Assembly: GCF_006345805.1 (NCBI RefSeq)
Contig: NW_021835990.1
Location: 186,001-250,000, forward strand
Reading direction: 5' to 3'
Source of the DNA: Octopus sinensis
Taxonomy: Eukaryota
DNA: 64,000 nt
The stretch's first letter is position 1; each line of letters starts with the position of its first letter. Of the stretch, positions 1 to 64,000 are shown in pieces. The notes under the pieces are model-generated. The model made no database searches. It was not told the origin of the DNA and saw only the letters and a program-made list of their open reading frames with translations. The translations under genes were made by a program, and so were the position numbers.

Positions 1-1042
1 TATCACGTTAGTTGTATTTATACGTTATTAACTATTTGAAAAATGTAAAAATGTTCATTATTTTGACATTTATTAAAATATTGATTGCTATTTCCTTTTT
101 GAATGCAGCTTGTTGGTAAGATATAGTAATTTCTTCAGAAAATATGGAATGCATATAGTAGCCCCTATTTTATAATTAATTCATTGTTGATTGATCTCAA
201 ATTTATAAACAAGGTTAAATATTCTAAATTAAGTTATGATAGAAGATCCGAATAAAAAGATATTTGATTTATATTGTCTAATTTTCTGTCAGAAAATCTA
301 TAAATTTCGTCCAAAATGCTCTAAATAGATGAACGTGTGCCCATTATTGGTATGTTGGTACACTGGACGGCTGAAAATACGTTCCTAGCTGAGTTTAAAC
401 AGACTGAAGATATTAAATCTTATTTATTTTTTAAATTTTCTTAATTTATCAAATTAAATACAAAAAAATATTTACGTATTAAGCACGTTATATTCTTTTC
501 TTGTGTTGTGCATTTCTGCTGTTAATTTTTATTTTTTTATTCCTTTCTATCAATGATTGTTTTTATAATATTATCATTTTTATATATTTGAAGATTAATT
601 AAATTGACCGTTTGTAAAATATCCTGAATAAGGTTTATTTTGCAAGTAAATTTATGTTCATTTTATCAATTAATTAATCTCCATTCCTATGAATTTTTTT
701 CAATTAAATTTATTTTCTTCTACATTATATTGACCATTTTTATTGTTTATTCTTAGTATTTTATTGTTTATTCTTATAGTTGTTTTTATTTTCATTTAAA
801 AAACGTTCACGAGTTCTTTTAGTAGTGTTGATTCCAATTTTTCTGATGACAATCTCCCCAATTTTAGACACAGAGATCCTATTTTTCCACGTGAATCTAA
901 TTCTTTTTACTATAGTAGAGCCATTTGAAGTAGTTTTCAACCGCATTGGGCGGATCCTTTTGTCCGGTTTTTGGAAAATTTTAAATTTTTGGGTGGACTT
1001 GGCAATAATTTACTTTTCATGTCATCCAGACATACTCTATTG

Positions 1043-1080
1043 CAGTGTTTCTTAACCTTTTTTGACCGGGGACCACTTTG
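1043..1080 (+). mobile_element. Isolated hAT (Buster/Charlie-like) terminus
   Basis: CAGTGTTTCTTAACC resembles the TIRs of the complete hAT elements at 1599 and 2622; no partner end found. Confidence 0.4.
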
Positions 1081-1479
1081 GTCTGTTGAATTTTTTTGAA
1101 CCACCAGAAACAAAACAATTTAATAAAAAATCATAGTATTGATGTTAAATCGGTGATCATCTAATTGTATACTAATTCTGCATTGGCTGCTGTCTATATC
1201 ATAACAAGTTGTTCCAACAGAGAGATTGACAAACTCAGACTTGAGGAATTAATTACCAGACAAATGTTGGATAACACCGGAATTAGAGTGGCTAAGTCCC
1301 TCAACAAAACATTAAGCGGACCAGGCTACAATCATCGAGATACCAGAGATTTAGAAGTGATTCATTTACCGGGCAATAGAATCCACGGCAAGAGTGAACA
1401 AAGGCCCAAAGGATCACCCTATTGGATGCCACAGGACGAGAAAATAAAAGAACCGGTCCAAGGTCCAAAAAGTTGGAAA

Positions 1480-2340
1480 TTTTTTTAGATTTTCTGCGAA
1501 ATCATTTCCGCTTTTATTTTTTAAGTTTTGAGTAAATGCATATTTCGAATACATATGACCGTCAAAATCCATGCTATGGATTCATTTTTTGTTTAAATCA
1601 GTGATTCTCAAGCTTTTTTGCTCAGGGGCCGCAAATTAAAAAAAAAAATTTACAGGGGCCGCAAATAATTTTTAAGAATTATTTATTAACCAAATAATCA
1701 AAATTAGGTTTAATTCTACTTGTTGAAGTACGTAACAAATCACTCAGATGAGTATCAGTCAATCTGCTGCGAAACTTTGTTTTAATTCGAACGAGTTTAC
1801 TAAATGTCGATTCGCAGACATATGTTGATCCAAACATTGCTATGTTGATCCAAATCAATCAATTCCAGTTGGTAAATCCCGGAAACCTCCTCACTTTTCA
1901 TAATTAATGGAGATGCAAATAATCTCATTGAATTTGCACCTTCTTTAAAGCTCTGTCAGCTTAAATTAAATACTAAAAACCTGAAATCTTGCATCAAATT
2001 GCAAATTTAAATCTTCAATTATTTTTAAATATTTATCAGTTGAGCCACTTTCGGAATTTTCTGACAAATAAGGAAAATGTGTGTAATCATTATTTGATAT
2101 CTGCGCTTTCCATAAAATTAATTTCTTAACGAAGGCATTTATATATCCATAAATTTGATAATTTAGCAGCTAAAACCTAGGGGCCGCAAATTAAATCCTA
2201 GGGGCCGCACTTGAGAATCACTGGTTTAAATCTTTAATAAACAATACCATAATTGAAACCTCTTCAAATCAATTAAATCCATCTGGAATCTTTCATTTGG
2301 ACGATGGGCAATCACATTATTTTCTTCATCCCCAAGTTTT
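1480..2340 (-). pseudogene. Ginger-like rve integrase core remnant, split by a hAT insertion
   Basis: Minus strand reads NERFQMDLIDLKRF (~2250-2310). Beyond the hAT element it reads WILTVI..YSKYAFTQNLK..SG, typical of the rve integrase core. Frameshifted. Confidence 0.6.
1599..2223 (-). mobile_element. Non-autonomous Buster-type hAT element
   Basis: Perfect 14-bp TIR CAGTGATTCTCAAG/CTTGAGAATCACTG; 8-bp TSD GTTTAAAT (1591-1598, 2224-2231); subterminal GGGGCCGCA repeats; internal remnant MFGSTYVCESTFSKL...RLTDTHLSDLL (hAT dimerisation domain). Confidence 0.93.
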
Positions 2341-2359
2341 AAGGGGATCGAAAATTTGC

Positions 2360-3350
2360 ATATTTCGTGAATAAATCCCTCCGCAATCCCATTATAGGCT
2401 GCTCAACCATCAGTAATGATATGGGTGCCGGGAAGTACGCGTCGAACGATAACTTCATTAAGTGTTTCCGCTGTTCTGTCTAAAGGATAAATGGAAAAAA
2501 GAACCAGCAACTTCTTCAAAAAAGCACTTTCTAGTTTCCCTGTCTATTCCACCCAATGGCCTGATCGCCAATGACCTTGATGGTACTTTCTGTGAAAAAA
2601 TTTACACTCGTCGATTTGCACCAGGGGTTCTCAACCTTTTTAGCTCATGGGCCAAATCGATAATTAAGAATATCTTAATGAAAAGAAGGCTTTATTAAGT
2701 AATAAAAATCAATGCGAGACTTTATTCTGTTTGGCGTCTATTATTTTATCAAAACAGGGAATAAATTTCGAACACGATGTGCGTAAAAGTTGATTTAGGT
2801 GTCTATCAGTCAATCGATTTCGATACTTTGTTTTTATTTACGTAAGTTTGCTGAAAAGAGCTTCACATGTATACGTTGATCCGAAGACTGATGCATTTTT
2901 TTGAGCATTATCGACCAAGTGATATATGTATGGAGCGGTTGCAGCATCTGCTTCCGTAGGTGACGAAAATATTTTTCCTCCTATTGGGGGTTAAATGCAC
3001 GATTTTCATGAATAATTTTTCTTCTTCGTTTAACACGTTTATCAGACATCACAAACAATATTATTTAAACATTAATGTACAAAATATCTAATATAAAAAC
3101 AAAAAATATTTAATATATTTGTATACTTTTAATCGGGCCGCACCAAAATTGTGGCGGGCCGCGGTTGAGAACCGCAGATTTGCACTATCGACTCTTTTAA
3201 AAATTATGTGAATTACGTAATGTATCTTCATTAACCACAAGTCCCCCAAATTTAATAGGAGCATTTGCATGAGACACCGTAATAAGTTGTCTGCAAAAGT
3301 TCATCCAATCTGTAGTCGTATTTCTAATTCGTACGAGATGAGATTTTCCT
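2360..3350 (-). pseudogene. Merlin/IS1595 (ISXO2-like) transposase remnant, split by a hAT insertion
   Basis: TTTDWMNFCR..., VQIDECKFFHRKYHQG, GGIDRETRKCF, DRTAETLNEVIVRRVLPGTHIITDG read across the removed hAT element. Confidence 0.8.
2622..3177 (-). mobile_element. Non-autonomous Buster-type hAT element
   Basis: 15-bp TIR CAGGGGTTCTCAACC / GGTTGAGAACCGCAG (2 mismatches); 8-bp TSD ATTTGCAC (2614-2621, 3178-3185); remnant SVFGSTYTCEALFSKL...RNRLTDRHL. Confidence 0.92.
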
Positions 3351-3356
3351 GGTAAT

Positions 3357-3590
3357 TTAATTGTAAAGAAATTGTCATGACAGTGCTGTTCTAAACCATT
3401 CTGCCCGCAGTGAGTAATATTGTGAATATTCTTGAAATGGAAAGCCATTTCCTCTTCATTATCCAAAGTAATTACAAGCTTCGGACTTTTATCTTTGCTT
3501 GAAAGATACAGCTTTCCAGAAATTACACAAAAATTTTCAGCTTTTTTGCTGAGTCGATAGCTGCGCTGACATCCTGCGACATTAAACAGG
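3357..3590 (-). pseudogene. Ginger-like integrase N-terminal (H2C2 region) remnant
   Basis: KKAENFCVISGKLYL...FKNIHNITHCGQNGLEQHCHDNFFTI; fused in frame to the Merlin remnant in ORF 3197..3466. Confidence 0.5.
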
Positions 3591-4479
3591 AATCACTGAG
3601 GATTTAGAAGTAGATTTTATATGAGAGAGACGGAACGAGAGAGCCATTCATAAACTGACTCATATTCTTTTTAAAGAGAGAAACCAAGGAATCACCGGGG
3701 AGACGAGCAGGGAGCCCAACGATTCCAATTAGAAATAGATGGATCGGAAATGACAGAATCGATTAGAGAGGATAAGTTTTGGGTCACCGAAATACGGGCC
3801 GATTTGGGATTCGAATAGGAATGCGGAAAGAAGAACGATAATTTAAGAACAAATTCAGAATGCAACAAAAATGGATCTGAAGGGTTATCAAGAGGGGGAG
3901 TAGTAGCGGAGGGGAGGTTATCATTTATATAAGAAGGAGGAAAGGAAGAGCAAGAAGAATACACCAACGAGAGAGGCTGGAAAGTGATTTCTTTGACATC
4001 TTGATACAAGAAATATGAAAAGAAGAATTGCAAGAATCACACTGAATAAACTTTTTTCCGATTATTGACGGATTTACAAACGGAACAGATAACCATTAGG
4101 AAATGAATGAAAAATCAAACAGAATTACCAAAAAACCTTATTTTCTTCTCTAATATAGACCAAAAAAGACAATAAAAGGCACCACAAAAACAATCCTCCC
4201 AAATCTTTAATCCAATGTCACCGGTTTTATAGCCCACCGGGTTGGATAACCCACGATCGAAAAAACTACCAAAAAATATAAATATAATCTAAAAATCATC
4301 TGAAAATATAATTAACTTTGATTTTCTTCTTTTTTATTTGTTTTTATATTTCTGCCTGTTGCATAAATCACACATCATTCATTTGTGCTTTACATTTTTA
4401 AAATAAATAAAATTTTATTTATTTAATGGGAGTCAATAAAAAATAAGAACTAATTCATTTAAAAAAATCAAAATTTTAA

Positions 4480-5078
4480 TCAAATTTTTTTTAATCTACT
4501 TAAATGCACGTTTGATGCTGTTTCTCCATTATCTTTATTAACACTACACGTAGTTTCAAATTTTTCTGAAACTGTGTACTTATTTATATCCAGTTCGTCA
4601 TATAATGGGTATCTACGGTTACCAGGGTTATCATCCCTGTCGTGTTTCAGCAGCACTTCAATGTCTTCTGCGTCATATTTCCACTTACGACGTTTTTTCA
4701 TTTTCTCTCCAGCTTTAACAAGGTTTTCATGCACTTGTTTCTCAGTTTTATTATCGTCATTTTCAAAATAATTCGAATTTGACTCATCACTTTGTTCTGC
4801 ATTTGTTCCGTCAAACATTAACAATGCATTTATTTGATCTTCTGTTCTCTCCGAATCTTTTTTATCCCCCATAAAAATTTTGAAGGGCGCCCATTTGGTA
4901 GTTTCATGTTGTGTGGAGTTATATTTGTATACAATTTCTTGATAAAATTCCTTGAATTTCCCTAGCATTCCGTTTTATGCACTTGTAGAGCTAATCCATC
5001 TTTTAATTGATTGATTAAACCTACAAATAAATTGACTATAAGAAACCTCTCCACTTGCCCCTGAACCAAGGGTGCTCT
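4480..5078 (-). pseudogene. Ginger-like rve integrase C-terminal half
   Basis: PLVQGQVER..NQSIKRWI then EIVYKYNSTQHETTKWAPFKIFMG, matching the integrase QGQVER...YN...H.TT..SPF signature. Confidence 0.7.
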
Positions 5079-5082
5079 AGGT

Positions 5083-5150
5083 CAGGGGTCGGCAAAAGCA
5101 GGCTCGCGAGCCTTTGAAGGCTCTTTAACTATTACGGTAGGCTCTTTCAA
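5083..5150 (+). mobile_element. hAT terminus fragment
   Basis: CAGGGGTCGGCAA...GGCTCGCGAGCC...GGCTCTTT, typical of Buster/SPIN-like ends; truncates the integrase remnant. Confidence 0.5.
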
Positions 5151-5232
5151 TTTTTAACTATTTTTTTGTTTTGTTAAACAACGCTAATGACCAGCGAAAC
5201 ATATTTAAAGAAATTTTCTGATTGGAAAGCTC

Positions 5233-6514
5233 ATGACAATCCGTCAAATGTCACAAATAACCACCCAAATAGTAAAAAATATTAACTTATTAATACTCAG
5301 GCGGGACTAATGGGCATTTAAGTGAGTTTAAAGACGATATAATCAATAAAAACTACGCTTCACATTCTTGTGGGGCTAAAGTACTTGAAACGAACTCTGA
5401 GTGTCATAATTCACAGGCAATTCTATCAGATGATAAAGATTTTTATACAAATAATCCATGTGAGGCTAAAAATGGTTTTTTTAATATATTTAATTATTTT
5501 TTTAGGTTTGTGATCAAGCTGTGTGACTCCATCGATGTAACATCTGTCAAATTTGCAATTTATCAGTCCATCCACCCGAGTCTCCAAAGGCTAGTGAATG
5601 GCAATTTTTGATCGAAAGTGACCTTTTAATCCGATTTATCCGAATTGACTATGTCGAACATGAAGGAAAGCATCATTTCTGCCCTCTGATTTATTTTCGG
5701 TTTGTTACAAAATTATATTTTAGGTTTTATGGACTGACAGAAGAGGAGTTGCTTTTTATGTACATAAATAAGCATGATTCCGTTACACCTCCTGTCCCAG
5801 AAATCACGGAAATTGATTCCTTTGATGGTTTTCTATCAAATTTCAAGCTCAGGATATTGTTTGGGTGGAATAAATCTGTTAACTTGGAGTTTGTTTATGG
5901 AAGATCAAGTTTTTTGTCCAGTCGACGACTTTAAGCATTCTGCGAAAGATAAAAATGATTCGAAAGTGGGATTATCAGGCTTACTACATCTACTTCCCAG
6001 CAAAAGGAAATGGCTTCCCTTTTGAAATTAAGCGGAAATATTAAAGATTTACAAAAATCCGCAATTTTAAGCGAAATAATTTATATTTTTAAGATATTTG
6101 GATGAAATGAGTCTATATTATAATCGGAATATATGTGAGTTGAATGCTAGACTGGATACTCTGGCTAACGAAAATACAATGACAATGAATAAAGTAGTTT
6201 TGTTAGTTTAAAATTGGATAAGGTTCGATTTTTGCACAATCATTTGTATTTGTTGCAAAAAAGATTGTTTGAATTGGAAAGTAATGTTTCATACTATACA
6301 AGATTGACCGATGATTTGGAACGAAATCTATATATTGAGGATTATTTGTAGTTGCAGAAGCAAGATCGTGTTATTCTGCTTGTTGTCATATCTGTTGTGG
6401 ATATTTGGGCATTTATTATTCTTTACAGACATGAAAGTATAATTTATTGGTTTTAATGAGGCTAGAGAAGGTCATTTAGTACATTTTATGAGTGATGCTT
6501 TTGAATGCTTGTGA
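5233..6514 (+). CDS. SUCO: Mid-SUN domain protein (SUCO/Slp1-like), multi-exon, possibly internally deleted
   Basis: KNYASHSCGAKVLETNSECHNSQAILSDDKDFYTNNPCEAK / FVIKLCDSIDV / RFIRIDYVEHEGKHHFCPL / LLKLSGNIKDLQK...YLDEMS, then coiled-coil and TM-like segments. The usual NYELFSS stretch is not visible. Ends approximate. Confidence 0.75.
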
Positions 6515-6739
6515 ACTATTTATTTGTTTATTTATTGAATAAACGACTTATTGATTTTTTTGTTAAAATATTATAGAATAATCGAAATAGTGTTTTACAT
6601 TTTATGATCCGCAAAACTAGGATCTCTTTTAAAGATAATAACTTTTATTTTTGGTATTTATTATATTCTTATTATTGACACAAAAATTGACAAAGTGATA
6701 ACAGAAAAGTAACTCAAAAGATAGTCAAGAGCCTAAGTG

Positions 6740-7210
6740 TCAGCTTAATGACTCTGCATATTAAGTGGCAGTTTTTGCGGACCTTAGCGACTGAGATTTG
6801 CTGAAAAAGTTAGCTAGTCTCCTTCAGGTCGCTAGTTTTCGTCGAAATTTTCTCAGCCAATGTCAGAAAGAAGTTGAATCGCACCCTTGTTGAGGATTCC
6901 AAAGATTTCAAAGGCAATGGAGATAAACTTTAGAGCGTCCAAAATGCACCCCTATTTTGTCTTTTTGACTCCTTCAGTCTGAATACTAGCGGAACTCTGG
7001 TTGTTAACTATCTCTGGTATAAGCGTTGCAGAAAACAAGTCAACACAGGTGGCTTCCGAAACCAGGGATTTGCCTTCTCTAAAAAAAGTAGTCATCCCGT
7101 CGGAACGCTTTCCGTCACTCCGGCAGAGACCAACTGACTATAAAGTGAAAGGAAAACCTCATGTATCTAAAGCTCTTTTGGCAAATTCGTTAAATCGAGT
7201 GTGACAAAGA
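6740..7210 (-). mobile_element. Degraded 3' end (RLE domain) of a CRE-clade non-LTR element
   Basis: GFPFTL*SVGLCRSDGKRSDGMTTF..GKSLVSEATCVDLF, homologous to the C-terminus of ORF 57004..59133. Confidence 0.75.
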
Positions 7211-7359
7211 ATTCTAGCAATATTTTTCTTTTACGACAAAGCGTGCAATCCGTTCGACGAAATTGATATCTCTTATTTGGCATAGAAGTCAAATACGTGA
7301 TGTTCTATATTACCAGTTTTTAATAAATAAATCAATGTAAATTTTTAGTGGAACTAAGA

Positions 7360-7700
7360 ATATGCATTTAGAACAATTTGATATCACGTTCTTGATGATT
7401 CGACTCTTGACTCCAAAGTAATAACGACTGCATAGATGCTGAATCTTATTGATTCCTTAACAAGCCTCTTCATGAAGTGAAGATACAATCAGTCTCATGC
7501 CTGGCTCATTTTTCTGAGAAATGACGTCGTCCTTTTCATTTACACTTTTCAGGTATAGCTTTTTTGTTCTTAATTTTAACATACGTTTTGCCTTGTTCCA
7601 GGTACAAACAGATTTACTTTTGACGGTAGATTTTAGCTCTCTATAACTTTTTGGCTGACCTGACTTTTTTGTCCATTTCCCGTCGTTTTTCCGCTTACAG
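7360..7700 (-). pseudogene. Ginger-like integrase zinc-binding region remnant
   Basis: SLHEEAC*GINKIQHLCSRYYFGVKSRIIKNVISNCSKC (degenerate H2C2). Confidence 0.5.
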
Positions 7701-7939
7701 GAAAATTCTTAATTATCAGTATCTCCACTTAATAATTATTAAATCACAACAAACATTTTTTTAATTTTTGGTAATATTTTTGAATGGAAATCTTATTATT
7801 TCATCCACCAATGACGTTTTATCTCGACTTAAAAATCTCCAGACATTAAATTTGAAAAAAGTAAAAATAATTAAAAAATGGAAGCATTTTTAAGTTCCTT
7901 GTTCTGTGAATTCTTTTTGCCATCTATAGACTCCGTGAA

Positions 7940-8460
7940 TTTAACCAACGAGGCTGTACATTCACGAAAAATATTCATGTTTTGTCTTAGTGCCAGCAGG
8001 ATTCTCAAGCACCCTTCACTGAATTACGTTTTAGACGTTCGCTTAGCGACACTGGATTCCCTTCAGTACTGGAACCAGTTGGGCTAGACCGTGGAAACGG
8101 AAAGCTTCCTGACAGGTCTACTTTATTCCAGTTCAAAATAGGACTTGCCCTCCTATGGGATGTAACACATGTCGACTCGTTTTCGTCATCAGTGGTCATA
8201 GACTATGTTTTCGCACTAGATTTGCCTCTGCTATGGCTAAAACCAAATGAAATCGCAAAGTATGCTTCCTTGGTCAAAACTTGTTGCTTCGTTCCCCGGG
8301 GTTTTGAAAACAGTGGGGTGATTGGCCAAAAAGCGCTTAAATTCTTTTCATAGATTGGTTTAATCATATCAAAGAGGAGTCACAACAGTCGTTTTTTAAC
8401 AAGAATCGGTCGAGATATTACGTGGAATTTGCCTGTCCATCCGCTCAGCGACTAATAAAA
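7940..8460 (+). mobile_element. Degraded 3' end of a CRE-clade non-LTR element
   Basis: GFPSVLEPVGLDRGNGKLPDRSTLFQFKIGLALLWDVTHVDSF...FVPRGFENSGVIG; same family as 56660-59153. Confidence 0.75.
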
Positions 8461-8668
8461 TTAAATTGTTCTTTTTTTGTTGTCAATATTTTGTTTTGTC
8501 TTATTTGCTACTGGAGGACTTACAATTCCCCACAAAGGGAATTGGATTTGCCAAAAATCGAATTTTTTCTTTAAAAATAATAGTTAAATGTTTTAAAATC
8601 ATTCTTTCTCTCAATACCATTATTTTTTTAATATTAAAATTTATTTTTGTTTTTTATTGTATTTTAAC

Positions 8669-8908
8669 TTCCTGAAAGAGGGATCGAGCTTCCGTGGACG
8701 TCCACGTGTTACGCTGCCGGAAACACTTGACGGAGACCTGAAATGTGTGAAGAAAAGGCTAAGGAGTGGTGAGGATCTGGACGAGCTGAGGAAACTCGCT
8801 CACGACAGAGGAGGTTGGAGGAGGCTGGTTCAAAGGATTGTTTTTAATGCTGCACGAGTAAAATTATAACTAATATGATTCTACGTATGTTGCAAATAAT
8901 AATAATAA
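8669..8908 (+). mobile_element. 5'-truncated RTE-like non-LTR retrotransposon
   Basis: RGRPRVTL...LRKLAHDRGGWRRLV C-terminus, (AAT)n tail, 14-bp TSD TATTGTATTTTAAC at 8655-8668 and 8909-8922. Confidence 0.85.
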
Positions 8909-8930
8909 TATTGTATTTTAACGTAAAGTA

Positions 8931-9914
8931 CAATGAACCCTCGCAAATTGGCTATTTTTGGAACATGAAAATTTCATGGCCAATTTAAAAAAAATCAATA
9001 CTTTAAAAATTAAAATAGACACGTTTAAATTTAATTAAAATAAAATTTAATCCCTAATTTGTTTTTAATTTCCCGTTGTAGGTTTGCTTTATATTTTATA
9101 TTGCAGTAATGAGCAAAAAATCATTTTCATTTTTTCTGCATTACAGTCAAGTTCCTTTTCTACTCTGGTTAATCTAATTTCTATGTTTTTTCCATCAAGT
9201 TGATATGTGATTTTTGTATCATAGTGTTCAATTATTAAATTTTTAGAGATACAATGTACAGGACAGTGGTCTATTAGAAATAAAATTTTCTTTCTAATTT
9301 TAAGCTAGAGATAAAAACTGATAATCTAATCAATAAATATAGATGCAGTCATCCAAGCTTTCTGTGAGCTATAATATAAGACTAGAAATCCATAGTTAAC
9401 ATTTCTAAAGCATCTAGGCATTTTCGGTTTTCCAATCACAACTGGTTTTAATTTATGATTTTCGGTCATATTTAAACAAAGCATAGATACATGGTCTATA
9501 TAATTTTTGTATCCTTGGAATCGGTTTTTGCATATGCTTTTCGCTGAATAAGTTTATAATATAATGCAGTATCATCCAGATTATAGATTTGATCAGACTT
9601 ATACAATTTAGCAATTTCTTTAAATTCTTGACAGAATGAATTAATGTCAACTACTTTATCAGTTCGAATCTCTCGATGTAATTTTGACATTCTAAAACAT
9701 GCCTCTTTTTGAATTTTGTTAGAAATCCGGTAGAATTTTAAAAATTATAAAGTTGTAACTTTTTGGCAAAATGCGCAGCCTTACACGATATTAAGGAATC
9801 ATTCAACTAGTTTAAAAAAATTCAAAAAATTGTGGCCAATTTGAAATTATTAAGAAAATTAATTTTTTTCTTAGTAAATCGTTAAAAAATTGGCCAATTT
9901 GAGAGGGTTCACTG
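8931..9914 (-). mobile_element. Defective pogo/Tigger DNA transposon
   Basis: TIR CAATGAACCCTCGCAAATTGGC / GCCAATTTGAGAGGGTTCACTG with TA on both sides; remnants IYNLDDTALYYKLI, VIGKPKMPRCF, QKAWMT. Confidence 0.88.
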
Positions 9915-11692
9915 TATATTAATTACGTGGACACAAAAAGATTGTTTTCATTTTAATGACACAAATTAAAATGCAATATGCCTTATTGAAAAAATGAATT
10001 TAACTCCATTTTTAACGCCGATTGCACAAGATTATTTTATAAATGTTTAAAGATTTCGCACTGTTTATTTTTTTATTCATAATTACAAGATTATTCACTC
10101 CTTTATATGAAAATTATCCAGAAAATAACCATCTGAATTTGATTTAAATTTAGATTCGGATATTTGAGCAAGATACACAGTGTAAATTGATGGTTCATTC
10201 CTCGAGATCAATTGTAATATGTTTTTTTTGATTTGAAGACGGTTTTGCTAAAAAATCTCTATTTAATTTTCGTATTTTGGTGCCGTTTTTGAACAATTTT
10301 ATTCTCACAAATCTCACAGTCGGTTTGGGAATTTCTAGCATTTTAGTTTTTCGAAAGAATATTAGCCAATGTTTACCCCCGACCAAAACTTTGTACTCAT
10401 AAACGGAATTCGCAACTTTTTGAGATTTCTTTCTTCGCACCGGCATTTGGCCAAAATTATAAGTTGTATTCCAAAATTAGTTAGGATTATTGTCAACTGA
10501 ATTTAGCCGCTATTTTATTCAATTGAATCTGCCCTATCTTCTGACTCAAAAGCTGATTGGTGCAATCTTTGCTTTGCTTTGCCTCTGTAGTCTTTTCCTA
10601 TCTGTTAAAAACCTCTCCTTCCTCGAGCTCTTACTTCATTAAATCCTCGGGCAAACCATAAGTTAAACCACAAAATCCAAGGTCTTTGGAAACTCCTTAA
10701 AGGATTACCCGTAATAAACTCTCTCAATCGGCAGACATTCCCAATTTCAACAGATCTTTTTTTGGTCTTACAAGGAGCATCAAAGACCTCTCAGTTACAA
10801 AAATCATACTATTTTGGTTCCCCAACATACCAAACTGAATCAAAACAAGCCCTTGTTGAAAAGAAAGCCGTGCTTGATTGTATTCTCAATAGGATTACAA
10901 TCGCGTCTCTGAGAGCTCATTTGATCTTCTTTTTTATCAACAACGATTTTTTTATTTCTAAATTTGCTTTTCAGTTGCGATCGATGCTTGAAAGTTTTCG
11001 ATTTTAAAAGACTCTATCATTTTTGTTGCAAACTGGGTGTAAATAGATTTACCAGGCACTCAACGTTAAACAACCTTGTTAAAAAAGCTTTGAACTCAGA
11101 AAATTTTTTTTCTATTTGAGAGCACATGGGCGTGATTGCAAAACGTCCTGGCGGATTGACACGTTTGTCGGGATGCCAAATATCTCGTTTGGGATGTACC
11201 ATATGTGAACTTTCGAAAATCTAATCTAATTAACTTTTTTCACCTTCGAATATTTATTAAAGATCAATCATTTAAGACAAACGCGTTTTCGAATTTATCG
11301 CCTTGAATTAATATATTGTTATTTGGGTAGCTATTAAAAAAATTCGCTGCGTCTTGGGGATAGGAACAGCACAGCATGTTTTCGCCCAACAATCTGCACC
11401 AAAATATTTTTTATTATATCAAAATGTGTCCATAACTGCACATTCGGGGAAGCCAGTCTTAAAACCTCAGAGAAAACTTTATTCTCTTTTATAATCGGAG
11501 GAACAACAAAGTCTTGTATCAGCTTTGGAAAATGTTCTTGAAAATTACCGGAAATTTTCCTGGCATTAAATTTGCGACCAATTTATCTAAACCTTTATAA
11601 ATAACTTTATCAAACATCGCCAGATTCGACTATCAAGTCCATGAACTATTTTACCTATGTAAATAACATACAAAAATTTTATTAATTAAAAA

Positions 11693-12450
11693 TCATTGAA
11701 AACAACTTTGTTTATCACATTTTTTAAGTTGACAAGCCTCCTTATATGGTGGATTAATAGGAGGCTGAATAGGTTCGCGGTATACATACTCCTCCTCTCC
11801 AAACTGACATTAATTAAAGTATAAATACTACTTCTAATATATACGTTTTATCTGAATCCAATGAATTGAGATCCCCACAGAAAAGAAATTCTGGACGGAA
11901 AGAATTTTGATGTTTAAACAATAAAAAGGAATTTTCTGGTGCCTTTTCAGCGCCATAAAATCCTCTGCAAACTACAAACGCTTCTGCACTCGAATTTCGA
12001 CTGCTGGCAGGTTTAGCAACAGAAAGGTCCTCAAAAAACAATCTCAATTGGGAACATAGTAGATCAAAATTTTTAGCTCGAAAAATCTAAGAACAATTTG
12101 AATTTCTCACTTTAGACATAAAGACCCTCCTTTCTTCAACAATTTAATGGATATTTTAAGTGCCTTGTAAAAATATTAATAAACTTACTGAAAGGACAAG
12201 TTGAGCTTGCATATACTCGTCCATGTCATGCAGTCCGTGACTAAACAAAATAATGAATGGACAACCATCGGGGGCTCCATCACATACAACAAGGTTGGCC
12301 AAATTTCCATCCAAATTCTGAATAATCAAATCGACTGTTTTGCTCTAACAGTTTTAAAATAAATATAAACATCTGTAATGTCACATTGCAGTGTAATAGC
12401 GTCTTGCAGTGGCTTTATCTCCTGAACATCCACTGACACTTATATTAAAC
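11693..12450 (-). CDS. FTSJ1: tRNA (C32/G34) 2'-O-methyltransferase FTSJ1/Trm7, 5' part not found
   Basis: [91 protein letters not shown] with tiny introns. The N-terminal RARSAFKL and DLCAAPGSW motifs are not seen upstream. Confidence 0.85.
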
Positions 12451-13414
12451 TTCATTAAAAATGAATTTTTTTAGTTTATGATTACATTTCATAATTCGAA
12501 CAGCAAATACTGTTCCAGAATCATCCAATACATTGCATTAGCAATGGAGCAACTGTTTCTATTAATCTTTTAGTAAATTCGTTAAGATTTTTAACAGGAA
12601 TAATCTTAAGAAGTTTTACTGTAATGCATAGTTAACTCTTATTTAAATAAACACTCTTTAATAGTGTTTAATCTAAAAACAATCCACAACCGCCGAAAGT
12701 AAATCCAAAGTAGGTCTTACAACAAGAAGTGTTTCCTTCGAACAGTCATAGTAGTCAATAACATACATATCTTACATCAAAACCACACCGATCGACATAC
12801 CAGTCGTGACGATCGAAGGGTAATTGATACCTAAAGAACTAAACTTTAATATTTCTAATTCTTCTCCAAAAAATTTCTAATTCTTGCACGCAGAGAAATA
12901 TTGTCACTTCTCCCGTGGAAACGGCGTAAATTAGGACTAAGACAATCACTAATATATTTGTTTCCATATTTAAAACTTCGCGTGAAGGGCTTTTCATTTG
13001 AGAATCTCGATAACCTAACAATAACACGGTAAAACATTTCAGAAGATAAATAAGTCCAATTTTTTGAATCAAAAGAGGGCATTGGAATACTTGACGTTTC
13101 TCATTTTTTTGGATTACAGAAATTCTGAGAAACTGTATCCTTACTAAGATCTGGAATCTATTTTCTAAGATTTCATATTATTGACAACCATATTCCGATC
13201 ATTTACAATCTCTATATTGTTCTGTGCAATTGGAAACCCTCCTTCTGATGGGTTAGAGATTTTCGTATTATTATTCAACTTCTCTTTTGATATTGGGCAA
13301 AAAACTTCATTTAAAATATAATTAATTAGAAAACTAAGAAGCAGAATTGAATACCAGCTTCGTTAAGAGACGCATGTGACGTAATTACTGTAATGTAATT
13401 TATTGAAAAAAAAT

Positions 13415-15709
13415 TTAATTGTTATAATTTTGGTGACTTGTTCGAAAAATGTTTCTATCATCTTGGGAAGTATTATTTGAAATTGAAGTGGGAAAAATCA
13501 ATCCGTGGAAGAATGGCTGAGAATAATTAGAAACTGTGAACAATCGAGGAGCCACTGACTGAGATGAACCAAATAGAGAGTGAAACACTTGGCCATTGAA
13601 AGCCGAGTTTTTAAATGGAAGGTCTCGATAAGCAATGTTGCTACTTCCGCCAAATACAGTATTCATTGAGTCAAAACAAGGCCTCTTATTGGAAGATAAA
13701 GGAAATCTTAGAAATGTGATTCATTTTGGGTATCCTGACAAAGAGAACGTACCGATCCTTCTACGAGGACTAAAGAGGGCGGTTCATTCTCAACTTCTAG
13801 ATTATTTATATCTTTATCCTCGTCAGAATCTTCAATAACAATAACATCGTCTCCATCCTTCGAAATATTGACCACGCTCTCAGTTATCGGAGTCGGTTCT
13901 TTATGTTGAGCGGTATCAAAAATTTGTGAGGGATTCACTGAATCAGAACAAGGTCTCTTATTAGAGGATAAAGGAAATCGCAGAATATGTGGTTCATTTT
14001 GGATATCCTGACAAAGAGAACGTACTGATCCTTCTATGAGGACTAAAGAGGGAGGTTCATTCTCAACTTCTAAATTATTTATATCTTTATCCTCGTCAGA
14101 ATCTTCAATGACAATAACATCGTCTTCATCCTTCAAAATATTCGCCACATTCTCAGTTATCGGAGTAGGTTCTTTATGTTCAGTGGTATCAGAAATTTCT
14201 AGGAAAATCAACAATAGCAAGTAACCTTTAGCAGGTTCCATTTTATCTGAAACACGGTGCCAAAGCCCATTCTCATCAAACCTAACAGATCTCACGTGAG
14301 TTTCAGTCTGCATTAAAATGAAGGAGACGTATCTTATGGAATAATATAGTCAAAACACAATACTCGTCAATCTTCACGTAGCAAAAGTCCATAGGCCGAA
14401 AACAGATAGGACAGCGCCAATTAGGTCTTTTCTCATTCATTGTGAGAAAAGTATGGGCATCAAAACATTGAATGTGGTCACATTGCGTTGACCTGACCGG
14501 AAGAGACAAACGAGTCTGGGATATCTACACATGTAAATGAGAATATTGAAACAGGACATAAGAGAGAGAGGAATATATCAGTCACAACAGGTTCGTCAGT
14601 TTCATTGTTTCCAGAAAGACGTTCAGTGACTAAAAAGTCACTTTATTAGGTCAATACTCCATTTCTGAATCTGTTCAGTTGTTATTAGAGATCGAGATTG
14701 TATTTTATTTATTAAATCGTTGACTGATAATTTTTTAACAACAAAAATTCCCGCGTAATATTGATCCTAAAAATAAATATAAAAATTACTTTTTCGCTAG
14801 AACTGTTACGGACAAATAAACAATTTGTGCTATTAGGACGTGTGATTGTCACCATAGTCACATCAACAGGAATCCGCGGGCGTTTCCGTACGTCGTTTTG
14901 TCGCTTGATAGGGAGGTATGGCTAAATAAAAGGTCGACTTATATAGAATACTGGAAGATCAACAGATTTTGAGTTGAGTTTACACGTTAAAGTTGAAGGA
15001 TATTTATCACGCAAAACATTTAATTCCAAAGCGCCAATTCTAAAATTATTAATTTGAACTGAACCTAAGTTGTACTTGAAATTCAGTCCTCAATCCCATA
15101 TAGTCAAAGAATCTGTATTATAAAAATGAAATATCAAAAATTATTTTATATTGAATAAATATTATTGATAAACATATTTTTAAATTTTTTAAAAAACAAT
15201 TACTTTAAATCTGGGAAGGTATTGTAAATTGACTCTGCAAAAGTAAATAAGTTTCTGCTGTCGCCGTCAGTTATATTATCACCTAAAATAATGTATGACA
15301 GCAATACCATTCTTGATTAAGGTTGGGAATAAAAGTGCGTAAAGGTTTTCATAATAAGGAATGTCTTCAAATTTAAGAGAATTCAAATCTATCGGGGGAG
15401 CAACTTGTATTGTAGGAAATATCGTTTTTATTGGAAATATAGCATTATCCCTATTGCTAAAATATAAAATTTGTTATCTGGTGTACTCAAAAATAGATTT
15501 TATTTCTTTCAGAAAATCAGGATTGTAAACTGTTTCTAAATTCTCACAAATTCGTTTCAACAGTTCATTTTTATTTCCAGAAATCTTTGCATGAATATAA
15601 TGACAAAGTTTTTGCAAATCAACTTTTCGAAGTTGCCTGAGTAATATCTATTAAAATTTCAATATTTGATATAAACTATATAAGGGGCCAAAATTTCATT
15701 TCTCGGCAT
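13415..15709 (-). CDS. PIAS: PIAS-family SUMO E3 ligase (SAP, PINIT, SP-RING, duplicated SIM)
   Basis: SAP LRKVDLQKLCHYIHAKISGNKNELLKR; PINIT-like FEDIPYYE, DKYPSTL, RPRIPVDVT; SP-RING LPVRSTQCDHIQCFDAHTFLTMNEKRPNWRCPIC; SIM DVIVIEDSDED twice. One 1-bp deletion near 13712. The 3' end may extend below 13415. Confidence 0.9.
13660..14195 (-). repeat. 273-bp (91-codon) tandem duplication inside PIAS
   Basis: GGTATC anchors at 13912 and 14185; the peptide DT..HKEPTPITE...DVIVIEDSDEDKDINNLEVENEPPSLVL.EGSVRSLCQD occurs twice. Confidence 0.95.
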
Positions 15710-16009
15710 TTTAAAACAAAAATTTCCAAAAAGTCTCACTAAAGTGATTTAATAATATCAGTCTATTTAGCTAAAAATCAATACTTAAAAAAATTAAGAA
15801 TAATTAATTTATTAAATCAGCTTATTTTATATAACAAATTAATTATTAATCAATGGAAACTAGTTAAATTAAAATACTAAAAATGTATATAAAACAATAA
15901 TTAATATATAATGCATATTAAATTTATTTTTGTTATAAATAAATTAATTTATTATATGAATTTTTTTTTAAAAATATAAAAATTGTTTAAATAAATAAAA
16001 AAAACTTTT

Positions 16010-17029
16010 ATGTCCTTGGATCGTGTTTTTGTTAGCCCCCTTGGCTGAGGCAACGAGTACTTCTGGCACGACACAGTTGAAAAATGGGGATCTCCTACCT
16101 TCCTTCCGGTCTTGGCGTGGCGTTATGGGGTCCACCATGTCAGTTGGAACTTCCAATCGGATATGGCAACGCTCAGGAGGCACTTGATGCCTACCGAAAA
16201 AGGACTCAAACGAAAGAAAGACCGGCGACAATACCTCTTCGGTCACCACCCCCGCGGGAGACTTAGGCAGACGGTCGGTGGGGACGGTGGGGCACCTGAT
16301 CATGTCGGTGTCGATGACTGTGGTCTCCCTCCAAGTCATCTTCGAGTCCATCAAGGCCCTGTTTTCGGGGAAAATAGAAATAGAACTGGATGCAGTGTCG
16401 ATCGGAAGTTTATTGGCCACGATTGGTAGATTATCAGCACATGTGTGATTAGTCTCAAAGGCAGTCCTCTTTCTCCTCCTTTTCCGGAAGAAGACTCCTC
16501 CCTTCAGGACGATTCACAAGGACAGCTTCAACGACGTCCTCAGCAACTCGTTTACTTTGATTTGTGTGTTCGCTGGTCAGTCGATGTGACTGAGTTGTAG
16601 TCACCCAAGGAGTGCGCAACTGGAACCCCAACTGGAAGTATTTGGACCCCCTGGTGGCCATTGCCCTGTCCTCCTACATTGTGGTGGGGTGGGTCCTCGT
16701 CTCTCTCGGTCTGCAGTGTTGCCCATTTAAGATTTGGGGAGGAGACTGAGTGGAGTGACTGCAGACTCTCACTTCATCCAGCGACTGGCCTGGGTGTGTC
16801 TCAACCACCACCGGGACATAATCAGCATTGACACGATCCGCGGAATCCACTTTGGGGACAATCTGATTGCGGACGTGCACATTGTCCTGCCCCCTTCCAT
16901 GGCACTCAGCACAGCCCACGACATTGGCGAGTCACTCCAACTCGAACGGTTCGAGGATGTCCAAATGGCCTTTGTGCACCTCACTACGAGTCCGACCACC
17001 ATCCGTCCGTCGAGCATGTGTTTAAATGA
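16010..17029 (+). CDS. Mn-type cation diffusion facilitator (MTP8-11-like), damaged or N-terminally incomplete
   Basis: IMSVSMTVVSLQVIFES, KDSFNDVLSN, YLDPLVAIALSSYIVVGW, IDTIRGIHFGDNLIADVHIVLPPSMALSTAHDIGESLQ, AFVH. Small deletions are present and TM1-2 are not recognisable. Confidence 0.8.
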
Positions 17030-17044
17030 TAGTTGTATCTTTTA

Positions 17045-17251
17045 TTCAAAAAGGCCGAGTTGTTAGAGCAGGTGAGGATGGTGATGAATACGCAGATTAA
17101 CGTCCTCTGCGGGAAGTGTTGGGACATGTGCGTGGACAAAGTGGATCGACCACTCTCGGCCGGCAACAACAACTGTCTGAAGGACTGTGCCACCAACTTT
17201 GTCAACTCTACCCTACTCATTGCCCAACTATTGGTCAATAACACTAAATAA
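17045..17251 (+). CDS. Small Tim chaperone (Tim8-like, twin CX3C), start not identified
   Basis: KCWDMCVDK...LSAGNNNCLKDCATNFVNSTLLI twin CX3C motif; probable intron GTGAGG...GCAG just upstream. Confidence 0.8.
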   Translation, partial: FKKAELLEQVRMVMNTQINVLCGKCWDMCVDKVDRPLSAGNNNCLKDCATNFVNSTLLIAQLLVNNTK

Positions 17252-17267
17252 CATTTAACACAATTTG

Positions 17268-18338
17268 TCAGTCGAAAAGAGAACAAACCCGGGAGAGAGA
17301 GTACTGGCCATACTCCTCTGCAGGGATAAGGGCGGACAGTACTCTTGTATATACTGAATGCTATGTTGTCGCACACATTCAACTCGTCCCCCCACACATT
17401 CCACTGCAGACACGGCCGCTGGGAGTCATCAACACTCCTCACCCACAAATAATGTCCGAATTTGAGTTGGCAGACGTGCACGACTTGGGTGGCCACCACA
17501 TTCCTGGTCATACAAAAACATACTCGTCGAAAGTGTAGACCCACACGGCTGCTGATGTGGCAATGGCCAGTGCGTGGTAGTGTCTCCCGTTGTTGGGGGC
17601 AAACACACAGTCCAGAGGGGGCGAGTCGGGCAGTTCAAACACTCTTTTACGATTGCCTTTCAAATCTGTGAGGACGACCGACCCACATTCGTCCCCACCC
17701 ACAGCCACTGCCAGCAGAGGGGGGAACATTCTTAAATAGGCAGCCCAAGGAACCTCGAGTTACTCCAGGAGAGAGAGCGAGAGGGAGCCTGTAGCTCGAT
17801 GGAGCGGAGAACAACCCAACTGTCGAGGAAGGCAATGTTAGTGCTTATCATAACATTAACCAGCCCGTCAATACTCAGACCGGCCTCACACTTACGACTG
17901 CCCACAAACCAGTGTCAGGTCGTAGGGGGAGAACTTGGTGCAAATGACTGACTTGTTCCAGTACCCCAGTCGACAGCAGACCCTCCAAACTCGGGTAGTC
18001 CTCTTATTTGATGGGTTTTTCTCGTCTGCTGTGGGGGAAGGAGGTGACCTTTTTCCTGGAAAATGAAGACTTTGAAGTCTGAGGCGCCCGAGGCAATGAC
18101 ACTGCCGTAGTGCTCGGGTGCCCAACAGGCTGTGAGGACGCGGCCATTGTGGTGCTGGGAGTGGGGGAGGCTTAGTAACCCGCAGTGTGGTGCTGCATCT
18201 CCACGTATCGCCTGTCCTATCCCAAACCTTGACCAACGAATCACTGGAACATGTCAGCATTCGCGTGCTGTTGAAATTGAGGGCAATTGAATTGATCACA
18301 TCCTCGTGCCCGGATTTCATTTGCGTTCCACAAGGCAT
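17268..18338 (-). CDS. SEH1: Nucleoporin/GATOR2 subunit SEH1 (WD40)
   Basis: GHEDVINSIALNFNSTRMLTCSSDSLVKVWD, HNGRVLTACWAPEHYGSVIAS, DCVFAPNNGRHYHALAIAT, LQWNVWGDEL. The apparent stops fall in 20-25 nt GT-AG introns. Confidence 0.88.
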
Positions 18339-18456
18339 TATTATTCTTTCCAATATATTTAATACATTTTCTGGAGTGGGACGAGGAATGGCTTTTTAGC
18401 CTCTCACAGTACAGTTATAAAGTAAATAGTTTAAATAAATAAGTGTTGTTAGTTGA

Positions 18457-19110
18457 ATGGAGGACGAAGAACAGTTCAACGACACAGTGCGTGAATATGT
18501 GGTGGTTTCCCAGTGTGACCCTCCTAGGTTGTCTTCCTAATGTGGATCACCGTCTACCTCGTCTCCTTCTACACCATCGGGAGATATCGCACAAGTCTGA
18601 AAGTGCTCTACAGGACGGATGACCGAGTGACCCACTCTCAGCTGTTCCGTCATCAATTGTAGTCAACTGTCTCTACTCTCTAGGTTTGTGGTACTTTGTG
18701 TCCTCCACTGTGGGGGTGCCCTACCTTCTCCTCATTCCATACTTCCTTCTCGAGTCGGCCCGATTCCGCGGACCATTCAGAGTAAGGACTACTCCACATT
18801 GCAGGGCATCCTCGGGAGGGTGAGTGAGCCCGTCTGCGTGCTGTGCCTCCTCGGTTGGGTCCTTCTCCACATTGCTTTCATTGTGCAGGACCGATATTCC
18901 AAACACTACTTCTCTCACCTCTACGAACAGTTTTATTCCATTTTGTGTCTTCTCGGAGTCGGTTTCCACCTGTGTAAGTCACCTCGGCTTGTTGTAGTCT
19001 GCGCTCCCCGAGGACTGTCCTCCCTCATGCCATTTCACACGCGACGGACAGTCCGATTGCTTTATTTCACTTATTTCGTTTATTCCGCGTTTGGGAGTGT
19101 CCGTGATGGT
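18457..19110 (+). CDS. LMBR1: LMBR1/LMBR1L-like membrane protein, much shorter than typical (internal/3' loss)
   Basis: MEDEEQFNDTVREYV, QGILGRVSE..VLCLLGWVLL, FYSILCLLGVGFHL, CAPRGLSSL match LMBR1 segments; C-terminal half not seen. Confidence 0.7.
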
Positions 19111-19587
19111 GGTCTCTATATGACTGACCACGTAATCCTCTATTCTGATTGACAGGGGGATCCCTCCGTGTCCAAACTCGGCCCTTTGGTGGATGTGGGA
19201 ATGATTTCGTACGCTTATTCGGTCACCCAAGTAGATATTAAAGTGTGTGGTACACATTGGAAAAATATGTGGCGGAAAAATAGTTGAGTACTCAGACTGT
19301 GGAAATTAGAAAGAAAATGGCTGGAGCATGAGGCGTAACAGTCCAACTTTTGAAATGTTCATTTTAGGAGGCCGTTAAATATTTGCCAAGTTGGAAGGCT
19401 CAAGGCTACGATGTGTATATAATTTTTTTCTGAAGAACTTTGAAAGATCAAGAGGTTTAACTTCCTATCCAAGTCTCCAACTGCTTCCAAAGCCCGGATA
19501 ACCTTACAGAAGTCCGGCACCTTCATTCTAAAATTCAGTTCGCCAGAGGATGCTGCTGCGTTCAAAGCAGAGCTGACTCAATCGAAT

Positions 19588-20487
19588 ATGTTTGGCGAAG
19601 GCGGCCATAAACTTGCCTCAATAGCTGAGAAGGCCTCAGTCTTGGTCCTTAAAGGAATCCCTCATTGGATCTCGACAGAGGATCTTAACCTCCACTTGAG
19701 AGAAAGTCTAGAATCGGACTTCAAGTTCGAAAGATTCTCTCGCAATGGAACCGACATGCCTATCGGCAGACTCACGCTGGATTCCAGAGCCGAGGCCAAC
19801 ACCCTCATCCGCTTTGGAATAACTGCGGGCTTCAGCCATATCCGCTGCGAATGGCACAAGCCCTCAGCAACGAGATGCTTCCGTTGCAATCAGTTTGGAC
19901 ATACGTCCTACAGATGCTCCGAAAAACTCCGTTGTCTCCTCTGCGGTAAAGAACACAGGCACCAAAACTGCCCGAGTTCCAAGCCAAAATCGAATGTCCC
20001 AGCTGCAAAAACTTGCATTAATTGCAAGAACACTGGGCACTTGGCGTGCTACGGTGGATGTCCATCTGCCAAAGCAGCAACAGCAGCCTCAAGGGCTGCG
20101 AAGAGCCCACAGACAAAAAGCCCAGTACGCTGGGTGAAAGCCGAACCGATAAAATCAGTCTGGACAAAAGCGGCTCCCCGAAGTCCGTCCAAAGTCGATG
20201 TCTCTACTCAGACGTCGCCGGCCCCCAGCACACTCACAAACTCGAAGACAACCACTAATGAGTGCCATAACTCAGAAGTGGTCCGCTCGGCTGTCCCTCA
20301 TAAGAGGAGAAAAACCCACCGTGACAAAGCTTTGTCACAAAGAGGTCCCCACTCGGATCAGGACCTACACAACAGAGATTCCCAACTGGAATGCTTCCGC
20401 TGTTGTGTAGGAGCCCTGACCCTACTTGGAGTGGATATGGATATGCTGCAAGAGCTCCTGCTAGAAGGGAGCAATTCAGCAACATAG
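19588..20487 (+). mobile_element. Non-LTR retrotransposon ORF1 (gag-like, three CCHC knuckles)
   Basis: CFRCNQFGHTSYRC, CLLCGKEHRHQNC, CINCKNTGHLACYGGC; I/Jockey-type arrangement; no intact ORF2 follows. Confidence 0.85.
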
Positions 20488-20779
20488 CCACCATTAACTC
20501 TGGCTCACGACAGATGAATTGGACGCAAGCTCAGAAGAGTTCAGTTGCCTTTGCATCAGTCTCGTCCTATCACCGTCCTTAATTCCTGTCACTTTCTCTT
20601 TCTCTGTTAATTACAATAAACTTCATTCATTCATCCTGATAAGTGAAAATTCAGTGTCCACAAAAAAGCAAAGACTTATAACAGGCATGCTGTTTCTATA
20701 TAAACTAATGACCAATTGTGTAAACATCAAGCTTGATGCGTTTGTGGAAGCTTCCGCCCTTCTCTCAAAAAATCAATTA

Positions 20780-21900
20780 AGAACGAAGAAGCTTTGTCAA
20801 AGGGCAAAAAAAGATATAAACAATACGAATGATTAAGTAAACAAAGATATAAACAATACGAATGATTAGAAACTTCATAGTGCATAGATCGATGTTAAAA
20901 AAGCATTCGATTAAACAGATCACGACTTTCTGAAACAGATTTCGGAAAAGTCTGGTCTACCTGGATGGATTGTCAAGTTTGTTGAGCCGATATTCACCAG
21001 ATGTAAAGTCAAACTAGAATTGAATAACAAGTAAATTCGAGATTTACGCATCAAGAAAGGAATCTTGGAAGTGGACGGTTTGTCCCCCGTGCTATTTGTC
21101 CTTGTATTAGACCCTTTGAGTCGTTTATTATCTCATAACTTCGGAAAAATCTCTATAGGGGGACGTTTTTTTAACAAATCACTATCTTTTCATCAATTAT
21201 GTCGAAACTTTTCTCGAAAAGTGAGGATTTTTTTGTTAGAATGGTGGAAGAAGTGAAATGGCATTTACGTGCAGCTGACTTTGAGAAAAATCTGGAAAAG
21301 TCAGCTACGAATGCCGCATTGCTATCAACATAAGCAAAAGTTTTTGAATAAATTGGTGGATATAAGTACTTTAGAGTTTAACTGAGAAAATTCAAAAAAT
21401 TGGACATGCTGAAAATAATTATCAGAAAATTAATCATGAGAATTGAAAAATTAACATGTAGAAAACTGAATGGAGTAAACATGTTCAATGCAATTAATGA
21501 ACACGCTTTCTCACCGTACAGCTATTACATTGAACTAGTCGATATTGAGCCAATCGAATATGAAATAGTGGACGATAGAATCCTGGCAAAATTAATAGAA
21601 TACAAGATACCCTTTTGACCGGCGATTAAACAGAGATTATACCTCGCCAGTAACAATTTTAGAAAATGATTGAATCCAATTTCTCTTCTAAGTGAACGTA
21701 TGCTTCTTGGATTCCTTATGGACTAAAAAAAACCCAAGTGGTGTCTGTAAAAAAAGCTTCTCTATTCTTCAGACAAAATGCTGGAAAAAGCTATTGAAGA
21801 GCACTTGATTTACAAATATCTACTTGAAAAATCAGTTTTACTTAGCAAAAATTTGTGGTCTGTGTCTAGAAAAAGCACCCAATTACGCTAATTATTAGAA
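20780..21900 (+). mobile_element. Degraded RT of an R4/Dong-like RLE non-LTR element
   Basis: IDVKKAFD, GILEVDGLSPVLFVLVLDPLSR, KLNGVNMFNAINEHA; many stops. Confidence 0.75.
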
Positions 21901-21974
21901 TATTCAATTTTTCCCATTTTTTAGAACACCTAAAAAATATTTTTTGAATAGTATCAAACAAAGAATCTTAGTTA

Positions 21975-22192
21975 GAATCAAAACAGTGACGATCTCCCCG
22001 GTGACCTTATCGTGGACCACAATATCGGGTCTGTTGTGCAGGACAACAATCGAGATGCGTATGGAGGTATCCACCTCAATGCACACCCGCGAGTTCTCAC
22101 ACACTGATTAAACTTGATGGGTTCGCAACTTTCTGCACCGTCTCAAGCCATACGTATTGCAAAGCAAAAGATGGAGGGACCTCACCACCTCG
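21975..22192 (-). mobile_element. R4-like RLE fragment, inverted
   Basis: EVVRSLHLLLCNTYGLRRCRKLRTH...VDTSI....VLHNRPDIVVHDK; homologous to ORF 37815..39002. Confidence 0.75.
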
Positions 22193-22214
22193 GTAATCAT
22201 TTGAATATCTTCGC

Positions 22215-22410
22215 ATGTCTTTAGACTGTTGAAATGGTTTCAAGAATCACAAGTTGATATAAAATGGCGAATAACTTTTTGATTTATACCAATATATTTT
22301 TGGGAAATTAAATGGCACATCTTGGAAACTCCAGGATGTCCGATAGAATGTTCTGAGACCTTAATTCACCAGTAATTTTATTATGGATATCCTTAAACAT
22401 GCACCTGACT
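22215..22410 (-). pseudogene. Integrase H2C2 zinc-binding remnant (Ginger/Gypsy-like)
   Basis: EHSIGHPGVSKMCHLISQKYIGINQKVIRHFISTCDS. Confidence 0.55.
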
Positions 22411-22416
22411 GGAAGA

Positions 22417-22990
22417 CAGTTTATTGATAAAATCTCTAGACGGAATGTATAACTTTTTCATCAAGAAGTTGAACTCTGCATGCGTTTCTGTGTAAAAAGA
22501 TAATCCGAATAATTAACGGAGAATAAATGCTTGATAGCTGGTTGACATTGAAAAAGCCTCCGACTCGGTGTGGCACGACGGTTTCCGGAGCTCCCTCGCC
22601 ACGTATGGGTTTCTCCGTTTCTAAGACGCTGCGAGGACAGGGAGAAGTACGTTGACGCGTTCAAGAAAGTCAAAAGACGAGCCATCCGGCTAGCCCATGG
22701 CTTAGGAAGGAAGACCTCTCGGAAACACAGGAATTATCCTTCCCTGAGGTCCTAGAGAAGATAATGTCTGGGTGGCAGGTAAGGCGGTAAGTCGTGTTTA
22801 ATGGGGTGCAAGGGAGGAGTCTGTCCTGATTTTGATGTTTTATTAACGTTTTTTGCATGCAAAACTGGAGTCAAACGTTCCTAGACCTTAGTTTCTTTAT
22901 AGGCTACTACAATGTATGCTAATGGCCTATCCATAAGGACCCTTCTAGAAGAGGCCTGGAATTATGCAGTTTATTGATAAAATCTCTAGA
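22417..22990 (+). mobile_element. CR1/L2-like RT C-terminal fragment flanked by 24-bp direct repeats
   Basis: VWVSPFL...KYVDAFKKVKRRAIRLAHGL; CAGTTTATTGATAAAATCTCTAGA at 22417-22440 and 22967-22990. Confidence 0.6.
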
Positions 22991-24424
22991 ATACATAACA
23001 AATTCACTAAAATATTATAAATCAGTCAATTAACAAATTTGAAAAGCTGAACTGTCTGAACTTTAGATATTTCTAACTAAAAATGAGTCTTTATTTCCCG
23101 ACAAAACACCCCCCGAGATCTCCACTTGTGTGCAACCAATCGACCTGATTTTTCCAGGACAACTGCCTCCCTTGATCGTCTATTATATTAATATGTTCAA
23201 CCTCCTCTAAACCTTTTTAGTATCTCAAACTAAGGAACTATGTACGATCTAACTTAAGATGTCAGACTTACAATGTAAATAAGAATTTATTCAAAAAATT
23301 TATTTTTTGTTAAATTTAGTTGATTTTATAATTTTTATATTTCTAAACCCTTGTAGATTTGAGTCTAATTTTTGTTTTGAACACAAAATATGTTTGAAAA
23401 ATAAATTTTCATCAGATCACGATCAAAGAAAGTATTCGTATTAAAACTATTTTATTTATAAACCATTCCAAATAATGTAATTTCAACGTCCAAACAGAAT
23501 GACTCGTTACTTTTCGTGGAGGGAAATCTTTTGTTTAGAATGTGTCATGCTTAGACTTTTTATCAAAATGACTTTTGCTTTCGTCAGTAACTGACTTCAA
23601 AAGGAATTGATGTACGTCCTTTCTTAAAAAATGTGGAAATCATCCCACTTGCGTTCGAGAAAAGAGCTGTCACTGGTGAGAAAGCAGAGGTATTTTTAAA
23701 GGAGGTCGAAAACATGACTTCTAAACGCACATTTGAGAGGAGGGTGACCCACGAGTGTACCAGAGAATCTCAGACACGAGCCCGAAAAGAAAAAAATTGG
23801 CTATTCGCGATTCTAAACTCATGAAATTATATTTGATCGGAGTTAAATTATTAGCGATGGGTGTTAATTTATTATACTTTACATATCTGTAGTAAAAATA
23901 AGACAATAAAATTTTTTATGAAATCAATGTTGGAATTGCATTTTTAAATCTAATTTACTACTTTAGGCTCTAGAATCTATCCACTCCAAAAGCAGGCGTC
24001 CCGACAGGATGAATCATTGTAAATCTTCTTTTTAGACAAAGAGGACGAAATATCTGTGTATTCCGACGCTTTTGAGTATGGTCCCTTGTCTTTGAAACCT
24101 CAGGAATCGTCGACAAGGCCATAACTCAACTCCTCACTGACATTAGTAGGAGAATTTATACATTAAAAATGAAATCATTTTAAAAAAAACACCAGTTCCA
24201 TTCAATTGAAATTAATATTAATAAAACGTACACAAATTTAACTTTAACATAACGTTTTAGGAAAATGAATATCTCCAATAAAATGAATATAAAATTTTTT
24301 TAATGTTTAATTATATAATAAAAACAATAAGTTGTGTGATAATGTCTGTCTTGTATGTCCGTTGTACAGAAATTTTAAAATCTTAAAAAAGGGAAGAGGT
24401 GTAAGATAAAGAAGATGAATTCAA

Positions 24425-27103
24425 ACCTTCAAGAGATAAGCTTAAATAGGATATTCATGAGATAATGAAGGTGATTCGACCTCTTCACGAGATCGGTCCC
24501 TTAGGAACATTAAATCAATAAAGAGCTTAAATAGGATATTTCATGAGATAATGAAGGTGATTCGACCTCTTCACGAGATCGGTCCCTTAGGAACATTAAA
24601 TCAATAAAGAGCTTAAATAGGATATTTCATGAGATAATGAAGGTGATTCGACCTCATGATGAGGTCCCCAAAACCTTCAAGTCAAAAAATTAAAAAAATA
24701 TTCTGCGTTTTTGTTAAAATGAACAACAAGAAAGTCCTCGACTCACATGATGAGGTCCCCAAAACCTTCAAGCCAAAAAATTAAAAAAATTATTTTCAGG
24801 TGATTCGACCTTTCCACGAGATTGGTCCCTTAGGAACATTAAATCAATAAAAAGCTTAAATAGGATATTCATGAGATAATGAAGGTGATTCGACCTTTCC
24901 ACGAGATCGGTCCCTTAGGAACATTAAATCAATAAAAAGCTTAAATAGGATATTCATGAGATAATGAAGGTGATTCGACCTCTTCACGAGATCGGTCCCT
25001 TAGGAACATTAAATCAATAAAGAGCTTAAATAGGATATTTCATGAGATAATGAAGGTGATTCGACCTCATGATGAGGTCCCTTAGGAACATTAAATCAAT
25101 AAAGAGCTTAAATAGGATATTTCATGAGATAATGAAGGTGATTCGACCTCATGATGAGGTCCCCCAAAACCTTCAAGTCAAAAAATTAAAAAAAATTTAT
25201 TTTCTGCGTTTTTGTTAAAATGAACAACAAGAAAGTCCTCGACTCACATGATGAGGTCCCCCAAAACCTTCAAGCCAAAATTAAAAAAAAATTATTTTCA
25301 GGTGATTCGACCTCTTCACGAGATCGGTCCCTTAGGAACATTAAATCAATAAAGAGCTTAAATAGGATATTCATGAGATAATGAAGGTGATTCGACCTCT
25401 TCACGAGATCGGTCCCTTAGGAACATTAAATCAATAAAAAGCTTAAATAGGATATTCATGAGATAATGAAGGTGATTCGACCTCTTCACGAGATCGGTCC
25501 CTTAGGAACATTAAATCAATAAAGAGCTTAAATAGGATATTCATGAGATAATGAAGGTGATTCGACCTCTTCACGAGATCGGTCCCTTAGGAACATTAAA
25601 TCAATAAAAAGCTTAAATAGGATATTCATGAGATAATGAAGGTGATTCGACCTCTTCACGAGATCGGTCCCTTAGGAACATTAAATCAATAAAGAGCTTA
25701 AATAGGATATTTCATGAGATAATGAAGGTGATTCGACCTCTTCACGAGATCGGTCCCTTAGGAACATTAAATCAATAAAGAGCTTAAATAGGATATTTCA
25801 TGAGATAATGAAGGTGATTCGACCTCATGATGAGGTCCCCAAAACCTTCAAGTCAAAAAATTAAAAAAAATTTATTTTCTGCGTTTTTGTTAAATGAACA
25901 ACAAGAAAGTCCTCGACTCACATGATGAGGTCCCCCAAAACTTCAAGCCAAAAAATTAAAAAAAATTATTTTCAGGTGATTAGACCTTTCCACGAGATTG
26001 GTCCCTTAGGAACATTAAATCAATAAAAAGCTTAAATAGGATATTCATGAGATAATGAAGGTGATTCGACCTTTCCACGAGATCGGTCCCTTAGGAACAT
26101 TAAATCAATAAAGAGCTTAAATAGGATATTCATGAGATAATGAAGGTGATTCGACCTCTTCACGAGATCGGTCCTTAGGAACATTAAATCAATAAAGAGC
26201 TTAAATAGGATATTTCATGAGATAATGAAGGTGATTCGACCTCATGATGAGGTCCCCCAAAACCTTCAAGTCAAAAAATTAAAAAAAATTTATTTTCTGC
26301 GTTTTTGTTAAAATGAACAACAAGAAAGTCCTCGACTCACATGATGAGGTCCCCCAAAACCTTCAAGCCAAAAAATTAAAAAAATTATTTTCAGGTGATT
26401 CGACCTTTCCACGAGATTGGTCCCTTAGGAACATTAAATCAATAAAAAGCTTAAATAGGATATTCATGAGATAATGAAGGTGATTCGACCTTTCCACGAG
26501 ATCGGTCCCTTAGGAACATTAAATCAATAAAGAGCTTAAATAGGATATTCATGAGATAATGAAGGTGATTCGACCTCTTCACGAGATCGGTCCCTTAGGA
26601 ACATTAAATCAATAAAGAGCTTAAATAGGATATTTCATGAGATAATGAAGGTGATTCGACCTCATGATGAGGTCCCCCAAAACCTTCAAGTCAAAAAATT
26701 AAAAAAAATTTATTTTCTGCGTTTTTGTTAAAATGAACAACAAGAAAGTCCTCGACTCACATGATGAGGTCCCCCAAAACCTTCAAGCCAAAAAATTAAA
26801 AAAAATTATTTTCAGGTGATTCGACCTTTCCACGAGATTGGTCCCTTAGGAACATTAAATCAATAAAAAGCTTAAATAGGATATTCATGAGATAATGAAG
26901 GTGATTCGACCTTTCCACGAGATCGGTCCTTAGGAACATTAAATCAATAAAGAGCTTAAATAGGATATTCATGAGATAATGAAGGTGATTCGACCTCTTC
27001 ACGAGATCGGTCCCTTAGGAACATTAAATCAATAAAGAGCTTAAATAGGATATTCATGAGATAATGAAGGTGATTCGACCTCTTCACGAGATCGGTCCCT
27101 TAG
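24425..27103 (+). repeat. Satellite array A: 85/86-bp monomers plus a ~165-bp variant, ~421-bp higher-order repeat
   Basis: Monomer GGTGATTCGACCTCTTCACGAGATCGGTCCCTTAGGAACATTAAATCAATAAAGAGCTTAAATAGGATATTCATGAGATAATGAA (anchors 25386, 25471); higher-order anchors 26394 and 26815. Confidence 0.97.
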
Positions 27104-27306
27104 AAAATTATAATTTTTAAAAAGTCAAAAAAGATACTCATAATAATAATAATGTAAATGATTCGACCTTTTCGTTAGATCGGTTCCCTTAAGAAATCAA
27201 AATTTAAAAAAGGAAATTCGTGATTGATTTTTAATGTTTTAAATTAGGAAGTTATTCACCGAACCTAATCTTTCCAAAATTAGAAAGTTTCACGTATAAA
27301 TATCAA

Positions 27307-27410
27307 TCTATATAATAAAACACTAAGTTGTGTGTCTGTCTGTCTGTCCGTGTACACTTATATATCTAAAAAAGGAAATGTGTAAGATAAAGAAGATGAA
27401 TTCAAACTCT
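27307..27410 (+). mobile_element. Helitron-type 5' head
   Basis: A^TCTATATAATAAAACACTAAGTTGTGTGTCTGTCTGTCTGTCC: TC start after A plus (GTCT)n, as in many non-autonomous animal Helitrons. Confidence 0.75.
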
Positions 27411-27411
27411 T

Positions 27412-30400
27412 CAAAGAGATCGGTCCCTTAGGAACATGAAATCAATAAAGAGGTTAAATATGATGAGATAATGAAGGTGATTCGACCTCTTCACGAGATC
27501 GGTCCTTAGGAACATGAAAGAAATAATAAAGAGCTTAAAAAAGATATTCATGAGATAATGAAGGTGATTTGACCTCATGATGAGGTCCCCCAAAACCTTC
27601 AAGCCAAAAAATTTAAAAAAAATTATTTTCTGCGTTTTTGTTAAAATGAACAACAAGAAAGTCCTCGACTCACATGATGAGGTCCCCAAACCTTCAAGCC
27701 AAAAAATAAAAAAAAATTATTTTCAGGTGATTCGACCTCTTCACGAGATCGGTCCCTTAGGAACATTAAATCAATAAAGAGCTTAAATAGGATATTCATG
27801 AGATAATGAAGGTGATTCGACCTCTTCACGAGATCGGTCCCTTAGGAACATTAAATCAATAAAAAGCTTAAATAGGATTCATGAGATAATGAAGGTGATT
27901 CGACCTCTTCACGAGATCGGTCCTTAGGAACATAAATCAATAAAGAGCTTAAATAGGATATTTCATGAGGATAAATGAAGGTGATTCGACCTCATGATGA
28001 GGTCCCCAAAAACCTTCAAGTCAAAAAATTAAAAAAAAATTTATTTTTCTGCGTTTTTGTTAAAATGAACAACAAGAAAGTCCTCGGACTCACATGATGA
28101 GGTCCCCCCCAAAACCTTCAAGCCAAACAAAATTAAAAAAAATTAGGTTTCAGGTGATTCGAACCTCTTCACGAGATCGGTCCCTTAGGAACATTAAATC
28201 AATAAAAGCTTAAATAGGATATTCATGAGATGATAATGAAGGTGTGATTCGACTCTTCACGAGATCGGCCCTTAGGAACATTAAATCAATAAAAAGCTTA
28301 AATAGGATATTCATGAGATAATGAAGGTGATTCGACCTTTCACGAGATCGGTCCCTTAGGAACATTAAATCAATAAAGAGCTTAAATAGGATATTCATGA
28401 GATAATGAAGTGATTCGACCTCTTCACGAGATCGGTCCCTTAGGAACATTAAATCAATAAAGAGCTTAAATAAATTAGGATATTTCATGAGATGATAATG
28501 AAGGTGATTCGACCTCATGGATGAGGTCCCCCAAAACTTCAAGTCAAAAAATAAAAAAAATTTATTTCTGCGTTTTTGTTAAAAATGAACAACAAGAAAG
28601 TCCTCGACTCACATGATGAGGGTCCCCCAAAACCTTCAAGCCAAAAAATTAAAAAAAATTATTTTCAGTGATTAGACCTTTCCACGAGATTGGTCCTTAG
28701 GAACATTAAATCAATAAAAGCTTAAATAGGATATTCATGAGAGATAATGAAGGTGATTCGACCTTTCCACGAGATCGGTCCCTTAGGAACATTAAATCAA
28801 TAAAAAGCTTAAATAGGATATTCATGAGATAATGAAGGTGATTCGACCTCTTCACGAGATCGGTCCCTTAGGAACATTAAATCAATAAAGAGCTTTAATA
28901 GGATATTTCATGAGATAATGAAGGTGATTCGACCTCATGATGAGGTCCCCAAAACCTTCAAGTCAAAAAATTAAAAAAAATTTATTTTCTGCGTTTTTGT
29001 TAAAATGAACAACAAGAAAGTCCTCGACTCACATGATGAGGTCCCCCAAAACCTTCAAGCCAAAAAATTAAAAAAAATTATTTTCAGGTGATTCGACCCT
29101 TCCACGAGATTGGTCCCTTAGGAACATTAAATCAATAAAAGCTTAAATAGGATATTCATGAGATAATGAAGGTGATTCGACCTTTCACGAGATCGGTCCC
29201 TTAGGAACATTTTAAATCAATAAAAAGCTTAAATAGGATATTCATGAGATAATGAAGGTGATTCGACCTTTCACGAGATCGGTCCCTTAGGAACATTAAA
29301 TCAATAAAAAGCTTAAATAGGATATTCATGAGATAATGAAGGTGATTCGACCTTTCCACGAGATCGGTCCCTTAGGAACATTAAATCAATAAAGAGCTTA
29401 AATAGGATATTCATGAGATAATGAAGGTGATTTGACCTCATGATGAGGTCCCCCAAAACCTTCAAGCCAAAAAATTAAAAAAAATTATTTTCAGGTGATT
29501 CGACCTTTCCACGAGATTGGTCCCTTAGGAACATTAAATCAATAAAAAGCTTAAATAGGATATTCATGAGATAATGAAGGTGATTCGACCTTTCCACGAG
29601 ATTGGTCCCTTAGGAACATTAAATCAATAAAGAGCTTAAATAGGATATTCATGAGATAATGAAGGTGATTCGACCTCTTCACGAGATCGGTCCCTTAGGA
29701 ACATTAAATCAATAAAGAGCTTAAATAGGATATTCATGAGATAATGAAGGTGATTCGACCTCTTCACGAGATCGGTCCCTTAGGAACATTAAATCAATAA
29801 AGAGCTTAAATAGGATATTTCATGAGATAATGAAGGTGATTCGACCTCATGATGAGGTCCCCCAAAACCTTCAAGTCAAAAATTAAAAAAAATTTTCTGC
29901 GTTTATTTTCTGCGTTTTTGTTAAAATGAACAACAAGAAAGTCCTCGACTCACATGATGAGGTCCCCCAAAACCTTCAAGCCAAAAAATTAAAAAAATTA
30001 TTTTCAGGTGATTCGACCTCTTCACGAGATCGGTCCCTTTGGAACATTAAATCAATAAAGAGCTTAAATAGGATATTCATGAGATAATGAAGGTGATTCG
30101 ACCTCTTCACGAGATCGGTCCCTTAGGAACATGAAATCAATAAAAAGCTTAAATAGGATATTCATGAGATAATGAAGGTGATTCGACCTCTTCACGAGAT
30201 CGGTCCCTTAGGAACATTAAATCAATAAAGAGCTTAAATAGGATATTTCATGAGATAATGAAGGTGATTCGACCTCTCACGAGATCGGTCCCTTAGGAAC
30301 ATTAAATCAATAAAGAGCTTAAATAGGATATTTCATGAGATAATGAAGGTGATTCGACCTCATGATGAGGTCCCCCAAAACCTTCAAGTCAAAAAATTAA

Positions 30401-31135
30401 AAAAAATTTATTTTCTGCGTTTTTGTTAAATGAACAACAAGAAAGTCCTCGACTCACATGATGAGGTCCCCCAAAACCTTCAAGCCAAAAAATTAAAAAA
30501 AATTATTTTCAGGTGATTCGACCTTTCCACGAGATTGGTCCCTTAGGAACATTAAATCAATAAAAAGCTTAAATAGGATATTCATGAGATAATGAAGGTG
30601 ATTCGACCTTTCCACGAGATCGGTCCCTTAGGAACATTAAATCAATAAAGAGCTTAAATAGGATATTCATGAGATAATGAAGGTGATTCGACCTCTTCAC
30701 GAGATCGGTCCCTTAGGAACATTAAATCAATAAAGAGCTTAAATAGGATATTTCATGAGATAATGAAGGTGATTCGACCTCATGATGAGGTCCCCCAAAA
30801 CCTTCAAAAAATTAAAAAAAATTTATTTTCTGCGTTTTTGTTAAAATGAACAACAAGAAAGTCCTCGACTCACATGATGAGGTCCCCCAAAACCTTCAAG
30901 CCAAAAAATTAAAAAAAATTATTTTCAGGTGATTCGACCTTTCCACGAGATTGGTCCCTTAGGAACATTAAATCAATAAAAAGCTTAAATAGGATATTCA
31001 TGAGATAATGAAGGTGATTCGACCTTTCCACGAGATCGGTCCCTTAGGAACATTAAATCAATAAAGAGCTTAAATAGGAAATATTCATGAGATAATGAAG
31101 GTGATTCGACCTCTTCACGAGATCGGTCCCTTAGA
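27412..31135 (+). repeat. Satellite array B, same monomers as array A
   Basis: Same 85-bp and ~165-bp units, followed by the same ~200-bp tail ending CACGTATAAATATCAA as at 27104-27306. Confidence 0.97.
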
Positions 31136-31852
31136 AATTATAAATTTTTAAAAAAGTCAAAAAGATTATCATAATAATAATAATGTAAATGATTCGACCT
31201 TTTCGTTAGATCGGTTCCCTTAAGAAATCAAAATTTAAAAAGGAAATTCGTGATTGATTTTTAATGTTTTAAATTAGGAAGTTATTCACCGAACCTAATC
31301 TTTCCAAAATTAGAAAGTTTCACGTATAAATATCAATCTGAAATAAAATCCTACTTCCAGGCTAACTATTTTCATTGCTATCTGTGCGCGCATGCAAAAT
31401 TAAGTAATGGTAATTAGTTAACAATTGTGCAAATTTGAATTTTCAACATTACTCATTATAGATATCCACAAAAATAAATACCTCTCCCCCTTAACAGAAC
31501 TTCAAACGATCAAAAATTTAACAATAACTAACGTTTTGTCAATAAATTACTTTTTAACAATATTTCATTATTGAGGATGCTATCAGAGGATTAACTCTAT
31601 TTCCCTTGAGATATAGAAGATATTAGTTGTTAATTATAGATTGTTTCATTTGTAAGATGTTTAAATCAAAAGTGTTTGTAGAATCTGCCAACAACATCGC
31701 AAGTCGAAACTACAGTCACCAAATTCACTTTGAAATTGTTAATTAATCTTAATAAATTAAATGGATATACGGTCGTATTTATGTGAATTCTCAATCATCT
31801 ATATAATTATGAAATAAATAGATTATAAATTTGAAGTAGATAGTTTCAAACA

Positions 31853-34255
31853 GTGGATAACAGGTGGGTAGTGCCTTATAGTCCACTGTTATGTAAAATT
31901 TTTAATGCTCATATAAATGTAGAATTCTGCAACTCAATTAAATCAATTAAATATGTCTGCAAATACATCAACAAGGGGTCAGATCAGGCAGTTTTTACTA
32001 TTGAAGGACGGGATGAGGTGACTCAATACATGCATGGGAGATATATTTGCAGCAGTGAGGCTGCGTGGAAAATATTTGGATTTCCCATACATGATAGATA
32101 TCCTTTGGTAATGCATTTAGAGGTACATTTGGAAAATGGACAAAGAGTTTACTTCAATGAAGAAAATGTACAAGACCAAATACAAAACCCAAGGAATTCT
32201 ACACTAATGGCTTTTTTTGAACTTTGTACATTAGACACATTTGCAAAAACATTATTATATTGTGAAATTCCAAGATACTACAGGTGGGAAACTACCGGTA
32301 AGAAATTCAAACGAAGGATAAGAGGAGAACCAGTGAATGGACATCCAGGAATTGTAAGTAGTGATGCATTGGGCAGGGTGTACACAGTTCACCCTAATAA
32401 TGCCGAATGTTATTGTGTTAGGTTACTTCTGCATAACATCCGAGGACCGACATTTTTTACCGATTTAAAGACAGTTGATGGAGTAATCTGCGCAACATTT
32501 AGAGAAGCCTGTTTTAAATTGGGACTTTTAGAGGATGATAAAAGCTGGGACGACGCATTGACCGAAGCTGGGATTTTCAATATGCCATCAAAGATTAGAT
32601 ATTTATTTACATTGATGTTGGCATATTGTAATATATCAAATCCTCTACAACTGTGGGAGAAGCATAAAGAAATAATGTGTGAAGATATATTAAAGAGGGA
32701 TGCAAAATCAGGTTTTGACGAGGACATTTTTAATGAAGGATTACTAATTATTAATAGATCACTCGAATCAGTCATTGGGAAAAATATATGTGAGTACGGG
32801 TTTAGCGTTAACAGTCAAAATATTACAAATAATTTGGAATATGACAAATATAATTTAGAAGAACTACAAAAAATACTTAATGAAAGGGAACCGAATTTAT
32901 TGGAAGGTCAATTAAGAATCTACAATGAAATAAACAGAAAGATTGAAGAAAATGATGGTAAAATATTCTTCATAGATGCACCGGGAGGTACAGGTAAAAC
33001 ATATCTATTAAATTTATTATTGGCAAAGGCGAGATGCAATAATAAAATAGCTATAGCAGTTGCTTCTACAGGTATTGCGGCTACGCTTTTAGATGGTGGA
33101 CGAACAGCACATTCAATGTTCAAACTACCATTAAATCTAGCAAAGGATATGGAGCCAGTTTGTAATATTAAAGGAAATTCACTTATTGGGACTATTATAC
33201 GTGATTGTAATCTAATAGTATGGGATGAGTGTACAATGGTAAGTAAAAGAGCATTTGAAGCAGTTGACAGAACTTTTCGCGACATCAAACATTCAGATTC
33301 ACCTTTTGGTGGATCGGTGTTAGTATTAGCAGGTGATTTTAGACAGACACTGCCTATTATTCAAAGAGGAACACCAGCAGATGAACTTAATGCATGTTTG
33401 AAATCATCGTATTTGTGGACCTTGGTAAAAAAAATAAGTCTAAATGTAAATATTCGTGCACAAAAGTCAGAAACAAATTCATTCGCTAAGGTACTTTTAA
33501 ATGTAGGGAATGGAACACTCGAAACAAATTCAGAAGATTTTAAGGTATCACTACCTCCAGAGTTATGCATAAATGTAAACAGACCAGAAGAATTATTAAC
33601 CTCAGTTTATCCAAATCTAGAGGAAAATTACACATGCTTTGACTGGCTTAGGGAAAGAGCAATACTAGCACCACTAAATGACGAAGTACATAATATTAAT
33701 TTAGATTTGCTCATTAAATTACCAGGAATGGAACGTATTTATAAATCTGTAGATGTAATTATGGATCAAGAAACAGCATGTGAATATCCTGTGGAATTTC
33801 TAAATTCTTTAGAACCGTCAGGGATGCCTCATCATACTTTAAAATTAAAGGTAGGAGCGCCAGTTGTTCTATTACGAAATCTAGAATCTCCAAGGTTATG
33901 TAATGGTACAAGATTAGTAATAACAAATTTAATGTCTAATATTATAGAAGCAACGATATTAACGGGGAAAAATAAAGGAGAAGATGTTTATATTCCAAAA
34001 ATTCCAATAATTTCGGATGAATTACCATTTAGATTTAAGAGACTACAATTTCCATTGAAGTTGAGTTTCGCAATGACAATCAACAAATCACAGGGACAAA
34101 CCCTTAAAGTAGTAGGTTTATTTTTAGCAAGTGAATGTTTTTCACATGGACAATTGTATGTAGGTTGTTCTAGGGTAGGTGAACGAGAAAACCTATTCAT
34201 ATACACCAAAGATTGTCGTACAAGCAATATAGTGTATCAACAAGCATTACAATAA
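31853..34255 (+). CDS. Helitron RepHel C-terminal part: Rep motif 3 plus PIF1 helicase
   Basis: DNRWVVPY, KSIKYVCKYINKG (catalytic tyrosines), DAPGGTGKT, VWDEC, GDFRQTLP, AMTINKSQGQT, HGQLYVGCSRV. In-frame TAG at 31841 upstream; no HUH motif; no ATG at the ORF start. Confidence 0.93.
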   Translation: MDNRWVVPYSPLLCKIFNAHINVEFCNSIKSIKYVCKYINKGSDQAVFTIEGRDEVTQYMHGRYICSSEAAWKIFGFPIHDRYPLVMHLEVHLENGQRVYFNEENVQDQIQNPRNSTLMAFFELCTLDTFAKTLLYCEIPRYYRWETTGKKFKRRIRGEPVNGHPGIVSSDALGRVYTVHPNNAECYCVRLLLHNIRGPTFFTDLKTVDGVICATFREACFKLGLLEDDKSWDDALTEAGIFNMPSKIRYLFTLMLAYCNISNPLQLWEKHKEIMCEDILKRDAKSGFDEDIFNEGLLIINRSLESVIGKNICEYGFSVNSQNITNNLEYDKYNLEELQKILNEREPNLLEGQLRIYNEINRKIEENDGKIFFIDAPGGTGKTYLLNLLLAKARCNNKIAIAVASTGIAATLLDGGRTAHSMFKLPLNLAKDMEPVCNIKGNSLIGTIIRDCNLIVWDECTMVSKRAFEAVDRTFRDIKHSDSPFGGSVLVLAGDFRQTLPIIQRGTPADELNACLKSSYLWTLVKKISLNVNIRAQKSETNSFAKVLLNVGNGTLETNSEDFKVSLPPELCINVNRPEELLTSVYPNLEENYTCFDWLRERAILAPLNDEVHNINLDLLIKLPGMERIYKSVDVIMDQETACEYPVEFLNSLEPSGMPHHTLKLKVGAPVVLLRNLESPRLCNGTRLVITNLMSNIIEATILTGKNKGEDVYIPKIPIISDELPFRFKRLQFPLKLSFAMTINKSQGQTLKVVGLFLASECFSHGQLYVGCSRVGERENLFIYTKDCRTSNIVYQQALQ

Positions 34256-34260
34256 TAAGA

Positions 34261-34565
34261 TCTATATAATATTTGATAATTTTTATACTATAACAATCAA
34301 TTTTTTATTATATAGACGAGTGCTTTTCACATGGCCAGCTGTATGTGGGATGCTCAAGGGTAGGTAGAAGAGAAAATTTATATTTGCCAAGGATGGACGG
34401 ACTGCAAACATCGTTTATCCACAGGCCTTAGAATAAGGTTATATCAAAGCAGGTCGCATTTATATATCTAAATAAATTTATAGTTATTTAAGGAAACTGC
34501 GAGCGTAGCGAGCAGGGCCTCCGCAGGAGCTAGCTCGCAGTGAGCAAAGCGAACTGCTGAGCTAG
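34261..34565 (+). mobile_element. Mini-Helitron forming the 3' end of unit B1 (copy at 37491-37795)
   Basis: A^TCTATATAAT head; a diverged second copy of helicase motif VI (ECFSHGQLYVGCSRVGRRENL...NIVYPQALE*); two hairpin+CTAG termini (CTAG at 34530 and 34562). Confidence 0.75.
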
Positions 34566-37500
34566 TCTGAAATAAAATCCTACTTCCAGGCTAACTATTT
34601 TCATTGCTATCTGTGCGCGCATGCAAAATTAAGTAATGGTAATTAGTTAACAATTGTGCAAATTTGAATTTTCAACATTACTCATTATAGATATCCACAA
34701 AAATAAATACCTCTCCCCCTTAACAGAACTTCAAACGATCAAAAATTTAACAATAACTAACGTTTTTGTCAATAAATTACTTTTTAACAATATTTCATTA
34801 TTGAGGATGCTATCAGAGGATTAACTCTATTTCCCTTGAGATATAGAAGATATTAGTTGTTAATTATAGATTGTTTCATTTGTAAGATGTTTAAATCAAA
34901 AGTGTTTGTAGAATCTGCCAACAACATCGCAAGTCGAAACTACAGTCACCAAATTCACTTTGAAATTGTTAATTAATCTTAATAAATTAAATGGATATAC
35001 GGTCGTATTTATGTGAATTCTCAATCATCTATATAATTATGAAATAAATAGATTATAAATTTGAAGTAGATAGTTTCAAACAGTGGATAACAGGTGGGTA
35101 GTGCCTTATAGTCCACTGTTATGTAAAATTTTTAATGCTCATATAAATGTAGAATTCTGCAACTCAATTAAATCAATTAAATATGTCTGCAAATACATCA
35201 ACAAGGGGTCAGATCAGGCAGTTTTTACTATTGAAGGACGGGATGAGGTGACTCAATACATGCATGGGAGATATATTTGCAGCAGTGAGGCTGCGTGGAA
35301 AATATTTGGATTTCCCATACATGATAGATATCCTTTGGTAATGCATTTAGAGGTACATTTGGAAAATGGACAAAGAGTTTACTTCAATGAAGAAAATGTA
35401 CAAGACCAAATACAAAACCCAAGGAATTCTACACTAATGGCTTTTTTTGAACTTTGTACATTAGACACATTTGCAAAAACATTATTATATTGTGAAATTC
35501 CAAGATACTACAGGTGGGAAACTACCGGTAAGAAATTCAAACGAAGGATAAGAGGAGAACCAGTGAATGGACATCCAGGAATTGTAAGTAGTGATGCATT
35601 GGGCAGGGTGTACACAGTTCACCCTAATAATGCCGAATGTTATTGTGTTAGGTTACTTCTGCATAACATCCGAGGACCGACATTTTTTACCGATTTAAAG
35701 ACAGTTGATGGAGTAATCTGCGCAACATTTAGAGAAGCCTGTTTTAAATTGGGACTTTTAGAGGATGATAAAAGCTGGGACGACGCATTGACCGAAGCTG
35801 GGATTTTCAATATGCCATCAAAGATTAGATATTTATTTACATTGATGTTGGCATATTGTAATATATCAAATCCTCTACAACTGTGGGAGAAGCATAAAGA
35901 AATAATGTGTGAAGATATATTAAAGAGGGATGCAAAATCAGGTTTTGACGAGGACATTTTTAATGAAGGATTACTAATTATTAATAGATCACTCGAATCA
36001 GTCATTGGGAAAAATATATGTGAGTACGGGTTTAGCGTTAACAGTCAAAATATTACAAATAATTTGGAATATGACAAATATAATTTAGAAGAACTACAAA
36101 AAATACTTAATGAAAGGGAACCGAATTTATTGGAAGGTCAATTAAGAATCTACAATGAAATAAACAGAAAGATTGAAGAAAATGATGGTAAAATATTCTT
36201 CATAGATGCACCGGGAGGTACAGGTAAAACATATCTATTAAATTTATTATTGGCAAAGGCGAGATGCAATAATAAAATAGCTATAGCAGTTGCTTCTACA
36301 GGTATTGCGGCTACGCTTTTAGATGGTGGACGAACAGCACATTCAATGTTCAAACTACCATTAAATCTAGCAAAGGATATGGAGCCAGTTTGTAATATTA
36401 AAGGAAATTCACTTATTGGGACTATTATACGTGATTGTAATCTAATAGTATGGGATGAGTGTACAATGGTAAGTAAAAGAGCATTTGAAGCAGTTGACAG
36501 AACTTTTCGCGACATCAAACATTCAGATTCACCTTTTGGTGGATCGGTGTTAGTATTAGCAGGTGATTTTAGACAGACACTGCCTATTATTCAAAGAGGA
36601 ACACCAGCAGATGAACTTAATGCATGTTTGAAATCATCGTATTTGTGGACCTTGGTAAAAAAAATAAGTCTAAATGTAAATATTCGTGCACAAAAGTCAG
36701 AAACAAATTCATTCGCTAAGGTACTTTTAAATGTAGGGAATGGAACACTCGAAACAAATTCAGAAGATTTTAAGGTATCACTACCTCCAGAGTTATGCAT
36801 AAATGTAAACAGACCAGAAGAATTATTAACCTCAGTTTATCCAAATCTAGAGGAAAATTACACATGCTTTGACTGGCTTAGGGAAAGAGCAATACTAGCA
36901 CCACTAAATGACGAAGTACATAATATTAATTTAGATTTGCTCATTAAATTACCAGGAATGGAACGTATTTATAAATCTGTAGATGTAATTATGGATCAAG
37001 AAACAGCATGTGAATATCCTGTGGAATTTCTAAATTCTTTAGAACCGTCAGGGATGCCTCATCATACTTTAAAATTAAAGGTAGGAGCGCCAGTTGTTCT
37101 ATTACGAAATCTAGAATCTCCAAGGTTATGTAATGGTACAAGATTAGTAATAACAAATTTAATGTCTAATATTATAGAAGCAACGATATTAACGGGGAAA
37201 AATAAAGGAGAAGATGTTTATATTCCAAAAATTCCAATAATTTCGGATGAATTACCATTTAGATTTAAGAGACTACAATTTCCATTGAAGTTGAGTTTCG
37301 CAATGACAATCAACAAATCACAGGGACAAACCCTTAAAGTAGTAGGTTTATTTTTAGCAAGTGAATGTTTTTCACATGGACAATTGTATGTAGGTTGTTC
37401 TAGGGTAGGTGAACGAGAAAACCTATTCATATACACCAAAGATTGTCGTACAAGCAATATAGTGTATCAACAAGCATTACAATAATAAGATCTATATAAT

Positions 37501-37795
37501 ATTTGATAATTTTTATACTATAACAATCAATTTTTTATTATATAGACGAGTGCTTTTCACATGGCCAGCTGTATGTGGGATGCTCAAGGGTAGGTAGAAG
37601 AGAAAATTTATATTTGCCAAGGATGGACGGACTGCAAACATCGTTTATCCACAGGCCTTAGAATAAGGTTATATCAAAGCAGGTCGCATTTATATATCTA
37701 AATAAATTTATAGTTATTTAAGGAAACTGCGAGCGTAGCGAGCAGGGCCTCCGCAGGAGCTAGCTCGCAGTGAGCAAAGCGAACTGCTGAGCTAG
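34566..37795 (+). mobile_element. Helitron unit B2, head-to-tail copy of B1
   Basis: CTAG|TCTGAAAT junction at 34565/34566. The only difference noticed is one extra T in a homopolymer near 34765. Ends CTAG^T. Confidence 0.93.
35083..37485 (+). CDS. Second copy of the Helitron Rep motif 3/PIF1 helicase ORF
   Basis: 800-aa translation identical to 31853..34255. Confidence 0.93.
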   Translation: MDNRWVVPYSPLLCKIFNAHINVEFCNSIKSIKYVCKYINKGSDQAVFTIEGRDEVTQYMHGRYICSSEAAWKIFGFPIHDRYPLVMHLEVHLENGQRVYFNEENVQDQIQNPRNSTLMAFFELCTLDTFAKTLLYCEIPRYYRWETTGKKFKRRIRGEPVNGHPGIVSSDALGRVYTVHPNNAECYCVRLLLHNIRGPTFFTDLKTVDGVICATFREACFKLGLLEDDKSWDDALTEAGIFNMPSKIRYLFTLMLAYCNISNPLQLWEKHKEIMCEDILKRDAKSGFDEDIFNEGLLIINRSLESVIGKNICEYGFSVNSQNITNNLEYDKYNLEELQKILNEREPNLLEGQLRIYNEINRKIEENDGKIFFIDAPGGTGKTYLLNLLLAKARCNNKIAIAVASTGIAATLLDGGRTAHSMFKLPLNLAKDMEPVCNIKGNSLIGTIIRDCNLIVWDECTMVSKRAFEAVDRTFRDIKHSDSPFGGSVLVLAGDFRQTLPIIQRGTPADELNACLKSSYLWTLVKKISLNVNIRAQKSETNSFAKVLLNVGNGTLETNSEDFKVSLPPELCINVNRPEELLTSVYPNLEENYTCFDWLRERAILAPLNDEVHNINLDLLIKLPGMERIYKSVDVIMDQETACEYPVEFLNSLEPSGMPHHTLKLKVGAPVVLLRNLESPRLCNGTRLVITNLMSNIIEATILTGKNKGEDVYIPKIPIISDELPFRFKRLQFPLKLSFAMTINKSQGQTLKVVGLFLASECFSHGQLYVGCSRVGERENLFIYTKDCRTSNIVYQQALQ

Positions 37796-37929
37796 TAACA
37801 CATAAGAATCAACGTTGGAAAAAAGCAACATAACAAAACATCGAGTGAAACTCGCTAAAGAAATAATTGGATATTTTTATTTGTTTAAAAAAATTAATCT
37901 AATATTTGATTATTTATTATATGGCTGGA

Positions 37930-39060
37930 TTTCGGGGATTCTGCGAGTTATTAAAACAAAGAAATGGCATTTGGCTACAATCGCAGGATTTCTTACCTCT
38001 AAATACGCTATTGCTGACACAGAAAGCATAGATATTAATTTTCTCAAAGACATTCAGAAAAAATATTTGCTAAACAAAATAAAGTCCAAGTCACTACACT
38101 CTGTTATGTTCAAATGCCTGGATGAATCAAATGTCGATCTTTCTACTTCCTCAGAATGGTTAGCCAAAGGAAATAATGGCCCCCGAAGTGAAGCATTATA
38201 CTGCCTTCTGCAAGATAGAAATTTGTTTTTTGCAAACACGAGGCCGTTATGCAATCACTGTAAAAAAAGTAAACAAACTGTTGATCATCTGGCCACTCAG
38301 TGTGGTAAAATGCTCAATAGCGATTACCTCCGAAGACATGACGAGGTGGTTAAATGTGTCCATCTTCATATTTGTCGAATGTATGGAATCAAAAAGAGCA
38401 GGAAATTAAAGACTCATTCAGTTCAGTCGATATTGTCAACTCAAAATGTAGAAATTAGAGTTGACACGTCAATTATAACAGAAAATAAAGTCAACTTCAA
38501 TAAACCGGATATCTTTGTTTATGACAAGATTAAAAAGGAAATAACCTTAATCGAGGTGGGCATAACATCTCAGGACCGCTTAAAACAAGTGGAAGTTGAG
38601 AAACTTCACAAATATGATTTCCTTGCAAATGAACTATCACTACTCTACGAATGCCAAGTTAAAATTATTCCCGTGGTTCTGACCTGGGATGGTGTTGTCA
38701 CAAGATGCTTCAAAAATTATATGGATAAACTATATATTGAAAAATCTACAATGACATACATCCAATCGGTTGTGCTCAAAAGGACGCTAGAGAGCATGAT
38801 AATTGAACACAAGCATGGAATGAAGATAACTGGCGAGGAATATGCCTCTGCGACCGATCAACTAGTAGAAATGGCATGCCACCAGGACACTCCATTCAAA
38901 GATAAAAGACGCACAAAAACTGACGCAGAGATAGAGAATGAAGAGGAACAAGCAGCAGACTCTTCTCCTAAAAGGAGAAGAGAGACTACCAATCGGGATT
39001 GAAAGTCCTATTTAAATATTTTAACCTTAATTAAATTTTGGTTTCGTAAATAAACTTCTT
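37930..39060 (+). mobile_element. 3' part of an R4/Dong-like non-LTR element (CCHC + restriction-like endonuclease)
   Basis: CNHCKKSKQTVDHLATQC, LRRHDEVVK, KPDIFVYDK, LIEVGIT, KLHKY in ORF 37815..39002. Confidence 0.88.
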
Positions 39061-40149
39061 GGCTGGATTTCTGAAGAACTTTTAAAATAAAAGCTGAAAA
39101 ATCTATGCTCTCGACCCACTCCTTTGCCAGCCTTGAACACCTCTTAACATCCGCCAATTTAGCGATTGGTTTAATGTTGTCTTATTGATTTCCAGAGGAT
39201 CCCTCTTGGATGACGAATCCGCCATGTGTCTCAAAATGGGTTACACTTGTTTTCCTCGTTGCAAGAAAAAAACTTTGCTAACCATTTGAGCTTTTGGAAA
39301 ATTTCGATACAGTTAAATTTACTTTTATCTTTATGAATGAATTTAATTCTTGCCTACTCATTATTCACATCATTGTAAATCTTCCACGATTATTTAATTT
39401 CGTATGTCACAGTGTCCGGTTCCTTGATATTGTCCGGCCTGATTAATTTAATTTTATTTAAGAAACAATCTATCAAACATGGCCATTTTTCAGAAAGAGT
39501 ATTAACAAATACAGTTAAATGAATAAAATATGGTCCCACTTGTCTGATTTTTGTTCACGCAGTGATCCAAATTGAATGTAAAATAACAGAACAATTTTGA
39601 AAAATTGCTTATTTTAAATTAGGTATTTCAATTTCCCTTTCAGTATTTCAAATTACTCACTGTGTAGTTCATTCGTGCGTATTCACGAATGGGTCCCAAT
39701 TCACAATATATTTAGATATTCTATATAATGGTTACGAAACCACAATAGTGAAGTGTAGGCTGGCCACCTTCCCACTGCAGAGTTTTTTGTTAACCGAAAA
39801 AAGTGTGAAAATAGATGCACAGCAATTTTACATGGAAAAAATTATATATGCTGAGCACAGAGATTTGGGTTTTGGACAAATAATCTTTTTGATTGTTAAT
39901 CTCGAATTGGCATTTTAATTCTGGAATGAGCAGCTTTTGTTTAGAATAAAGAGTTTTCAAATAATTATTTCTCACAGTCCTGTCAAACAGAGATTCTCTT
40001 AATAGGCCCTCCATCAAAGCATATTTATAATGGGACGAATATATTGTCGTGGGAATCGTATAGTGGTGAATGATTTTTTGAAATAGAACAATTATTCTTA
40101 GTATGTTAGATATTAAAAGAATTTGTGTTGGAATGACATTCTTTCTCTA

Positions 40150-40350
40150 TAGCTATTTGGAATGTGAAGATCTGGGTTCGAATCTCACTGTCATCGTTTC
40201 GGCCGAAGGTTCCATGCATATTACATGCAGCCCGGATTGACGAGTGACGCCGTCAACAGTGATACACCACTGCGGAACCGGATGTCTACATCACCACAAG
40301 CGAGAAACACAGTTGGAGCAGAGACCTCGTTCGGATTAGCTAGTTACTAA
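40150..40350 (+). mobile_element. Possible tRNA-derived SINE
   Basis: Pol III B-box GGGTTCGAATCTC near 40173 followed by a GC-richer body in AT-rich surroundings; no full cloverleaf. Confidence 0.4.
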
Positions 40351-40434
40351 ATAACATTTTCTCTCTCTGTGTTGCACATGCGGGGCTATAAACATTATGG
40401 CTTTCGTGAAAGTGCTATAATAATATTATTTCAT

Positions 40435-40680
40435 CCTTCGATAAAAGGTTGATGGACAACTCTGGAATCGCAAAGTGGATTGTTAACTTTGTTAAATCAT
40501 TGGTGGGAAGATGGACTGTGCATCTAAAGCTGAATACTCGTGCCATTCGTAAAGTGAAATTGGGAAGAGGCATATTGCAAGGGGATAGTTTGTCTCCATT
40601 ATTGTTTGTGTTGGTGATGGACCCCTTGAGTAGAGGTTTAAATCTCAAGTTTCCCACAATATCTGTCAAAACAAGAATGA
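40435..40680 (+). mobile_element. R4-like RT fragment
   Basis: RGILQGDSLSPLLFVLVMDPLSR. Confidence 0.8.
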
Positions 40681-40839
40681 TAATGAGATTAAAAATTAAC
40701 ATTTTTCACTGTAAAATTTACAGCAATTGAATCAAATTTTAATATAGATATAACATACAAAAAAATAAAGTCGATAAATTATAAAATATCAATAAAAATC
40801 AATGTATATAATAGAAAGGGAAACATATCATTTAAAAAA

Positions 40840-41130
40840 GATGCATTCAATTGAAATTAAATTATTAAAAATGTACACATTAACTTGTAAAATAACTTTT
40901 CTCAAGATATTCTACATGTACCCAATATTTAATCTTCAATAAAATGCATATACAAAATTATATTTAAAAAAATGTTGAATGACAAATAATAATCAACTGT
41001 CGAAAATAGAACACGCTGATGATAATAATTATTTAAAAAATATCTAAAGAAATTATCTAAAGAAATAATATTTATAGAAAATATATAAGTTAAAGTTCGG
41101 TCATTGATTATATATCTTAATTTCAAAAAA
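40840..41130 (+). repeat. AT-rich dispersed repeat (empty-site paralog of the Helitron target)
   Basis: Shares CATTCAATTGAAATTAA...AATGTTGAATGACAAATAATAATCAAC...ATAATATTTATAGAAAATATATAAGTTAAAGTTC with 24190-24310 + 37796-37920 and with 43960-44160. Confidence 0.7.
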
Positions 41131-41979
41131 ATTTTAAAATAAAAACTAAAAAATCTAGGTTCGAATTAATCTGGTCTATCAGCCTTGATCACTGCTTGCC
41201 TGCCCTATTTTGGCAATTGGCTTTGTGCTGTTCCTTTGATCTACGCCGGATCTTTTTTTGATAACAAATCCGCCAGATCACGATTTGACTCCCTGTGTGT
41301 CTTTAAATAAGTCAGCCTTATTTTTTTCGTTGCGTGAAAGTTATCCACTATAAGAAACTTTACCTTCTCTTTAGCAAACTGATTGTGCGTAGATTACTTT
41401 GTTACTCCTTACGACATTGTCAGAGAAACCTTGATTCGATAGCTTTTGTTCTATTCTACAGCCTGTGGGTCTCGATCATGGAACTGGACGACGCTTTTTC
41501 ATTTCGAAAAAGCCAATGTAATGCCTGCGATATCACCCGGAGATTTTTTGTGACTTATTAATAAAATTAATTTACCTCCATGGAAATGTGTATCCTGTGG
41601 AATAAATGGAGGATTTTTTCTGCTTCAGACAATTTATTCAGTCGTTTAAAGAAAATCTATGAATATGTGAATAAAACTGATAATTATTATCTATAAATAA
41701 TGATTTTATGACTTTTCGGATTAATTAATCTGTTTCGATTTTTTGGACAAAACCTCAGCTTTTGGAACACTTAGTGCTCGAAATCCAAGTGTATTAATTC
41801 AAATCCGAGACGTTTTATAAATGACCCTTAACCTAACCAAGTGACATTATTAAAAAGCCTAATTTATGATCTTAGCCAATAGCTGTTTGATCAGATTAAT
41901 TAGTGGAGTACAAGAAGAGAGACCAATCTGACTAATCCCTATGGTCTACCTTGTAAAGTTATTACAACAAATTAGTCAC

Positions 41980-43460
41980 ATTATCCCGAACAGTTTCGTC
42001 CCAATCCTACCATTGACATATTGGCTCAACCTCATCCACCGAGTAAGGAGAAAACACATACTCCTCCCACGATTAATGTGGATTAATGCTATACACGTGC
42101 TAAGCACAGTCGCCAACTGAAAACTCACTCGCTGTAGTTCACGCTTGTTTAAATCGACTTGATCAGTACAAGCAAACAATTAAATTTATGGGGCAATAAT
42201 TCATTTTGTTGGTCCTCACACACCCACTCGTAGTGGCCAAGTGTCTTGATTGTTGGGTCACGTACTTTGGACAGCAAATACTTTTTTACTGAACGCAGTT
42301 GTTGACAGTAGTCGCTCATTTCTTGTCGTAATTTCCTCAATTGTGCACGAAACTTGTGTCATACTTTATTGTGTGTGTAATCAAATGGAAAAGACCACCT
42401 GTAAGGATATCCCCGCTGTAAGTTAGTTGAGAATAGTCGTCCTTTAATGAAGCCAGTAATGCCTCCAAGAACAACCACAGTTCTCGGTAATCATTGGCCT
42501 GAATAGAGCACGACTGTTGCCCTAATTCATTGACATAACAGAAATACTCCATGAGATGGAGACTGTCTGTCCACTGGGGAATCTCAGTGTGGTTTTAGGG
42601 GATGTATCCTCGATTATTTGGAATACTTTTTATAAAGCCATCCAAATCAAGTATTTTGGCCGACTTGAAAGTGACTTTGAGATATCCTTCGAACGTGTCG
42701 GGCATGTCAGAAAGCATCATATGCAAAGGAAAATGAAATCTTTTGCAAGTCGACTGCCAGTGTGGAAGGTAGGTCTGTCCAATCTTTACTAAACTCGACC
42801 ACAAAAGTTTAATTATTGGCTATTTTAGTCTCATTAAATTTCCACTAATGAAGGGCACTCTGATATTCTTTTGGGAACTCTCAATCGAGGACCTGAGAAG
42901 GATCCGGACATTGTCAACTTGCATGTTTGTGGAGACAAGACACTGGAGATTTAGTCAACAAAAAATACTTCCAGACATATCCGACTTTCCCTCTAAACAT
43001 ATATTTCCATACAAACGTGAAATGTGTCTGTCACTTGAGATTCGGCAGAACGACCTTGGAGGATTGATCTTGTTTGATTTCCTTGCTGAGTGTGCGTAGT
43101 TCCTGTCTGGTCTGCTCGTGACTGAGATCTCTGGTCAGAAGAGTCGTCGATATCGTGGAAGGATCGATCCCGAAGTAGAAAGATTCGGGGAACCCATCCT
43201 CTCATAAAATAGAGACAAGTCCGCGTTGGTTTCTACAACCAGTTAATAAAAGAAACTACTCGGAAGGCTTGTAACAATTTAAATGGCGGAAAAATCGGTT
43301 CGACACGACCAAAAAACTTCCCTTCCCTTGTAAGCTCGAATGGAGGACTGAGCCATCTCCATAAAAATTCCCGGCTTCTCCTCGGACTCTGCGATTAACT
43401 GGGATTCTTACTCCACGTGTGGACAAGGAAACAGAAGTCGTGGTCTCGAAGTTTGTCATT
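41980..43460 (-). pseudogene. Unidentified degraded or multi-exon coding region
   Basis: Chain of consecutive minus-strand ORFs (42149-42340, 42337-42552, 42595-42804 and others) with protein-like composition; no family recognised. Confidence 0.3.
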
Positions 43461-43959
43461 TTATTTATTTATTGACCAAAGACCCGAGTAAGCCAGTTAA
43501 TTATAATCCCCTGTGATCCCCGATTCATGTCAATGAAGTAGATTTTTCTGAAAGATTCGAGCCTGCCCACAATGATCGGACTGAGAAGACCATGTCCCAG
43601 GGTCAGAGTTCTAGAAGTTCTTTTTTTGGTAGTTAATTAAAAAATAATAATATTTAGCGCTTTTTTGGAAAGGAAGATATTTATGTAAATGGAAGCTGTA
43701 AGTTATGGTTAGATAAAGTCACAGGAGATGATTGACTAATTAGTGCTTTTGATGATCGACTGATTTATAGTCCTAAATGTGCTTTTCTGGCTTACTGTCA
43801 CGTCTAGGAAAGGCGGGGCAATCCTCCAAAATACCACCCACCGAATAGAGGAACTGTAGCTATACAAACCTGTCTTCCGTCTTTTTCCATATAAAATAAA
43901 TTTATTTAATTTTGTTTTTTTAGTGGTGAAACGTATGCTTGAATAGACTAATTATAAAG

Positions 43960-44160
43960 CAATAAGAATATTCAAAATTATATTTAAAAAAAATGTTTAA
44001 TAACAAATAATAATAAACTGTCAAAAATAGCTGATGAAAATAATAATCGATGAAATAGTGATTCAATATTTATACTTTTTAATTATTAAAAAAATAATAT
44101 TTATAGAAAATATATAAGTTAAAGTTCAATTATTGATTATATAACTTAATTTCAGAAAAA
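43960..44160 (+). repeat. AT-rich dispersed repeat, copy
   Basis: Matches 40940-41130; contains uninterrupted AATGTTTAA|TAACAAATAATAATAAAC. Confidence 0.7.
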
Positions 44161-45119
44161 CTTTTACTGAATATGTACTATTTTAATACATTACCTTTTT
44201 TCCCCCCTACAAATCACATCTCCTTATACCGATCCGTTTCTGGTAAAGCTGTTTGAGTACATCAGTGAAATAGTCACCACAAGAGACTATCATCAATAAA
44301 CTGTTTCTTGGAACGGCTGTGTGGAAAGGTTTGCGTAGACAATAATTAGAGGTTTTCATTAACAAAAATAAGTGTACTTGCCCATGTCAAGTCTAACCTG
44401 TTCGAAATAATTTTATTTAAAAAATAGTTTGTGGGCGTCCAGAGTATTGACACGCCGGAGAATGGACACTGCTTAGAACACAAAATCGGCAAATGAAATA
44501 TTGCTTTTATTTCAGAACGTTTTTATTACGTCGGACTACTTCATACCGATCATGGAAGAGAATTTAGTAATGTTCTTATGACTAAAAGTTGCGATAAATA
44601 CAACATTTGTCATATTTTTGGAAAACCACGCATGCAGCCACAAATTTTGATGCTTATGGACAAGGTAGGGGATTAATACTAGTAAAGGGCCAATTCATAA
44701 GCAAGAATTGAACTAAAACGGAATTAAATATTTATTCCACTACTAATAGGCTAAAAAAGTAAACTGACAAGGGTCAGGCAAATTTTTGTGTTGTGATAGA
44801 CATCAAAAGAATAGTCACCAAATATTACACGGGCTACATAAGCCAGTCAACTGCTACAGCTCTTTAAATTGATTAGGCATATTTTTACAATTAATCACAT
44901 TTTTCTTTCCAAAAAGATGGGAATTCTATAGAGGGGATGTATACCCCATTAACTACTTTTTTGAATTCTCTGCACAGATGACCATAAAGCGAATAAAACC
45001 TTCTAATATGTTGTAAACTTTATTACAACGTTGTCATTTTAGACTCTAAATGACAACTACTTTTCTAAAGTTTATTTTTTACACTATCACTACATAGACT
45101 ATCAATATTTTAAATACGA

Positions 45120-46400
45120 CGATAACACCAATTCCCTGAATCGACACTTGCAGTTGATGAAAGAGCGTTTCACTCTAGAAATTTCATATTGGCTTTTATC
45201 AGAAAACCCTTCGTCGATCAAAACTTAGTTATTAACGTAAAAACCGCGAGATAAGCAGCAACTGTCAAATCAATCGCTACGTTTGAAATAGAAAATAGAC
45301 CAAAGTTTTGTGACTGAGGAAATATGATATAACCGCAGGTCAGCTTTGTACAGGAGACTGGCATATTGGGCCAGCAGTTGAAAATACTGTTTTAACCACA
45401 GAGACTCGGTCGAGTAAAATTTACTGCGAATGTTTTTAATTTCCCTGAACTAAGTCAATTACGTGACAAATTTAACGATTTAGCAGACAAATGAAAGTCA
45501 AGTTATTGTATACTATTGTCGGGAATAAGCAGAATATTGGGAAAACATGTTAATGTCCTTTTGGAAGTACATTGCTCTCATTTCATCAAAGATATTTTCC
45601 AACAAAAATTCCTTTCGTCTCGATCTGCTAGTGAGAACGAGGATCTGACCTGGCGATTGATTATACCTTTGAGAAAGTCATTTACCCCATTTATTTAGTT
45701 CAGATTTGCGACAATCATCTCTAAAAAATTCATATCTTCCTCGTCAATCAAAGTGTCTGTCACAGCCCAGAAAATGAATCTAGCAGAAGACGGATCGGAA
45801 GCAAGAGGAAAACCTGGAATCAATATTTTCTAGATAAGATGTTATTATTCCACCTTAATTCATTTAACATAATTTTATGATTTAAAAATATATGTTGACC
45901 TTGATTTTTGTGATTTTGCTACAAATCCACTTTTGCATTAACCCCAGCATTCAGGCCAAGTCTAATGAGAATAATTCGGAAGTGTGTAGATTTGTCGTCG
46001 ACATTCTTTCGAACCTGCTGGTCAATCCTAGAATCCAGGTTTGAAACTATATAAAAACTTCAGCTAAAATTACTGCACAAACTTTCAGGAAAACTCTGGA
46101 ATTTCCCAAAAGTATAGTGTTTTACATATTCAGTGTAATATGACATTGTCGGAGATACTGTACAGCATATACACCCTTATGTCCTTCAACGATGTACTGA
46201 TATATGCACAAGTGTAGGTAGCCAGTCTGATTTGTCCGAAAAGTGTATCCTTCCAGTTTTTGAGTCTTTCAAATGTTGGCGATATTGCTACCTCATTGAA
46301 TGCGTATTTGAATAACAGCCTACCTGGCGATTCCACGTGTGTTCAAATGCAGAATTTCTTGATTGATAAAATTCGAGAAAATTTCCCCCAGGTTTAGTTA
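45120..46400 (-). CDS. Unidentified intron-containing gene or pseudogene
   Basis: Protein-like minus-strand segments (e.g. LIPGFPLASDPSSARFIFWAVTDTLIDEEDMNFLEMI) separated by short AT-rich intron-like stretches. Confidence 0.25.
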
Positions 46401-47483
46401 TTTCATACATTTGTTGATCTAACTACTCTTCAAGGATACTACTCCGATACACGCCGTGATGGCTTATTTGATAGAGTCACTTACTTATTGTAGGAATCTG
46501 GGTTCTTCTGTTCCAGTTTCTAATAGTCAGACTGTACTAATATTTGTTTGTTTATTAACAAATGAACTTGCTTTTGCAATCACAATTAGTTCGAAATTCC
46601 CCATCAAAAATTAATCCCCCATGGAAACGGTCTCCTACAGAGAAGTGGCGTTTGTAAGTCGACCTGGCCCCAAATCCTGTTCTAACAACGAGAAGCCAGA
46701 CTGAGAGGGTTTGAGGGTTTTAAATGCGCATTCTTATTATTAATAAGCTAGAATAGACTTCTAATTATCTCTCTTACTTCTAGGCGACTTAATAATAATT
46801 AGGTCAATAATCTAAATTTAACCAAAAATAGAACATTCTCTGCTAATAAAAATTCGTTTAGCTATAGAGGACGTATAGTTAGTATGGTTTTGAAATAAGT
46901 TTAACAAGACAATCAAAATCTAAGTTAGTTACAGAAGACATTATCGTGAGGAGAAGCAAGTTTTTAATTAGAATAAACCAGTTGCTCCATTTACCTTGAT
47001 TTGTTATTTTCCACGGATGCTTTTAAAAGTGTTTCTAAAATTGAGAAAACTCAGATACGATATTAGCTTGAATTTACTTGAAGGCTTCCCTATGGACAAT
47101 ATTCTAAAATAATGATAAAACGAATACGAAATCGACTGTGAATTTAAGTTTTTGAAACACGAGACTAAATTTTTATATCAAATAAGATTATAAAATGACT
47201 AACTATAATGACATTTGGCAATTCTGGAATAAATGAAGTAAACGTAATGAACCTTGGCATTAGATTTGAAATAATAAAAATACATACATTGAACCCAACT
47301 TTGGATTCTTGCTGAGTGGATTATATGCAACTGAAACAGTATGACGATTCGAGGAATATTGTCGCTGATTTACCTAATGAAAGGTTTCAAGTCGATTTGA
47401 TTAATTTTAAAAGGTTTGAAGTTTTATTAGTTACAAGCAAAGCTTCAAATGGAAATTATTAAACAGCATAGGAGGACTCATTA

Positions 47484-49147
47484 CAGTCCGACCCCAAAAT
47501 GGGGCAGACCCCAGGGGTGGGGCACCCTCGGATTTTGGGGCACCCCCGCAATTTGGGGCACTTTATTCCAAAAGTACATTTTGGCAGAAAAAAAATAAAA
47601 ATCGATAAAAAATTATGGAATTTTTGGGGCACCATAAAATCATTTATAAGGAATTAAAAATAAAATAAAATTATAATAAATTAATTATTTTTTGTTTTAT
47701 TTTCAATTTATATTTTTATTGTTGTGGTTATGGATTACGAAACTAAATTGAAGATTGCTAAAGAAATTTTGAAGAAAAATTTATCTGAGAGGCAACTAAT
47801 GAAAAAGTACAACACAAGTAAAGGAACAATATCAAGAATAAAACGAAATATTGTACCTTTCTTGCAACACGGCAATACTATTTCTGAGGAATATGACACA
47901 TTTAAAGCCGATAAAGATAAATTTGATGATCAAGTCTTTGAAATATTTCAAAGACTACGCGTAGATAAAATTCCGATTTCAGGCCCTATTTTGAAAAAAA
48001 TTGCCTTAGTTACAGCTTCAAAAATTGGATTTACTTCTTTTAAAGCTTCCAATGGGTGGCTTGATAGATTTAAATTGCGGCATGAACTTCAATTCAAGTC
48101 AATATGTGGTGAAAAAGCTTCATGTGATTTATCTTATGTGAAAAATTATTTTGAAAAATATGACCAGAAAGTATTAAAATATGGACCTGAGAATATATTT
48201 AATTGTGATGAAACTGCGCTTTTTATAAAAAGAACTCCTCAAAAATCATTTGTTGAACAAGGCGAACCGTGTTTTGGTTATAAACAAGGGAAAGAAAGAC
48301 TCACTGTTCTTCTATGCTGCAGTTTAATCGGGGAAAAACTTAATCCATTGATTATTGGAAAATATAAAAAACCTCGGTGTCTAAAAAATTTTGATGTTCA
48401 AGATTTTGGGTTATTGTATTCATCTTCTCAAAATGCATGGATGACTGGAAAGACTTTTATGAGTTGGCTTACACTTATAAATGAATCGTTTTGCAAAAAC
48501 AACAGAAAAATATTATTAATACTTGACAATGCGGGATGCCATAAAACTGCCGAATGTTCGAACATCGAATTTTTATTTTTGCCGAAAAATACAACGCCCT
48601 ATTTACAACCTTTGGATATGGGAATAATCAAGATTTTTAAAGATTATTATTCCTCTTTCTTAATGGAATTTTTATGTTTTCAAGATTTCGAAAACGAAAA
48701 GTATTGTTAATTGTTGGAAGAAAATCGACAGGAACCGTGATTCTTATGCAACAAAAAACTGTCTAACAGATGAACATTTAGATCAAGTTGTTAACGAAAC
48801 AATTGATGGAGAATGCGAAGACATGAACAATAATGTTTATGATACATATTCAGAAACCGAAAATAGTGAAAATGTCGTAGCAAAAACAAAAGATCTGCTT
48901 AACAATTTAGAAGAAAAAATTTCTAATGTTGCACCAAGTATGCTCCGAGATTTTTTTGATTTTCGGCTGAAATTGACGAACAATATCAGACAAAACTCTA
49001 CAAATAAAAAGAAAATAACTGAATATTTTAGTAAAAATGTTTTTTGATGTTTATTAATGGTTTAATTTTTAAAAAAATAACAAACCCCTGTTTTTGGGGC
49101 ACCCCCGCATTTTGGGGCACTTGGTGCCCCATTTGGGGGTCGGACTG
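47484..49147 (+). mobile_element. pogo/Tigger DNA transposon with both ends
   Basis: TIR CAGTCCGACCCCAAAATGGGGCA / TGCCCCATTTGGGGGTCGGACTG, TA on both sides, subterminal TTTTGGGGCACC repeats. Confidence 0.95.
47730..48710 (+). CDS. pogo/Tigger (CENP-B-like) transposase, C-terminus disrupted
   Basis: ISGPILK, FKASNGWLDRFK, FNCDET, LILDNAGCH, LQPLDMGII (DD29D spacing); frame lost near 48700. Confidence 0.9.
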   Translation: MDYETKLKIAKEILKKNLSERQLMKKYNTSKGTISRIKRNIVPFLQHGNTISEEYDTFKADKDKFDDQVFEIFQRLRVDKIPISGPILKKIALVTASKIGFTSFKASNGWLDRFKLRHELQFKSICGEKASCDLSYVKNYFEKYDQKVLKYGPENIFNCDETALFIKRTPQKSFVEQGEPCFGYKQGKERLTVLLCCSLIGEKLNPLIIGKYKKPRCLKNFDVQDFGLLYSSSQNAWMTGKTFMSWLTLINESFCKNNRKILLILDNAGCHKTAECSNIEFLFLPKNTTPYLQPLDMGIIKIFKDYYSSFLMEFLCFQDFENEKYC

Positions 49148-49965
49148 TATATGAATTTATTAGTGATGCTTGCAACATGAAACCTCTATGCATGTAAATA
49201 TGATATTTAAGCAAAGAGCTAAGACACAACAACATATACCGGCAAAGAATCAAAATAAAATATCAGTTTATGTACTCTTATTCCATTTTTGGTAAATAAA
49301 GGACCTTAAAACTCCTTCGCCAAATGGGCCAGTTATTCTTTTATTTTTTAATTGAGAATTTGATTTAAAATATTTTGACAAGATATATGTGTTTCTAAAA
49401 GTCAGAATCCTGGATAATTTTAAATTTTATTTGTAATTTGAAAGTTTGATTTTACTCTTATTGAAGTGGAATGTTTTGGGATGTATTTAACCAATCTCCC
49501 TTTTACATAAATGTCTTTTTTTACTTTCAGCCTACTTTCTTTTGGCTCCCTAAATGATAACATACGTGTAATCGGTGGTTTCTTTCTTCATTCTCCTAGC
49601 TTTAAAAAAGTACTCAACATATAATTTTTTAATCCTTTTACTTCCAACCAAAATGTAGGTCATCAAATGTATAGTTTTCATGAAGAATATACTATATTAC
49701 ATTCATTTGAAGGAGCGTTTCAATTTTGTAGTTCATTATGTCCTCATCATCTTTTCCGCCCTATATCTTACATTCCCTCAATATTATCAGCTCCATAAGC
49801 TGATTTGACCTACAAATTAATTTTGACAATCCAACTCCATGTGTTATGGCCACTCTCATGTCAAAACAATTGTCAACCACCTCCTAAAATTGGCTAGAGA
49901 AACAACAGATCCACCAGATTTGCCGGAAGATGTGTCTCATGTGTCATATGAAGTGTTAGAGAATG

Positions 49966-50952
49966 CTAGGAATCAAATGCGATTAGTTTGGCGGAGAACA
50001 TTACGTGTCGAATTGTTTCTGGCAGTGTCCCTGATAGCATCCTGTTCATTAGTTTGGTGATAGCCAACACGAGCCGTACCCCAGAATTGCCCGTGTTACG
50101 ACCAATAAGATCTTTGAGGTGGCCCTGACGGAGCCCATCTAGTCCACCACTGCTGCTCGGGACAAAGGAGAGAATCCCATCTTTTACGTCTTCTTCGGAG
50201 ACAAGTAGATTGGGTAATTGTCCTGGGCAAGGAAGAATCCGATGGTCGTCTGGGGGACTTGGGTGACGTTCAACAAGTGATGCGTAGGACTGTTCAGACG
50301 GCTCAATTATACGGTGTTGGTCTGCCAGAGTCCTCACAGCAGCACGGATTCCACCTTCCAAAAGTTTTCGACGGATCGCACTTCGTAGTCTCTGAGTGTC
50401 AGAGATAGGCTTCTCATTTTGGGGTTTGTAGGTAGGCTTCTCTGAGTCTGCGAATAGGTTCCTTGAGATGAATGTGCGGACGTTCTCCTTTACTAATGAC
50501 GTAAGTAATTTCTCTTCTTTCCCCCTCCTATGGGGTATGCATAGTGTGAATGGGGCGAAGCAGAATAGTCGTAACCAATCTTCAGAGTCGTCCGAAGAAA
50601 CTACCTTTTCGATACACTCACATAGACAGTCCGCGACAGATATACGGGCAGCTTTGGGAATCCTGATCAGGAGTCTTCGTGTATGTGTCAGGCCTGATAT
50701 CAATTCAAGTATTCCCTGATGGTCTAGTGGGGCATGTTTGGAAGGGTAGCGTATAGGAGAGTTTGTCGCATTATCTGGTTGGAGACATGCCCGACAATGC
50801 CAATTAGAAATGAGCGCCAGGGCTCTTTTAGTCATTCCGGCACAGGACATGTGGAAGCCACACGAGCAGGCCGTGCAATAGATCATCCTCTTTTTTTTGT
50901 TCATCGTGTTGCATTTTTTGCAGATCTCATCTTCTTTTGCAGTTTCTTGCAT
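49966..50952 (-). mobile_element. 5' part of a CRE-clade non-LTR ORF with an N-terminal PHD finger
   Basis: CKKC...IYCTACSCGFHMSC...WHCRAC (C4HC3), RIPKAAR, RAAVRTL, LVERHP, SSGGLDGLRQGHLKDL homologous to ORF 57004..59133; 3' truncated. Confidence 0.85.
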
Positions 50953-51048
50953 TTACTTTTCCGATTTTTCCTTTTTTTCTCTTCTTTTTTCTTTTTCTTC
51001 ACACCACAACAGCGCGCGTGTGCAATGGCATCGCCCCTGCCTGTCAAT

Positions 51049-51365
51049 TGAATTAAGTTTTATAAATTTGTCAACAACAGCAAAAATATCTTGACCTCGT
51101 ACTCTTCCATCAGGATCGATACAAAAAAGAAAATCCTCAACGATCTTGTTTGCCTCGACAAAACGTACAAAAAAACCAAGTGACAAATCAAAGTTATATC
51201 AGTCGATTTATCAAACTGGATGCTTATCGGAGAAGAGCTGCAGTTAATACGATCAACAATCTGAGACAAGATATCACCAGACATATCATGAATTTTTCGA
51301 TAAACTATATCATTTGACAAAGGGACCTCTTTGAATCCGAATACAGAATCGGCGCCAAACAAAAT
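51049..51365 (-). pseudogene. Buster-type hAT transposase fragment
   Basis: VPLSNDIVYRKIHDMS, ISIQFDKSTDIT, EDFLFC, GQDIFAVVDKF. Confidence 0.8.
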
Positions 51366-51409
51366 TCAAGTTTATATAGATAAAACGACCCGGTTTGATG
51401 TAAACTTAT

Positions 51410-51700
51410 TCTAACGCCCGCTGATAAAAAATGTTTGTCGTCCGTCCTTCCACGACATATATGAATAAATTTTCTCTTCTGCCTACCCTTGAGCATCCCA
51501 CATACAGCTATTCATGTGAAAACCATTTGCACTCTTATAAACCTTTAATGACTGTCCCTGAGACTTGTTTTATTGTCATTGCAAAACTCATTTTTAAAGA
51601 AAATTGCAGCTTCAATCTAAACGGTAATTAATCAGAAATAATTGGCAGGATCTAAAATCACCTGCCAATACAACCATTACCCCCAAACAGCAGTTCGTTA
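51410..51700 (-). pseudogene. Helitron helicase fragment
   Basis: LQFSLKMSFAMTIKQ, FSHE*LYVGCSRVGRRENLFIY. Confidence 0.75.
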
Positions 51701-51714
51701 CAATTAATCTATTA

Positions 51715-52990
51715 TGCGAAACTGAAGATAGTACCCATTGTATTAACATGGGATGGGCTGGTTACTCAAAAATTTCTACAATATGTACGTTCGCTTAACA
51801 TCAGTGAGAGAACGTATGCATACATTCAATTACTCACTATAAAGAAGACCCTTGAGGTCACTGTTTGTTTCTTATAAAAACAGAGTTGAACCGTGGGAAA
51901 GAACGCTTGAACTGGACAAAAGAATAAACGATATTTATCACCAAATTAGTATGACTTCAACATCGCCCCTGCCTGTCAATACCTCGAAGGGAAAGAGGCT
52001 GGCTTGCCTACCTGAATCACTTTGGGAATAGAGAGTGTAGCGATCAGAAGGATAAGTTTAATTAATATCTGGATTTGATAATTTGTTTTTGGAAATTATT
52101 CCAAAATAAATTTAATATTAAATTTATTCTCAAAAGAAAACTCTTGCTTAACAGAATCAGCTGTAAATCAATACACTCGATAATGTTTAAATTTGAGGAG
52201 TCAAATATCGACGTATCTAGGTATTTGCAATGAATCTAAAAATGGAACGATGGTCCACGGGGCAAAGCATTGTACTGTCTTTTGCAAGATAGGAATTTGT
52301 TCTTTGCATACAAAGGATCACTCTGCGTCCATGATAAAAAAGCAAGCAGACTGTTGACCATATAGCCACGCGATGTGGTAGGATTCTAAAAACTGATTTC
52401 TCAAAGACATAATGAAGTTGTTAAGTGTGTCCATCTTCACTTATGTCGAAGTATGGAATTAAACAAAACAGGAAACTGAAAGGACATTTGGTTCTGTCGA
52501 TAACATCGACCCAAAATGTAGAAATCAGAGTTGACACGTTAATTATGACTGAAACGAAAGTCCAGTTCAATAAACATGACATTTTTGATTACGAAAAAAG
52601 AAATAAATTTAGTAATCAAAGTGGGCATTACCTCAAAAGATAGTTTAAAGAAAGTTAAAGTGGATAAATTTAACAAATACGACCTCTTTGCAGACAAACT
52701 GTCGATCCTCTTTAAAGCGAAAGTAAAGATTATTCTAATTGTCTCGAAATGGGATGGAGTTGCGGCAAAATTTTTTAAAATTCATAGGGATAAGTTATCC
52801 ATTAAAGTAGGAACTAGGACATAACCAGGCGGTTGTGCTGAAGAGGACGCTGGAGAGTATGCTCATTGAACAGACACGGACTGAAAGTAGACAATGAAGA
52901 GTACTCCTCTGCTGCCAATCAACTTGCGGAGGTGGCATGTCGCAAAGACACGCAGCTGAACAATTACTTTAAAGCAGAAATGGAAAATTA
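51715..52990 (+). mobile_element. Degraded R4-like RLE fragments (51715-51870 and 52130-52990)
   Basis: IVPIVLTWDGLVT...TIKKTLE; LYCLLQDRNLFF, STQNVEIRVDT, VGITSKDSLK, VVLKRTLES, homologous to 37930-39060. Confidence 0.8.
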
Positions 52991-53605
52991 AGGGAAGTTT
53001 GTGGAAAACTCTTCTTATTTATTAAAAAATCACTTATTTATTATTTATCCAAGCAAAGAAAAAAAATCACTGACGATTTGGATTCTTAATTAAATAATTT
53101 AAAATAGAATTTACATGATTAAGTCATAATAAAAAGTTTATGTAAAACTGGTCCGTTCAAAACCGGTGAAATGTGTAACCTTGAATGGCTTTTTCAACGG
53201 ATCGCGATATTACGTGAGGATTGCCTGTCAATCCGTGAGGAGTGCAACTAATTTAAATTAGAAACAGTTCTTTCATGCAAAAAAATATATGATAAAAACC
53301 TAAGATGTGTATTTTACTTTCATTTTTCCAATGCTTTTTAAATCTAACTGTTTATATATACTTGGAGGCTTTCTTTGATCTTTAGAAGGTCCATATTTTT
53401 TTGAAAAATGTAGACAACTCAGGAACGGACAAATGGAACAAAATGAAGTAAACTTTATAGTTATTTAATCTTGAAAGTAAATGCTCCTCTCAGGTTGTTG
53501 ATCATTTATTTAATTTAGAGAATAACCCCCGTAATAATCTCAGATGTGCCTATAACTTTTTGACGTAATCAGCAACACCACAAAGATTGAGCAATTTGTA
53601 TACAA

Positions 53606-55029
53606 TCAAATAAATTTAATACATTTGAATACATATAATTTTTTATATAAACGGCCAATACGCTTCCATCCATCACCCCGCTGTTTAATGGGGGATGAAT
53701 ATATTGACACATTCCTCACAACACGCGACAACACTCCAACATTCTTTGTCCCCTCACAACAAGAAGCACTCATAGACTTTGAAAACCTGACCAACATCCT
53801 CTCATTCTCCTTCTTACATTGCTTTCCCATAAAACAAATCACTAACCACATAATATTCTCGCCAATTCTGGTCCTCCTTCTTTCCGCGACTGGATCGAGT
53901 ATTAATTCTGGCACAATGATCTTTCCACAATGACTGTGTGTGACTCACAAACATCTACAAGTCACCAAAACACACAACAGGATTATAATACTCAATCCTC
54001 GCCAACTGCTCGGGAGTGCACTTTTCCAAGACGGGCCAGAACAACTGCAGAGGGACCAATCCGACGTGTTCTATCTATACAACACCGGCAATACGAATAC
54101 TGTTGATATTCCCTAACAAATGTTCCAGACACAGGGATTTTAAGGATGACACGTCTGTCCACATTATTTAATTCCTTACCCTTATTCACTCTTTTTTGTC
54201 CTGAAAACACCCGCGTTTTTGATGTTTTTTTTGAAAGTGACAAATCTTGGACTTGGCTTGTCCTCGAAGGCCTATCCAAAATCGAGTCCACGATCTACAC
54301 TCTCAGTCCTTCAACCACCTTATTCACTGCCTTCCGAGGGATCCGAGTCTTAGCCTCACTACACGTGCTCATTGCATCCTCGAAGGACAATTTCCCGCCA
54401 CTACTGAAACCTCCCTCGTACCGTCGCCGTTTTTCGACACTATTTGAAACCATTCCTTCCTGTGCTGGCTGTCTTTTGGCGGGAAATGCATTTTGGGGTG
54501 GAGACTCGGTCATCTCGGGAATAACACGGGCGATGGTATCTGAAATCACGACTTCCTTGGCGGGAATTGGCTGTTTTTTGGCGGGAAATGCATTTTGGGG
54601 TGAAGGCTCAGTCATCTCGGGAATAGCACGTGCGGAGATAAGTTGGCGGGCCTGTTGTAGTTTTCGTTCTCTGCTGCGTTTAATTCGTTGGAAATATATT
54701 TTGTTGAGGAATTTGGGCTTGTCGATGAGCACAGGGAGACCATCATTTTTGTTGATCAGATCAACGTTGGGGACAGTTGCCAGGATTAAGGTCTTCCAGT
54801 CTCTGATGAGAGCACGGGCCATAAAGCCCACCGAGCCAGGATGGTTTCGGAAGAGAGCGACCGTCCTTCCTATGCCTGACACTGCGATTGTACAAAACTC
54901 GATGTTTTTCATATTTTTGAGTTTATTTAAACAGTTTTTGATCTACTTTTATTTCTAAAAATATACTCGACTGGAGTCAGGGAAGTCATTTAAAATTCCT
55001 TTGACTACAAGAACCTCATCAAGTGACAT
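53606..55029 (-). CDS. ELOA: Elongin A (TFIIS-N/LW domain, BC box, Elongin A domain)
   Basis: Spliced model with 24-25 nt introns (54943-54966, 54295-54318, 54155-54179 and others) gives MSLDEVL...CLNKL..SGIGRTVALFR..ARALIRDWKTL, LSFEDAM, KTRVFSG, VSSLKSLCLEHL, HVGLVPLQLFWPVLEKCTPEQLARIE, LWKDHC, WREYY. Confidence 0.9.
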
Positions 55030-55892
55030 TAATATAATAATTTATAACTTTCCTTCCACATTAACATAATAAATCAAAAAAATACAAAAATCTGTTTAAT
55101 TAAAAAATAGTCCTTTCAACTGAGGGGTATAGTCTTGCTCATACCATTAATCTCCAACAAGGCCACACCCGGGATAAATGCTTGTTTAATTTTTGGTTGA
55201 TACAAACCCCAGGCCGTAGTGAAATGTCGTTTGGAGTGTGCTATTTTAGAGTTTCCATGTTCTTTTATTTTCTTACGTTTCGGGGAACAGATGGTCAGCT
55301 CGTGTTGTTACAGATCTCTTGAAGTTTTTGATACACAAGATTGAGTCTGGAGATAACAAGCGTGAGAAAGACATTTGTGCAAAAGAGGGACCTTCACCAC
55401 CTCAACCAAAAAACTTTTCTTTTTCCTCGTAAATCACGTTTTTAGGTTGGAAATAAACATCTTTGAACTAAAAGTAACAATAACGCAGAATTTATCAAAT
55501 CTATCACCTTGAAATAACCATTGGGCATTTTTTTCTGTCTCTAAAAAAGAGAAATGATGTCATCAGTAGCAGTCCATTGAACTTGTCGTATAAAGACATA
55601 ATACAGTCAATCCTTTGCGGAGATGTCCCTATGGACGCTGATGACTAATCAACCCCTAGAAGAATGGTCGAGGAGCATGTTAGCAATGAATATTGATGTG
55701 TGTTAGTTTGGGCATCACCGGTGAACAACATTCGTCCATATACTTTTCAGATGTATCCCTGTCTCAGTGAAGGAGATTTAATTATTTCCAGAGGCACCAA
55801 ATAATCGAAAATATCCCAATCGTATGATCAAATCGATTCAACTATATACCAAATATCCCAAGTGGCTAAAGATACGTGCGAGATTAAAGATA

Positions 55893-56120
55893 TCAATAAT
55901 TTATCGGAATTCGTGGAATATAAACATCCTCACCTCTATACTTACCTGTTAATATCGTCGCCTCTATTACGTTAGCCATCAAATTTTTGATAACTAACCT
56001 CGTTCCGTTGCATAATTTAGGTGGCGCAAGATTTCGTAATAAAACCACTGGAACGCCTATCTTTAACTTTAAAAGATGATTCGGCATTCGACATCTAAGA
56101 AGTTTAAAAATTCAATCCGG
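55893..56120 (-). pseudogene. Helitron helicase fragment
   Basis: MPNHLLKLKIGVPVVLLRNLAPPKLCNGTRLVIKNLMANVIEATILTG. Confidence 0.85.
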
Positions 56121-56659
56121 TTGAATTTTTAGAAAATAACAAAAAAAATAAAAAAAACAAATAAAAATAAATAATTTAAAAACAAAAAAATAAAAAAAAC
56201 TTTAAAAATTTGTAAAATAGTATAAACAAAAAAAATCTCTGCCGCCACGGCAACAACCTGTCTAATTTTTTTAACAGCCAATTAAGATAATGCTTAAGAG
56301 CCTTTATAGTCCGGAGATTTAGCTTAGTGACCTTGATTAGACAAACCACTGGCGGAAATGGGGCAGGCAGAAATGGGACAGGCGGAGATGCGGCAGGCAG
56401 AGTAGCAGCAGCCAAAAAAGCGACACACAAAAAAGATTTAATTAATTACCTTAAGCTGACCGTTTTTTCTTCAGCTTCGTTTTTCCTCCTTCGGTTATCT
56501 ATTTAAAAAATTATTTTTGAATAATAAAAAATATTAGGAAAAAAGAGGCATACAGAAAATAAATTCTATCTTTACGAAAAACTTCTTTTCTTAAGGTCGT
56601 CTTCCCTCCTTCGGTTATCTATTGAAAAAATTATTTTTGAATCTTTGTCTTACTCAACA

Positions 56660-59153
56660 TTTTTTTTTTTTTTTTTTTAATCATGAAAATATTATGCGAA
56701 TTGTGGAAATGTTAAGAAAATTAATTAAAAAAAATAAAATTTCTGATTTTTTTGATTTTTTTTTTGATTTTTTTTTTTAAATGACAAACTTATTGTTAAT
56801 AAACGAAAAGAGTTAAAATGCGCAGCGAATCGACTGGCAATTCCCGCGCATGATGGCCAATGAGATCCTTTGAAAGAGTCTGATCGACTCGTTGGGATCT
56901 TTCGTGGCAACCACGAGCTTAGATCCAAGGCGACGGAGAAACGATAGCGTCTGCGGACCGATGACTCCAGAGGTTTCCACCGCGACTGCAGCGAATAGGT
57001 GATTCATGGCCAGGACCCGGTACTTCTTCTGTTTGTTAGTTCCGCCTGCTTTGCAACTGAGCCCGGTTCCGCAGCGGAGGCAATTAGATTCTTGGCGGAG
57101 AAAGTGTCGGAGCAGGTGGCGTCCCAGATAAGGCATTTCCCTTTTTCAAACGGGAAGATTGTCATGCCATCCGGGCGCTTACCGTCGCCTCTGTCGAGCC
57201 CGACTGGTTCGAGCTCATTAGGAAACCCCGCCGTCGTTAGGGCACGGCTCACGGTGTCGTTGATGGCGGCGTGTCGTGGGAAACGTCCGGCACTACGTGA
57301 GCAGGAGAGGGGATGATGGCCATAAGGGTCCACTCTTAAACCGCAGCGGCACTGGTGTGTTTTGCAAATGGGAAGTCCGAGGCGGAGAGAGACGGAAATC
57401 CTTACACAGTCGTTGTCCATTAAGGTGCCGATTGACGCCATAGGGATTGCTGTAAGCCATGCACCGGAGTATGGTTGCGAGGCGGCCAATAAGCACGCCA
57501 AGCGATGTTGATTGAGTTTCGGCTTGAGACTGTTTATCTTGTGGTCGCAAAGGATCCGGTCCCATTGGCCTTGAGCGTGCGTATTCTCCGGGATTTCCAG
57601 AGACATCCCTTTCCAGCAACTTTCTGCGGCGACCGACTCTGTGTCCATAGATGATTCGGTTACGGATTGGAGAATCTCCTGGACCAGATCATTTGTCGCA
57701 TTAACTGAAGATAAGTACGCCGGGATAGAAAGGTCCACAGATGATCGGATACCAATACCGCCATGGCTTATAGGAAGGATGGCCTGTTGCCAACCGATCT
57801 CATCGAGGGTAATGTTGCAAATGGACTCCAAGCTGGATTTAAGCGAAAAATCAAATGATTCGAGAGCCCTCAGGTTAAAGAAACATGGGGCACTTCTGAG
57901 GATAAATAGAAGCTTTGGAATTGCAAAACAATTGCGTAGGAAAAACAGGCCGGAATGGGAATCGATTTTTGCTAGTTTGTTAGAAATTGCCACCAGCGAG
58001 GATGTTTTAGCATATAGGGATGATTCAACACCCAGATTAGATATAGGGGACCCTAAGATTTTCAAATTTTCAATCAAGGTCCTGCGGATATTTGGAAGGA
58101 CATTCGAGAACGTATTAAATACAGAGGTAAAATCTTCTGGGGTAAAGCCAATATTGGCAATTTCGGATTTGAGCGGATTGATGGATAGGCCAAGAGAATT
58201 AAGGGAGGGGATCAGATTTTCCAAATCTTTAAGGACAGAAGCTACCGGACCTCCGATAGTAGCGTCGTCCAAATACCATACATTGAAACGAGATGAGATG
58301 TTCCGAACAACAGGATCGATCGTCAGGGCAAAAAGCAACGGGCCAAGTGGGTCTCCCTGTTGAACACCGTTGCTGGAATGTAGGATTTGGTCATCGGCAA
58401 TAAGAAGGCTTGGCTTGGAGTAAGCCATAGATACCAAGCGGGCAATTGAGGGAGCACGGCGGTAGCAAGTTTCGAGAATACAGTCCCGACGAAGACTGTT
58501 GAAGGCATTTGTCAAGTCTAGCTTCACGAGTACAGAGGCGTTATCCGGCCTTTCGGACGAGGCGGAAATAAACTTTCTTGCGGCATGGACAGCAGCTTCA
58601 CAGCCGCCGCGGACACCGACGCCCAACTGAAACGGGCGTAGTTCCTGGCCCAAAGACTTGGTAACTTGTCTACAGGCTACTTTGGAAGCTAGACGGCGAA
58701 AAAATGTACCAACAGCAATAGGGCGGATCCCGCCTTCCTTCTTCCTCAATGCGGTGATGTTTGCAGAAAATAGGAGGTCCCGAGCGTACTCGGGGATTTG
58801 TGCCTGGATGATCATGTTTGTCAGAGCAGTTATGGAGACGAGGAGCCGAGCGCCGGCCTCGCAGGTGTGGCTTGAGAGTAGATCTTTCACATGCCCTGGG
58901 CGTAGTCCGTCGATGCCCCCGCAGCTGCCGGTTGCGAGGGAATTAATAGCATCTAGAACATCTTCTTTGGGGGCATAGGTTGCGGGGTAATCGGAGTTTA
59001 GAGTAGTAGAGCGAAGGTCCGCGGGGGGACTCGGATGTTTTGCATTAAGCTCAGCGAGGACACTTGGTGTAATGGAAAGAACTCTGTCATCAGATGATAA
59101 AACACGGACAGCGCTGGCAACATTTCCCTCCATCAGTTTAGTGTTGATCCTGT
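56660..59153 (-). mobile_element. CRE-clade non-LTR retrotransposon (RT + CCHC + RLE), 5'-truncated, with poly(A) tail
   Basis: RPIAVG, QLGVG, KLDLTNAFN, GVQQGDPLGP, YLDD, CRCG..GHH..SC, RHAAIND, KRPDG, WDATC. One frameshift near 57035, stop at 56813, T-run at 56660-56678. Confidence 0.92.
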
Positions 59154-59159
59154 GAATAA

Positions 59160-59765
59160 AGAAAACACGGACTTTCCCTGTTTTCAGGGAGATGCAAAAG
59201 CGTTAAAAATCCCAATCACAGCGGAAGAGGTGGAACTAGCGATAAATAAACTGAGGAACAACAAGAGTGCTGGGCCGGACAATTTCCCTGTTTTCAGGGA
59301 GATGCAAAAGCGTTAAAAATCCCAATCACAGCGGAAGAGGTGGAACTAGCGATAAATAAACTGAGGAACAAAAAGAGTGCTGGGCCGGACAACATAAGCC
59401 CCGAGCTCCTAAAATATGGGCCAAAAAAACTCAGCGACACAATTGCAAAATCCCTAAATGAAATTTTCGAAACTAATACCGATCTGGGACTTGGAAATGG
59501 ATTACTAATACCCATACAAAAACCGAACAAACCAAAAAAACCAGTAGAAAATCTCCGCCCGATAATACTCCTGAATTCGATACGCAAGGTGCTGGCAAAC
59601 GTCGCACTAAGGCGGATAAAGGGTGTGGCGGATCAATACCTATCACCGAGTCAAAGTAGGTTCCGAGATGGGAGGTCTACGGCAGACATTGTATGGAGCC
59701 ACAGATGGCGAAAATCCCGAGACAAAACAATCAGATGAAAATTGGATCCCCATTTCGAGACAACT
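59160..59765 (+). mobile_element. RTE-like RT N-terminal fragment with a 110-bp tandem duplication
   Basis: EVELAINKLRNKKSAGPDNISPELLK, LRPIILLN, QSRFRDGRST; duplication 59173-59282 / 59283-59392. Confidence 0.8.
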
Positions 59766-59769
59766 GTTA

Positions 59770-62700
59770 AAGAATACTAATAAAATTTTAATATAGAGAG
59801 TTTGGGGGGAAGAAAGAATGGAATAAATCTTTTAAAAATAGTCTGGAGTATCTTGAAAAAAACTTGTTTTGTTTCTATCCGTTATTGGTGGCTATTCGGA
59901 ATTTCTACTACGACACATTGCTGACAACTACGTTTCTGGATATCGAAATTGCAATGTGAGCAATATCAAAGAATTATTCAATAATAGGAATGAAAAACCT
60001 TACGAATATGATCTATTTCACAAAACAGTAGAATTTGCATGTGACAAGCGTTGTACAAATATCATGCAAAATTGGTTCAGTCAGCTCATCAGAATGGTCA
60101 CTGTCGACTACTCAGAATCACTTTAAAAAGTGAGGAATCAGCGAAAGATTCATAGCTGCATCGACTCCCTTATGTCAATTCAAGTAAGATAGGACGTAAA
60201 ATTCAGATACGAGACCTACTGATTCGGTCTCTAGATGAGTGGGTGAACTTTTTGGTCTCTGATGAAATCTCACCAGTCTTCCGCATGCAGTTGGTTTTCG
60301 ACAACAATGTGATGCAGACATATCCTTCATACAAAAATTTTGAAAAAATTCTTTACTACCCTATAGAAAAAGTAAATCTGTGTTATTTTCACTTAAAGAT
60401 TAAAACTTGCCTACAAACAGTTCCGACGTTATACTCTTGGATAAAGAACGACGAGAAATATCTCAACACAAGAGTATTCGTTTTGTGGTCGATTAATAGG
60501 TCGACGAAGAGTTTGTAAAAACTGTGTTTAACAGATCACTTCCTTTGCCATCTATTTTTATGGGCAAGTTATGCAGTTTATTGAATACTACGGTTTTGGG
60601 AATGTAGATTTAATCTTTCTAGGGGAGGTTTATGGAAGCATTGCAGATGGTAGTAGGATCAACGAGTTTACGGAATATCTTAAACAAGATCACATGTTTG
60701 ATGACTATTGCCAAGTAATATTTGTTCCATATACATAGCATATTGATTACTTTCGTGGAATCGCTAAGAAAATAATGAGTCTGCCTCGGTATGAATATGT
60801 GAAATGTACAGTGCTCGTCAAAAAAAATTGCTCAGCCATTTTTTCATGCTTTTATTGACAAATTAATAAAAAATTTAATCTTACGTTTCATTTTTTATTC
60901 TAATTCTCTAGTATATTAATTTATTTATGCGATTTTATTTCAATATAAGGAATTTAAAGCATAAAAATTTAAATCTCGTGACAAAAAACATTGCTCACTT
61001 TTCTTGTTATTGCATATGCCACGTTCTCCCAAGAAACAGTTAACTGAATTTAAAAAAGGCATGATTATTGCGTACTTTAAATAGGGTAAATCAATCAGAG
61101 AAATCTCAAAAATACTTAATTTGCCGTATTCCACAATTTCATTTAATATTCGAAAATTTCGAGAATTTGGAACACTGCATCGGAGACCAGGCTCAGGACG
61201 TCTTCCGAAACTAAGTTCCCCCCAAATACAATTTTTATGTAATGAAACCGAATCACATCCTACATTGTTGACAGTGGATTTGTCCAACAAAACTAAAGAA
61301 ACTTTCAATATTGATGTTTCCCCTAGGACAATTCTGAGAACTTTGAATAAAAATGGGGTATATTGTCGTGTAGCAAAAAGAAAGCCATTGCTTTCTCAAA
61401 AAATATTATTTCGAGATGGTCTGCGTCACTACGATTTTTATCGATATCTGATAGTACATGGAAATCGGTGATATTCTCAGATGAGTCAATGTTCGATGTT
61501 TTTAACAACAGAAAACATCAGGTTGTTCACAGAAAAAATAAAACGGAGTTAAAAAATGCACATTTGCTGCCGACTGTTAAGTTCGGAGTAGAGAGAGTTA
61601 TGATTTGGGGTTGTATATCGTATAGTGGTGTAGGCAATTTGGTTTTTATCGAAGAAACTATGAACTCTGGATATTATATAAAATTACTGTCTAATAATCT
61701 GGACCAATCAGCTGGAAAAATGGGCTTATCCTCGTTTATTTTTCAACAGGATAATGCTCCATGCCATACATCTCGTATGGTTAAGGCATATTTCGAAACC
61801 AAAAAATATATTATTCTTGATTGGCCATCGCAATCACCGGATCTTAATCCAATAGAGCATGTATGGTGCTTTATGAAAAGAGAATTAGCTAAAAATCCCC
61901 CGAAAAGTAAAGAGGATCTAAAGACAAATATTATGAAAATTTGGCAGTCAATTCCTAAAAGTTTTTACAAAACTTAGTAAATTCAATGAGAAAAAGGAGT
62001 TATTCTTTATATTTAGCAAGGGGAGGACATATTAATTACTGATAATGAGATTTCCAAATTTGTGCTAATGTTTTTTGTCTTGAAATTTTTTGTTTTTGTT
62101 TAAATTTGTAAATGAAAAAGAAAAATTTTATTATAAAAATTAAGGTATAATAATAAAATACTACTTAAAGATGTTTACAAAAAAAATAAATCAGAATAAT
62201 GCTATATAAAGACATAAACATTGGTGAGCAATTTTTTTTGACGACCACTGTATATGTATCGACTGCGAAGAACTTAAAAGTAGTTTGGCGGAAGAAGCCC
62301 ATTGAATATCTTCGATTCTTTTGGAAAAAGTAGCAACGGACAATAGAAACGAAAACTCTTTGTATTACAAAATCAATTTGAATTTAGAATTTGCCAAGAA
62401 TTCGAGGAAATATTTAACAATGCAGTGAAACAACCTGAAAACACAGAAGAACTTATAGAACTAACAAAATATATTGAAAAAGCTCGCACAGTTGGAATGG
62501 TTAGTTTGAACAAACGATTAGAGGCTGATTACTTTATTTATTTTTCGAAGGAGTCGAAAGAGCGGTTAAACTGGCTGATTGACTATTACCTTTTTACTAA
62601 AGAAGACATTGAACTTAATAATAAAACATTTTTATGGTTCAAATCAATAAACAATATTTTTGATGAAAATGAAAAGGTTATTTTCTTATATTTAGTTCAA

Positions 62701-64000
62701 GCTAATTGAGAATGTTTACGTGAGTAGACAAGAAATTCTAAACGAGCAAAAGGAGAAGACGTTGCTAAAATTAAATCAACTAAGACTACACGTCGAAGAA
62801 TTTGCTGATTTCGGGGAACAGTCGCTATTACCTCAATACCTTCAGGACATCAGACAGACAGCACCAAGTTGAACGAAGAAATGAAAATGATAGAATGGAT
62901 CAACAAGGTCATTTGATTTATTTAGATTGGTAGGAAGAAAAGTTGTTGAAGATCGCGATTACAAACTACGACGAAGCATCTGAAATATTTTCTTCGTTGG
63001 AAATATACCAAAGACTTTTCACGATTGTACAGAAATGGCAGAAAGCAGATAAAAAGTCAAAATCAATGTTTATTTCAAGGTGGATGGAACCACCAAAGAC
63101 CTCGCCAAAGCCATTGCTGTTCAATGTGTTGTGTTTAACTGTTCTGATGGACTTGATTATTTGGCAATGGGAAAGGTTTTCATTATTTAGACCTACATGT
63201 TCTCATCGTTTTTTAAAGGGTTAGCCACCACCGGGGCATGGTCTTGTTTTGACGAGTTCAATAGAATCGAGTTAGAAGTCTTATCTGTGATAGCACATCA
63301 GGTTTTAATATCTAATAAAGTACTGTTAACAGATTCTGTCAATTATCCGTGCAGTGCAAACAAAGCAAACAACGTTTAATTTCGAAGGGACAGATATCAG
63401 CCTAAATCCTCAGTGTTACATCTGCATTACAATGAATCCTGGATATGGCGGCCGGTCAGAGTTACCAGATAATCTAAAAGTTTGTTATCGATATTTAAAA
63501 CATTTAGGTTCTTTTTAGACCAGTGGCTATGATGGTCCCAGACTACGCAATGATAGGAGAAATAATGTTATATTCGTTTGGTTTCTTCAACGCCAGGGAA
63601 CTGGCTGTTAAGATTGTAAAGACATATCGACTTTGTTCTGAGCAACTTTCGTCGCAATTTCATTACGATTATGGAATGAGGGCTGTCAAAGCAGTGTTAG
63701 TTGCTGCAGGAAATCTGAAATTTGAAACTCGCATTTCCTGATCAAGATGAAAACATTATAGTTATAAAATTAATCTCACATTTAGCTCCCTCGTTCAATT
63801 ATTGATGTCAACTTGCCAAAATTTCTGTCTCATGACGTCCCTCTATTCCAGAGAATTGTTTCCGACCTTTTTCCAGGAGTACAACTCCCGAAAGCAGACT
63901 ACACACATTTGATTAGTGCAATATCCCAAGTTTCTGAGAAAAAAATTTGCAAGTAACAGAGTATTTTGTGTCCAAACTGATTCAAATGTATGAAATGATG
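59770..64000 (+). pseudogene. Axonemal inner-arm dynein heavy chain (DNAH3/7/12-like), disrupted; runs off the window end
   Basis: Tail segments (KQPENTEELIEL, WINKEE) and AAA1 ([73 protein letters not shown]). Disrupted by a Tc1 insertion in an exon, a stop near 62303 and a large deletion at ~63088. Confidence 0.9.
60809..62250 (+). mobile_element. Tc1 (DD34E) transposon, full length, inactivated transposase
   Basis: TIR CAGTGCTCGTCAAAAAAAATTGCTCA / TGAGCAATTTTTTTTGACGACCACTG, TA duplication; ORF 61016-62042 with GRLPK, FSDES, QDNAPCH, SPDLNPIE; one stop and two frameshifts. Confidence 0.95.

Follow-up and report, generated by a model that had tools for sequence, protein, structure and literature searches.

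The window analysed here is a 64,000-nucleotide stretch of the Octopus sinensis genome. Positions 24311–37795 of its plus strand, on which all features described below lie, contain two satellite blocks and two helicase units in the order A A B B, where A stands for a head, a satellite block and a tail, and B for a spacer of 514 bp followed by a helicase frame and a terminal CTAG. Specifically, the A units span 24311–27306 and 27307–31336, and the B units span 31337–34565 and 34566–37795. The left flank (...AATGTTTAA) stops at 24310, and the right flank (TAACACATAAGAATCAAC) begins at 37796, after GAGCTAG.

Host site and anatomy of the insertion

A search of the same assembly identified two contigs in which the host site is empty. 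At C2932 (11867|11868) the left and right flanks match at 93% and 99%, respectively, and at C12597 (172651|172652) they match at 83% and 93%. In both contigs the flanks are exactly adjacent without duplication, the target A at 24310 being contiguous with the T at 37796; the right-hand side of the site (37796–37806) carries ATAA at +7. Because the flanks adjoin base to base in these contigs, the 13,485 bp present in the assembly occupy a single A^T site with no target duplication, and the comparison confirms the insertion 24311–37795 as a genuine feature of the assembly. Across window positions 15197–39726, C2932 and the window run collinear, mostly at 97–99% identity; C2932 thus probably represents the other haplotype or a recent duplicate.

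The initial annotation had described the region as one composite Helitron, inserted at A^T without a target-site duplication, and had taken two diverged paralogs within the window as its empty site. The flank ends (24310 and 37796) and the paralog letters (40971–40997 and 43992–44018) are exactly as it quoted them, and insertion at A^T without duplication is upheld by C2932 and C12597. The joined flanks align with the first paralog at 68% over 225 columns (40801–41013, E 5e-12); for the second, the alignment reaches 80% over 40 columns, but its left half scores 48 against a shuffle mean of 56, no better than shuffles. The in-window paralogs are old and provide weak, only moderately convincing evidence of an empty site, C2932 and C12597 being much better empty sites.

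The 5’ part of the outer copy (24311–27306, 2996 bp) comprises the head, satellite block 1 and the tail up to TATCAA, in the same order as in the monomer elsewhere. The outer 5’ end (24311–24437) starts with TT and is about 80% similar to the family head. The adjoining flank (24100–24310) is also noisy, with 24 differences from C2932, whereas C2932 and C12597 differ from each other at about 4 places; the TT start and the ~20% divergence of the outer head thus likely reflect a poor consensus. Satellite block 1 (24439–27110, 2672 bp), delimited by TRF, unit order and alignment of the 95-bp unit, mixes 85-bp units with 95-bp units, the latter shared with a sister family.

The inner copy (27307–34565, 7259 bp) is complete from TC to CTAG and sits between the A at 27306 and the T at 34566. 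Its satellite block 2 (27366–31134, 3769 bp), defined by repeat finding and unit order, has noisy stretches. Neither length nor unit order agrees between the two blocks, which means that the inner copy does not reproduce the outer one base for base; the three modules at another locus of the family, C12462, likewise differ among themselves. Satellite unit order gave no direction of copying between the outer and inner copies. Genome matches identify an intact internal site, TATCAA^TCTGAAATAAAA, at 31331–31348. Further downstream lie the junction of a 2.76-kb deletion (31849–31850), a truncated RepHel frame (31844–34255, 803 codons stop to stop) with YxxKY and a Pif1 helicase and with no HUH motif, and a 3’ end of about 250 bp (34316–34565) that ends in CTAG and shares 97–98% identity with the high-copy sister family, for which at least 123 exact 3’ ends were found.

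The 3’ remainder of the outer copy (34566–37795) resumes at the T of the interrupted internal site and equals 31337–34565 except for one indel. It contains a second deletion junction of identical pattern (35079–35080), a second truncated RepHel frame (35074–37485) with a translation identical to that of the first, and a predicted terminal stem-loop (37760–37795; bulged stem of 12 bp) into which the final CTAG is folded. The outer copy thus totals 6226 bp (24311–27306 plus 34566–37795). The helicase units are 3229 and 3230 bp long, and at their sole indel a contig from a sequencing run has the letter of the outer copy (34566–37795), which suggests that the two B units are probably identical.

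The Helitron family and its Rep deletion

The family comprises nine loci, the window and eight others that carry the same head; counts from such DNA searches of the genome itself are lower bounds. The family monomer, 6–9 kb in length, consists of head, satellite, tail, spacer, 2.7–2.8 kb more, helicase and CTAG. It is complete at C9497 and C10643 and partial at the remaining loci, and it runs uninterrupted across the internal site at C9497, C10643, C10326 and C12462. The segment that starts at the internal T has nine genome matches, of which eight are preceded by the tail and the ninth is 34566; among these nine, no foreign-flanked element starting at the internal TC was found. As eight of the nine matches follow the tail, the idea of the 3.2-kb unit as an independent Helitron beginning at a TC of its own was rejected. 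Indels aside, window B has no substitutions relative to C10643, C9497, C10326 and C12462 and one relative to C12636. The family is young.

The 2.7–2.8 kb present at other loci encode the Rep region with the HUH motif (PF14214, E 2e-55; HUH at C10643), in frame with the helicase, and an alternative in which the 2.76 kb are a foreign insertion there was accordingly rejected. Both window copies lack the same 2.76-kb part; comparison of loci shows that the N-terminal and HUH Rep region is gone. The window frames match Pfam PF05970 (E 9.8e-64) and PF21530 and retain only the PIF1 helicase and YxxKY, with the complete Rep domain absent from each copy. Without the HUH Rep part that other family loci possess, neither helicase unit amounts to a complete transposase, and the shared deletion makes the window copies non-autonomous. 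With one mismatch allowed, the deletion-junction pattern has two matches in the assembly, both in the window, so the two copies were likely copied from each other or from one donor.

The termini point to a canonical Helitron. TC begins the inner copy (27307) and most other heads, CTRR is represented by CTAG at 34562–34565 and 37792–37795, and a RepHel with HUH Rep and Pif1 helicase is present in the family (C10643) and not in the window copies. We therefore assign the element, on these sequence features, to the canonical Helitron (Helitron1) family, with non-autonomous copies in the window that differ from canonical Helitrons in lacking the HUH Rep part. Helentron/DINE-1 (Helitron2) elements have a TT target, subterminal inverted repeats and no CTRR end; that assignment disagrees with the A^T target and the CTAG end found here. 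Canonical Helitron1 elements have a 16–20-bp hairpin located 10–15 bp before the 3’ end. Here the last 40 nt fold into a predicted stem-loop (−11.6 kcal/mol, z −3.07, 3 of 200 shuffles as good) that spans the terminal CTAG and reaches the last bases, and folding of 80 nt predicts a different hairpin, which ends 24 nt upstream of the 3’ end.

Origin of the A A B B order

The two new junctions of the A A B B order fall at the same internal A^T (TATCAA^TCTG), as A|TC and CTAG|T. Specifically, the A|A junction reads TATCAA|TCTATATAAT and the B|B junction reads GAGCTAG|TCTGAAATAAAA. Removal of the inner copy joins TATCAA (27301–27306) to TCTGAAATAAAA (34566 onward) and thereby restores the site as it stands at 31331–31348 and at other loci; the intact site is the empty form of the interrupted one. 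One canonical integration at TATCAA^TCTG would thus produce both junctions. We estimate a probability of about 0.78 that the 13.5 kb are a Rep-deleted, satellite-bearing Helitron nested in the internal A^T of an identical copy, the pair lying at one host A^T.

Such nesting would require that the inner copy (27307–34565) be joined by its TC and CTAG ends into the internal A^T of the outer copy. The deletion private to the two copies points to one donor, and the inner copy would derive from the outer copy or from an immediate common donor. Transposase was presumably supplied in trans by a full-length family member. Targeting would not have been a random hit but would have taken place in cis, either at the donor itself or between circles. 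The usual explanation of multi-headed Helitrons is a nested intermediate, of which intact examples are rare. The locus would provide one, together with empty versions of both the host site and the internal site and a deletion, private to the two copies, that ties them together. Nesting at the host site, in one or two steps, and nesting on a circle followed by a single integration lead to the same final sequence.

Internal head junctions occur at three of the nine family loci, at three different places, far above the expectation for random targeting (<0.1 Mb in 2,719 Mb by our own arithmetic). C10643 has the order A A B and C12462 the order A A A B; both possess a single 3’ end, and their breakpoints differ. 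The C10643 junction is noisy and its position is not placeable. The prediction that both loci are nested with repeated 3’ parts failed, given the single 3’ end at each, and none of the other loci compared in the assembly proved to be a complete A A B B. In the sister family, 6 of 30 heads examined are preceded by internal element sequence and 1 by CTAG. One shared A^T site of that family, 2817^2818, carries A A B at C7512 and C9497 and A B B at C1302; C1302 had been predicted to be a full A A B B and proved to have no upstream A part. If copying of a nested locus began at the outer head and stopped at the first CTAG, A A B daughters would result; if it began at the inner head and ran through the first CTAG, the daughters would be A B B. 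The same genome thus contains both forms expected of daughters of a nested locus, yet both also fit separate half-events.

The main alternative builds on such half-events and invokes two separate duplications at one hot site: the transposase would have joined the 5’ end to the internal A intramolecularly, with release of an A circle and a B circle, and each circle would have been re-added to the donor by rolling or homologous recombination. It draws on the occurrence of A A B and A B B each alone at one shared sister-family site, on the resemblance of the internal TCTGAAATAAAA to the head, and on the A A A B form (C12462 and, with it, C10663), which repeats the same junction and needs amplification beyond one insertion. 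We consider it unlikely, because the same copy would have to receive two reintegrations although a single insertion is enough, because no free-standing B unit occurs among the nine matches and because nesting accounts for A A B and A B B as well. Several observations do count against nesting: the outer head starts with TT and is ~20% diverged while the 3’ units differ by 0–1 substitution from other loci, the satellite blocks of the two copies differ, the loci compared include no further A A B B, and the sister self-junction sites 3772 and 318 lack the target motif described below or A^T.

We regard it as highly improbable that the A A B B order was created by a noisy long-read assembler out of a monomer or by the merging of two alleles. 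Consensus quality dips at 24100–24440, block 2 is noisy in stretches, and each junction is seen once in the assembly and is not seen in the run contigs. The junctions are known from the assembly, and the runs used provide contigs of one sample (of its three runs, one contained 0.57 of the words and the two others next to none); over 31130–34565, the main run contig among the matches listed follows the full-length form at 31849. These contigs neither display nor exclude the junctions, do not display the deletion, and were weighed neither for nor against nesting. Misjoins, however, would be expected to fall in shared repeats and to give A B A B or an altered array length, not paired transposase-type junctions, and like junctions recur at one base on independent contigs.

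That the 13.5 kb are one composite Helitron, mobile as a unit with two satellites and two helicases as regular parts, is scarcely tenable: a single 5’ end and a single 3’ end do enclose the whole in one A^T site, but the intact CTAG at 34565 would normally stop copying, the Rep motif is absent from both helicase frames, at least six exact family 3’ ends were found, two of them here, and the layout recurs at no other locus, the monomer layout there largely refuting it. The initial annotation had nonetheless been right that about 6.4 kb of satellite DNA (2672 + 3769 = 6441 bp) lie inside the insertion. Of its single rolling-circle element, the one A^T site, the Helitron DNA and the carriage of satellite inside elements stand, and the elementary unit with two satellites and two helicases resolves into what are probably two nested monomers with one satellite block each. 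The CTRR end that it named is present at 37792–37795, but 24311 reads TT, and the TC head lies at 27307. The genome search for further copies of the head and CTAG ends, which it had suggested, yielded the eight other head loci and recovered the monomer layout.

Target motif and comparison with known Helitrons

The 3’ flanks of insertions outside the element itself contain a positioned motif. The pooled set comprises 58 flanks minus 3 self or head-to-tail cases, and all 55 of these distinct non-self flanks begin with T; sister-family 5’ flanks end in A in 20 of 23 cases. ATAA is located at +7 in 25 and at +8 in 12 of the 55, and at +6 to +8 in 39, compared with 8.0 ± 2.5 (maximum 17) in 5000 shuffles of the flanks’ own bases. 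The motif was chosen after inspection of a first set, from which 4 rows were dropped (the window’s two and two head-to-tail) and in which it is present in 20/26 flanks and in 28/764 background A^T sites. In a later set, which includes one self-junction, it is present in 17/25 flanks and in 19/558 background sites.

Both the internal self-insertion site and the host site have ATAA at +7. In the inner copy, 27 of 817 A^T sites have ATAA at +6 to +8, the self-insertion site among them. By weight matrix, the internal site of the window ranks 15 of 817 and that of C12462 ranks 1. A simple picture is complicated by the low score of the host site (−0.23), by two sister self-junctions without the motif and by the position of ATAA in the heads. 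It is possible, though rather doubtful as a whole, that the clade recognizes a positioned motif (A^T with ATAA at +7/+8), probably through the same surface by which it binds its own 5’ end, and integrates preferentially into itself in cis. Multi-headed elements, repeated 3’ parts and satellite blocks of several kilobases would then arise mainly by self-insertion, and the locus would be a nested intermediate of a kind mostly inferred so far. In the heads, ATAA is found at +6 and +9, shifted by one base from the target register, and the matrix scores are low (0.36 and −0.79), which counts against this reading. The motif and the high rate of self-targeting bear on how a Helitron transposase chooses its target. 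A positioned ATAA was not found in the literature searched, where figure logos or supplements may already show it.

The element resembles Helitron1, Helraiser and Helibat1 (PMC4778049) in the TC start (inner copy), the CTAG end, the A^T target without duplication, the RepHel with Pif1 helicase and the AT-rich bias of the 3’ flank. For Helraiser, circles, A^T targets and an AT-rich bias that is most pronounced 3’ of the insertion are described, and an A^T preference is also described for wheat Helitrons (PMC13286980); unlike in Helraiser, the 3’ bias here resolves into a positioned ATAA motif. Self-targeting is frequent here, in contrast to Helraiser, for which 701 events are reported to include no local hopping (PMC4778049). 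Head-to-tail CTAG|TC junctions, known from canonical Helitrons (PMC4778049), are found here in the sister family, with five copies in a row at C9004.

Self-insertion and satellite-bearing Helitrons are both published ideas, and the locus adds a clean case and a sharper target motif to them without constituting a new system. For FoHeli of Fusarium oxysporum, self-insertion, after which copying starts at the outer 5’ end and stops at the first 3’ end, was proposed as the source of multiple 5’ termini, the route also considered here, and one nested case is reported (PMC5148889). FoHeli, however, is non-canonical, and its duplicated 5’ parts are typically <200 bp, compared with 0.3–4 kb here (PMC5148889). 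Further differences from FoHeli are that the nested copies here have the same private deletion and that a single site is shared by A A B and A B B forms. The literature searched, which took in few subscription papers, yielded no nested pair with a private deletion common to both copies.

Satellites inside Helitrons, and tandem arrays, have been described in Crassostrea gigas (PMC8268682) and for Heli2Xen of Xenopus (PMC12001565), and the former report cites a model for arrays of 3’-truncated copies. The locus shows one way in which satellite arrays can double in a single step. As in these elements and Drosophila DINE-TR1, a 5’ box, a (TGTC)n microsatellite and a variable satellite array are present. 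Those elements are mostly short and non-autonomous and often of the Helitron2/Helentron type, whereas the arrays here, 0.6–3.8 kb long and composed of two kinds of unit, lie ahead of a RepHel gene in an element of the Helitron1 type.

Origin of the 3' end of the satellite-bearing family

The helicase C-terminal motif occurs in two copies (34133-34255 vs 34318-34436), with 71.5% identity. The second copy is part of the 250-bp end common to the satellite-bearing Helitron family and its sister family, a high-copy Helitron relative. As judged from these sequences, the present 3' end of the satellite-bearing family was likely acquired from the sister family. A chimeric element is found elsewhere in the assembly (C8318:98966-102485), in which the head and 85-bp satellite of the satellite-bearing family are joined to the helicase part and 3' end of the sister family. 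In the window, diverged Helitron helicase and 3' relics, with identities of 75-81%, lie at 51371-51645 and 55898-56113 (both on the minus strand).

Arrays and multi-head forms of the sister family

Five sister-family copies form a head-to-tail array with CTAG|TC junctions at C9004:180322-197180. Each of the five contains an array of the 95-bp satellite, and the lengths of these arrays differ. At C8845:305454-308722 and at three places in C8694, elements of the sister family carry two or three heads, joined at position 318 and preceded by C rather than A. The identical position-318 junction at several sister-family loci suggests a single event, which then spread. Further sister-family forms occur at C8907:146112-154207 and C10663:9001-19000, namely A A B and A A A B, with A and B for the 5' and 3' parts of the element (in the satellite-bearing family, A comprises head, satellite, and tail, and B comprises spacer, helicase frame, and CTAG end). 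The junction of these forms is at site 3772^3773, near the 3' end.

Other repeats and reading frames in the window

Beside the Helitron, a ~1.1-kb insertion (37934-39071) is flanked by a 12-bp target duplication, TGGCTGGATTTC (37922-37933 and 39060-39071). The insertion is missing in C2932 and C12597, two contigs with the empty host site, and has at least 19 further near-identical copies. A frame in it, which had no match in a Pfam scan, resembles the endonuclease-encoding end of non-LTR retrotransposons. The host flank is part of a segmentally repeated block (40676-47433), of which both the window and C12597 contain several copies (83-96%).

A Tc5/DDE_1-type transposon (Pfam PF03184, PF03221) occupies 47482-49149. 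Because a 99.9-100% identical copy is found at another position in C2932, this transposon must have been active recently.

By sequence resemblance, the frame at 57004-59202 (minus strand) is a putative reverse transcriptase, that at 61085-61977 a putative Tc1-type transposase, and that at 62347-62709 (minus strand) a putative dynein heavy-chain exon. The frame at 19444-20487, without a match in a Pfam scan, presumably encodes a gag-type zinc-knuckle protein. Two 266-bp units with 90% identity stand in tandem at 13661-14198, within a minus-strand frame of 213 codons.
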